Notes: generated from the letters alone by a model not told the origin. 64,000 nt of DNA from Marsupella aquatica (GCA_973895155.1 OZ316897.1:2433416-2497415), one strand, 5' to 3'. Shown: positions 1-64,000, numbered from the stretch's first letter. Made by a program: numbers and translations.

Positions 1-44
1 TAATTACACACCCCAAAAGAGATGCCACATAACAGTGATCACAC

Positions 45-650
45 GAAACAATGGTAGCGCGCTCAATCCAACACGGTCGCCACATGGGAGAGATCACACT
101 CAACCATGGTAGCACTCAACCCAACACATGGTCGCCACATGGGAGAGACCACTCTCATGGTAGCACTCAACCCAGCACATGGTCCCCACATGGGATAGAC
201 CACCCTCAACCATGGTAGCACTCAACCCAAACATGGTTACCATAGGGGAGAGATCACAATCAGCCATGGTAGCACTCAAGCAAACATGTGGTCAGTCACC
301 ACAGGGGAGAGACAACTCTCATCCATGGTTGCACTCAACCCAACACTTGGGTCACCACAGGGGACAGATCCCACTCAACCATGGTAGCACTCAACCCAAC
401 ACATCGGTCGCCACAGGGGATTGGAGAGATGGGGGAAGAGGTAGTACACTCAACCATGGTAGCAGTCAACCGAACACATTGGTTGCCAAAGGGCCGAGAT
501 CACACTCAATCATGGTAGCAGTCAACCCAAACAGATAGGTAGTCACAGGGGAGAGATCACACTCAACCATGGTAGCACTCAACCCAACACATGGGTCACC
601 GCAGGGGAGAGATCACACCCAACCATGGTTGCACTCAATCCAACATTGTC
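45..650. repeat. Tandem minisatellite, ~55-bp unit, ~11 degenerate copies (may extend left of the window)
   Basis: Unit approx. ATGGTAGCACTCAACCCAACACATGGTCGCCACATGGGAGAGATCACACTCAACC recurs at ~51, 106, 157, 212, 266, 325, 381, 455, 512, 568 and 625. Confidence 0.9.
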
Positions 651-1679
651 CTGTTGCAGGAAAATGCAGAAATTGAACCCTCGGCTATGCTCACTCAGCT
701 CGTTCTCTCGTTGCAGTGCTGGTGCTTGAGCATCACCTCTCGCTATGAGCTCTCCCCTTCTCTCGCACTCAAGCTTTGGGAGCGCTCGTTTGATTCATGT
801 ATTGGTTTGCAACTACAATCTTGTGCTGAATCAATTTTTTGAAGCTCCTAACAGAATCTGAGCTGTTCAATCAACACTTCGCTCAATTTGCACGCCACCA
901 GGTCGGAACCTTTTTTTTTCTCCTGTTCCCGCAAAGAAATCTTAGCTCGCTCTACTCACACTCTGGCTCAGTGTCGTTTTCTTTCGCTATTACTTTAGGT
1001 TTAAGTATTTTTGTCGAGACTCAGCACAGAAATCTTAGCTTTTCAAGCACTGTCGTGCAGGGACTTTTGGAGCGTTCAGTGATCTTTGAATTTGACGTAC
1101 TCTAATTTCTGCAATGATGGCTCTTGCAGGTCACTTGAATGTCTCTGTGGCAATCGGGACTCCCGGTTACATGGGCTAACAAGCAGCTGACACAAATTAA
1201 GAATCCCGCCCGGTTGCTTCCCCGTTTCCATGCGATTTCTCCCTGCGGACAAGGGCCGTGGGGACGGTCGACACTTTTGTTGGGGACAGCCCTCACTTCG
1301 CTCGTGAATCTACTTCAATTGCACGGAGTTGAGTGTGAAAGAGTTGTGGTCCAGTAAATGCTGGACAATTGGCTGGTGGTCTCGTGCCTGTACCTGAAGC
1401 GCATTTGTTGTCGGGGGAAGATCAGTTTAGTGAGCTCGGCAGTTGAGAGAAAGGAAGAACTTCTTGAAGAGCCCAATTGCAAAGGTAGCACATGAGCATG
1501 AGATAATGGATTGGAGTTGATGTCACTCAACAGGGGAAAGATGTTTGTGGGGAGCTGATGCTTCCTGAACTGGGTACGTTGCCGCGTTTGAGGAACTGAA
1601 CTGAATTCAGTCAACCACCTTGATATCACGGACCCGAACGAAGCGCAGCGTATGGTCGGAGATCTACACGAAATTCGGC

Positions 1680-4600
1680 ATGTTCGGAGCTTTTGTAGCT
1701 TTTGGACCTACCTATTGCGAGTGTGGCCCAAATGCGGATTGGTTTGTCCAAGAATGGTTCAGCGACTGCATTTACACAACATGGGAATTGGTGGCATTTT
1801 GGATCGGCATGTCGTCTGTGTTATTTTGGATCGTGGCCCAACTGCCGCAGTTTATAAGTAATTTGAGAAACCAATCGGCTGAGGCACTCTCTCCATGGTT
1901 CCTTTTCCAGTGGCTTGCGGTGCGTTATTTCCCTCCGTTATTGCGACTTAGAAGAAGGCTCTTGTTACACTGGCTGCTGACTGACGATCCAATTTTCCAT
2001 TTGTCATCTATCTGCACGAGGTCTTATTCAGCGCCTTTGGTTGATGCATACGTAGGGAGATTCGTTCAATTTGCTGGGATGTGTTCTCACCGGAGACCAG
2101 TTGGCTACTCAGACCTTCACTGCCACTTACTTTATTTTGGCTGACTGCGTCATCATTAGCCAGGTAAATGACTTAAACTCTGTGAAGAGACTCTCAGCTT
2201 CATAATATTGACGAATTCCTCATGTCGAAACTGGATCGTTAGTGACTAATGGTTGACGTGGGCGCAGTATATATACTATAGCCTGCGGGAAAAAGAGCGC
2301 TTGGCCTTGGAAGAGGAAGACAAGGCATCAAGCTCAGTGGCACACCAGCACATCGTCGAACTTAGGGAACCCCATAAACAACCGTTCTCGGAATTTCGGA
2401 AGCATCGGCCAAAGATCACCATTCTGGTCCCAGACATAAGTAAGCTTGAAACCATTGACTCTAATCCTAGGTTGGTTTCTCAGCTTCTGTGAAAAGGTTG
2501 CTCCTCCTAGCAACTATTCGGTGGTTGGCTTATCTTTGGGCGTCTTTAGGGATAACAATTGAACTGGACTGAGCATGTTTTGATGGAAATTGCAGGTGAA
2601 GATTTAGAGGTTTATGATACACAACATGATGGTCATCAGTACCATCCTGTTACTTCTGTAACTGGGCGTTCAGGTGCATCAATGATTTCCCATGCCATCA
2701 ATTCCCCTCGAGCTCCTCACACTTCACGTGTGGATCATACCAACAAGACCACTCAGAATAGTCCCTCCACATCAACCGCTCGTAGCCCAGAAAGTAGACC
2801 TAAAGGCAATCAGCAAAGCCCCAATGCGCAATACCATCCAGTCACGTATGTGACTGGGCGCTCAGGTGCATCAATGATTGCTCATGTCTTGGATTCCCCC
2901 AAAACACCTCACAATCCACATATGGATCATATCAATAGAGCCTCACGGATTAGCAACTTGACATCAAGTGCCTGCAGCCCAGAGATAGGTGTAGTTCCGG
3001 ATACTGGTCGTCTAGGGAACTCCGATGGACAATGTCAAGCACCTAGTACTTCGCTAGGACTTGTTGAAGCTTTAGTAGAAAGACCGGATAGGACAACTGG
3101 TCAATTCCAAAGCTTGAAAGAGCGAAACCAATGTTTGGCCCAGAATAGAATATCTGCAGCACGACATGGGAAGATCCCTGAGATCCCTGTACAGCAGTTG
3201 TTTCCAACTGCACATGCAATGAGGCGCCGTTTGAGAAGATTGGTAAATCAGTATGGATTGGAATGCGGCCCTCTCTCAGTATCAAGACTCACAATACATC
3301 ATGTTAAACCTTTAGTGAAACATGAGGTGGACAAACAGATGGGACGGCCAGCGATGTCAAAGCTCGGATCTGGACTGAACAAACGACCAGTAAAAGCTGC
3401 TGCGTGTTTGGCTACCTTCCTTACGGTTAGAACATCAACAAATTACTTCCAAAAACCAGGGACCTCCACGCCTTCTCACGGTCTGGCATTTGGCTCGAGA
3501 AGACTTCTTGTCGACATGCGATATCCTGGCCCTGGAATCTCAATCAGCACCGTATCAACTGTGAAGATTGGAAGAAAACTTCTACTCATTTGTGGTGACG
3601 GCTATCGCCCTTGGTTGCTGAAGAGCTTTGGAACTTGCCTTGGGTATGGATTGCGGTCTTATCCTTTTGCCTCTGCAATGCCAATGCTCTGTGCTTGCTC
3701 CAGTATTCTTTGAGCAGGTGCGGAAGACCTAATGCTATCGCTGAAGTCAGAGGCTTATATCGCAATTTAACTTTCATACAGGTGGGGATCATCTGCTTTA
3801 TACTTTGGCTCCCGCTTTTCACAAATTGCAATGAACTACCAAAGGAGGTCTGCAGAGGGCTTATCGTTGGCAATGCTCAGTTGTGCAATTGTGGCCAACA
3901 CATGTATGGGTGTATCCATACTTATGCGAACAAAATCAACGTATGGGCTCTTTCTCGGTCGTGTGATCCATAAAGTTGTCTCTAATTCATTTTGGAAATC
4001 TGCATGTTCTTAGAAACTTTGTCTGATCATAGTAATTAGACACATAGACTGACTTTCACTCATTTGTTCAATGCATTCCGACGGAGATTCATACATTTAA
4101 ACAAGCCAGGCAACATGCCCCGTTGCTTTAAGTACTCGTGGAAATAGTGTGATAATCGGCACTCAGTACTCAAGCATTTTGATGGAAATCTCACTTGACA
4201 GGGAGGATTTGGCTCAAAAAGCTCCATGGTTACTCGGGAGTATGGGCACCGTCTCACTGGATATTTTCATTCTCCTTCAGGTAAACCTCCTTTGCCTCTT
4301 CAATCTTCACGTAAGAGCGTGAGTTCTTGCTGTTTTTAATTACTGCGTCAGTCATTGGAAGATGCACATCTTGGCAGTTCAAAAGGAAACTTATCTGATG
4401 GGGAATCCCTGACTGAATTTTAATTGTGAAAAAGTTTTATGTTTAAGAGTGAACAAAGTCTCAAATTAGACACTTATAAATGTAGTGCAATTGTCCAAAA
4501 TGCTTCAATTTGGCTGTCATGTTAGACATGCATGCTTTCCTAAAGTTGTTTGAAAGTTTGCACGACTGTCAGGACGAGGATAGACGGTGTTGTGTAGGTA

Positions 4601-4713
4601 GCTTAGGTTATTTGTCCAACTTTCTGTATTTCTTGCAGGCCAAGTATTTGGATGCCAGGCGCACGAAGTCAGCACAGGCAGTACCGGATGAACATGCCTA
4701 TCTTCTTGCCTGA
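1680..4713 (+). CDS. PQ-loop repeat membrane protein (PQLC2/YPQ-like vacuolar cationic amino-acid transporter family), about 7 exons
   Basis: Exons approx. 1680-1919, 2056-2163, 2268-~2439, 2597-3643, 3782-~3940, ~4202-4280 and ~4640-4713, with GT/AG borders. PQ-loop 1 is FWIVAQLPQFISNLRNQSAEALSPWFLFQWLAGDSFNLLGC; PQ-loop 2 is LYFGSRFSQIAMNYQRRSAEGLSLAML, followed by PWLLGSMGTVSLDIFILLQ. The C-terminus has the dileucine sorting signal DEHAYLL. Confidence 0.88.
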
Positions 4714-7349
4714 TTAGTGAGACTCGGAAGTTCTTGGCGTTCAACAACATGTTTTTACTATCACGGTTAGATCTAACTTGACATTATACATTCTTTAGGG
4801 CGGACGAAAAGTTTAGGTGGAACAGAAATGTAAGTTATTTTCAAAACAAGTTAGGATCAATTTGTTTTGTTTTCCTATTAATGAAAGAGCTACCCCAAAT
4901 CTCGTGACGTAAAGCTGAAGGTTTATGTGAGGATAGTGCCGGACTGAAGATATGCTCAGAAGGCACAAAATTCTGAATCCATCTGATCAAAGATGAGACT
5001 CGTCTGATTGGGGTTACCACATAGTGGCCATCACTAGTAAAGCTGAGATGGCAGCCTTCCTTTGTACTTACAAGACGATCTGACCTAAGTTCGTCCAGAG
5101 TGATTAGGTGCTTAACTCCGTTTTATATCCCAAGAAAGCACTGTTTAAGCTCCGCATGCCGTTTAGAACCATTTGAGTTCGACATTACACTGATTGTAGG
5201 GTAATTTTTCTTGCTAGCTTTGAACTGCTTAATTGGTGTTGCGGTTCCAATTTTGGAAATTTCTTGCTTTGTACTGCTTATTATGAAGCCTGAAGTGAAA
5301 GGATGCCACTGCAGAAAAGAGGTGTCGCGAGAGGACGGTGATGTGACTAATAGCTCTATCAAATTATTATAGATAATTTATTCCAAACCTTGGATCTGAT
5401 TGCTAACTTAGTAACCTTGAACGTCACCATGTGCGATGTGTCTGCACCGCAGACTTTGTCTCTACGTTTGTCCTTCTGTATGTGCCCAGACTTATGTTGT
5501 TGACATCTGTACCAGACTTTTATTCTTCGATACTGATAAAGTAGAATGATGAGAAGTTTCTCCCTAACTGATTTGATTCTGTGGATTTAGCTTTCTGTGT
5601 TGTAAACTAGAATAGATAGTTGTCTCGATGTGGTGATTGACCAAAGAATTCTTCTTGAGCAGAGACTTCACTCACACTACGAAACAAACATCCACTTTTA
5701 TAAATTGGCTTTATTTCTTCATTATAAAAAACCGAGAGGATCAAGGTAGTCCTCACGGCTCTACCACCAGACCATTTTGGAATCCATTGGCCAAGGAGAA
5801 GGAACTCGATGACTATAAACTTGTAATACTTTACTGATTGTCAGTGAATCAATGAGGGACCCATGGGGGGAGCCTGCTGCATAGAAACAAGGCCAGGAGG
5901 CTATGCTGGCAAGAATGAATTAATGGTCCTAAGGGTGATCCAAGGGGATCAACCTTGGTGAGACCAGCAAACCACTAACTATGTAATCACAGCAAATACA
6001 TGGAGAGAGTGTCCCGTAAATCAAGGAGAAGGGAGAAGGTTGAGCCGATATCGAGATAGTACAGCATGATGGAAAAGCACTTGGTAGCACAAACAGTGGA
6101 AATTCCCTCAATTCCAACACCCTCCCTTGCACCAAGTGCAGAGAACGCCAGAACAGACTGAAGAGACCAGCATGATTAAGAAACAGCAGGGGAGTGGAAG
6201 GATGCAGGAGACATAGTCTAAAACCCCAACAGAAGATTGATGTCGTTTAAAATGAGGATGGGACAAGGCCTTGGTAAGTACATCTGCAGGTTGAGCATTA
6301 GTGGAGACTCAATTCCCACTCAAGGACTCGTTCCCGGACAAAATGATGATGCACCTCAATATGTTCGGTGCGAGCATGAAAACCTGGGTTTTTGGCAAGC
6401 TAAAGAGCACTCTCATTTGTCACAGTGAATGGTGGGACGAGAGTGAGGGAGAGTGGCACAAATATGAGGATCTTAACATTGCAGAGCAACATCAAGATCA
6501 AGAATGAGCTGGAGTTCAAGGAGCAGTTGCAGAAGGTATGCGGCTTCCTGGGCCCCACATGAGAGGGCAAGATATTCGGATTCAGTAGAGGATTTAGACA
6601 CAGTTGCTTGTCTTTTGCTGTGCCACAACACTGGGGAGATAAGCCCCAACAGAACGGCGAGTAGTTGGGCAGGTGGCCCAATTAGCATCGGGGAAGGCCT
6701 GGAGTTGAAGTGTAGCATTATGTCCTTCTCATTGAGACTTGCCAACTCTGCTACAATCAAATCGAAGCTGTCAATATGCTCATGCAGAGTCTTCCCTTCA
6801 GCCATCTTGAAGTTCATCAACTTCAAAGTCGTGTACAGCATTGTCGTTAGCGATGTAAGTCTTCTCATACATCGCCTTCAGCCGATCCCACAATTTTGTA
6901 ATTGTATCCTCTATCATCACCTGAAGTAGCACTTCATACGACAGATGCAACTTGATCAGGCTAAGAGTACGAGCACAAATGTCATCCCAATCCTCATGTG
7001 TCATGGTTGATGGTTTCATCTTGAATGTCAATCCCAAGCCCTTAGAAACAAGAATATTTTGCATCTTTACCTTCCATAACGTAAAGTTTTTTTCTCCCGG
7101 TGAATTTCTCCACCTCATACTTTGCACTGGTCACCTTTTGGGATGCCATGACAATATCCCCAAATCTTATGTGCAATGTATCCCCTTGTAGATACTAAGG
7201 TGGTTGCAAGGCTTCCAAAACGTGTGAGCCCCTCCCAACAGGCTTACCCAAAAAACCACCAAAAATTGAAAGTGACAAAATCCAGATATTGATATCACCT
7301 TCATGTAGCCTACAAGACAGTCTTCCAAAATCCAAAAACAATTTGTCAA

Positions 7350-7692
7350 TGTTAGGATTTACTCTCAGGTCTAGAGTTACAACTGTACCGCAATTAGGGC
7401 TAACCTTAATCGTAGATTAGGTTAGGTTAGTCATGCTGCACACACACTATACCCAAGAGGTGCTTGCTTGGAGAGTGGGAGCTCAAGCTTATTGTAACGG
7501 AGCCAGTTGAGAGATAGGGAGAGCTTGTGTTGTGGATGTTTGGTATGGTCGATCAGCCTAGAGTGTAGTAAAGCTCTTGTGTGTTCTCATGGATGTAGCC
7601 TCATGGAGATGAACCACATATCTATCGGTGTTGATACTTGTGCATTGGATGGTTCATGGGCTTATCGTTCCAATTGTCGTCTATGCTTAATA
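7350..7692 (+). mobile_element. Solo LTR (family X) inserted in the Copia remnant
   Basis: TGTTAGGATTTACTC...ATGCTTAATA is clearly homologous to the LTRs at 9832 and 10942. A 5-bp TSD GTCAA lies on both sides (7345-7349 and 7693-7697). Confidence 0.88.
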
Positions 7693-8765
7693 GTCAAACG
7701 GACATCCCAGTCTCAAGATATTCAAGTTTGAATATCACGAGCAAAGTTGCATGACTCTTGACGACTTTGGTATCACTCGCCTGGTCGCGTGATATTTCCT
7801 CTAGTTGGAGCCTCAAGTGCCCATGTGTGTGGTGTCCAGCTCCAACCTCATGCTCCCGGTTGCGTGTCAAAATCCATATCATTTTTGCCCAAAAAGTGCG
7901 CACAATTTCTGGCCTGTATCTTTGCCAGCCAATCTCTGTTTAATCTATAATTTATACCATTGGAAAAAGCACAACAAGCTCTTTCCAACCAGCCCATGTG
8001 CACCACAAGGTCACAACTTTCAAAAATTAACCTAATTCGTTCCACAGTGTGGCCGCCGCTTTGAGCTCCCGACTATGGTTGCCTTGGCTCAACATCAAAC
8101 TTCAAGCTGAAATTCCTGACCACACACAACACAAAGTGTTTCCCAATCACTACAAACTGATTCTTGTCCTGTACATGAACACCCAGATCGATCGAGCCAA
8201 CAATCAAAACAAACAAGCAAAGACATTGATTACAGTCACATTGAAGAAAATTGTCAAAAAATTGTAGACCACAACAAAAATCTCTTTCCACCTTCAAACC
8301 CTGTGCAATCTTTCGCCAATGTAGCACAGTGACCGCTAGAGCCTATGCTATTCCGCCTACAGTAGGAGAAAGTTCACACTCAAATCATCAAAAACAACAA
8401 AGTGATCACGATGAGCCCCCGACAGCTCGGGGGGTTAACTTAGTGTATATTTTGGGGTACCACGTGCGATCATAGCCTAATATAAACACACCTATTTATT
8501 ATGGGAATATTCTAAAAATATTCTCTATTTTCAATACAAATGATCTATTTTACTTTATAAAAGGTATATATTAGAGAATATTCTACAAATATAGGTTTAT
8601 AATAACTTCTTTTGCTTCCTACGCTTTTTAAAAATTTAGCTAATTTATATGAAAATTACATATTTTGGATCGCACGTGGTTCCTAAGATTGTTGATAGTC
8701 AACCCCCCGAGCCCGATAGTTCTCAATCTCAATCTCAATCTCAATCCCCAAGCTCTGATACCAAT

Positions 8766-9140
8766 TGTTGGGAATAATTCTAGACTGAACGAGATAGCAT
8801 CAACATATGTGAATAAACATCCATAGACTCTGACACTGAAGGTAAGTGGTTCATCCCGTCTGGGCCACATCCACGATCATGAGAGAAATCCAATAGTATT
8901 CAATGCAATTAACCCATAGCCAACATGCTAGAGCTCCTCTTCTCACCTCCTCACTCTCTCTCCTAGAGAATGAACCTTCAAGCTAGTGTGGAGCACAAGT
9001 TTGTGTGCCCCTTGGGTATACCCCCTCCCATGGTCTATGGGAACCCTGGAACTCAAACTAGTGCTATCCTAGTCTACTAAAGTGGACGTTTCCCTAGTAC
9101 TATGGAAGTATATAGGTTATACTAGAAGCATATCCTAACA
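8766..9140 (-). repeat. LTR (family Y), 5' LTR of the Copia remnant
   Basis: TGTTGGG...CCTAACA termini, adjacent Met-i PBS, and homology to the sequence at 63750-64000. Confidence 0.8.
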
Positions 9141-9831
9141 AGTAGAACTTAAACTCATTGTTACACATTTGTCTTAGTTAGAAATAAGGAGAGCTTGCAG
9201 TGTTGACCCATTCGATTAAAGTCTCTTGTGTGTTCATGCCTTGGAAAACTAAGGTGAACCACATATGAGACCATTTATCTATGTGTCAACTTATTTGCTC
9301 GTTTGATGCATGTAGAGGTTATCTATGACCAGTCAATACACGGCCGATGATACACTTAAAGTTAAGGCCTACAAGATTTAATTTCCTTTTTCTCTATTTT
9401 TGGTAAAAGTAGAGGACAAGATTACTAATTGGACCCAACCCAAATATGAGAAGTGAATTATTTTTCATTATGTTACCTTAAAATACATACAAAAGGTAGA
9501 AATCACAAAAGGTGTCACTTGGTGTGGTGTAATTTTTTTTTGTTTTATATATCAAGTTGATTTTCTCTTCCTTTAGGGTGGGCTAGCTAGGGCAACAATA
9601 GAGCAGCAAGGGCTTTTCAATCCTTAAATCTCTTACTTGATTTATTTCTTAAATTCCTTTTGTTTTTTCTTTGCCTTTTCTTTGGAGATGGGTGCAAACA
9701 GTGGTCAATAGTGTCTTTGGATTGTATGATTTTTGGTATGTTTTAAGGAGTAAGTATGGGTGGAAAAGTTTGTTTTGGGGCAGTTTTTGCTTATTGGGTG
9801 GGGAAGGGGGGGAGGGGGAATGCCTTGGGCA

Positions 9832-11249
9832 TGTTAGGATTTACTCTTACTTAGGTCTAGAGTTACGATTGTACCGTAGTTAAGGCTAGTTACCTTAGTC
9901 GCAGACTTGGTTAGGTTAGTCATGCTGTGCACACTCTATAACCAAGCAGTGTTTGCTTGGAGAGTGGGAACTCAGGCTCATTGTTACGGAGCTAGAATAG
10001 TTGAGAGATATAGAGAGCTTGCACTGTGGATGCTTGGTATGGCCGGTCGGCCTAGAGTGTAGTAAAACTCTTGTGTGTTCCCGTGGACCTAGTCTCATGT
10101 GGAGGTGAACCACATATCTCTGTGTGTTGACTCTTGTGCATTGGATGGTTCATGGGCTTGCCGTTGCGATTGTCGTTTATGCTCAACAATTGATATCAGA
10201 GCATGCCTGGGAGGTGACAAGGTTTTTTTGTGACAGTTTTCCAGCGTTCATTGTCGATGTTGCATTTGGAGTTTTATCGCATGAAACTTGAATGTGTGTG
10301 GTTGAGCGGATAGATTAGTGAGAGGGGTTTCTATCGGTGTATAGAACTCATTGGTTTGTATCGGTGGTGCGGAGGAATTGGAGTTTGCATCATTCTGGAT
10401 TTATTCGTGTTTGACGGTTTTTCAGGGGAGAGACCAGAGTTCGTGTTTGCAACGGTGTGAGTTGTGCGGTGCGGGAGGCGTCGCATGTTATAGCTCAAGT
10501 TGGAGGTTGTAGTGAGTTGGTCATTTTGGTAGCTGAGTTGCTACCGAATGGTTACCGAGTGCGTCGTGATGATTGAAAGAGGCGTTCGGATTTTTTCACA
10601 GGCTATGGAGCTTGTTCCCATTTGAACTAGGTTTCTTGTCATCACGTCTAACTTGGAGGAAGAATTGCAAAGTGTTAGGGCTCAACGGTGTGATCGCGGC
10701 GAAGCGGTTGTCTTGAGTCCGCGATTGGCACTTGAGAAGGAGTGAGTGTGACACGGCGGAAGGTTTTCTCTCTGCTTAGCTTGCAAATTGTGCCGGAAAA
10801 ATTTGGCAACTTTTCCCGTCAGTGGTCATCAGTTTTACTCCTAGAATCGGTGGCGGCAAGGTGAGTAACCAGGATTTTTCCCTTCAAACAAATTTTTTTT
10901 CTAGGTTACTTTAGGGAAAAGTTTTTGTGTGTATACACACATAGTTAAGGCTAACCTTAGTCGCAGACTTGGTTAGGTTAGTCATGTTGTGTGCACTCTA
11001 TAACCAAGCGGTGTTTGCTTGGAGAGTGGGAACTCAGGCTCATTGTTACGGAGCTAGTTGAGAGATAGAGGGATCGAGCTTGCGTTGTGGATGCTTGGTA
11101 TGGCCGGTCGGCCTAGAGTGCAATAAAGCTCTTGTGTGTTCCCATGGACGTAGCCTCATGTGGAGGTGAACCACGTATCTCTGTGTGTCGACTCTTGTGC
11201 GTTGGATGGTTTATGGGCTTGCTATTGCGATTGTTGTCTATGCTCAACA
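9832..11249 (+). mobile_element. Non-autonomous, internally deleted LTR retrotransposon (family X), 1.4 kb
   Basis: 5' LTR 9832-10188; degenerate Met-i PBS TGATATCAGAGC at 10191-10202; non-coding interior; 3' LTR 10942-11249 lacking its first ~45 bp. TSD GGGCA at 9827-9831 and 11250-11254. Confidence 0.9.
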
Positions 11250-14200
11250 GGGCAGAGGGAATTGCAATTAGGAACTAAGAGGTTTAGGACCACTAGTTCA
11301 CATTTCAAAAAGTAACCCACTCAAAAACATAAACTATAAGTTAAGAGAAAAATTTGTGAAGGGATGGGGGTGTAGGAGTTATTTTTTTGAAGCATAAGGA
11401 GAGGCCAGGAGTGGGATTTTTCATGATTGCTTAAGTGATCAATCTGATCTAGCAACAATGATTTAAAATCCAGACTGAGATAGGACTTAACATTTCTAGC
11501 TGCTAAAACACAGAGTTGAGCTTGGAATTAAATATGTATTTCATGCACTTAGGCTTATCAGGTCCATCAGTCATTCAGTGGGCAAAGACATTGACCAAGG
11601 GGCCTGTCCGAGTGGGTTTCATGGGTTTTAAGATCCCACTATTGAGGAATGTCAAGTTGTGTTGACCGCACCAAACAGGTGATAGATTGTCTTGTCAATT
11701 GAGCATGGATCCTTTTTGTAACTTTTGAGGCTACACTTTTACCAAAGTATCACCGGGGGTATCACCCAACATTGCAAACCCATATTGCAGAGCAAAATTG
11801 CTGCAACACTCTTCTTCTTAACACATACATCTGGGCAGATCTGAGACTGCTTTGATACGCAGAGCCACGAAAATGGCATAATGCGTGTGACGAAGTATAG
11901 GGTTATTTTATTGGTTAAAAATGAAGATTTAAGAATTTTCTGAGAAGAACAATAGAGTCTTTTAGATCAAATTTTGAGACTTATAAGAACATTAAGGTCC
12001 TTATAACCAACTTTTTAGAATATTCCAACTTTATAGGGGTTGAAAAATTATTATTTTTCTTACATTTTAGGGGGTCCGAGGCCTAAAAACGTTGCAGGTG
12101 ATGGGGAGACATCAATTTAGTGAGACCCCCAAGACGCAGAGTAACCCAACCATCTTTTTTCAAACATCTACAGTAGGCATGTGATTTTGTTTCAGCCATG
12201 ATCGGTGACCCACCCCCTTGGTCACTGGCCTGTGCTATGTGAATTGGGATGTTTATACATTCTGTAAACAAGAAATTTGCCACCAAAAATTGGTCTAAAC
12301 AACAGCAAAAAAAAGAGCTTCAATGAACAACAAATGTAAAAAATTCAAACCTTACAGCAAGGTCATGAAGAGAAACTTACCTAGAGACTCTAGCATAAAA
12401 TTGTTGTGACATGGAACATTATTATGCAGGCATTTGAGACTGTCGGTATGTTATCATCCAGATGCCTTGCTTTGGAGTCATCATACTTCCATTCCAAGTC
12501 CCACGCCACAAGGACAGTTTGAGGGTTCCCATAATTACATCAAAAACTAATAACTTTATACATACTTAGAATAATACTCAATAGTTTCAATTAATTATTT
12601 TATTTTAAATCATGGTATCGAGTGACATATTAAACTTATATTGTTGCATATTGACTTCACTTTGAATAGGTGGGATGGGAAACATAGGATGTCCTTGCCG
12701 GTAAACACACATTAAAATGTGATAGCATATTATATGCACTCATTGATTGAAAAATAATAATGAAGATGTGATAGCATATTATGTATATTCATTGATGTAA
12801 AAAATAAATAAATAATTATCATGGTATGGAGTAATATCGTACACCCTAACATAGTACATATGCAAGTCCATGAAGTTACTGTTCCTTGTACACCAGCCTA
12901 CAGTTGTCCTGTGGGTTGCGGAAAGGAATGCGATTCGTATTGGAAGCGCATTTACCCGTACCTACTCAATAAAACATTTGATGGGGTCATGGGTCAATTG
13001 ATGGTATTGCTCACCACCTGTAGTGAACTACACCGTATCGCTTAGAGTACTCTAGCCCGATGGACACAGTACAGTACCTGATTCTAACGATTACATCAAT
13101 TTTCTCCTGCTGGTTGATTACAAAGGCTCAGAAAAATACTTGCATCAATGCACTAAGCCGAAAAGAAGACAATGATTTAAGATGATAGCAATTTCCCTCT
13201 CATAGCAAGCCCACTACCTGGATCACTCACTCAAACATCACACATCCGAGACTGAGAAAACGTTTCTAGACGGATCTTGGACCGTCACCAAACCAAATGT
13301 CTCATGCGCTGTGGTACAGAACTCTGATTTTTAAAAATTTATTGAAACGCGAACAAAAAATGGACCACATCAGAAGTTCATTTCTCTTTCGGATTTCAAG
13401 ATTTTGCATGTGGGACTCCTCCTTTTTAGCATCCAGTGTAATAGAACTTGAAAAAGTGTTTTCAGTAAAGTCTATTTAGACGCTACAGAGGTTGAGTTCC
13501 CCTTAGAAAGAAAATTGTCTGGTTACTCGGAGTCTCACCATGATTTAGGAAGCAGATTGGAAATGAAGAGCTCTTCCGTGGCATGGTGTCAATGGTTATT
13601 AGATCTAGCCAGATTGGATTGTTTGTTGGCAAAAGTTTTTTTGAGGCTTGCGTGGGGCAACTAGGAGATGTGAAATTCTTTGTGGTCCCAATTTTCTTTT
13701 CCCGCCCCTCCTCTTTTTGTTCCATTTGGTCTTCTAGTGCCACCCAAAAAGTAAAAGCATTGGATGTGGTCTGTCTACTAGGATGAGAAATTCTACTAGG
13801 ATGAGAAATTCTACTATCGGACCCACACTGAAGTTTCTGTTGACCCTTTAGGATCAAATTCACCAACAAGATAGGGTTTCGTCAGCATCCAGTTTCCATG
13901 ACACAAATGTCTTTCTGTAAATGTGAATAGTATAAATATATCACTGCAAAAGAACAAAAAGATAGAGATCCCAAAGGCCAGAAATAAAGGGGGCAAACAA
14001 CAGGTAAAACCGAAGAGCCACATAGTTGTTGAACGATTATGCAAATTACACACTGATCGATCTGTGACGGATCTAGGACCTAAGAACTAACACTTAAAAT
14101 TAGTCTAGTATGATCCCAGCTTCGATGACAAGAATCACAATTCCTCCAAAACATTTGACTATAACTAACCTTGCCAACTGTATAATTATCATGAACTGTG

Positions 14201-16085
14201 GATGCCCAAAGTATTGTGACAGCAGCCACTTTGAAGGGATGATTGTGTACAAGACTCGAGTGGTACGTCTGTTTTCTCAGCCCTTGCTGACATTTCATGG
14301 CGAATAGTAAGCCGCCTCCTACTGTACTGACATACGCTGAACTAAAGTGCCCAATTTGCAACTAAAGTGCCCCAATTTGCAGAAGCACACAAGAGCTGAA
14401 AGGCACCATGACTCCATGAGACCGATTGGTCACCAGAGAAAGTGCAAGACTGGCGCAGTACCGGTTCGTACCGTGACTGAGAGCGATCGATCACCTGTGA
14501 ATTGTAACATTGACTCACAGGTCGATCGATCTAATAAGTTATAAGTTAGTACCGTGGCAACAGCAGTACCAACGAGCGAGTTTCCACTTTTCAAAGGCAT
14601 TGCAGTACACCGGCCACGCGGGAGTGCGGGAGGTTGACCTTGCTCGTACAGACACTGCACGACAGAAGCCATTTAGTGGCAGACTGGCAGCCAGATAGGT
14701 AATGTAAGTGAGCTTAGAGGACAATCGAGCATCCTTACGTACAATTCCGTGAATCCCTCTGCACTGAGATCTGACTCGATCTGCTTCCCAGCTTGGCAAC
14801 AATCCCACTCAGCTGCAAGGTCGCCGAATCCTGCAAACAATATGAGAACGATATTTGTTTTGTTGAGGCCGTGTGAGTTTATAGTTTTAAAATTGGGCAG
14901 GCATACTGGAAGCTACTGTAGAAAAAGGGCGGAGAATCGACACAGGTCTACAAGGACTGCTGATGGTGGGCCCTTTCCGTTTCGTTTCCATGACAACCAC
15001 TCTCCTTATTCGAGTCCAGTTTTTGCCGGCAAGTACCATGCGCAGGAGTATGTACGTTCTTGCAGTCCTGCACCGTCCTGAGGTTTTTTGGAAACAGCAT
15101 TCAGTCCAAGTCCAAGTCCTTCTTCCTCTTCTTACAATAATTTTGTAGATGAAATTTTGTAGAGGTTTCACTGATAGTAACAGATCAATAAATTAAGAGG
15201 CTGCGAGATTGAACAGACACGAAGGATCTCCAATCTTGAATTTGGGCTCTAAACCCTAACAGAGCCAACTTTCTTGGATTTATTCTTTGGACCGTATAAA
15301 GGAAATCTTGTAGACGTTTCTGAAAATGGTATGATTCATTCTCTAATATATAAGCAAGAGGCCCTGTAGTTAAGGTCTAGATAGTGACACACAGGACAAG
15401 AAATGTTCGAATCAGAGTACAGCCAAAGGGGAAGGCGCTAAAATCCATGCCACATCCAGAAAATAATATTTTTCTTGATTAGCGTTCCAGCATCGGCAGT
15501 CTGGCTAGCTTTATATTCAGACTCAATCAAGAGTAAAAGGAGCCAGGGAGAAGAGTTGACAGTTTGACCCATGTACTTTGAAACAATGGCACACTGACAG
15601 AAGCGTGTCAGGCTCAATTCTATTTAGAGAGGGAGTTCAAAAAATTATATGTTCTTTTGTGGGTTCTTAGGCACACTTATGTTACTTATAAAGAGCCAAG
15701 TGCAAACTAGAGTTAGGCCTAGGTTTCTAGAGTGAAGACTCTAGATCATAAGTCCATGGCTCATTATGTGTATTGGAAAAAATATGACTATGATGTATGT
15801 CAAATGATAATCATGCATACTTTTTATCATAATTTCTATTTGCATTAAAAAATGGGTTAGACTATGGCCCCACCATAACATATGTGCATAGAACACGAGA
15901 TAGAAAGAAGGATATGCATAGAAAAGATTATGGTATGTTATGTATGATTATTGAAATGATGACATGCTTGAGTTTTTTTTATCATTTCATTAACCTTCCA
16001 AAAATGTGAATAAGGAATATATTTTGGTGACATTTTCATTGTCCTCCCCACTATCCATGTTCAAATAATGGGTAGTCAGGGCTAG

Positions 16086-16520
16086 TGCCATGCCGAGGGA
16101 CAGTGCCTCTTATGCACATCGGCATGTCCCTGGCATGCCCGCTAGGTATGTAGTTAGGGCTAGTGTACTACTTGAGTTAGCGACATGTTCTTATAACAAA
16201 TTCAAGCCGTTCTTGAAGAAAATGCGCTGTTAGTGTGACGCCTGGACTTGGCTTACTTAGGGCATGTTTTTCTTTGCCATTTTTCAATTCTTCTTGAATC
16301 GCTGTTGACAGAGCTCAGACAGTGCTTGTAGGTTCCGTACACGGGATTCACACAGTGATTCGTTAGCGGGTTCGTTAGATGCTTCCGGCCGATCTTGGCA
16401 TCCCGCCGGTTGTACGTCAATTCAATTTCAATACACTTGTTTCTCTTGCGCCTTGTATAATACAGAGGTTTACACCTCCACTACGTACATACTACCTCAT
16501 TTGCTTTTCCCTTACCACTT
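16086..16520 (+). mobile_element. Diverged solo A+B repeat of the DNMT/PHD retrotransposon family (3'-truncated)
   Basis: Begins TGCCATGCCGAGGGACAGTGCC at the same position as repeat A of the 33695 element, covers all of A, then continues directly into the start of B (ATACAGAGGTTTACACCTCCACTACG). Confidence 0.9.
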
Positions 16521-16563
16521 TCAACAAGAATACACTAATTTAACCAAGTATGTTTATTTGGAA

Positions 16564-16995
16564 CAGGTTTTTACTAACTTGTCCCCCAAACTATCCAATA
16601 TTAGAAACTTGTCACTCAAACAAAATCACTTGTCAATCATTTTGCCCCCATTTTTTGTATTTGAGCTAGTATTATCTTATATACAGGTTCCCGTTGCCAT
16701 GTGGCAAGTGGCTACTGGCTAGCCTTAACCCATGTGGCACCCCACACTCCCCTCACAAAGATCTGACACTTTTGGCCTCATTTTTACTCAGGGAAACACA
16801 GCGGAGAAGGGAAAGAGGGACTGACGGGGGTGGTAACAGGTTAAGGCTAGCCAGTAGCATCTTGCCACATGACAATGGAAACCCGTATACAAATACTAAG
16901 TTAATACAAAATGGAGGGCAAGTTGATACTTAATTTTTTTTAGGGGACACATTAGTAATATTGGGTAGTTTGGGGGACAGGTTAATAAAAAGCTG
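16564..16995. mobile_element. Foldback MITE with ~170-bp imperfect TIRs (Mutator-like)
   Basis: CAGGTTTTTACTAACTTGTCCCCCAAACTATCCAATATT...GCTACTGGCTAGCCTTAACC is mirrored by GGTTAAGGCTAGCCAGTAGC...AATATTGGGTAGTTTGGGGGACAGGTTAATAAAAAGCTG. Possible degenerate ~9-bp TSD (TTATTTGGAA / TTAGTTGAA). Confidence 0.75.
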
Positions 16996-18050
16996 TTAGT
17001 TGAAGATATTATTTGTCACTTCTAGAGTAGACTAGCCCAATGCCCTGCATTGCAGAGTATTGTCAAAGGTGAGTAATGTTGATGATGTTGTCAAACATAA
17101 GGGAGATGGTCAGAGTAGGCAACTAGAGTTCAAGGAGTGTGCCAGTTGTGGGGAGAATGACAGGTCAAGTGCAGAAAAGGTATATATAATGGCACCCTTA
17201 GGTACATCTCATGGTTAAGAAGAATGTCAACCATAATTAAACAGCCGATTGAGGCTTCCCACCATGACTACATCTAAAGGCAAACCATGAGAAAAAAATA
17301 GCGAGTATATTATAGTGTTTGGATAAGTAAATTAGATACAATGATGGATTTCTCATATATTTCATCTTTTTTTGTCTTTAACTGAAATGGGGAGTAAATA
17401 CAATTAGACTCCCCCATCCCAATGTGACATTTTCCATATATCTCATGAGTAGTTATGAATGGTGGTGATTCAAACGGCACTAATATACGCTTCAACCTCT
17501 TATAGGAACTACTCTTGAAGACAATACTGTACTTTCGTTGAGCGACCCTCTTTTGTAGTCCATAGAGTTTCCCTCCCCTACGAGGCCCCACATTCTTGCA
17601 AGGTTTTCACATTAAACAACAATTTTATTGATCTGTGTTCTTTTTGAGAAAAGGGACAGGACCCACCTTCCTTCCTGATCCTATTCTGTAATCTTCTCGG
17701 GGACCTACCTTTCTTCTTGTATGGTGTAATCTTCTTGAGGTTGGGTCGGGTTGGGTTGGGCTCGGTTGAGTCGAATTCATTCGAGTTGCAAAGTACGCCT
17801 TGCAATAGGGCGTCTCAAACCAGGTGTTTTCTGTTTTTTCATTATAGCAGCTGTGACCATGATCAAAACTCAAATTTCAGGCAAAGTTAGTCCGGGGATT
17901 TTTGGTCTGAGATGCGTCACAACATCATCAATTTCAGAATGGGCTAAAACTATTCTTGAAGGGTGATTTTTGGTGCAGATTTTTGGTGCAGATTTTTGGT
18001 CAGCTGACCGCCGGAGTTTGATTACCTAAAATGGTTGAGAAAGTACTGGT

Positions 18051-18115
18051 TTGAGATACCCTAAGTGTCCAGCATCGTGAATTCCACAAAATGCTGGACA
18101 CTAAGGGTATCTCAA
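18051..18115. repeat. 25-bp-stem hairpin (1 mismatch, 15-nt loop)
   Basis: TTGAGATACCCTAAGTGTCCAGCAT-cgtgaattccacaaa-ATGCTGGACACTAAGGGTATCTCAA. Confidence 0.85.
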
Positions 18116-19495
18116 GATCTTTCAAGGAAAAACAAAATATGTCCAGCATCATTTTATTATGGGACTAGAGTGATGCAGTCTAGAAGGAGTGATGACTGGC
18201 GACTGCGCCTGAGCTGGTGATTCGGAAATACCGAAGAAATCTGAGTAGGTCGGCCGTCAGTGCCAGTGACTGATTGGCGATTCCCTCTCCAAGGTGATCG
18301 CTCCCCCTCATTTGTGTATTTTGCCGAGTTTGATTTGAGTTAAATGGCACGTGAGAGGCTAGTAGCTCTGATGCAGACCTGCAGTACTCACAATTGCCAT
18401 TGAGTTGCCTCCGGGCCGGCTTGAGTAGCTAGCCTGAGGCATGCATGCAGCAATCGGGACAGTTTCCACTCACCTGGCGGCTCCGCTGCTGCAGTGTCCA
18501 AACTACTACTGTAGCCGATGGGAGCTGAGCTGAGGACAGTGAGGACGGTGAGCAGAAATTAGCTGAGGCGAGTGGTTGTGCGATTTCTGTGTGCATATAA
18601 TTTATTTTTCTTTCTTCTGTTTTTGTCGAACCGAGTGTCCTCTTCTCCTGTCCAGGCTCTATCTTTCAGGGCGTCCGCCAGCTCGAGGGCGCCCGAAGTG
18701 CAAGGCTATTTCTGTTTGGTAGCTCATCTCGTGAAAGTGCGACTCGGGGTAGTTGTGAAGGTTGTCCGTCCCGGAGCTTCTCCTGAGGTGAATTCCCTAT
18801 CAGGATTCGAGGAGCACACGTGTGAATGGTGAACAGTTAGTGTAGGATGAACTATGGTTCATTAGTTGACCTGTGAGCTGATTGTTGCAGTTTCCGTGGG
18901 CCAGCTTCCCCGTCCAGTGGATTCGATTCGAAATCTCTTGGCATGTCCTTGATTGAAAACCGATTCCCCTGAAGTAGAATCACTGTCTGGATTGAGTTGC
19001 TATCTAGCTAAGGAACCGGTGAGGTTAATAACTGGAGCCTGAGCTGACAGAATGATCGATCATCGACAACGTGGTCATTCCTTACCCAGTGGGTCGAGTC
19101 TAGGATCCTAGTGTATGACTGTACGTTGGTTTACAAGCTGGAGAGGTGACTGGCCAGTGTCTCAAAGCATTTTGGTAGACAGTCCATTCATTAAGAAGGT
19201 TCGAGGCCGAGCTTGAGTATCGCGTGCACATCATTGTTGTATCGGTGATAACCACGCAGGCAGCACAAAACTCTTAATTTGTGTACTGCAGGTTTTGCCG
19301 AGCAACTGAATCGCTGATATAGGAAGATCAGCTTTTGGATGCTTCACACAATCCGTTTGGACTTCAGTGCCTAGACGTGGCTTCATTTGAAGTGAGACCA
19401 AGAGTGACCCGAATTCGAAGTAATAGACTAGAAGTGCACCAGAAAGGTCGATAATCACAATTTTCTTGGCGCGCGGCAGGCTTACAGTAGTAACC

Positions 19496-20026
19496 ATGGC
19501 TAAACATTTCGGTGAAAAGAGGTTCTCAGTAGTTCTTGCGCTGGTGCTTGGTTTAGCTGTTGCCATGAATATGACGATGACCACAAACGTATCAGCAGAC
19601 GTTCAGGACTCTACCTACAGATCCAGAGCCACATCTGCGTTTGTTCGTAGGAATTTGGAAGCGAGGCAGTCGGGAATGACTCTTACTTCCCGCTCATATT
19701 CCCACATGATGATGAGCTCGAGCAGCGTCAGCAGCCGGGTTAGGAGATTGGCAGGGTCGGCGAATTGCGCCAGCAATCCAAATATTTGTAACGATGCAAC
19801 GACGTATGGACCGAACGCCACTTGCTGTGCTTCAACAGGGGCCTGCGTGCAACTGGATAGTGACAAAAATAATTGCGGCTTCTGCATGTACGTTTGTGCG
19901 TCCAACCTCGGATGCTGCAACGGAACGTGCACCAGCATCATGACGGACAACCAGAATTGTGGGACCTGTGGGACGACATGCAGGAATTCCTTGTGCACCA
20001 ATGGATTTTGTGGGTATGGAGGTTAA
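19496..20026 (+). CDS. STIG1 (stigma-specific protein 1)-family secreted cysteine-rich protein, 176 aa, single coding exon
   Basis: Hydrophobic signal peptide (VVLALVLGLAVA), then a C-terminal STIG1 pattern: CC-x5-CVQLDSDKNNCGFC-x3-C-x5-CCNGTC-x5-DNQNCGTCG-x2-C-x4-C-x2-GFCGY. Confidence 0.9.
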   Translation: MAKHFGEKRFSVVLALVLGLAVAMNMTMTTNVSADVQDSTYRSRATSAFVRRNLEARQSGMTLTSRSYSHMMMSSSSVSSRVRRLAGSANCASNPNICNDATTYGPNATCCASTGACVQLDSDKNNCGFCMYVCASNLGCCNGTCTSIMTDNQNCGTCGTTCRNSLCTNGFCGYGG

Positions 20027-23000
20027 GCAAAGCCAGGCTGGTATGCAGGCCTTCTCTTTCCTTCTGTAGATTTTCGCTTTCGCGTGCGTACTTTCTTGGA
20101 TTGATAGCAGTTGGCCTTCAATTACGAATCCATATTCAGTGCGTGCACAAGCTGTGGACCGTCCCTGAGTGAGAGAAAGATGTCTTCTCGGTTAAAATCA
20201 AAGCTCAATCTTGTAAGGAATTGGGCAGTTTTATGCATATGTACGTCCTTCTAGTCAACCTGAGGCAGATATATTAAGCTTGTTTTCACCAGAAAGTTTC
20301 CAATTTCCAGGTATGTCTAGCCTGATTCCGTGCGCACCGGCGATCAGACTCATGACTAGCTCAGCCTATGTTCTGCCTGCTAGTTAAATCAAGAGAGTAG
20401 GACTATGCTACACAAGAAATGGCAACCGGCCAGCGCGCTGTTAATTTGCGCACTACATAGATCTGGCTTAATCAGACCAATTTTATGTGTCTTGTACGAA
20501 TGGAACTCTAAGAGCTCTATGCGCTCGATGCATACAGGGTTTGTTAAGCTGCCGCAATCACTCCTAAAAAACATTTATGGTACTGTAGTGTAGTCCTCAG
20601 TCAGACAGATGGCTTGTTCGTTGAGCAGCCCGGCTAAGTTCCACTGGGTAATTAAACAATTCGAAGAGAACTTCTGGTTCTCGTTAATTGTGTGCTAGCT
20701 TGATGGGATAAAGTAGCAGGGGCATTTGTCAATCCCGCCCTCTCGACTCTTTAATTTATTCGCACTTTTCGCAAACTTCTACGTGGTGTTCGCTCGAATA
20801 GCTTTTGAATTGATGATTTAATGCATTTTCCGTATTCGTCAACATGTGTTCACTTCTGTGAAGCTTCCTTTGTGCAATCTTCTAGTTATGGAAATGTTGC
20901 TCGATCGATCCAACGCTCAATCGGGAAAGCAAGGTGTTAAAAACTTTTATTCATTTATTGATCTATGCCCAATTTCACCAATCTGACGAGTTGCTCTAGG
21001 AAGAATGCATAAATGTTTGCTCTATCCTTGATTTGACCAATTAGAAGAGGCTGGCGCTCTGGGAAAGGTAACGACTACTGCAAAAGCGAATGTCTCACCT
21101 GCTACAAGACAGTCGCTGCCCGGGAAGAATCACTGTTAATTCACATGGAGTAGTTGAGACTTTCAAGGTTGTCAGATAAGAGTTATGTACCAAACCCCGA
21201 TGAAGCTACGACCACGTGAGAAACTGCGTGTTTAGTCTCCACCGGCCAAATCTCTCAATTTGCTCATGTCAGTCTCCTGGCTTTAATTTACTTCATCGCA
21301 TCCTGAATTAATGATGGTCCTTGCAACGACATGTCAGTCCACTGAAGAACATAAATTACGGGACGTCGTATACTGTCGTTCTGTACAGACTGTACCTTCG
21401 ACCACCGTTGTGTGGTCATTATTTAGACAATTGCTTCATATGAAAGAGGGCAGACCACGAACTTCCACCAATTCCTTTGCACTTCATGAACAGGGCTAAG
21501 TGCGTAGTAGGTCATTCTGTACCCCGCACTCACGAGATTTAGACTCTGACTATGGTCAGTTGATGCTCAAGATACGGCCCTGTACAGAGCCCTCAACAGG
21601 TTCCTCAGATTCCACAGACAAGGTCGAAGATTTCGTACCGAATTACGGTGCATTCATAACATTTGAATCATTTGCCTGGGTTTCAGTTCCTCTCCATGGG
21701 GAAGCCCGATTTGTTGGGATTTTGATAACAAGCACTGAGCTGCACTACAGAGTGTAGATCATATACGAGCTTGATTAATTAGGCAGGACTGAATTTCTTT
21801 AGTTTCCTCGAAACAATCACAACACTTTATTGACAGCAGGACGGAATTGGATGCTTACTTGCTTAGATTGAGGACGAATTAATTGAAAACGGAGGTCTAC
21901 GCACGGCAGCAATCTTCGAGTGTACGGGCAGGATTGACGTGATATCAGTCCTCAATTCACGATAGACTTCCCGCCCTTCCAGCCACTTGCCTGCTTCAAG
22001 AAACTCATGGATGGCACAAGGCCACCCAGAGTGAGTATTAATTGAATTTGGAGATCCGTGCCAAAATATTGTAGTTTAGAATACTGTAGGGACCATCAAG
22101 TTGGCATAGTAAAAATTTATTGGGATTTTAGCTTCGAGTGACAAAATTTCAATTAGCGTAGCGTTTGTTAAACCCCAAGTGCATGCTCGAGCAAAACATT
22201 TTGTTGTAAAACATGAGTTCATCATGGTATACATTGTTTTGATATAGAAACCTGAAATCTAGCTATATATTGGAAATTGGAATCAAAAGCTACTATTCAG
22301 AGCCAAGGTCTAGAGTGAAGACTCTAGGCCATGACTATGAGGGCGTGATTTATTTGGGGGCCAGTGGGAGATGGGATTGAGGGTAGGGTGAGCCTGAATA
22401 TGACATAGCTGACTTGACTGTTCTACCTCTATTTATGCTTAAAGAATGGGCATTTGACACACAAACTTTTGTGTCTTACTTGCATTTTGTCCTCATTTCC
22501 TGAGAAGCAAGGTACAGAGAAACCTTGTAAATCATTTAGAAGCAGGAGGTTAAAGGTTAGGGTCCTTATATGTCTCACTACCTAATTACTCAGTGATGTA
22601 AACAAAACTCTAGTTGTGCAGAATGCATACCTTGAGCAAACAAACCCTAGAGAGATCTGATAGGAGATACAAAATCTTGCTGTACCTCAACACAATTCAC
22701 CTCCCACACTTCGGTGCCATAGACAAGAAAAGTGCTCTAGAAATTAAGAAGGGGAAGTATGAGACAAAAAGATTGCCAGTACGCTAAAACCCTTTTGGCC
22801 TACTTTTACATTGCAACATGGGGCAAATTTACAGAGGAGGTAAAATTTAAAGATGTTTAAATTGATATTACAAGCACCAGAAAGAAAATCTAATGATGGG
22901 AGGGCTAAGCTAGTTCAGTCAAATCCGAATTGGCTTCCAACTTTTGTTTAGCATCAGCAAAGATCAGCCTATGATGTAGCCATGAAAGAATCCAAATTGA

Positions 23001-24019
23001 CCATAAACTTTGAATTGCTTGTCAGAAAATCTAAGGCCCCATGCGAAAATCGGAGAGCACCCTAAATTGAGAATCAAGCTCAACTGATCCTGTGAGAAAA
23101 AAATCAGAGTTAAAGGGAAAAGCAACAAAACACAAGCCTACAGACTCGAGTGAGCAGTTTGCACCGGTAATGTCTACCCCTATCATTCTGTAGCCTGAAA
23201 AGAGAAACCTGGCCTGTTCCTCCCCCCACCAACCACTTTTCGTGAGGTAGAAAGAGAGATGCTGCCTGGTCAGGAGCTGGCGGCAGGGTGATGAGGAGCA
23301 TCATCACCGACCTGACTGGAACTCCATTCATGGTAATTCTCCGCTCATAACCATCCTCTATTGTCGACAAGGAGAATGCAGTGTGACTACATGTATTTCA
23401 GCATTTAGAGTTGTATTCGTCTTTCAAGGGAGGCAAGGTGGTCACAGTATACTCTAAGAGCCAGCTCCATACTACAGTACTTTGGGTCCATGTAGGATAT
23501 TTTGGACTCCGATTTGTAAATTAGAGAGGTCGTTTGTAAAGCCACGGAACATTTGTAGTCATGGGAAACGAATAGTTCCAGAATATTCTATAATTTATAG
23601 TGAGATTTATGATATGGCATTCCTTTCTGGTTTTGAAAGGTGAGAATTCCTTCATTGACATTCTTTTTGGTTTACTAATTGTATTGCCACTTTCTTTCCC
23701 CAGTGGTTGAGCAAAGTATCTCTGGCTTGTTTGGAGTGATCCAACAGTCAACATCCTACCAGTTTCCATCATTAGACATCCACAACTAAACCCCAAACAC
23801 CCTGGCCCACCTTCAACCAGGGGGGCATGGGGTGTAGGGCAGCCAACCAGGAGGGGCGGATCAAGCAGAAGCAAAGTAAAGACCCACCGCAATGTTAGGG
23901 GCTGAAAGCATGTTGTGGTTTGGGTCCCGGTTTGAAGTGACGGGCAACTTGCCGAGTTGCCCGGCATGTAAACTCGGCATTTGCCGGACCAAAATGCCTC
24001 TATTTGACGCATATTCCAT

Positions 24020-24660
24020 CTTATTCCCCGGCCCGGCCCGAACTTTTCCCGACCCGGCCCATACTCTTCCCGGCCTCATCCCGGACGCTACCACCCTTCC
24101 CGGCAACCAGCCCGGCCCGGCCCCTTCCCTCCCCTCCCCTCCCCGGACCCGGCCTGCCCCTTCCCGGCCCCGGCCAAACAGCAGCCGGGGGCGGGAAGGG
24201 GCAGGCCGGGTCCGGGGCCGGGCTGGGTCCGGGTGGGAGGAGGGGAGGGGAGGGGGAGGAGGCCCGGGTCCGGGTCCGGGGAGGGGAGGGCCGGGTCCGG
24301 GTGGGGGGAGGGGAGGGGAGGAGGGGAGGGTGAGGAGGCCTGGGTCCGGGGAGGGGAGGGGAGGGGAGGGGAGGGCCAGGCCGGGCCAGGTCCGGGTCGG
24401 CATTGAGGGAGGGGGAGGGGACCGGGGACCGGGAGATGTGCGAGCCGGGGGATGTGCGATCCGGGACTGGGGGCCGGGGGATGTGGGAGCCGGGGAATGT
24501 GCTCAGGCCGGGACCAGGGACCGGGGCCGGGACGGAGGAAACAAAAGGGAAACGAGACCGGGTGATGGGTCCGGGAGGTCATGGCCGGGCCAGGCCAGGA
24601 CCGGGGGAGCGAGACCGGGAGAGGCCGGGTGTCGACTTGCCGGTTGACGGCCTCGGAAGG
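24020..24660. repeat. Extremely GC-rich low-complexity tract (C-rich arm followed by G-rich arm; CCGGG/GGGAG repeats)
   Basis: Runs such as CCCCTTCCCTCCCCTCCCCTCCCCGGACCCGGCC followed by GGGGAGGGGAGGGCCGGGTCCGG repeated many times; partly self-complementary. Confidence 0.85.
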
Positions 24661-25379
24661 GTCTATTTGGCAAGTCCAAACTGGGGTTTGGGTAGAGTAC
24701 ATGATTGAGCAACTAATGATGAAACCTGGCCAGATGCTGATTGTCAGATTGTTTCGTGTTTACTACATTCACTTTGCTTGACCAACAGTGGGAATAGATG
24801 ACACAAAGAAGAGTGGTTATCCGTGAATCAATTCACTTTTCCCAGAAAGACATGGACCCTGACTCGAGATGACTTGTGCAAAGTCCCAATTCACTGCTTG
24901 CGATATATAGCGAACCATCACATCTTCTTTCACCTATAATATAAATTCCTCCTCTTCCGATAACGCACGAAATGGCCTGGAATTCAAGTACCACCATCGA
25001 CTTTCTATAGTTTCAAGCAATCCAAGAATCAGATAGGACCTTGTGTTTGAGACAATGTTTTCAATTAAAGTCAAGATCTGGTTTGTATTCCTAAATTGAA
25101 TGAAAAGGTCACACATTAATGGCACCAATCGCACGCCTCCCAAGGCCTTGTGATTGAACAATTACGGTGCGTCACAGCGAAGCAGCAAAACCGTAGGACT
25201 GCGTATCAGTGAACAGGCAATCGAAAAAGGGAGTGTAACTATACTAAGAACAAAAAATCATGAACGCAACACTCTCGACTGGTACTCAAGTCCTAGACTG
25301 TAAATCGTGTCCAGAGGATTTGATCACCAGTAAGTTGTTACTCATGCGTGGTGAAGGGTGTGAAGGGTGACAACCTCAG

Positions 25380-28300
25380 CTAGGGCGAGTCATCAGAGAA
25401 AAGTTCAGTCCTCTCATTAATGGGACGAACATGATCTTCTTCGCACATTGAGAGATGTGACCTACAAGTAGTATTAGCGTTTCTGTTCCTGTGTCTCGAT
25501 AATATATAAAGCCATTCAGTTCAGGCCCAATCTACATTATCATTGACGCTCAACAGCAGCAATGTAATTTCCGACGATACTCCACGAGTACACTGGACAT
25601 GGAGAATGGGCACAAAGTGCAACCCATTGATATTTCGGGTAGTAATATTCGCAAACTGATTTTCACATTTCTTGCATACCATGAGGGCCCTTCACTCCTG
25701 CGCATATCTTGGGCCATAGGCGCCACTACAAGATGGCATGCTAGAGGGAATTTGCCATGTGGTGCGTCATGTTTACTTTCCAAAATACACCTTTCCACTT
25801 ATGTACTTGCTCCGTTGGTACTGCTGCGTAATGATGTTAGAACTTGCAAGTTGCTTGGCCCTCGGTGATGGGCAATGTAGGGGTATAGGTTGCTCTTTAA
25901 AGACTTGTAAAACATACTCCTCTGCACTGATTAAAGGCGGTTCAGTCATTAACGCAAGGCACAGATTGGACCAGGATAGCATAGTGGTGCCAGGAATGTG
26001 GTTGGGCATGGTGATTCACCTGAAACTGAACCCTGTGCACAAGGGCCTAATTCCCCGTATGACTATAAAACTTTAGCCAAGTCTCATTTCTACCCCAGTT
26101 TGAAAATCTCACCCCCACGTAGTGCGACAGCTCTTCGCGTCCAAATTTCTGCACACGACCGGAAATTCTTAAAGTTCCAAGTCTACCATTCAATAAATGT
26201 TTATCTCCGTGAGCAGAGAGCACCGAAGTAGCTTATTCGTGAATTTGCAGACTTCAAGTACAGGCAAAGCTTGAACTGGCCAAGGGATACCTCCATGATA
26301 CGTCTCGATAAAAAACTGCAAAGTTCACAGTTCAATAGCAAAAGAAAAAGGGGAAAATGTGAGGATTTTAGTTGTCACACCTGTAACAAGTAACGAAGAT
26401 CACTCCGATTGTCTCTTAGACAACTTGTCTGTGATGGAATAAACAAAGTGCCTGCTCTGAGAGCATCGTTCCATACCATGTCCTCCAAATCAGACCGATT
26501 TATTGTACTTTCAATCAAGCCTCTTTCGAGGATGAGTTTATCGCACATGTAAGCCCGGATGGCAGCTGCAGCAACGTCGATGTCACTCCACTGACCTTTC
26601 TGAAAGTCCACTTTTGGATTAATAGAAGAATTGAAATATAAAGCGCTTTTGAAAATACGTCAGCCAAAACTTCAAGTCGAGCATGAAAAAAAACGAACTC
26701 GACGACGTCTGTATGTCAATCAGCCAGACCCATTGTTCCAAACTACAAAATGGCTGAAACCAGGATCTGACCCCGTATTTTCTGGGTCGTATGTCCATCA
26801 TATCAGATACAACGTTTATGCCTCCTTGCCTCCTAAGCAAATAAGCAAGATCATGGCGCCCACGGGCCCTGAGTTCTTTAAGAGATGGAAAATGTGACCT
26901 GTAGCACCCAAGGAGATATGAGAAAACGCCAGGGTTGCAGAGAAAACCAGAAAGAAAGGCGACTGACCTTGACTGAGTCACGTGAACAGTAAACGTTTTG
27001 TGAATTCGAGCATACGATGCACAACCTATACTCTTCACAGATCTACTTAAGTAAGCCACCTATGACCAATAATAATGTGTATCGTAAGGAAGCATACTCA
27101 CATGGAGTGTTCCTCCATGAAACTTTTTATTTTCACCACAAAATTTGGATCCTTGCTCACTGGTTGTCTGCCCAGCTCTCGAGCAACCAATTTGTATCCA
27201 CCATGTCCCAATATCTGCCAAAAGAATTGAAGAGTCAAAATTCGTTGAAAAGTAATACGTCAGGGACAATCTGTGGAACCTTCTTTTAAACCACAGGAAA
27301 TCTTATTGCTAAGCCCATGCATGTCCTCTCTACTCACGTGCCTTGTTATCAACAATGCTTCAGGTGTAAACCTGCTGATGTTTTGCGCTCAAATGGATTA
27401 CAATGGCATGTCCCTCATTTCCTTCAATTTGACTACACTCTCGCAGAGCACTGAAGCTACAAAACGACATACAAAGGTTACTGCTGAGAAGCCCCTATTT
27501 TGTACTTCAGGGTAAGCTACCAAAACAGACAAAAGGCATAGGAGAAAAACGCAGGAGGAATTACTGCATGATGAAGATCATATCGTCCTGCCTCCAGTAC
27601 TTTCCGTTGACGTGGCATCACAGCCGTACCCTCATCAAAGCTATCCTGACTGACTGGTACAGGATTTGAGACACTACCAGGTGACGGCTCTCGGCTTGAC
27701 ACCTCGCCTGTAGCTTGGTTATAATAGACAGGCTCTCCTGTTACAAAGAGCCGGTAGTACTCAGTATAGGAAGGGATTTCGAACCACTCGAAGAAGTCAG
27801 TGGGAATTTTATCGCACGACACTTACACTGACAGATTTTCTTACGAGTAAAGAGCCTTGATATAAGCCTCAAGTCCTGGTCAAAAGGAGATTTCTAGAGC
27901 ACCAGGGTTTTCATATACATCCTGATTTGTTTCTGGGCACCGTATCAGAGATTTCCAGCGAGATCAATCGCTAAAATTGAGAAGGATAAGCGTGACAAAA
28001 ACAGTAAGATCCCCATACCAGTTTCTGGATCATTCGCTGTGGTCCAACTACTTGAGACAAACCATTCAATCTCTGCATCAAGATTTCTTATGTCTTCCCT
28101 GAAATCCAAGGTATAGAGTCAAGCAGGGCCAAACGCTAATAATAAAGCATGAAAAGAAACAAAAAATTCGGGTTTCACCATGCAGGAAACCGGATGATAA
28201 ACAATAAACAGTGAGATGGTGTCTTACTAAGTTACCAGAACCCATTCGGACGCCGTCGTGATCGGAGGTTCAAAGACTGAGCAACTGCGAGAAATCCACC

Positions 28301-30165
28301 AGCAGCCTGTGGAAAAGGACTTCTCAGAACTTTCAATTTAGCTGCTCATATTTGATGCAAATATCCTAGCAAACCAAGTTGTGTAGATTAAGAACATAGA
28401 TTTAGACACACAGAGAAGGTGTCCTTAGGGCATGAGCATAAATGCGTTTCAAAACTCTTCGAAACATGCTATTTTCATATATCTGCTGTAGAGAGGCAAA
28501 CTTCTCTGCCAAAGACAGTTGATTGCTAGCATTTACTGGACAGATTATGGTCCTAAAAATGTCTTAATCTGATTCCCCCTGACACAAAACTATCATGCTC
28601 ACCTTGATATCATCAACGAGGTCATGCCTTCCAGCAGCTATCAGCTGCCGCCTAGTTGGCATAAAAATTTCAAAGCGCTCTTGCTTGAATTCTCCTCTCC
28701 ACAACATTAGTTGTTTAGCATCTGTTCAATTTACATCGAGATTGGTAGAGAACGTACAAGCTCATCAGAAATTTTGTTTCTTGCAGAGCACAAACGCTCA
28801 GGATTTCAGCGAGTACTGAAACAACAATAAGGGGAGCAGTTGGCAACTTTCACAACCACAATTTTTGTGGCAAATTCATTGGGAAAAGCTGCTGTTAGTC
28901 GTCAAAAATCAGACTTGTCTCACACAGTGTAGACTCACCATCGGAGAACCTTCCATTATTGGAAGTTCTGGCACTGTCGAGGCAACCCTTAATCCCATCA
29001 ATTTGACGCCGGCAGAAGTCTAGTAATTTAGGCTCTAGCTCCCTTAAGAGTTGAGGTATCCTTGCCAACTCCAAGAGGCCCTCTGGTGGCTGACATCAAC
29101 AACCAAAACGTGTTAAAAAGCGTTCCTAGCGACCAAAATTAACGAAACACGTATAAATGAAACGCAAAGGGGAGCCAATTTAGGACCTTCTTCAATTCAC
29201 TTTCGACCACCGAAGAATGGAAAAATTTCACAAACATAACTATTACTCGCTTTGGCTAATGCTTAGCATTGGACAAACACACTAGCCTTGAGAAATCGGT
29301 GGAATATCAGGTTTAGGGTTGCACTGCAAGTGTGTAAAACTTCGCTTCAGAATATTTTGCATTCAATTTCAAGGAGCTTTCAGTGCAAATGAAATTGCCA
29401 GGTTCTCAAGAGACTGGAAGGGCGATACACAATGCAAATGACGTCAAATAAACTAGACACCATATTCAGACATTGTAATTCGACTCTCAGCGAGCGATGA
29501 ATTCCAGCAATGGAGAGATAACTAACCGTGATAAAGAGACAACTGTTCTCGACATCCACCTCTCTTACAATATCCTCCACTAGCGGAATGAGAAACTCGG
29601 GATGATCCAATTCTTCACTATCCTCTGCATCACTTTGTGATTGCTCAAGGTCTTCATTTGGTGAACCAGAGATATAAATGAGCTTCAAAACAGATTCAAA
29701 TATCTCATCACTATCTGCAGATCCAATGTGTATGACTTCGTCAACAATTCCGACCACTTCCTTCGTATCTCTCAAAAGAACCTTCCACCCATGCAGATCT
29801 AGCGAACCCGTTGCGAGGCCTGTGAGTGTAAATGTCTCAATATTAGGTCCCGACGAACATCGCGAATCCCCAGTCTTCGTGAAAAAGTATCGCGACACCC
29901 CAAGATTTGATTTGGAGCTGAAACCACAACCAGCCCGGTAATGATCGTATGCGAATTTGGGTTTCTGAAGAAAGGACCGCTCACAACAGTCGAAAGGCAA
30001 GAGCGGAAAGCCCTTTGCAGCTGCCAAAAGTTGAGACTCGAACGCGAACGCTCTAGGGGTCAGTCCGCACGCACGGCTCTTCGATCCGGTCGACACGCTC
30101 GTCCCAAACTCTGGCCATGAGTTAGTGGGTTTGAGTGGAGATGTCCCCAAACACCAATCCATCAT
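25380..30165 (-). CDS. Multi-exon gene: N-terminal transit-peptide-like region, RimM-type PRC barrel and repeated 'P-x3-L-x3-GRxDL-x6-GG' units (probably organellar); 3' end approximate
   Basis: Exon 1 (30165-~29527) encodes DLHGWKVLL...VVGIVDEVI...EFLIPLVEDIVREVDVENSCLFIT and is spliced to PPEGLLEL (~29090), the typical RimM C-terminus. Later exons encode MPTRRQLIAAGRHDLVDDIK/AAGGFLAVAQSLNLRSRRRPNGFW, DPETG/EPVYYNQATGE (WW-like), MPRQRKVLEAGRYDLHH, FPSLKELRARGRHDLAYLLRRQGG and IPSQTSCLRDNRSDLRYLL. Confidence 0.75.
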
Positions 30166-30589
30166 TCCTTCGCCAAACGATGACGGAATACGGGCTCATT
30201 CATTGAAGGCAGTGTCGTTTGGGTCCACTACCCCGTCCGACGCAGCTCTGGAAGCTGCTAGCCATTCCAAAGACCACCTTTTGCTCAGTCTGTGACGAGA
30301 GTCGTCACCGAAGTTGAGAATCAAAAACAAGAACGAGGGCTTTGGTCGCAAAGCATAAGCCCAACAATTTTCTCCACAACTGCCTCGTGTCTTTCATTTT
30401 TGAGGAAAGGCCACTACTGTAAACGGAGGGGGCAGCAAATTTCGAACTTCGGTGCTTTTATGTACAAGAATGATAATTGTGTTTTACTGAAGTGAATGTA
30501 CAAGAATGACAATTGTGCTTTACTAGGGCGTCTTAAATACGCGTTTTTGCGTCTTTTCACCGTGCCCGGGACAGTCGCGGGTTGGACGT

Positions 30590-30830
30590 CCGGTCATGAC
30601 TGGTCGGGCACCGCAGGCCTCGCCCGACCAGTCATGACCGGAAATTTGCGCCCGACCAGTCATGACCGGAAATTTGCGCCCGACCAGTCCGACCGCGCTT
30701 AACCTGACTCAGGGGTTTAGGGTTCACCTAGGGGTCACATACTGCGCGATTCAATTTACAAAAAACAGGGCACAGGTCGTTCGACGCGAGCAGGGAGTTC
30801 AGCAGGGAGTTCAGCAGGGAGTTCAGCTGC
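30590..30830. repeat. Subterminal repeats of the Harbinger element
   Basis: CGCCCGACCAGTCATGACCGGAAATTTG occurs twice plus a partial third copy and an inverted copy (CCGGTCATGACTGGTCGGGC); AGCAGGGAGTTC occurs three times. Confidence 0.8.
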
Positions 30831-31808
30831 CATAGCAAGGTGCGCATACCAGGTCCATCGCGCTCGTGGATGCTTGACGAGAGGGTTTGCGCTTTGAGTT
30901 TTTCACATCGTTCAGTCAGGTACTCCTTCGCCACTCAATTAAATATGTCTCCATGTTTTGGTTGTCGCTGCTGATTGAAGGTTGTCCATTGGTTTTTCAG
31001 CGTTCCAGGCCATGGGCGATTTCACTCCCCTCTCAGATGTGGAGGACGCTAGAGTCGCTGGGAAAATGGAGTCCTTCCCATCGTGTGTAGTCTGGGCAGC
31101 AAACTATGTGGCGAGAAATCCATTCCCACGGAAGTTCACTTATTCAGCATGTACTGAGCCCCTGGATCGAGCCTGGCCTTACTTGTAAGAAATCCTTGGA
31201 GTTTGGTAGAAAATGTGGACATTGTGCCCCTGGCGCGCCCAGGTTCTGATTTCAGATCATTCTCTTTGATGCTGTCAATGGTGGCTGCCCTCCACTCAAA
31301 GCTCTCATTTGGGACCAGGCGTCTGTGCTGCTGAATATTCACCCAACGACATTCAGTCTTTTAGATGAAGCTCAGCAAATAGTCCATGTCCAGACTACAA
31401 AAATCACCTAAGTTGTGTGTGAGCCTATCAGTAAAGGACATGGAGCTGCACATTGACCGCCTTGCCTTGGCCTTTGAAGGATCGTCTAGCAGCCCCGGTG
31501 TCTTTATAGGTAAAAGCGTGGGATATTCGCCTAGCCAGGGTACACCACAACAGTCTCAAATCCGGGAATGCACGCCCACAAAGCAAAAGAGTGCTAAAAA
31601 AACCCTTGCTGATTTTATAGAAGCTCTCAAAGACACTGACCTACAGGAGTAGATCAGTAGCATATCCATAATATGTATTGACAGACAATGTTGACTTTTT
31701 AACTCCCTCGTTTAATGCATACCTCTATCCGGATATTGGATTATTCCATTTATTGTTCGTACAATATCATGTCACTTGTATTCACTTTTGTTTATTACAT
31801 CACTCTGA

Positions 31809-33405
31809 ATGTTGTTGTGCCCCATCGCCGTTGTACCTTTTCCAGAACAGTACATCTGCCACTTTGCCTCGTGTTTCACAGCGCCAACTCAATTGAGGGC
31901 ATTTAGGCATGCACTCCAACTTGCTTTTGCTTTGGAGTCCTCAGACTCTTCATCTGAGGCAGACTCTCTTGACTTATCAGTGGGGTACTTGGAAGAAAAG
32001 GACCAGGGCAATGTTGACCTTTTATCAGGGTCAGATTTAGACCTCAATATGGAGTCCGATTCTTCTGACTCAGACAATGAAGATGGCACTGACGTACATA
32101 GTCCTACTTCCATGTTCGAGCTCTATTTTGTGTTATACAACACCAGATTTTTGGTCCCCAGGCATGTCACCACTAAGTCAGATGATTTTGCATCTCAATT
32201 CTTCCACAATTTGCCCAGTACATTGTTCAAGCAACTTACCAGAATGGACAAGAGCACCTTTTTTGGCCTGGTTGACAAAATCGAATGCCACCCCATCTTT
32301 GAGAACCACTCTAAGCATGCCCAGGCGCCAATCATTAGGCAGTTAGCAGTATGTCTATAGGCTGGGCCATGATGGCAATGGTGTTTGCATCAATCATTTG
32401 ATTCCAACCTGGGGAGTTAGTTGTGGCTCTCTTGTGAATTTTAGCAAGCGGTGCTTTGTGGCTCTAGAGGCAGTGCTTTCAAACCAAATTTCCTGGCCAG
32501 ACAGCACTCAGAGAGAAGAAAATTCAGAGGCATTTGCAGCTCTGGGCTTCCCAGGCTGTGTGGGGCTAATTGATGGTTCCCTATGCCTCTCACTCAACGT
32601 CCAAAGCTAGGCACATGGAGAATGTTATTATGATAGGAAGAGCCGGTACTCCATCAACACCCAGGTTGTATGTGACCACAGGCGGAAAATAATATTCATG
32701 TTCTCAGGTACCCTAATGCTTCTCTGTCTCTGCATCCCTCTATGCATACACCATTTGTTTCATGCTTGCAATTTACTTTACAATCCAATGCCAGTACAGT
32801 TTATAAGGGACCATTTTCCCATGTCATATGTTTCAGGAATGCCAGGGTCATGTGGTGACCTCACCTGCTTAAGGAGATCTCCCTTGTGGGAATATTGTAA
32901 CCAGGTGGGCAGGAATCCAGTGTTCCAAGAGGGGCAATATCTACTGGGCGACTCTGGGTACCAGGCTTGTCCCCATTTAGTGTGTTCCTTCAAACGGATT
33001 GACACTTCCATTAACAAGGAGGATTTCAATACCTGTGTTGCCAAGTGTCGTGTGACAAACGAACACTGCATTGGAGTTCTCAAATCTCGTTGGCATTCAC
33101 TGAAAGAGATCAGGGTGCAGCTCAATAACAAAAAAGACTATGTTTGGATGGTGAGATGGATAAGCCTCTATTGTAAATTGCATAACTATGTCATAAGTAA
33201 TAACGATGAGTGGACAGAGGATGACCAAGTGGACGACCAGGAGGAAGTAGTGGATGCAACAGAGCACCCTGAGTATGAAGGACAGCCTAGGGCTAGCAGG
33301 CGAGCAACGTCCCAGGCTGGGAATGCCTTGCTAGTGCAAGTCATGGACTATGCATTGGCTTTTCATAGACGCCCTGGGGGGTTTTTGGCAGTTGTACCCG
33401 AGTGA
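31809..33405 (+). pseudogene. Harbinger-type DDE transposase (HARBI1/DDE_Tnp_4-like), frameshifted; start uncertain
   Basis: FKQLTRMDKSTFFGLV; QLAVCL/YRLGH (frameshift ~32355); GFPGCVGLIDGS (frameshift ~32583); YYDRKSRYSINTQVVCD; intron 32708-32836 giving SGMPGSCGD; YLLGDSGY; RVTNEHCIGVLKSRW; KLHNY. Confidence 0.88.
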
Positions 33406-33694
33406 CAAATAAAGGTTGTCCCCATTTACTCTACCAAATCCCTTCTCATATCTTTTATGCTAGTTTGTGTTCCTTCCCGGTTCCTTCAAACTTCGGGCCA
33501 CTTTAGGGTTTTTCACTACGGTAATACATGTTGTTTACATTCTTCTGGCTCCATCGCTGTAGGTGTCAACTTAACGTGTGGCGTGCTTTTACATTGTCGA
33601 CCATTCCAGCCTGATCGATTATCGTTTGGCGAGACTGAACAATGCAGAATTAGAAGATTTGGCTTGTAGGGAGGGGGGTGACAGATGCCTTGGT

Positions 33695-34054
33695 TGTCAT
33701 GCCGAGGGACAGTGCCTCTTATGCACATCGGCATGTCCCTCGCCTGCCCGCTAGGTATGTAGTTAGGGCTAATGTACTACCTGAGTTAGCGACATGTTCT
33801 TGTAGCAAGTCTGGGCCGTTCTTGAAGCAAATGTGCTTGTTAGTGTGACGCCAGGACTTTGCTTGCTTAGGGCATGTCTTTCTTTGTCGATTTTTCAGTT
33901 CTTCTTGAATCGCTGTTGACAGAGCTCAGACAGTGCTCGTCGGTTCTGTACACGGGATTCACACAGTGATTCGTTAGATGCTCCCGGCCGATCTTGGCAT
34001 CCTGCCGGTTTTCGATTCGATTTCAGTACAATTGTTTCTCTCACGCCTTTTATT
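33695..34054 (+). repeat. Direct repeat A1 (360 bp)
   Basis: Colinear with A2 (43116-43475); about 10 substitutions by manual comparison. Confidence 0.95.
33895..33907 (+). promoter_or_regulatory. Predicted initiator/TSS (A33897) and 11-nt self-primer
   Basis: TCAGTT matches the Inr consensus. AGTTCTTCTTG (33897-33907) is the exact complement of the 11 nt that immediately follow A1. Confidence 0.7.
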
Positions 34055-34065
34055 CAAGAAGAACT
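34055..34065 (+). promoter_or_regulatory. Self-priming primer-binding site (Tf1-type; not a tRNA PBS)
   Basis: CAAGAAGAACT begins on the first base after A1 and pairs with 33897-33907. There is no TGG tRNA-type PBS. CTCTGTC (34064-34070) can also pair with GACAGAG (33918-33924). Confidence 0.78.
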
Positions 34066-34559
34066 CTGTCGCCAGGTTAGCGGTGAAGGGAAGAAGATCG
34101 GAGACGTTGTGCTTCTCAATTGCTCGAGACAATTGATGCTTTTCCGCTGATGCCGGTGCAATTTTTATGGAAAAACGTTGAGCGATGGGGTGGAAGTTAT
34201 GGCTTTGTGTATACACTTAAGTATATACACTTAAGTCAAACAGGTTCCCCCCCTCACTCTTTTCCTTCGCGCTTTGCTTTCAGGGTTTTCCGTTTCCGGC
34301 CGCTGCCAACTGCTGCTTCAACGCCTGCCACGACCCTTTTTCGGGCCATTTTTTTCGGTGTTTCTTTTGCCGGCCACGGCTGCCATCCTGCCTCGGCCGT
34401 AGCGCGACCATCTCCCCGCTGCCTCGACTACCGCGCGATCACCTCCGGCTGCCTCAGCCACCTCGCGAATACCTTCCGAGTGCATAGGGCCGCGCGCCCG
34501 TTTCTTCGCCTTATGTTTTAACGACTCTTTGGAGGGGCAGCGAACACAAGCCAGGAGCC

Positions 34560-35100
34560 GAGAGGAGAAGGCACAGAGGCCTATGCAGAATTAAAGAGGG
34601 AGGGGAGTTCACATTGACTCCCCTCGGGAGTCCTGCCAAGCACAAGGAGAGGAGGGGAAGCGCAAGGAGGGCACGAGGCCCTAGGCAACTTTAAAGCAGA
34701 GGGGGAGGGGGAGTACATTCCACTCCCTCTCTCGGGAGTCGTCCTGCAGGGCACAGAGCCCACTTTCAGCAGCATTAAACAGGGAGTGAGAGTGCCAGGA
34801 GAGGGCACGAGGCCCTAAGCAGCATTAAAGCAGGGGGAGGGCAACCAAGCATCAGCGACAGCAAGGAGGAGGGGGAGTTGAAGCACAAGGAGGGCACGAG
34901 GCCCTATGGAGAATTAATGGAGGGGGAGTACATACGACTCCTTCCCTCAGGAGTCTCCTGCAGGGCACGGAGCCCATTTTCAGCCTTAAGGAGGGGAGGG
35001 GAAGCGAGGCAGCATTAAAGGAGAGGAGGGGGGAGTTCGTAACCCCTTTTCGGGAGCTCCTAAGGAGGGGGCGCGAAGCCCTATGCAGGGCTCATGCCAT
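34560..35100 (+). repeat. Degenerate purine-rich tandem repeats in the retroelement 5' leader
   Basis: Recurring blocks GGGCACGAGGCCCTA, GCA(G)CATTAAAG, GGAGGGGGAGT and CTCGGGAGTC. Confidence 0.75.
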
Positions 35101-38100
35101 TAAGAGGGGCCCCTGCATCCGCCATTTCTTTCCCTTCGCCGAGTGTCCGAAGTGTATACACTTAATTCGGGCCCTTTTCTTTTCATTTTCGGCCGTTCTC
35201 GCTCATTCACCACGCGCGGGATGACAGCATAGGGCATTGGGGCCGGCCAGTCCTTCCGTTTTTGGGTCCACATAGGGGGCCCGAGGTATACACTTTAGGG
35301 GGCCCATTTTCCTCATATTCCTTTGCTGTCGCCGACGTCAGGTCGTCTGCATACGGCCCGGTATATACACACCGGACGGTCAATTCGGCATATACATAGG
35401 CAAACGCGAAGGGGGCTAAATTTGAGGTTTTAACGGTCCTTTTTCCCCGACGGTTTTTTTTTCGACGGTGACGGTTTTTCCTGGTGTTTACACATTTTGC
35501 ACATTTTCAGTATATCGGGTATTGCAACACAGTATGTCAGCAGACGAGCCAGGAGGTAGCAGCACATCGCCACCGACACCCAGGTACCATTTACGGAGTG
35601 ATCCACGATCATTGGTGCCAATTTCATTGGAGTCTCGTCAATTTCGACGACGTCCACAGACAGCAGCAGCACCCACACCACGCAATCCTTCTGCTCCATT
35701 TGGCGGTCGCTTCACCACTACTCCCAAGCCTGCTATCACTTCATTGCCATTTACCCTTTCTGCATCCGTGGTTGTTCCTGTTTCACCGACATACAGCATG
35801 GACGTCAGCCACTCATCTGGCCGCATTGAACGCTTCAGCGGGCGGCCAGGCATTGTTTCTTTGCGTGAGTTCAAATCCACTTTCTACACTGTCGTTTACG
35901 AATTGGAGTTGAAGTACGGCAGCAATTTCACAAATGCGTTTGCATTTAAGCAGCTAGCCAGGTATGTGCACCATGAGGCTTTAGATGTGTATGAGCAGCA
36001 CTCTCAATGGCTACTTGCTGTCACACAGTTGCCTAACCCTACCTATGCCAGTGCAATTGCGGCAGCTTCACAATTGGCCTTACAAAATGCCATTGCAGCC
36101 CATGCTGCTGCTCCTGCCACTTCCCCTCCTACTCCAGTTCCTACCACTGCGCCCGTTACTCCCACTGTCTTGGCACAGGCTACATCAGGCATTTCTCCCA
36201 CCATTGATTCCCCTGCCTTTGCTGATCCAGTGGCTGAGTTTTTCCAGGTTCTTGAATTGGAATTCCCAATCAAGAGTGCTGAAAAAATCATGCAGTTGGC
36301 CACCTTTGTGAGGCAGCGCGATGAAACCTTGAAGATGATGTATCGCCGGCTTCTCAAGCTGAAGGAGGACACCCAGAGCATCACTGACCTGGAAGCTGCT
36401 CATCGCTATCTTCGCGCATTGGAGGGCACACCAGCTCTCCATTCGCAAGTGTTGCAGCAAGTATTCTCAGAGTTTGGAGATAGCTACACCCTGCTCAATG
36501 TCTATGACACTGCTGAGAAACTTGAGTTGGCCCATGCACATTATGAGGCCAGTATTGCGCGTCCACCGCGATCCAGGTACCAGGCTGCTGCCCCTACACT
36601 GGCCACCCCTTCCCGTGTGCCACAATATGGTTCCAAGACCAAGCCAGCCCATGCTGCTTTCATGCTGCCATCTTGCAACTACTGTGGTAACCCCAATCAC
36701 AAGGCTAATGAGTGTGATATTGTTGTTGAGGACCTGTCTTGTGATTTTTGCGGGAAAGTGGGTCACTTGGAGGCAGTTTGTTTTGCCAAATTCCCAGAGC
36801 GGAAGCAGCTACGACAACAGGCCCCTCATCCTACTCCTGCTTCCACTCCCCCACCAGCTAGGAGGGCTCCTACTGCATCCACTGCTCCTCCTTCCAGTGG
36901 CAAAGCACCCGGTGCTAACAAATTGCCCAAGCAGCCACAGAAGCAACCAGCTCAGAAGGAGGCTCACAATGCACAGGCAACTCAACTCCAGTCTCTGACT
37001 CATGAGGTTGAGTCCTTACGTGCCCAACTTGCCAACATCAAAGGCAAGTCCACTGCCTCTGCTGGTCCTTCTCAACCGGCTGGTCACATGCAACCCATCC
37101 CTGGCCCAGGCACCGCTGACAGTTCAGCACCTCTACCCCGCTCTTTCTATGGCTTACCATTTGATGCTCATATGGGTGAGTGTGTGCTATCCTCTGCTCC
37201 ACAGCCTGGCCTTACAGCAGAATTTTCAGATTCATTCTGCCCTTCCTATTTTGCTTACCAGCAGGCCAGTGCTGCCTCCCGTATTGCTCCCACACGCCGC
37301 ATTGTACAGGCTGATGGTCTTGCTGCCGGTCCTCTGACTAGAGCCAGGGGCGCTCGGGCTGTCATGCCCCAATCTTTTCAGCCACTCACACTTGCTGAAG
37401 AGCGCACCTTGTTGGCAAGGGGGGAGGGAGCTGCAGCTACATCCATTCCACCACCAGGTGCTACTGACATTTCACAGGGAGTTGTTTCTCCTGAGCTGCT
37501 TGAGCATTTCACCTCCGGTATGGCACAAAGGATTCTTACAACTCCACTTTTCAGCTGCCATGATTTACAGCTGGATGCTAGAGCAGTCATCAGAGCGCTA
37601 GAGGGCTCACTGCATTCTTCGTCAGCCCCTGTGACACCGATTTTGGAGGTCCAATCTCATGTACATACTGGACCTTTTTCTTCTCCTTTACATGTTCCCA
37701 TTGGTTTGGCTGCCCCAATACCGATTGCTGCTGATTGTGTGACCAGAGCTACACTTGATTCTGGTCATGCTGCTCCATCTTTCCTGGCTATGTTGTTGAG
37801 TGGAAAGACCGTGGACAGTAACTCCCTTCACAAGGTACCTCATCATTTGCCAAGAGTGGTGCCTAGTGACAGGACTTCAGTTTCCACCACCATTGCCATT
37901 GTTGACAACAGGAATTCAGTGGTCAAGTTGGAGGGTCACACTCCTCAGGTGGTCATGCTAGACACAGGTGCTCAACCAGTGATATTGGGCATTCAATTTA
38001 CCAAGAAGATGGGACTGTTGACTGATCATTTACAGCAATCCAAGTGGCACATTCGGACTGCTAGTGGCACTGTGGAGGATGTGTTGGGTGAGAGTTCTAC

Positions 38101-38626
38101 TTTACTCACTCTCACTTTTAATGGAGGTACAGACCAGGAACTGCATTTCCCAGTCAGATGTTTGGTTACCAATGCCACTACGTATTATGTGCTCATTGGC
38201 CAGGAGGCTTTGTTCCCACCAGGTTTTACCATTGACAACTGGCATGAGCATGCATACTACAGAGTTGATTGGCATACTGATGGCTCACACTTGGGCTACA
38301 TTCCACTTGATTTGCATGGTGCCCATACACCTATGGCTCACCACTGTGTGTTGAAAGCAGTGCACACAGCTACCTATGTCAACCACCCATTGCAAGATTG
38401 GATTGAGGAGGATGACGATGAGGTGGCTGCTGCACATGCTGCTGCACGTATAGCAGCACTTTCCAGCAACGTGGATCATCAACCAGAGGTGGTACAACGG
38501 CTCCAAGCAGCCCATGGACCTTTGGTGGCTGCATTGCGCAAGTTTGAAGACCTTGGGCAGCACAATGGACAGCCAATAGCCCCAATCTTGAGCGCACCAG
38601 TTAAATGGACTCCTCCTTCAGATGGC

Positions 38627-39565
38627 CTTACATTGCTTGAGCTCTTTGGTGGCATTTCTATAGGCCTGGAAGCTCTCCTACAGTCTGGCATGGTGGTGAA
38701 GCAGTACATCTACGTGGACATTGATCCAAGTGCAAGGCAAGTGGCTGAATCCCGTCTGCTGGAATTTTCCGAGCGATTTCCCCAGCAGTTTCCACATAGT
38801 GCATGGAAGTCTGCATTTTCTTTCTTCCCTCCAGATATCTAGCTTGTCCAGCACCGGCACTTAACCCTTCTTGGCTCCCTTGATTTGATCATAGCTGGTT
38901 GGGAATGCCAAGGGTTTTCAGCTGCTGGTCACGGTGCTGGACTGCATGATTCTCGTTCTGGCCTTTTCACAGCATTGGTTCAGATTCTCACCTGGGCTCA
39001 ATTCCTTTATCCTGCTGTTGGTTATATCATTGAGAATACTCCATCTCAGTTTGACCAGCGTCCACAGGTCAAAGAGAATTTCAGTGTGGTCCAGCACTAC
39101 TTGGGACCACCCCTTCTCATTGATGCAGTGCATTGTGGTTCTTATGCACATCGTCTTCGTAACTTTTGGACTAACCTTGCACCACCTTCCTTGTTGGAGT
39201 TAGCTCTTCACCACACATCCAGGGACACTAACCTCACAGTGGACCAGATTTTGGATCCTGACAGTTCTTGCCAACCGGTTACACGGCAAGAGCCAGCACC
39301 TTGGTATCCAGCTAATACCATTGGACAGCTCCGTGCTGCTTGGCCTACTTTTGTGTCCTTTCCAGGTGCACATGCTTTTCAGGGTGATGGTCCTGGCCTG
39401 GTTTATCGACATTCTACCGGTACATGGGATGAACCTAGTCCTGAGGAGAGAGAACGGGCTATGGGCTTCCAACCCGGTACTACAGGTCACACCAAAATCA
39501 CCAGGCTGGCCAGGATTGCTTTACTTGGCAAGGTAATGGATCTTAATGCTCTCACTTGGCTTCTG
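38627..39565 (+). other. C5-cytosine DNA methyltransferase domain inside the polyprotein
   Basis: Motifs in canonical order: I LELFGGISIG, II YVDID, III DI, IV DLIIAGWECQGFS, V DSRSGLF, VI IIENT, VIII HRLRNFWTNL, IX PEERERAMGF, X LLGKVMD. Confidence 0.9.
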
Positions 39566-42500
39566 GTCACTTGCATCCTTTTTCAGATGTACATTCATCC
39601 AGCATCAGGAGTGCCAGCCCTACCACTCCATGGTGCTGCTACATGGCATCCAGACCAGGTGCACTTACCTCTGTCCAACACTCACCACTTCAGTTCAAGT
39701 GTTGGGGGGGAGGAGGTCCCTTGTAATGTGGCTGACATTATTTCTGAGTTTCATGGTGTGGATCAAACCAGAGCAACAGATACAGCAGGCCTTGGAGAGG
39801 CCTCATCACCTTATCAGCAGCATGCTAGTAGCTTGGACAGTGGAGAGGCTGGCACTTCTGGCTCTTCAAGCACGAGTACATCAGGTCCTATTCCTAGTGT
39901 TGCCAACTACACATTCATCATGGGCAACCACCTGAGTAAAAGACAGAAGGACCAGCTGCTGAATTTGCTCCTCAAGCATGAGAATGTGTTTGCTTTCTCT
40001 ATGAAGGACTTGGGTAAGTGCAAGACTATGCAGTTCTCCATTGAGTTGGCTGATGAAACACCTATCTTCAGGCGGAGACACCGTTTGAGTAAGCATGAGT
40101 GGCAGCTGGTGGATGAGAGATGCCAAGAGCTCTATGAAGCTGGTCTTATTCAGCCATCTACATCAGATTTTGCAGCAGCTACAATGATGCCAGCAAAGAA
40201 GGATTCCAGTGGATTGTGGACAGAGAAGCGCATGTGTGGGGACTACAGGCCACTGAACCTGGTCACACCCCAGGACAGGTATCCCATGCCACGGCCAGAG
40301 GAGCTATTTGACAGCATTGGAGACTCAGACATCTTCACTCTTGTGGATCTAAGGCAAGGCTTTAACCAGATTTTGCTGCTTGCAAAGGACCGCAAGAAAA
40401 CAGCTTTCCATGGTAGTAACCAACTATGGGAGTGGTTGGTGATGCCATTTGGCTTGAAGAATGCGCCCATATTCTTTCAAAGAGTCATGGATCAGGTTCT
40501 TCAAGGTGCTGAGTTTCTGAAATGCTACATTGATGATGTGTTGGTCCATAGCAAAGGATTTGACCAGCATCTACTTGACCTTGAGGAGCTATTCATGAGG
40601 CTTAAGAAGGTGAACCTAAAGATACACCCCAAGAAGTGTGAATTTGCTGTCAGATCAGTAGTATACCTTGGGCACCGCATTCTTCCAAATGGAACCATGG
40701 CTCACTGGGCCAAGGTGGTATCCATCTTGGAAATGCCCACCCCTACCGATGTTCACACTTTGAGGAGTTTTATTGGGTTGTGCAATTACTACCGGATCTA
40801 CATCAAAGATTTCAGTACCATTGCACACCCATTGTATGCTTTGTTGAAAAAGAATGTGACTTGGACATGGAGTACAGATGCTGAGGCAGCATTTGCCACT
40901 TTGAAGGAGAAGCTCTCAGAATACCCAGTGCTGAGAAGACCTGATTTCAGCAAGGTCTTTGTGCTACACATAGATTGGAGTGCCCTTGGGATTGGTGCCA
41001 TTCTGGGCCAGCATGATGAGGAAGGTAAAGAGTACGTCATTGCCTATGCATCCAGGAGCAACAATCAGGCAGAGAGTCATTATTCTTCTTATGAGGGTGA
41101 ATGCCTTGCTGTTGTGTGGGCTGTCATACATTATAGGCCCTACCTCTATGGGACCAGGTTTGTTCTCTACACCGACCACCAGCCCTTGAAGTGGTTGATG
41201 ACCAACGACAAGCTTACTGGCAAGCTTGCTCGTTGGGCGCTCATACTCCAGGAGTATGATTTTGAGGTAATTCATAGGCCTGGTGTGACACATCAGAATG
41301 CTGACACTATGTCCCGCAGCCCTTTGATTACCTCTGATGATTCCTCAGATGCACGGCAAGATTTTGACCAGGTTTCCATCCTGCCTACATTTCATGCATC
41401 GACCTATCTTGCTTTGCTGCCATGCTATGTTGTTGACCAACCTGTGGTGGACATATGGGAGGACAGCGACACTCTGAGATTTCTGCAGCATGGGGAGTAC
41501 CCCACACATGTTACTGCTGCCCAGAGAGACCGAATTCAACAAAGGTCCAAGCGCTACTTGTGGAAGGTAGATCATCTCGTGCGCTGCTTGCCAGACAGGG
41601 AAGTGGTGGTTCCACCCATTCATGAGAGGGTTGGCCTTATCCGTAAGGTATATTCTGAGCTTGATCATTTTGGCGTTAAGAGGACTTACAGCCTCTTGGT
41701 CCCTCATTATCATTGGAGAGGCATGCATGGCCAGGTTCGAGATGTTATTGCCCGGTGTGAACAGTGTGATAGGGTGAGGACTTCTTTCACATCTCGGCAA
41801 CCCACACTTCATCCACTCCCTATTCAGGGCATGTTTTATCGCTAGTCATGTGATTTGGCTGGAGAATTACCCCTCACATCTCGGGGTAATCTCTACATCA
41901 TGATCATGATAGAGCATTTCTCCAAGTGGATAGAACTTGTGGCATTGCCGGATAAGACCTCCCGTAGCACCAGCCAGGCATTCCTGCAACAAGTTCTCAG
42001 CCGCTTTGGAGCTTGTGCATAATGTCTCACTGACCAGGGCTCAGAGTTTAGAGGAGAGTTCCAGGAGCTGCTTGATCAGGCCCTCATTGATCATCGCCGG
42101 ACATCACGAGATCACCCACTGGCAGATGGCTTGGCAGAGCGCATGGTTCAGACATGCAAGAAGGGTCTCCGGAAGATCTGCCTCACCAAAAACAAGGAGG
42201 ATTGGGACCTGGCCTTACCCTACATTGCCATGGGGTATAGGATGTCCAGACATGCATCACTGTCTAACTTTTCTCCCTACTTCTTGTTGTTTGGTCGTCA
42301 CCCAGTTCCACCTTCTGCTATTGCTGCTCACATGCTTCAGTTGGTGGACTTGGATTCAGCTGTGACTTGGTCTGATGTGATCTCTGAGAGGGCTGCCCTA
42401 TTCAGGAGGGTTATGCCCATGGCCATGGAGAATTTGACCATTGCACAGCACAGGGACACACTACGTTATGCACACACACGAGGTGACACTTTTCAGCCCA

Positions 42501-42745
42501 AGGTCAGGAAGTTTGATGTGGGAGATTTTGTGTACTTGCAGCGGCAAGCTAACGACACCCTGGACACCTCTACCAATCGTACTATTCTTAGGGTTAAAGC
42601 TATTCGACCGTCTGGAGTGCTAGAGTTATAAGGGGCAGATGGGCGCACAATTGCTGACAATGCCAAGAACTGCGCCCCTTGTCATCTGCCTAACCTAGAT
42701 CCCACCATTGTGACTTCTACTTGGATTCCACCCGTGGACTACCCT

Positions 42746-42880
42746 TGCAAGGTGTGTTTGCGAATTGATGATGCTGACCAGATGCTGTTGTGTGACAATT
42801 GCAATGGAGGGTACCATCTTTTCTGCCTTTGGCCTGAACTTACCCAGGTGCCAGAAGGGTTATGGTTTTGCCCTTCTTGT
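42746..42880 (+). other. PHD zinc finger at the integrase C-terminus
   Basis: CKVC-x9-LCDNCNGGYHLFCLWPELTQVPEGLWFCPSC, a canonical C4HC3 pattern with the conserved W. Confidence 0.93.
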
Positions 42881-42930
42881 GCTCCACGTGCTACCTGAAT
42901 TTTCTTCAGCCCTCCTTTTGGCTATGGTCT

Positions 42931-42937
42931 GGGGGGG
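42931..42937 (+). promoter_or_regulatory. Putative polypurine tract (G7) abutting repeat B1
   Basis: GGGGGGG directly precedes the first base of B1; no purine tract precedes A2. Confidence 0.6.
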
Positions 42938-43113
42938 ATACAGAGGTTTACACCTCCACTACGTACATACCACTTCATTTGCTTTTTCTTGGCACTTGTG
43001 AATGTGATTGGACTTTTTCTATGCATGTTGGTTGCTAGCAGCTTGCACATATGCCTTGCCGGTGACTTGTATGTTTTTGATACACTATGGCTACGATACT
43101 ATATGTCATGACA
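42938..43113 (+). repeat. Direct repeat B1 (176 bp)
   Basis: Colinear with B2 (43476-43651); about 3 substitutions. Confidence 0.95.
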
Positions 43114-43122
43114 GCTGTCATG
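43107..43122. other. Perfect 16-bp palindrome at the B1/A2 junction (abutted element ends plus a GC spacer)
   Basis: CATGACA-GC-TGTCATG: right-end motif ...GACA, a 2-bp spacer, then left-end motif TGTC.... Confidence 0.92.
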
Positions 43123-43475
43123 CCGAGGGACAGTGCCTCTTATGCACATCGGCATGTCCCTCGCCTGCCCGCTAGGTATGTAGTTAGGGCTAGTGTACTA
43201 CCTGAGTTAGCGACATGTTCTTGTAGCAAGTCTGGGCCGTTCTTGAAGCAAATGTGCTTGTTAGTGTGACGCCAAGACTTTTCTTGCTTAGGGCATGTCT
43301 TTCTTTGTGGGTTTTTCAGTTCTTCTTGAATCGCTATTGACAGAGCTCAGACAATGCTCGTCGATTCCGTACACGGGATTCACACAGTGATTCGTTAGAT
43401 GCTCCCGGCCGATCTTGGCATCCTGCCGGTTTTCGATTCGATTTCAATACAATTGTTTCTCTCACGCCTTTTATT
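43116..43475 (+). repeat. Direct repeat A2 (360 bp)
   Basis: Copy of A1, joined without a spacer to B2 (CCTTTTATT|ATACAGAGG). Confidence 0.95.
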
Positions 43476-43651
43476 ATACAGAGGTTTACACCTCCACTAC
43501 GTATATACCACTTCATTTGCTTTTTCTTGGCACTTGTGAATGTGATTGGACTTTTTCTATGCATGTTGGTTGCTAGCAGCTTGCACATATGCCTTGCTGG
43601 TGACTTGTATGTTTTTGATACACTATGGCTACGATACTATATGTCACGACA
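43476..43651 (+). repeat. Direct repeat B2 (176 bp), right end of the element
   Basis: Copy of B1, ending ...CACGACA and followed by the TSD TGGT. Confidence 0.95.
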
Positions 43652-44616
43652 TGGTGTGGATTGCACTGCGAGGATTTCCATCATGGCCAGCTGGGCCTCG
43701 TGCTTCCTTCCAGCTACTTCATGGCGAAATTGAGAATTTTGACCCAGCATTTGTAGGCATGCAAGTCCTGGAGGTGGCAACACGGCCAGCCCTAATGTAT
43801 CCTAAGGCAGTCTTATTTGGGAGAGAGGAAGTGTCACCTGTGGAGCACATTGCTATGCCTGATCTACTTGTCATAAACATTGACGACTTTGGTGGAGACA
43901 CAGAGAGCACCGTCACAACTGTCTCTGCTGCTGCCGGGGAGGTGGATATAGCCGAGGTGTCTTTGGCGGGGTCTTTGGCAGAGTGTGCCCAGGGCAAAGG
44001 AGCTGCCACGCATTTGGGTCATCGCTAGGGGATTGCAAATGGATTATGTGTAGCTAGATTATCAGTATCAGTACCAGTTAGGATTTTTTGAGGTTAGCAT
44101 CGAACAAGGATTACCGGTGCTGTAAATGCGAGGAATAGAGGAGTAGGCAGAAACCATTTTCCATCCTGGCAATCGGGTGCCTCCAACTCCAATGTAATTT
44201 TGCTAACCTATGTTTGAACAGCATGATAAAAAAATTAGTCACTCGGTGTGACTAACACTTTTTTGTCTCAACTCTGTGAATACTGTGAACCGTTGCACAT
44301 GCTTCTTCCTGAATGTTGCAATCTTTTATTACAAAATTAAATGATAACACATCCTCAAAGTAGTATGACCAAGGTCTGCGACAGACAATGCTTGTACTAC
44401 CTTAAGAAGCGCATCTAAATGCTTCAAACAAACTGCCAAACACTGCTCTACAAAATAGAAGCACATTGCTTCTACAAAACTAAGGCAGCGGTACTTTTCC
44501 CGTATCGATGGCAGCGGTAGTTCTCCCTAATCAAGGATTACTAAGTGAGCCTCTACCGATTGTCCCCATGTGTTCACATGATCCAACTTTTCTTCAAGCT
44601 GGGCGCGTCACTGAGC

Positions 44617-45027
44617 CTAGTTAGAGTGCTGCCAGCGGTATCCATTATGCATCATGCCATCTCCCGAGCTGCCATCGCTGTTGTGCTGGCCCTCACGAGC
44701 TTCCTTCTGTCTCTCTCGCTCCTTCTCCCTCTCTTCTCTGAGTCTCCTGGCAGCAGCCCTCTGTCTCTTGAGCTTCAGACGGCGTGTCTGTTCTGTCATT
44801 GGCCTCCATAACTCAGACCATAACTTCTGATGCTTGGCTTCCCAATCTTGAGTTGGATCCTGGTTTAACGGAGTGTTCTCCGTTGGTTGCTGCAAGGCTA
44901 GAACGTCTGTTGGAGCGCGAGCAGGGTGAGATTCCTGACCGTCATAGACGATGATAGCCTTGGAGGAAGGCACAAGTGGAATTCCCCTGGAAGAAGAACG
45001 CGTGCCTTGACGTGTTTGAGGAGCCAT
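44617..45027 (-). CDS. Hypothetical 136-aa basic/coiled-coil protein inside the Harbinger element
   Basis: ATG in good context; minus-strand TATAAAGG ~130 bp upstream (45162-45155); charged helix RRLKLKRQRAAARRLREEREKERERQKE. No family recognised. Confidence 0.4.
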   Translation of the reverse strand: MAPQTRQGTRSSSRGIPLVPSSKAIIVYDGQESHPARAPTDVLALQQPTENTPLNQDPTQDWEAKHQKLWSELWRPMTEQTRRLKLKRQRAAARRLREEREKERERQKEAREGQHNSDGSSGDGMMHNGYRWQHSN

Positions 45028-45599
45028 GGAGAAAGCGCTTGTGTGACAGACAGAGAACTAAAAATGCACAGAAATGTCGAGGGCCAATTGCGAGTGGTGT
45101 GAGATTGCACCAAAGTATGAGCGAATGTTGAGAGTGTTCTGGTGGGCAGCCGACCCTTTATAAAATAAAACCTAAGTACATCGAAGGCAATAGTGTGAGG
45201 TGGGAATCCGTTACCCTCACAAGATTTGAGATTCCTGACCTCGCAGTCCCACCTGTGTAGCCATAATAATTAAACGTGTGGGAGTGTGACAATGTAAGAC
45301 AACCCTATCGCCTTGACAAGACCTGTCCCATTGTCAAGTCCTGTCAAGCACAGGTTCCATGAACATTCAATTGGTAGTCTTTGTAGTACGTGTGTCCTTG
45401 CATACAACCTTGGAATGGGTCTTAAGTTAAGGTACAAGCGAAAAATTCATGAGTATGAAAAACATTGGGAAACCCAGACACACATTTTATTTATGAAATA
45501 TGGCTTACATTTGCATACTACGGGCTTAGAGAATCTGGGACCGTATCGAACCCAGCTTGAGAGTGGATAATGCCCATCATATGCTTAAAGTGGGTTGGG

Positions 45600-47057
45600 G
45601 ATCCATTTTGCTTGATGACCTCAGTCTGTGAGCAACACAGTCGATTGTTGGGCTTTAATAATTGCTAGTTGATGCTTCAAATCAATTCTAGCTCGCTTTT
45701 CATCCTGTTTTCGCTGAATGCGTTCCCTTTTTGCCAATTCAGCAGATTGGGTATCAAGTAAGACCTTCTGTCTAAATGCCTCTAATTCTCTAGCCTCTTT
45801 GCGGTCAGCTATTTCCTATGCTCGCCACTTATCCTTGGCATCAATCAATTGAATCCTAAAAGCATTCTTGTCTTGCAATTTTTCAGCATATACCTCGGCG
45901 AGATTGGGCCTAGAAGAAGCTTGTGTGTTTGAAGGCCTCTTTCCCTGCCGGGGACGTTGAGTGCCTCGTTCAGCTGTGACGGTTGGATGAGCACACGTTG
46001 TGCCCCTGCTTCTACCTGGCGTTCGTGTGTGCATGTGCTGGAGTTGATCTTGGAGTTGGTTCTTCCACAGACCCAAAATTGGAATTAGGCTGGGATGTGT
46101 TGTCAGCTGCAGTTGGAGGCTACGATTCTTCAGGTGGAGTTCGAGGGAGCGAGTCTTCAACATCAGCATCGCTGTTGCCGGTAGTAGGGCTGGTAGCCGC
46201 ATCAAGATCATCGTCGGTAAATGTTTGAGCGAATTGAAAGTTAGTGTCAACTGCTGCAACAAAGAGTAGCCGACCCATTAGCATAGCTCATAAGCAAGAC
46301 ACTAAATTGAGGTCCGAATGACAATGCACATGGAAGGAAGAAGCAGGATGTCGACAGGTTCAACTTTACCTGGTTTGTTCACGTTTACGTCCTCAGAAAT
46401 TGGTGGTTCCGTCTCGGGTATCTCGTCATTGTCTGAACCTTCATCAACATACAATTCCCGGTGACCAGGCAGCCCACAAGCGACTGTGCTCGGAGGCAAA
46501 ACATTAGCTCTCTCCCCATAAATTGCATGCATACACTCAAAATGTGCGCAGATCTTCTCGTACTTGTCAGCGAGAGTAAGGCCTTGTCTCAACTCCGCTT
46601 CTGTCAATCCAGCCCCTGAGTCTCGCTTCATTGCCAGGGCCTCCTTGTACTTCTTAATGAACTGCTGAAACCTTTTCCCAAGGTTATCCCCTGTGGTCAC
46701 AAATTTTGGGAAGCCGCTATCATGAAGGTCAATGAGCATTTTTTTGAACACGGTCTTCTTTGGCGGATGTCTACCAGTGACAGATGGGCGGCTACTGGTG
46801 CCATTCAGCATAGCAAAATTCTGAGGGACTTCCAACCAATCAACAATGTGCGCAAGGTGCTCTGGTAACAGCTTACGATTATCTCCACCTGAGGCCATTG
46901 CTGAAGCTGCTGCGACCATGTTGGCGTCAGAGTCGGGAGGCTGGGAATCGCGAATGACAACTTCTGCAGGTGAGTACCGTGCTCGATCTGGGTAGGGGAA
47001 AAGATGGTGGATCACCAGAGGAATGTCCTGTCTCAACGCCATGTTTGCCATTGCCAA
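45600..47057 (-). pseudogene. Harbinger accessory Myb/SANT-like (trihelix) DNA-binding protein with C-terminal coiled coil; probably spliced, contains stops
   Basis: IVDWLEVPQNF...NLGKRFQQFIKKYKEA...SGAGLTE...EKICAHFECMHAIYGERANV, followed by an acidic linker and a coiled-coil tail (45900-45650) with an in-frame stop. It is convergent with the transposase. Confidence 0.72.
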
Positions 47058-47479
47058 TCCCTACACAATTCATTCAGCTCTCAAATTCAGCAAGGGAATT
47101 GCAGTTTCAAAATTTCGCCACAATCGATGCTGGCATTCATGGACCTTTAAGCACTTTGTAGCGAGTTCAAAAACTGGAGCGGGGGAAGAGTCGCTGCCTA
47201 AACTCTTTGAAGGCCTTAACCATGGTTCGCCCTAAACCCACATTCATATGCACCATGGACCCCTTTCAGATCTCACTACCCCGGGCAATGCGTGCCCGGA
47301 CTTGCCCTGTCGCGGGCCGCCCGAGTGCCTTGGGGGCCACCCGCGGTCGCCCTTTTTTTCCGTTTTTGAGACGCCCTACTGCAGTGAACTCGAAGCAGAG
47401 GGTGAATTTTTACGGACACCCATGAGGAGCCTTGAGGTTTCAAAAGCACTCTCATGGGGGTATGTAAAGAGCAAGTTTG

Positions 47480-48030
47480 TGAGAGAATAAATAAATAAAT
47501 AAATTATCCTGCAAAAGAACAAAGAGCACCACCCAAAAAGGTGCAAATGAACAAAGACAGAATCCCATAGAGGAAGGCTCTATCAAGGGGATGCCACAAA
47601 AGAGCCAAAAAGCCCAAGGGGCACAAGCACAAGCCCAGCACAAAAGCAAACAGGAGCAAAGGACCTAAAACCTTATTTACCAGGAACTGCACAACTTGGT
47701 AGAGCTCCCGAGTGAACACCAAAGGGCGGCCTAACAAAGGAACCTTACTAGCAGCCCTAGAGCCAACTATCTCATCACTACAAAGGATAGTGAAAGCCTG
47801 AGCCCTGTCAAGAGTGATAGACACTCGCTGCCAAAAAAACGCATTGACGGGTGGATAGGGCCTCCACTCAAACCTAACGAACAAACAGGATAGCAGGAAG
47901 GGTCAAAAGATGGATGCAAAACCCCCAAAACCTCCACAACAAACAGGTAGAAAAGGTCACCAGAGAACAAATCTTTGGATCCTCAACCTTGTCTTGACCC
48001 AGAAAAGAAATGTGATTGAGGTCAGGGATA
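47480..48030 (-). mobile_element. Possible degraded LINE RT fragment
   Basis: Minus-strand translation SRQG...SGDLFYLFVVEVLG resembles the LINE motif RQGxPLSPYLFxxxxEVL; adjacent (TAAA)n tract. Confidence 0.35.
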
Positions 48031-48444
48031 CAGGTTAAAGGAGGTACTAGCTACTTCCATAATCAGCCGTAACTTTGTTTTGTACAACAATTGCATAATG
48101 TATAGGAGGGTTGGGCAGGGGTTGTAGCCTGAACCCTGCTAAAAGCTTTCAGTTGTGGCCAATATTAATCTTTTACTCACTTTCTGGTCACAAGATTACA
48201 AGCTAAGCCACATCAGCACTTTTGGTCAAAAACAAGAATGTTTAGTTATGCAAGAAGAACCAAACATGACAAATAGTGTTTGAGGCAAGGCAGAGAAAAA
48301 AAGTTAGACCCATGAAGCCTAGAAACAATGGAAATTTGAAAAGTAACATTTCACATAAACAAAGAGAGAGGTGAAAAGGGATGAATTTTTGAAATGACTA
48401 TGGATAGAAAGAAACCCTTGAGTTACGATAACATTTACCAAGGT

Positions 48445-48600
48445 TAAGTAAGAAACCCTTAAACTACTCTGGATAGAAGAGTAACAAGAGAATGTAAAAG
48501 CCCTTAAATTACATTGGACTTTAAGTAAGAAACCCTTAAATTACTCTAGATAGAAGAGTAACAAGGGAATGGAAAAAGCCATTAAATTACATTGGACACA
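48445..48600. repeat. ~77-bp tandem duplication
   Basis: AAGTAAGAAACCCTTAAA(C/T)TACTCT(G/A)GATAGAAGAGTAACAAG...AAATTACATTGGAC occurs twice, with partial flanking copies. Confidence 0.8.
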
Positions 48601-49288
48601 GGAATTCCAAGGGACCAAGAAACCCTTCAACTACTAACTATGGACAGTAGAACAACAAGCTTACATAACCAACAAGTCCACTAACTAATTAAAGGTCTAT
48701 GATAATGAAAATACTGAGTCCTCTCAAGTATTATTATTGGAATTGCTTGACATTCCTTGACAGCAATCCATTTTGGTGGACAAGAGGTGGTGTGGGTTGG
48801 AGTAGAAAAAGAGCTTGATTAAAACAGCATTGTAGGCTAGTGGCTACTCATGGCAGGAATCCTATACTCTCATTCCCATCCCTACATCAGATGCTTCAGT
48901 TTGCTCATAATTTGATACACCCTGCTCCCATGAGTAGCAATAGAAGGTACATAAGATTGGCTGGGAATTCTTTAACCACTGTAACATTAAATCTAGGCTG
49001 AGTTCTCTGTGGTATTATGACTGTAGTTGAGTGAAAGTTACTAAATAATAATTATGGAGTATCCACTAACTCACTGTACTAATGTGTAGGATAACCTAGT
49101 CAGTCCGTCACACAATCTTTCTGTACTCTATCCTATGTTATAGTTTACAATCAAAGTAAATTAGTGATGTACACTCTATAGTGAAGCGATTGGCCGGAAG
49201 TTTTTTGATAACATTTTTGGTTCAATTTGGACAATGCTTGTGACATGTTGGGCCCCCTCCTGTGCAATGGCACCTGTATTAGGGTTTT

Positions 49289-51440
49289 TCATACGTGGAG
49301 AGATCTCATTGTGGCAGGTTTGGATAAAACATTGGGGGTGCACTTCTGAGTGCAACTGCTTTCATGGAACCGTGTCGAAGATCTCAATTCAACAAGAATG
49401 AGCCGCAGTATCGTCTCCACTTCGTCGATCCTCGGCCGGCTCGCTGGATCCAACGAGCAGCAATGAATCCCAAGAACGAGCATTCGTTTCAGCGCTTCTC
49501 CGTCGGGAGTCCCGAGCTTTGCAGTCAGTATGGCGCTCTCATTTCCAACTCTCACCTTCTCCTTCGCGAAGTCCGAGAGAAGGCTCATTGGTTGTCTCGA
49601 GGAATCCCAAGTGCGTTGCCAATTCCAGAAGGACGACTCCAAAACTGTACACATCACTCGATCCGTTCCATTGCTGCGTTTGCTGGAAGCCTGGATCGAC
49701 ATATCCAGGAGAACCAGCCGCGGCGTCATTATCCGAACAGCCGAAGATGTTGGCCATGGAGTAGAGCGTAGTTCCTGACTCGATCGAGCTCTCCGGACTC
49801 CACCTCAGTATTTTGGCGTTGCTCAGATCTGCAAGCTTGGCGTGGTAGCGGCAATCCAAGAGAATGTTTGTAGATTTCACATCTCGATGATAGATCGGGG
49901 AGTCGAAATTGAAGTGTAGGTGCTTGAGTGCGATAGCAACATCGATCGCAATGCGCAACCGGTCTGCAATGTGTGAGTGCAAGTGTTTCCCGTAATGTCC
50001 TTGCAGATGCTGTCTTAGATTGCCGTTTGGAATGAATTCGAAAACTATGAGCGGATCCGCCTTCTTTGGCAAGAAACCAAGCAGCGTCACTAATGGCAAA
50101 TTTGGTTGGGCAGTGGTATTGACTGACTTCTTTATGTAAGAATTGACAGCGACCTCGTAAAGAACCTTACGCAAAGAAGCGTCCGTGACCTTCTTCAATC
50201 TCTTGACAGCTATGAACTGCTCGCTAAACTGATCGATACCTTTGTAGACAACTGACGTGTTTCCATCAGCGCCTTTTAAGGCGCGAGAGAAATTATTTGT
50301 TGCTCTCTGCAAAACCATGTGTTCCGTCCGACTGCCCTCTGACATCTGTACCATTTTATAAACTGTGTCGCTGCTGACGAGCAGTCAAGGATGGATATGC
50401 ATCACATGAACCAAAAAATCTAATATCAGAAAATTTGATATTAGATTCGATCTTGGTCGTTTGATTAATATAATATGCAGGACATGAAGCAAAAGGTCTA
50501 GTAGTAATCAGACATTAGGCAGACAGTGACATCGAGCATTCAGACCTATCGATTGAATCGATTGATCGGGAACTTCGCATGGCTGTATTGGTTACTGCAA
50601 TTTAGTCCGAGATAAGATTATGCCAAATGGAAGAATTAGGGGCATATAGGACATTTGCAGATCGAAGTGGCGCGGCCAATAGTCTCCACAGTAGGTTTCG
50701 AAAGTTTGCCTGCACTAGGTAGCTAGTATGGCAGGGTCACTAGGTAGCTAGTATGGCAGGGTGATATACGAAAGCAGTGTTTGTCATAGGATTCAGATGT
50801 GAGCCGTGAGCCTCGGCACGACTACCGTAGTAAGGGTCAAACAGATGTTAAAACCGCTCAACCGCAAATCCCTTTTTTATAGCATTAGACAATGTAAGAT
50901 TCTGAAGCTAAGGAAAATTAGAAAATCGAGGATTATGAAGTCTGGTCAGTGTGAATTCCGAAGTTTTCTTATCATTAGAAGAACATTCAATTGAAGCAAA
51001 CCTCCATCGATTTTGTGTCTTGCAAAAAAGACATGCACGAAATCGTCCCACGTAGCGGAATCGACACTAATGTAGTGCTTGAATTCTTCTAGATGCTCTT
51101 CGACAATTTGTTTTGTCAAAATTGATGAGAGACCTTCCTGTAAGGCCCACATTGTGATCAATGTAAGCCACTTCACGGCTTTCCTGCAAGCCGTGGGCTG
51201 TTTCAAGTAGTTAATCTCTTTCGCCCACTCGGCTTCCGGGACAATAGTGTCATCGTTGCTCGACGCGATAGGAATGATGTCAACCGCATTCCAACCAGAA
51301 AGGATCGTTGAGGCTTTCACAAGGGCATTACTAAGCACGAATCGAGTAGCCTTGGACGATTGTCAGGGAAATGAAAGAATTTCAGTTTTCGTCATCAATT
51401 CAAGCACGGTGCTCCCCTTGCTTGATTGCTATTGTCCCAT
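49289..51440 (-). pseudogene. Disrupted RLK/Pelle cytoplasmic kinase gene with a Gag-like N-terminal exon
   Basis: The kinase exon has IAVKRL, YHRDVKSTNILL, DLS (for DFG), GSPGYVDP and SDVYSFGVVLLELA, then a frameshift near 49610 continuing WDSS...CCSLDPASRP. The upstream exon (51440-~51002) starts MGQ*QSS and contains two in-frame stops. Confidence 0.75.
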
Positions 51441-54400
51441 ATAATGACCAGCGAGACCAAGCGAGCAGAAATTATCATCCCAGACGGTCGAAACGTACTC
51501 TTACCCTAAACACCGAGCCATCTGATCAAATTTAATGGACGAATCAGTGCGCATTTCTGATTAATTTTGCAGCTGCTCCGCAGCACCTATGCAATGAATC
51601 TCATTAATGATTACTTGAATCCGTTCTCTAGGTCCATTCAATTCTAGCCGGAACGTTTCTACGAAGTTCCCAAACTTACATGTGTACTTGTTTCATCCAC
51701 TGAGGACGTCGGCTAGACTTGGTCATCCGTGTATTGTCCAGGCTTGGACTCCGTATATGAATTGTAGCCAGATTCTGATTTGTATTCATCATGCCTAAAA
51801 GACACCCGATGGAACAGAACCAAAAAATTAGCCCTCTAGGTATATATGTGGTCCATCATTCACGTCCTTCCCGATATGAAAGCTTCCTGGCTAGATTTCA
51901 TGGACTGTCAGGTTTGTTACTCAGGTCCCCATTCATGTTTCAAAATGCATGAATCACAATGAATTCACGATGGATTCTGTCGACGGAGGATCATTACGAA
52001 CTAATATCGACGACTTGCGCCATGGGCAGCTTTCCCGGTAGAGGATCATACAACCTTACAGTTATGCGTGAACGCCAATAGGCAAAGATGCCCTGTAAGA
52101 GTCTCGTTGGCTTTCCCGGTTTTGCACCTCTCTAGGCTTTCAGATCGCAGTCGGCTCTCTACCTTGCTGGTCAGTTCCCGAATTGCAGAGCGCCACCTTA
52201 AGCGATCAGCTCATTCTAATCTCCAGCGCATTCTGCATTCTTCCCGCCTATTGGCATTTAAGGACCGAACCGGATATTTAGCGCAGTGTGCATTCTTCCC
52301 GCTTATTCGCAAATTAAGGACCGGACCGATCCACGGAGTTCGGCATGTTCTTTGTACAACGAGATGAAGCCTCTGCTTTATAGATGACATCCCCTTAGGC
52401 AGTGACAAATTCAGTGGTAGGGCAAAAGATGAATAGTTGATTTCTTAGTATCATCTCGGGTGTCGACCACTACAGCATACATGACACGACATTTCATAAT
52501 TCTGTCGACGACTGCTTGGAAGGAAAAGGACCAGCTGCCTTACGGGTGGAATTCTCGATACTTAAGATAATGCGCGTATAAGGTATATACTAGATACAGG
52601 GTCGCGGGGCCTTCCATGAGAATCCTGCTAAGGCAAGGTGCAAAGTCAGTATACTAATAAGGGTTGACTGATGCGGCTCATCGTAGTGTACTCTAAAGCT
52701 CACAGAAAACGTCCTGGCGTAATTTCCCGTTGTTAGCTTGTGAAGTCGTAAATGGCGATACAGAGCTGCAGTTTACGACTCGGAAATTTTATGTTTATTT
52801 TGAAGGTTTTCTGAGTGTTGTGATTTGACACTACTTGTTCTCCTCGGAAATACTGTTTGCCAAAAAGCTGCCAAATAGTATTCGTCATTATTCTCACATT
52901 CGATTTTCTTTCGTTCGCTCTTAAAATTTTTGAGTATAACATTCGTCGTTACAAGTGTAGTACTTCGCCACTTGAAGAAAATCGACCGGGACACACAGTA
53001 TGTCCGATTACACACGGATCGGGTGAGGCGGGAAGCATTTCTCGACACACCTTCCGTGTGTATACGGTATCGAGCAACCTGCCTATATGGCTCTTACTTA
53101 CACATACGCGGTACCTGATCATCAAGCGATGGAAAGCCTAGATTCGCTCTGGTGTTGGTCCACGATAACTGTTTAAAACCATGTCCTTCTAAACGCCCTT
53201 TCAAATCTCGGCCATACCCCTCAAACTGACAAGAGGGTAACATGCGCCAGTTCAATGGCATGGAATGGCTTTGTCAGGTTTGTACTGTGTGAGATTCGTC
53301 TTTCCGGGCTTTTCAATATTAGCGCAGCCGAGGTGAGCGCTCAAACTACACCAATTGGACAGAGTGCGCGACGAATCTCTCGCGCACTATCACCATTACA
53401 CTACCCTGGAAGTTCTTCCACCAGGGTAGTGCTGGACACCTAGAGTACATCGTGAGCCGCTTCTGACCGATTTCTATTGCTACCTCTCGGAATATGCAAA
53501 TTCTGAGAGGACCCCAAAAGCGCTTGTGTACCGCGGGCAAGAAGCACATGCCACGATCGAGTTCGTGCGAGATGATCTTAACTTGAGATCCACGAATGAA
53601 TGGCTTACTAGATGATATACAAATCGACAAAAATTATGGATACTTGAATCGATCATTATCTTGTGCGATCTCTTGAGTGCGGCCATCGATATCATAGAAT
53701 GGGGGACGTGATGGTGCTGGAGTCCAATCAGAGTGTTGGGAGTAAACTCGACACAGTAGCTTGTGAGAGGCGGCTTCGGAGTCAGGCACTTGAAAAGCGA
53801 ACCCGACAAGAGGCCAAAAGACAAGGTAAGTCGACTGCCAAGAAGTATTAACTATGTTTTGAATTGTTGCGAAGCTGGCAAACTAGGAGAAACGAAGCTG
53901 GCAAGCTAGGAGAAACGAAGCCACTGAACTGTATATCACCAGTGCAAACTGCATAAGATGTAAAAATTCGTCATGACCGCATTGTTCTGATGTTAGCTAG
54001 TAACTGTTGCTTCACTTTTTGTTCTTCCTATGAGTGGGTGAAATTCCGATGAACCATGAAATTTTCAAACAGCGACTGTAGATAATTCAATTAGTTTGCC
54101 AAGTATTTTTGGAACTCTTTTCGTGGCTACAATACCTGTAGCCTCATGAACGTAAAGTTTGAAGATCGACCACTCAGCCGGGAATCCACATGCATTGCTT
54201 CTGTGCAAATCTTGTTGGGGCAAAAAGAGAGTACGGTCTGATGCGTGTTTGCGGTTCTGCTTATCTTGCGTTGTAAATGTGTGGTTAAGTTGCATTCAGT
54301 TGAGTACAGTGAAATAAAATTCTGGGCAACGTACGTACAGGTCTGCCGATCTCAGGTCTCCTCGCGCGTCATCTTTCTGAAACACATGACCGTTTTGGGT

Positions 54401-54447
54401 ATTTTGGCAAAACTCCAGCCAAGCGATTTGCGCGATGGCAGTGGTTG

Positions 54448-55524
54448 ATGGAGTCCAACCTCGTGCGAATCCCGGACATCCGCATCTTCTCATATAAAGA
54501 CGTACACCATGCCACTCAATGCTTTGCTCCTCGAAATTGGCTTGGCGAAGGCCAACACGGGAGAGTTTATCAGGGTCGGCTGGCAATGCCACCAGACCGG
54601 CAATTGCAAGCCGTAGCGATCAAGAGATTCAAATCAACGCCTGCCGATCCCATGTACCGCATCCTCGCAGAACTGAGAGTCCATAAAGCTATTGCAAAAC
54701 GTTCCCCTTCACCTCCCACTGACTTGAGACAATTGCTCGGCGTGTGCTTCCATATCAGCGGCCCACTCTTGGTGTACGAGTTTGTGCCCAATGGCACATT
54801 GAGGCAGCATCTGCGCCGAGATCCCCGGAGTTCGGCCTTGATGGGGAGTGCCATGGTGCGTCTATCGATAGCCATTGATATCGCCCACGCTCTCTGTGAA
54901 CTCCACTATGGTTTCTCGTTACCAATCTATTACCGAAACCTCAAGTCATCCAAGATTCTCATCGAGAACGATCTCCATGCGAAGCTCGCTGATTTTGGCG
55001 ATGCAGTGATTGTCAAAACTGACTCCGATCTGCTTACTCCTGTGGCGATTGGCACTATTGGGTATAAAGACCCTGTTTATGAGAAGACATGCTGGGCGGG
55101 TGACAAGACGGACGTCTACAGCTTTGGTGTCATACTCATGGAACTAGCGACTCACCTCCCCGCGTGGGACCCCAAGAAGCCCACGCCGCTGCTTGCCGAT
55201 TTTGTGATGGAGAGAATGAGAGGAAACCGAGGACCTGGAGCGGACAGCGAGGATACCGATACCGTAGAGAAAATCATACATCCAGGGACCGTGCATGGAG
55301 GAATGACCCTGATGAAAGATCTTCTGTATCTGGCTGTCCAGTGCTGCAATTTAGACTTGAGCTGTAGACCGAGAATTGATGAGGTCCATGCCGCCTTACT
55401 GCAAGTGCAATTGCAGAGCATAGAAATGTTGTTGTTATGTAGCGGGGACGAACTTATGACCGATCTTCCTCCAAGCTCTCCGACTCCAAGCTCTCCTCCC
55501 TGCACAACTCCGTGGAAGCCATAG
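54448..55524 (+). CDS. RLK/Pelle cytoplasmic pseudokinase (may have additional 5' exons)
   Basis: FSYKDVHHAT, LGEGQHGRVYQG, VAIKRF, LVYEFVPNGTL, DFG, GTIGYKDP and DVYSFGV are present, but the catalytic loop is YYRNLKSSKIL (HRD Asp and the Asn are replaced). Confidence 0.85.
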   Translation: MESNLVRIPDIRIFSYKDVHHATQCFAPRNWLGEGQHGRVYQGRLAMPPDRQLQAVAIKRFKSTPADPMYRILAELRVHKAIAKRSPSPPTDLRQLLGVCFHISGPLLVYEFVPNGTLRQHLRRDPRSSALMGSAMVRLSIAIDIAHALCELHYGFSLPIYYRNLKSSKILIENDLHAKLADFGDAVIVKTDSDLLTPVAIGTIGYKDPVYEKTCWAGDKTDVYSFGVILMELATHLPAWDPKKPTPLLADFVMERMRGNRGPGADSEDTDTVEKIIHPGTVHGGMTLMKDLLYLAVQCCNLDLSCRPRIDEVHAALLQVQLQSIEMLLLCSGDELMTDLPPSSPTPSSPPCTTPWKP

Positions 55525-58199
55525 CCAATTGCTTTAACCCTCTCTGAACGCCAATCGTTCAAATCTTGGGTTTGAGCTGCAACAAAAGTAATCCTGTGTC
55601 ACGCACAACATCAGAACTGAAACCTGTTCATACTACTAACTGTAGACTGCACACGCACATCTAGGACCTCAAGCCTACAGTTGGACCTATGAGTGGGCAA
55701 GCCAGGGCAAGAAATAGTCCGTGCCGATGGGTCAACAGCTTTCGAACGCATTCACAAGGATTTCATGCTTTGAATGTCTAGTCAACAAATGATGTGAACG
55801 TCTTGCAGAGATCTTTACCTGAGACCCTGTTCTCTCTTCACTTCAAATTGAACTGGAAACATTTCCCGACCCGATGACCAGAATATGCAATCAGCAATAC
55901 CACAAGAGTTGGAAACCTTCCCGAGCTACATATTTACCCATCCCTTCTTGGATACAGTACTTCTCGTATCGGGTGGGCAGAGAACTTCCTGATCTCGAAA
56001 CAGGTCATCTTGAAAAGTTCGCATGTTCCAGGAATTACTCTTCATGTCGCCTATCCTCATTAGCTTCCAAGGACTTGCTTCGAAGCTCAATATTCTATCC
56101 GCAGTAGCAAACCAAGCCTGACGAATCAGTCTTGTTCAGTTTAGTACCTGGCCAATCGCAAGACAGCATGACGCAACTGAGCTCGAAGAGCGAATGATGG
56201 TACATGGAAAGCACCCCGGACGCAACTATCTGAGGGCAAGAATGATCACATTTCTTGGATGTTATTATTGACTGCCGTACAGAAATTACAGATTCTGTCG
56301 TGCCAAGTGCTCCTTCCAGTACTTCACTTTTCCAAAGCTTGACTATCATTGACAAGGGGACAATCGAACAGCACTGTGAACAAATATCCAAAACTTGAAT
56401 ATCATTGACAAGGGGGACAATCGAACAGCACTGCTGAACATTGCAGCAATTCATTTGTCGTTTTTCTTTGAGACAACTACATTTTAGAAAATCGATACAT
56501 TCAACAGAGTCGGACAACATCGTTAATGTGCCTTGCATATGTTCGACTTCTAAAGAGACCTCCGTGAAGCCGCAGCACCCAGACGTGATGTTCCAAGTCC
56601 CGACCCGCAGGCCCTACCGGACTCCAAAAGTCGAATACAGCTATCGAATCTGCTCACATTAGTGTCGCAAGCCGACCTCTCCCGCTGCAGGGCATGTGCA
56701 TTTGGCTACTAAGACCATTTTCCCCATGATTTTGGATGTCTCATCCAACTCATGGGGGAAATCCGTCAGTACGTACTCAGCTGAAGTCGTACGTGATCAT
56801 TTGAGAAAGCAATTCTCCCCAGACAAAGATTTTGGACTGTTGTTTTCCTGGTAACAAGGCTTTGACCTCCCGTTCTTCTTCAATCATAGTAACCCTGCTA
56901 AATGATACTCTGATCATCTGCCCATCGACCTTGCTCATTTCGGATTGCAATTAAAGGGAATGGAGTCACAACCATCACATTTTGTCTACTGATCAAATAC
57001 TCTATTTTCTTCATTTTGATTGACCTTTGTATGTCACAACAGATTGGACTTCCAAGTGAGTTTAATCAAGCGCTTAAAGCCCAGAGAACAAAGGTTAAGT
57101 CATTTGGATTTCTCAGTTGGATTTCTCAGTTGGATTTCGATCCAACAATTTCAAATTTCCATTTCTGCAACCTAGAGCACCTCAAATCACCCGGATTTGC
57201 AGGTTGTTTTTAGTGAGCTTCTCTTTGATTACCCAGATTCCTCTGATCAGATCGTAATGAAGCTTCGGTGTGAATGGCAACAGAGCTGGGTATCTCCAAC
57301 CCGATAGAGGTGAAGGTACTTGAATTCGTTCCCATCCTCACCGAGAGGAGTTTGTACACAGAATTTCTTCGACAGTTGGCTTTTGTTACGAAATCTCAAG
57401 CTGCGTGACTATGATTTACTACTTGCATTTTCAATTCAAAATTACTTGGACAGTCTGTGGCAGCTCTCCTACTAGCTGCCTCTTAGTACAATGGTGGAAA
57501 TCTGTGGTCTCCTGGGGCTCTCAGTTCTTCACCCCACAGCCCTTGTGTTGACTATGCCATCTCAACGTAGAACTGAATTTCATGCGCCTGTTAACGTTCT
57601 TGATCCCTAGCTCCAGCTTTTAGTTCCCGTGAGCTAGCAAAAGTAAGATGTCCTTCTCAGTCTCTCTGCCCGCAACATTCACCTTAGGCACCATTCACCA
57701 TATGTGAGGGCGCTATGATTCGAACTGTCATGCATGCGTACGACTGTGGGTGCTATATGATTCGAACTGTCATGCGTACGTGCAACCATAGTTCCAAATG
57801 CAAGGAAGCTTGATCATCGAAACGGAAACTTACCTGTTAGTACCTTCTGTGTAAACTGTATTGAAACCTAAACTATCACACGGGATTTTGGGCATAAAAT
57901 GTTTCGACAGTATTCATTTGAAATCACTTCATCATTCCAATGGTCCCCAAGACAGACATAATCCCACGCAGACTCGCGCTTTCTAGAACTCCTCGGCCGT
58001 GACACAAAAATGACACTGGGCAATTTCAAGCACAACGCGTGCCGACGGTTGTATCTTAAATACATGCTTGGTCAGTCGCCCCTGGATTGACCACAGGGTT
58101 TGGGGTCTCCAAATTTAGCTTTGGAACTCGCTCACCGACACCGGTCACAGATGCCAGCAGAGGTGTGGCCCCTACTGATTTGGTTCAGCACAGGCAGGC

Positions 58200-58700
58200 G
58201 TGAGCCCATCATACACACCTTCCGACCGTAACAGTATTAACAATTTCTTCATTCACATCAAGGTCTTACCAAGACTATTTCCTAAACTGCTACCCCGTTT
58301 GCTTTCATGTCATGATACATCCACCCCTCGATGATCTCCAGCTCATTACTATCGGGTCGCATTACGTTAGAGACCTACTCATAGTTTAATTGCTATACTG
58401 GATGAAAAAAATGGGACGAAGTTGACGACAGAGAGCAAACCTTTCGAACTCGGACAGAGCACCACCGATCAATGGAATTTCTTATCGAAGTTGGATCTCA
58501 TTCATCCGACCTATCAGAGGTTGAAAATATATACCTCGCTGGAGAGCTTTAGAAGTAGTCTTAGCCATGGATGATCTGCAGACTTTCTCAATGCCGTATA
58601 CACGTCTCGTGAACCCAGGAATCTCGTCCCCATCTGCCTGGAGAAGAGTCCGACTACACTTCTACACTTTTAGATGAGTACGTATCCTCTAACATCCCAA
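58200..58700 (+). mobile_element. Possible highly degraded Gypsy RT remnant
   Basis: Scattered RT-like words in the expected order (IHPLD, KPFEL, MDDLQTFS, ICLEK) across different frames. Confidence 0.25.
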
Positions 58701-59404
58701 CCTTCTTCACTCGGCCAACTTAAAGTCAACCCAACTCCATATATACATGCTTAAGCTTGTGTGACCATCATTTCACACCTCAGCTAAGCCTTGCCCGGCT
58801 GAACCCATCCTACCTGTAGATATGGACAAAACCCAAGCGATAACCGTAATTTTGGAAACTTCTTTACGCAATTTCCATGGATGTAACTCGGGAGAATCTA
58901 TCTAGCTTACGACCTAAACTGAACACAATATGGTATACTCAGTTTATCCTAGGGAAGACTAGGTCCCGTCAATACTATCCCATACAACCATGGCTTGATC
59001 GAGCAGCAGGGCAGGCAGGCAGTGGATGACAATTTTGCAGACTCATATCAGGAGGATGTCGCAACTGAAGTCTGCGTCCACACTCCAAACCCTAAGTGTT
59101 GTTTGCCAGCCGTCCTCGCAACTGATCATTCATTAGCAAATGAATGATTACGGCGGAAATTCACGATGACCAATAACATGATAACATTGTGTGCGACGGT
59201 TCAACACCTTGTCACTCCTATTCATCCCCTTACTGTGAGATCAATGATGCGATTCTGGCGAAGAACTTAGAGACACCTCGTGGACAATGGCCAATTGTGT
59301 CGACGATAAGCTCACTATAAACAAGTGACAACTGGGATCGTTCAGGATACCTGTATATGATTTAACCATGCATGGTTATCGTTTCATCTAACCGATACCA
59401 CGTC

Positions 59405-61491
59405 TTAGTACCGACCTCTCCTGCAGCTAGGACTCCTTTTCTTCTTGTCCATCATCATACCTATGTTCGCGCATTTAAACTTCAACCCCTTGTCCATAGC
59501 TGCATCGTATTGAGCCTTTTTCGTCTCTCGAGCTTTTGACTCTATCTCCATCGCCATGATCTTCTGCTCGAGCTGTATATCTCGCAGCTGCTCGATAGCT
59601 TCACTGATATTCGGTCTCTTTGCTGGATCCGCAGAGCAGCACTGCATGGCTAGTTTGATCACCTGCAGGACAATCGCTGGCATGCAGTGCTCGCACGCAC
59701 TCGGGTCCCACGTCATCTCCTGGTCTAAAATCTCACCCAATCGATTGAGCTTAACCATCTCGCGCACAAGATCGGGAAGAAAACTTTTTGACCTATTAGG
59801 ATCGTCAGCCATGACGCCGGTGACAAGCTCCATGAGCACAATTCCAAAGCTGTACACGTCTGCGACATCAGTGAGCTTACCGGTGTCTTCGTAGTGCGGA
59901 CACAGGTATCCACGAGACCCCTTCACTATGGCATTGCAGAAGGTCTTCTGCTTCTCGTGAGACACAACAGCAGCCAGGCCGAAGTCCGCAAGCCTGGCTA
60001 GTCGCTTCTCATCGAGGAGGATGTTGGACGACTTCACGTCCCGGTGATAGACGGGTAGCTTGCCGTTGTAGTGCAGGTGGGTGAGGGCATCGGCTGTGTC
60101 GATGGCTACGTTCAAGCGTTCATCCCAAGTCAGTCTGTGGCCATGTAGACCCTGCAAATACTCCTGTAGATTTCCCCCGGGTACGTACTCATAAACTAAA
60201 AGCGGGTCTTGCTCAATGGACGAGTAGCCGATGAGCTTCGCCAGACGGCTGGACGATGATCTGGATGTAGGAAGGCAGCGATACACGAACACCTCATGAA
60301 GCACCTCCTCTAGTGAGTATGCATTGACTTCTTTCAATTTTTTGACTGCCACATTGCGCTCCGAGTCGCACAGCTCTCCTTTGAAGACATGAGCCTTTTT
60401 GCCGCTCCCGATGAGCTTGTGATCTGAGAAGTTGTTGGTCGCCGTCTTCAGCTCCCGGTACGAAAACCAAGAGATTTGAATACCGGTTTTTTTCTTGTTA
60501 TACCACTCGGCAAACCGTGCACCTGGGATCATTAGGTAAGGAAGATTAAAATCATTGCAAAGCACCCTTGAAACCTACACAGGAGACTCCTCGCGCATGA
60601 AATCAAAGCTCGTAATCGTCATGCGATCGACGATTGAACAAAAGGAAGCCAAGGCTCGCTTGAGAATGGCGCCTGAGTGACATTTACCGAGACACAGCTG
60701 AGAAATGACAATCAGACATTCGTTACGAGGATTGGCCTAGCATAGCAATTGCTGCCTGTTCCTGATGCGCTGGGCACTATAGTCAAGTCACTCTCTGAAT
60801 CTTAAAGCTACAAACGTAGTGAGAGATACATGCTGTCTGACACCATCTCTTGTACATCATATGTGCAGAGGAGGATTCTAGGTGGGCATACATTTTGGAT
60901 GAAAATGGGTGCTTGGAAAAGACCCGAAGGATTCATGAGCTCTGCCAATGCTCATAGAGTCCTGGTCTCCATGACAACCAAAGACGCCATCTAGGTAGGA
61001 AAACAAGATTTGTTTTAGAGCACGACTGGCCATTATCGACCAACTGCAGAGTCGAAGTCGATCATAGTGTTTGACACCACTATCATTTCTTCTGCACCCT
61101 ACAGCATTGCGGTTCGCGAACCGCTGAGAATCTAAATTTTCAGGGGAATAAGGATATGCAGTAGCGAGGCGGAGTCACCTTGACCTGCAGGAGCGTCGTA
61201 GTAGTCAAAGAAATCATGAATGAATTCAGTCCATGATGGAAGTTGCGGCGTGTAGATAACAGAGTAGTTAATGTGAGTCGACGCGAGTAGCAGAGTATGA
61301 TCAGGGGAGAGACCCTGTTGTAAAGCCCACTGAGTGAAGAGAGTGAGCCACCTCAACGCATCCACTATGTCCTCCTCGCCAGTGAACGCCGGTACCAAGG
61401 TATCACCACTCTTCGCCGCAGGTATGATGGAGTCTAGGCATTTGAAGTTGAACTCGCTCCGGAATTCATCACTCAAAGCATAGTGCGGCAT
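59405..61491 (-). CDS. Intact RLK/Pelle cytoplasmic Ser/Thr kinase with a Gag-like N-terminal exon and a C-terminal coiled coil (2 exons)
   Basis: Exon 1 61491-~61179/61185 and exon 2 60522-59405 have phase-1 compatible splice sites. Motifs: FSYRELKTATNNFS, VAVKKL, YHRDVKSSNILL, DFGLA, GSRGYLCP, DVYSFGIVLMEL, CCSADPAKRP. Confidence 0.85.
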
Positions 61492-63749
61492 TGTTCACCA
61501 AACCCACTGAAGTTATCCACCGTACCTGGAAAGCCTTCCTCAGCTGATACTTGCCCGACATCAACGTCACAGCATGAACCAATAACGACAATCTCTGTCA
61601 TGAAAGGCACGGGAGTGACACAGTGACCTGTACGTAGGGGTCAACATGAGCCCAAGCCCGCCGTTTCGATACAGATGGTGATAAGTGGCGTCCGTCTTCA
61701 TTTTCTAAAAACTGGCAAGCCTATTCGATACATATGGAGATAAGAGGCATCCGTCTTCATCCTCTCGAAACAGGCAATCTAAAGTTGAATCAGGTCCTAC
61801 ATCTGCCTCTTACCCGTTGATCCTGGTCCATGAGACGAATACTGCAATCGTCCATGGTGATGGTGAATTCCGACCTACGTAAATTGAAGAGGATGTCGTT
61901 GGGTGACTGGGCTTGCCAGGATCCAGTAGATAGAGAACGAGATCAGCAGAGTCAAACAAGAGCGAAGAATGTGAGATATGCCAGTAAGTTCAGCATATGC
62001 TTAGCTTGAGAGTAGTGTACAGCTTAAAATTTGGAGCTCAGGAAACACCGAGGGGCCTCATTAACTTTCAAGTCGAATACCTTTGCGAGCGATGTGGACA
62101 AGAACAGAATCAATTCCTGCAGCCCCCGAGAAAACTCGCTCTATTCCAACAGCAGTCTAAAGGCCTCCTCTCCCGAAAGGTTATTGTACCTCGTCTGAGA
62201 GACTCGCCAAACAAACAACGCACTGAAAGTCGTTAGGGCACCAGCGACTTCAACATAGAAGGTTATCATTCTGGAGCTTTCCGTCTTCAGGTACGGATAT
62301 TATTAAGAACGCTACAGCAAGAAAACCTCAGTCGAAACTATTGTTATCAGCGGTACGTTTACTAGGGCCAGGACCCACAGCGGTTGCGGTGTGTGTGCAC
62401 TTTTGAGGTGATTTAGATCGTCGAACCTGGCCTGGTCTGAAATGACATGCTGGTGTTCCGAGCAATGTCAGTATCGTGATGATGAGGACAATATCACCTC
62501 CCATGCTATTGGGCAGAGGCGCGCAAGACTGACATCGCCATTTTACTTTACAGTTGGATAATCTCTGTTCAACGGACATCGTATAGCATGAGATCATTTC
62601 ATTTCATTTCATTTCATATCTTTGCTTGGTGGGTGGGACCTCAGCGCATGATTCGCCGGGGTGCTCCTGTGGGCCCCATGCTCTGTCGCTTCGGAGTGGT
62701 TACGATTACAGACAAAATAACCAGACTCGGGGTGTACAGGGTTTTTCTTTCGAAATCTACTGTACACGGGGGAGACGCACAGACGCATTATTTGTCGTGT
62801 TTTGCCGTTGTTAATGCTTCCATCATGATTGTGTCCACTCACACAAGCTGACGGAATGACGGATGGTAGGAGCATATCCCACCAGGATAATTTAAGGTTT
62901 ATTCTATTGCAGCGAAGGTGGCGAACTCGATGATTGGAAATAACCTCTTGTAGCTATTCTATCTACTTCTTGAGTTATAATAAATATTTGTCCCTTTAAC
63001 TTATTTGTTTGACGAACAAAAACGACTTACTCTAGCGGTTTCATCTGATTGATCAACAAATTTGCTAACAAGTAGGACGGTGCACAATAGTCACACAAAA
63101 AGATGCATGTAGCTGGATTTCTTAGATCCACGGGATGAGATAGAATATTGAAAATTAACGGTGAGGGTGTGCACTTTCAGCCGACGGTTCCTTAATTAAG
63201 TCCATTGTTCTTTTTGGGGGTTTCATGATGTTATTCCTGTGCTACTAGGTGCATCAGCATCCTAAAATGCATCAGAATAGTTTTCTAGCCATAATTTTGT
63301 CATTTCATGCTGATTGAGCTTCAGGTTTTTTCACATTGCTACTTACCTTGGGGATTTATTTACTACATAAATTTGAAGAAAAATGGATTTCCCAAAACTT
63401 TCCAATCGAGATTCAAGGGAGTGCGTTGTTAAAGAAAAAGAAGATAGTGAGGTTGCAAGTTTACTTAGGTTTAATAAATATTATGTATAATTTTCTCATT
63501 CAACCTCTAACAATGACCCTTGAACACAAAATGTGATCAATGCCATTATTTTTTCCCATATTTTTTAGACCAAGCCCCTTTCCCTTTAAGCTAGAGTGTG
63601 AACTCATCTTGGTGATTCATTGTGGGAATGTTGGCTTTGAAGTGTCACCCCATGACATCGGGCTCAAAGTAATAAGGTACAAATACGAGGTCTACTCTAT
63701 TTACATCTTTGGCAACATGAGTATATTGCTTGAGCCAGGTGTGAAAAAT

Positions 63750-64000
63750 TGTTAGGAATAAATCTAGACTGAACAAGACAAAATAAACATATGTGAATAA
63801 CATGCATAGATTTTAACACTGAAGGTACATGGTTTGCCCAGTTTGGACTACAGCCATGAGACAAATACAATAATACTCAACAAGATTACATTGGTCTTAT
63901 AGCCAACATGCTAGAGCTCTGCCCACCTCTTCACTTTTAATTTCTCCTAGAGAGTAACATTCAAATGTGAACACAAGTTTTTTGTTGCCCTTGAATATAC
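63750..64000 (-). mobile_element. LTR (family Y), runs off the window
   Basis: TGTTAGGAATAAATCTAGACTGAAC...ATAGCCAACATGCTAGAGCT is homologous to 8766-9140. Confidence 0.8.

What the first reader, a model, noticed from the sequence alone, without database searches (positions are those of the whole stretch)
33695..43651. Integrase-encoding retrotransposon with circularly permuted LTRs: apparent integration from a 2-LTR circle cut at an internal palindrome
Seen: the element is A1(360)-body-B1(176)-GC-A2(360)-B2(176), bounded by TG...CA and a 4-bp TSD. The primer site abuts the 3' end of A1 and a G7 tract abuts the 5' end of B1. The TG/CA integrase motifs are not at those priming boundaries; they sit head-to-tail at the B1/A2 junction. 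Established: PBS and PPT define the ends of the linear cDNA. Split direct repeats of this A...B-A-B layout characterise tyrosine-recombinase retroelements (PAT, Ngaro, TOC1), not DDE-integrase Gypsy elements, and I see no tyrosine recombinase here. IS3/IS911-family DDE transposases integrate from circles with abutted ends. Inference: the reverse-transcribed LTR is B-GC-A. Ligating the linear cDNA ends creates exactly the observed A2|B2 junction (CCTTTTATT|ATACAGAGG). Cutting the upstream copy of CA^GC-TG on both strands then yields exactly A-body-B-GC-A-B with one GC lost. The 2-LTR circle, normally a dead end, would be the obligate integration substrate. I do not know of a description of this for an integrase-based element, but cannot search the literature.
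Basis: partly seen in the sequence, partly recalled or inferred. Interest (0 to 1): 0.96.

Follow-up and report, generated by a model that had tools for sequence, protein, structure and literature searches.

The report
Gypsy retrotransposon with circularly permuted LTRs
This is a decayed copy of a plant, integrase-bearing retrotransposon whose repeats are arranged A-genes-B-A-B; the layout is family-wide and was noted once in print, and its sequence scars suggest that the ends made by reverse transcription are joined to each other while integrase cuts at an internal palindrome.

Summary
The layout is A1(360)-body-B1(176)-GC-A2(360)-B2(176), with TG..CA ends, a TGGT duplication and a unique 16-nt palindrome at B1/A2. 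It is not a one-off: relatives from Calypogeia fissa and from JGI metagenomes show the same layout, in 70 independent insertions, with 4-bp duplications.

The element encodes gag, protease, a Dnmt3-like methylase, RT, RNase H, a DDE integrase and a PHD finger. No tyrosine recombinase was found.

The first bases of the predicted RNA pair with the site that abuts A1 (Tf1-type self-priming) and co-vary across families. A G-run abuts B1 everywhere. The A2|B2 joint varies by 1-5 nt between close relatives, as an end-joined junction would. The B-GC-A site reads as one ancestral GC with C-to-T decay.

Two corrections are needed. First, the layout was already noted in 2018 for KnitGypsy-Dnmt3 of Klebsormidium, without a mechanism, and integrase cleavage of palindromic LTR-LTR junctions is published for PFV and HIV. 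Second, a closed 2-LTR circle holds two identical palindromes and predicts both permutations, yet only one is seen (70 to 0). An extra asymmetry is therefore required, and the circle itself is unproven.

The parts
33691..33694 (+). Left copy of the 4-bp target-site duplication (TGGT)
   Evidence: Read; identical to 43652-43655.
33695..34054 (+). A1: left terminal repeat, starting TGTCATG. Read as the 3' part of U3 plus R-U5.
   Evidence: 97.2% identical to A2. Its 5' end is also an insertion boundary in the independent fragment at 16086.
33897..33910 (+). Predicted 5' end of the genomic RNA, acting as self-primer (AGTTCTTCTTGAAT)
   Evidence: Exact complement of 34052-34065. The same pairing, with different sequence, occurs in L001, L003 and seven further full-length copies (L016 and L021 are the same insertion). 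Compensatory pairs. In the L001-type family a TATAAAAGG box lies about 33 nt upstream.
34052..34065 (+). Primer-binding site for self-primed minus-strand synthesis; it straddles and abuts the 3' end of A1
34567..35031 (+). 5' untranslated region with degenerate repeats spaced about 90-135 nt apart
   Evidence: families D3-D5.
35426..38839 (+). Frame-0 reading frame for gag (weak CCHC knuckle), aspartic protease and the N-terminal part of the DNMT; ends at an in-frame stop at 38840
   Evidence: gag-asp_proteas E 3.7e-5; zf-CCHC E 0.02.
38843..41842 (+). Same frame: DNMT motif region (ECQGFS), RT, RNase H and the integrase zinc finger; ends at a stop at 41843
   Evidence: DNA_methylase 4e-5, RVT_1 3e-28, RT_RNaseH 1e-37, Integrase_H2C2 1e-10. 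The DNMT of relative P0009 is nearest to DNMT3A/3C, weakly.
41846..42628 (+). Integrase catalytic core (rve), broken by a stop at 42020 and ended by a stop at 42629
   Evidence: rve E 2e-6 on 41846-42019. Intact rve in relatives.
42632..42898 (+). [quoted passage not shown]
   Evidence: PHD E 2.9e-12.
42931..42937 (+). G7 polypurine tract, the plus-strand primer site, directly 5' of B1
   Evidence: The G-run directly abuts B1 in 52 of 58 insertions; the other six have point changes in the run.
42938..43113 (+). B1: 5' part of U3, ending CATGACA
43107..43122 (.). 16-nt perfect palindrome with the B end (..ACA), a GC spacer (43114-43115) and the A start (TGT..) abutted. Proposed integrase site, uncut in this LTR copy.
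   Evidence: unique in the window. A 2-nt spacer in W, L001, L002 and L003, none of which was selected by the search pattern. Spacer census GC 39, GT 32, AC 31, AT 14. The same ACA-GC-TGT site lies after the PPT in Pleodorina, Gonium and L131.
43116..43475 (+). A2: second copy of A
43476..43651 (+). B2: right terminal repeat, ending CACGACA. The A2|B2 joint at 43475/43476 is the former cDNA ends joined together.
   Evidence: Junction heterogeneity in relatives.
43652..43655 (+). Right copy of the target-site duplication (TGGT)
16086..16508 (+). Separate fragment of the same family: flank|A(1-359, 86%)|B(1-49), then truncated. Probably a solo A|B remnant.

Best explanation
The element is a dead copy of a Ty3/gypsy-type retrotransposon. 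Its genes run gag, protease, Dnmt3-like DNMT, RT, RNase H, DDE integrase, PHD finger. It sits in a plant genome, probably a liverwort, and belongs to the same kind as KnitGypsy-Dnmt3.

Proposed cycle:
1. Transcription starts inside A, about 158 nt before its end.
2. The first 11-14 nt of the RNA fold back on the site that abuts A1 and prime minus-strand synthesis, as in Tf1.
3. The plus strand starts at the G-run that abuts B.
4. Reverse transcription therefore makes a linear cDNA [B-GC-A]-body-[B-GC-A]. Its tips (the start of B and the end of A) are not integrase ends.
5. The integrase ends (TGTCATG.. and ..CATGACA) lie abutted, 2 bp apart, inside each LTR.
6. Integrase cuts both strands 3' of CA at this palindrome, in the PBS-proximal LTR copy only. 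This gives recessed CA-OH ends with a 5' GC overhang, and it inserts them with a 4-bp stagger.
7. The two original cDNA tips are joined to each other by error-prone end joining. This happens either before integration (a 2-LTR circle) or after it (repair of the gap left in the chromosome).
8. The product is A-body-B-GC-A|B.

Shown by sequence: the layout, the TG/CA ends, the duplications, the positions of PPT and PBS, the PBS covariation, the joint heterogeneity and the strict polarity.

Inferred: the RNA ends, the cDNA form, cleavage at the palindrome, and the joining route. The reason for the polarity is also inferred. My guess is that the PBS-proximal LTR becomes double-stranded about 9 kb of synthesis earlier than the other, so integrase commits to it first.
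For: - Layout, ends and duplication in the window.
- Same layout in Calypogeia fissa (L002, L003) and in a metagenome relative (L001).
- The 120 fetched loci reduce to 70 unique insertions among the 101 that could be parsed. All read body-Grun-B-NN-A|B-flank.
- Perfect 4-bp duplications in W, L001, L003, L016, L018, L063 and L070.
- Self-primer/PBS complement of 13-16 nt in 10 of the 12 distinct full-length copies, with three different sequences across families and an in-family double change in L063.
- In the RNAalifold helix, 6 of the 16 pairs that join the RNA 5' end to the PBS carry compensatory changes.
- A TATA box lies about 33 nt upstream of the primer start in the L001-type family.
- The G-run directly abuts B1 in 52 of 58 insertions. 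The A2|B2 joint is canonical in only 28 of 58 by the strict pattern. Its offsets of -5 to +2 nt are scattered among close relatives on the tree.
- A1|PBS is invariant in the full-length copies.
- The spacer census fits one ancestral GC plus C-to-T decay on either strand.
- rve and H2C2 are present and no tyrosine recombinase is found.
- Precedent for integrase cutting a palindromic LTR-LTR junction into 3'-processed ends: PMC1180852 and PMC1905944.
- Precedent for self-priming: PMC4600332.
Against: - No RNA, cDNA or circle was observed; every step of the cycle is inferred from integrated copies.
- All copies found in the liverwort-type families are degenerate; no reading frame longer than 1300 aa exists in any fetched locus except L124. 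No active copy is at hand.
- The strict polarity (70:0) is not explained by anything in the sequence. My timing argument is untested.
- The metagenome loci were selected with a pattern that fixed a 2-nt spacer. Constancy of the spacer length therefore rests on only four unselected loci (W, L001, L002, L003).
- The window copy and L003 have no recognisable TATA box upstream of the primer.
- One algal relative (L131) has a layout that the model explains only by assuming that 9 kb was captured at the joint.
Confidence: 0.6

Rival explanations
1. A covalently closed 2-LTR circle is the obligate substrate and is cut at one of its internal palindromes, with nothing else deciding which one.
For: It explains the permutation, the single remaining GC and the exact A|B joint. 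The joint looks end-joined. Integrases can cut such palindromes.
Against: The circle carries two identical palindromes within identical LTR sequence. Both permutations should therefore arise, including dead-on-arrival A|B-GC-A-body-B insertions. None is seen among 70 independent insertions. By my arithmetic, 0.5 to the power 70 is about 1e-21. The model needs an added asymmetry, and with that it merges into the best explanation.
Confidence: 0.1
2. The A|B joint is made by reverse transcriptase, not by ligation. RT would switch templates end to end, from the end of A to the start of B. The integration substrate would then be a linear cDNA that was never circular.
For: Template switching at blunt ends also gives small untemplated additions and losses, as seen at the joint. 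It would be directional by nature if only one strand end can switch.
Against: I could not write a switch that yields only the observed polarity without also assuming that integrase has already cut the PBS-proximal palindrome. Two-nt microhomology joints (TTCA-AT-ACATG; 10 of the 70 unique insertions) are more typical of cellular end joining. Nothing in the sequence speaks for a third strand transfer.
Confidence: 0.15
3. A DIRS/PAT/Ngaro-type mechanism: a tyrosine recombinase, supplied in cis or in trans, integrates a circle.
For: The A-body-B-A-B layout is the hallmark of PAT, Ngaro and TOC1, and of SymbioDIRS-Dnmt3.
Against: No Phage_integrase hit in any ORF scanned on either strand, nor in the precomputed domains of 140 relatives. 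The element has TG..CA ends, a 7-bp terminal inverted repeat and 4-bp duplications at independent sites. These are the signature of a DDE integrase.
Confidence: 0.02
4. A one-off rearrangement or misassembly of an ordinary element with complete AB LTRs.
For: None beyond prior expectation.
Against: The same layout is found in the Calypogeia fissa genome assembly, in another genome window and in 70 independent insertions from eight metagenome assemblies. No AB-body-AB copy was seen. PPT and PBS are where the permuted model puts them.
Confidence: 0.01

Closest known systems
KnitGypsy-Dnmt3 of Klebsormidium nitens (de Mendoza et al. 2018, PMC5890265)
   Same: A Gypsy-type pol with a Dnmt3-like methyltransferase inside the polyprotein. 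The Fig. [quoted passage not shown] Host in the streptophyte lineage.
   Different: That paper gives no ends, duplications, PBS/PPT positions or mechanism. Direct homology of the window element to the Klebsormidium copies was not tested here, because no K. nitens sequence was retrieved. The window family also carries a C-terminal PHD finger; I could not check whether KnitGypsy does.
PAT / Ngaro / TOC1 and SymbioDIRS-Dnmt3 (tyrosine-recombinase retroelements with split direct repeats)
   Same: The A1-body-B1-A2-B2 repeat layout. A frequent association with a DNA methyltransferase domain.
   Different: Those elements encode a tyrosine recombinase. This family instead has a DDE integrase, TG..CA ends, 4-bp duplications, a PPT and a PBS.
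Tf1 / Tj1 self-primed LTR retrotransposons (PMC4600332)
   Same: The PBS is complementary to the first bases of the element's own RNA and directly follows the 5' repeat.
   Different: Tf1 and Tj1 have ordinary complete LTRs at both ends, and their integrase acts on the cDNA tips.
Integrase cleavage of the palindromic 2-LTR circle junction in foamy virus and HIV-1 (PMC1180852, PMC1905944, PMC4372172)
   Same: A retroviral-type integrase cuts abutted CA/TG ends inside a palindrome and yields 3'-processed ends.
   Different: In those viruses the palindrome is the ligated junction itself, so cutting it restores the normal linear genome. Here the palindrome is inherited inside U3 and the ligated junction is left uncut, so the product is permuted. 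In the viruses this route is optional and debated; here it would be obligatory.
IS3 / IS30-family insertion sequences (my own knowledge; not checked with the tools)
   Same: A DDE enzyme uses a junction of abutted ends separated by 2-3 bp as its integration substrate.
   Different: Those are DNA transposons, and the junction is made by the transposase from a donor copy. Here it is copied by reverse transcription as part of U3.

Membership tests
Ty3/gypsy (Metaviridae-type) LTR retrotransposon | Pol order protease - RT - RNase H - DDE integrase, with gag upstream | tested here: met
   protease, RVT_1, RT_RNaseH, Integrase_H2C2 and rve in one frame, in that order. The gag assignment is weak (CCHC E 0.02).
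Ty3/gypsy (Metaviridae-type) LTR retrotransposon | Two complete identical LTRs, one at each end | tested here: not met
   the left end has only A, and the right end has B-GC-A-B. This holds in all 70 insertions.
Ty3/gypsy (Metaviridae-type) LTR retrotransposon | TG..CA termini and a short target-site duplication | tested here: met
   TGTCATG..CATGACA, with a 4-bp duplication in W and six other full-length copies.
Ty3/gypsy (Metaviridae-type) LTR retrotransposon | PBS after the 5' repeat and PPT before the 3' repeat | tested here: met
   However, they bracket B-GC-A and not the integrated termini.
KnitGypsy-Dnmt3 kind (Gypsy with DNMT and DIRS-like repeats) | Dnmt3-type C5 methyltransferase inside pol | tested here: met
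   (PF00145, E 4e-5, just above the cut-off; the domain is split by the stop at 38840). (PF00145 in P0001, P0004, P0009, P0015 and P0016). (best solved relatives are DNMT3A/3C, weak, E 2e-4).
KnitGypsy-Dnmt3 kind (Gypsy with DNMT and DIRS-like repeats) | A-body-B-A-B repeat arrangement | tested here: met
   The definition is taken from the legend quoted.
KnitGypsy-Dnmt3 kind (Gypsy with DNMT and DIRS-like repeats) | Sequence relatedness to the Klebsormidium elements | not tested
   No K. nitens protein or locus appeared, and none was fetched.
DIRS / PAT / Ngaro tyrosine-recombinase retroelements | Encodes a tyrosine recombinase | tested here: not met
   no PF00589 in any ORF of either strand. 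None in the precomputed domains of relatives.
DIRS / PAT / Ngaro tyrosine-recombinase retroelements | Split direct repeats A1..B1A2B2 | tested here: met
Tf1/sushi-type self-primed elements | PBS complementary to the 5' end of the element's own mRNA | tested here: inconclusive
   Complementarity and covariation are met, and TATA spacing fits in one family. The actual RNA 5' end cannot be seen with these tools.

The most novel reading that the evidence does not exclude
The element's own Dnmt3-like methylase is what breaks the symmetry. The first LTR duplex would be methylated inside the particle. After the second strand transfer its two strands end up in different LTR copies, so the two CAGCTG palindromes would be hemimethylated on opposite strands. 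Integrase would then accept only one of them. That would explain the 70:0 polarity. It would also explain why methyltransferases (Dam-like in DIRS, Dnmt3 in SymbioDIRS, KnitGypsy and this family) keep turning up in retroelements with split direct repeats. It would give the long-unexplained methyltransferase domain of these elements a mechanistic role in integration.
Probability: 0.07. Interest if true: 0.9.

Novelty: new member of a known kind. Interest (0 to 1): 0.6.

Why it matters
Split direct repeats (A..B-A-B) have been a puzzle since TOC1 and PAT, and they have been tied to tyrosine recombinases. This family shows the same layout with a classical integrase. Because it keeps a readable PBS, PPT, TG/CA ends and duplications, the integrated copies record how the layout arises:

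- The cDNA tips are joined to each other, with end-joining-like scars.
- The integrase works on an inherited internal palindrome of abutted ends.

If confirmed, this would be a retroelement in which a normally dead-end reaction (joining of the LTR ends) and host end joining are obligatory steps. Its integrase would behave like an IS3/IS30 transposase. The strict polarity poses a sharp question that can be tested. The same PPT-B-GC-A site in volvocine algae suggests an old and widespread lineage in green plants that standard LTR finders would mis-annotate.

Tried and rejected
- **tRNA-type PBS.** The bases after A1 do not start TGG. I dropped this in favour of the self-primer, which co-varies.
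- **Ordinary LTR = A|B with PBS after B and PPT before A.** Rejected, because B1 follows the pol stop and the G-run, and A1 is followed by the PBS.
- **LTR = A alone, with B-GC as a 3' untranslated region.** This leaves B2 and the CA end unexplained.
- **Search for the sister permutation.** None among 120 loci. The 21 loci that failed my first parser were checked one by one and are normal or truncated. L110 shows A-end|B-NN-A|B, but it is a 1.4-kb contig with the same flank as L014 and L071, which carry body sequence upstream. It is probably an assembly cycle.
- **An unselected sample of spacer lengths.** The loci hold no further B/A junctions.
- **Literature searches for a mechanism** found none. 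The REM1 paper is not held.
- **Distant relatives were mostly uninformative.** L124 and L130 are collapsed or tandem assemblies. L125 shows no LTRs. In L129 the repeats belong to a canonical chromovirus in which the PHD element is nested. In L126 only 18 nt match at the candidate 5' end (TGTCACGACACACTGCGT at 9914), with no A or B repeat detectable.
- **P0011** had no DNA on record.
- P0058 and P0116 are spliced gene models.
- I took no contig for human.

Full report
**1. The observation**

- A1 33695-34054 and A2 43116-43475 are 97.2% identical over 360 nt. B1 42938-43113 and B2 43476-43651 are 98.3% identical over 176 nt. GC lies between B1 and A2.
- The element starts TGTCATG and ends CACGACA, and TGGT flanks both sides.
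- A G7 run ends exactly where B1 begins, 32 nt after the pol stop codon.
- The B1/A2 junction is a perfect 16-nt palindrome, CATGACAGCTGTCATG. It is unique in the window; 0.02 matches are expected by chance even with two mismatches allowed.
- The A2|B2 joint is the last base of A before the primer site followed by the first base of B after the G-run.

**2. What the element encodes**

One reading frame runs from 35426 to 42895 and is interrupted by four in-frame stops, at 38840, 41843, 42020 and 42629. Its Pfam hits, in order, are:
- a weak CCHC knuckle;
- an aspartic protease;
- a C5 DNA methylase motif region;
- RVT_1;
- RT_RNaseH;
- the integrase H2C2 zinc finger;
- the rve core;
- a PHD finger.

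No tyrosine recombinase, and nothing else, was found in any other ORF scanned on either strand.

The methylase of an intact relative is nearest, though weakly, to DNMT3A/3C among solved structures. The copy is therefore a dead Ty3/gypsy-type element with a DDE integrase.

The surrounding genes look plant-like: a STIG1-like protein, protein kinases and a PIF/Harbinger DDE_Tnp_4 ORF. The closest named proteins are from the liverwort Calypogeia fissa, at 83% and 64% identity. I took no contig for human.

**3. The layout is not a one-off**

Loci fetched through related proteins show the same layout.
- L001 comes from a JGI metagenome and is 75% identical in protein. It reads A1, body, G8, B1, AC, A2, B2, with duplication GGTC.
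- L003 comes from C. fissa and reads the same way, with spacer GC and duplication CACC. Its repeats are 99.3-100% identical.
- L002, also from C. fissa, has G7, B1, GC, A2, B2.

A scan of metagenome contigs with the junction pattern returned 120 loci.
- Of the 101 loci that could be parsed, removing duplicates by 3' flank leaves 70 independent insertions.
- Every one reads body, G-run, B, NN, A|B, flank.
- The 21 loci that my first parser missed were inspected individually and are normal or truncated.

Among full-length copies, W, L001, L003, L016, L018, L063 and L070 have perfect 4-bp duplications. Two more match at 3 of 4 positions.

No copy has complete AB repeats at both ends.

**4. The priming sites**

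*Minus strand.* The 14 nt at 34052-34065 are the exact complement of 33897-33910 inside A1. By my arithmetic, such a match is expected about once in 20,000 elements by chance.
- The same arrangement recurs in the relatives. Thirteen to 16 nt inside A, 118-158 nt before its end, pair with the site at the end of A1.
- The sequence differs between families: AGTTCTTCTTGAAT in W, AGTTTTTCTAGAATT in L001 and AGTCTTTCTTCAGT in L003.
- L063 carries a double compensatory change within its family.
- RNAalifold pairs the 5' end with the 3' end. Six of the 16 pairs that join the 5' end to the PBS carry compensatory changes.
- In the L001-type family a TATAAAAGG box lies about 33 nt upstream of the paired segment. 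The segment is therefore the predicted RNA 5' end.

This is the signature of Tf1/Tj1-type self-priming (PMC4600332).

*Plus strand.* The G-run directly abuts B1 in 52 of 58 insertions, and the remaining six have point changes in the run.

U3 is B plus GC plus the first ~200 nt of A. R-U5 is the last ~158 nt of A.

**5. The two junctions behave differently**

*The A2|B2 joint varies.* Only 28 of 58 insertions have the commonest form by the strict pattern.
- The others lose or gain 1-5 nt on either side. Examples on the A side are ..TTCA|, ..TTCAA|, ..TTCAATT| and ..TTCAATA|. On the B side there is one extra G from the G-run, or the first 2, 4 or 5 nt of B are missing.
- Ten of the 70 unique insertions show a joint that can be read as a 2-nt AT microhomology.
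- The variants are scattered among close neighbours on a tree built from the rest of the LTR.
- In contrast, the A1|PBS sequence and the G-run|B1 boundary in the same copies are constant.

This is what a junction made anew at each transposition from the two cDNA tips would look like.

*The B-NN-A spacer looks inherited.* The counts are GC 39, GT 32, AC 31 and AT 14, plus a few others. This fits one ancestral GC with C-to-T decay on either strand of CAGCTG.

All four loci that were not selected by my pattern have a 2-nt spacer. The pattern fixed the spacer length, so constancy of length rests on those four alone.

**6. Mechanism**

Cutting 3' of CA on both strands of ..ACA-GC-TGT.. gives two recessed CA-OH ends with a 5' GC overhang. 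This is the same chemistry as processed retroviral ends. It accounts for the TG..CA termini, the duplication and the loss of one GC. The permutation follows if the cut is in the PBS-proximal LTR copy and the cDNA tips are joined.

The census adds a constraint. A closed 2-LTR circle has two identical palindromes within identical LTR sequence. It should give A|B-GC-A-body-B as often as the observed form. Such copies would be dead, but they would still be insertions. None is seen among 70; by my arithmetic, 0.5 to the power 70 is about 1e-21.

The choice of site is therefore made before the two copies become equivalent, or something marks them.
- My preferred inference concerns timing. After the second strand transfer, the PBS-proximal LTR becomes double-stranded after about 0.5 kb of synthesis. 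The other LTR needs the plus strand to cross about 9 kb first. Integrase could therefore commit to the first.
- The order of cutting and joining is also open. Circle first, or concerted integration from the linear cDNA followed by repair of the remaining break, give the same product.
- A template switch by reverse transcriptase could also make the joint.

None of this can be settled from integrated copies.

**7. Comparison with what is known**

The layout in a DNMT-bearing Gypsy element is stated in the Fig. 4c legend of de Mendoza et al. 2018 for KnitGypsy-Dnmt3. No ends, priming sites or mechanism are given there. My searches found no other description.

Integrase cleavage of the palindromic 2-LTR junction is published for foamy virus and HIV-1. 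In those cases the cut junction is the ligated one, so the genome is restored and not permuted.

The window element is therefore a new member of a kind that has been noted but not characterised. What is new here is the mechanistic reading and its supporting evidence: self-priming, scars at the joint, and strict polarity.

**8. Wider distribution**

A profile search found hundreds of RT-RNase H-(DNMT)-integrase-PHD polyproteins. They come from Haematococcus, Pleodorina, Gonium and many metagenomes.

The motif G-run, short B, ACA-GC-TGT, A is present in several of them:
- Pleodorina starrii, with a 28-nt perfect palindrome;
- Gonium pectorale, with a 55-nt B and an 11-nt self-primer site that abuts A1;
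- L131, with a 111-nt B.

L130 has a TACAGCTGTA palindrome downstream of its pol. L124 has GCGTCAGCTGTCGC about 200 nt after a G7 run.

These single loci do not establish the integrated layout in algae. No B2 was found in the Gonium copy. L131 reads A1-PBS-0.97 kb-PPT-B1-GC-A2-9 kb with an intact pol-B2, with duplication GCAG. I can explain this only as DNA captured at the joint.

**9. Limits**

- All liverwort-type copies are degenerate.
- Most loci come from short-read metagenome assemblies.
- RNA, cDNA and circles were not observed.

Noticed in passing
window 16086-16508: A second, older fragment of the same family: unrelated flank, then A (86% identical), then the first 49 nt of B directly joined, then truncation. 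It is probably a solo A|B left by recombination between A1 and A2, or a directly integrated A|B piece.
   Followed up: partly
window 32698-33405: An ORF with a DDE_Tnp_4 (PIF/Harbinger transposase) domain ends about 290 bp upstream of the element. It is unrelated to the element's own integrase.
   Followed up: partly
window 19466-20026; 49539-60565: A STIG1-like ORF and three protein-kinase ORFs. With the RimM-like hit at 29380-30165, they point to a plant genome.
   Followed up: no
window 34567-35031: The long 5' untranslated region (1.4 kb between PBS and gag) holds degenerate G-rich repeats spaced about 90-135 nt apart. Their function is unknown.
   Followed up: no
B ends of L008, L010, L023, L033, L120 and others (e.g. 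L010:4539-4573): The last 23 nt of B carry the terminal motif twice (GTCACGACA-CTACA-TGTCAYGACA). This may be a second integrase binding site at the right end only.
   Followed up: no
L131:5887-17055: An algal relative reads A1-PBS-0.97 kb-G7-B1-GC-A2-9 kb (intact 1895-aa pol)-B2, with duplication GCAG. The 9 kb lies exactly where the A|B joint should be. This may be filler DNA captured during end joining, or a layout I do not understand.
   Followed up: partly
L126:16774-16860 (Pleodorina starrii; same locus in three assemblies, L126-L128): A G7 run, a 52-nt B and a 28-nt perfect palindrome around ACA-GC-TGT follow an intact 2113-aa pol gene. The gene is conserved at one locus in three assemblies, with no detectable terminal repeats. 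It may be a domesticated or LTR-less copy.
   Followed up: partly
L124:2810-8038: In this relative the DNMT hit lies between RNase H and integrase. In the window family it lies between protease and RT. The methylase has moved or was acquired twice within the clade.
   Followed up: no
L130:1-20469: The contig is 1.77 tandem units of 11,535 bp at 99.99% identity, with one LTR region per unit. It could be a collapsed assembly, a real tandem array or a circular form.
   Followed up: no
L109 (element-orientation B ending at about oriented 2865): One copy has G-run-B followed directly by flank, without GC-A-B, and another element is nested inside it. It could be an A-body-B form or a deletion between B1 and B2.
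   Followed up: partly
Methyltransferase domains recur in retroelements with split direct repeats: Dam-like in DIRS, and Dnmt3 in SymbioDIRS, KnitGypsy and this clade. The palindrome core CAGCTG is a CHG site on both strands.
   Followed up: no
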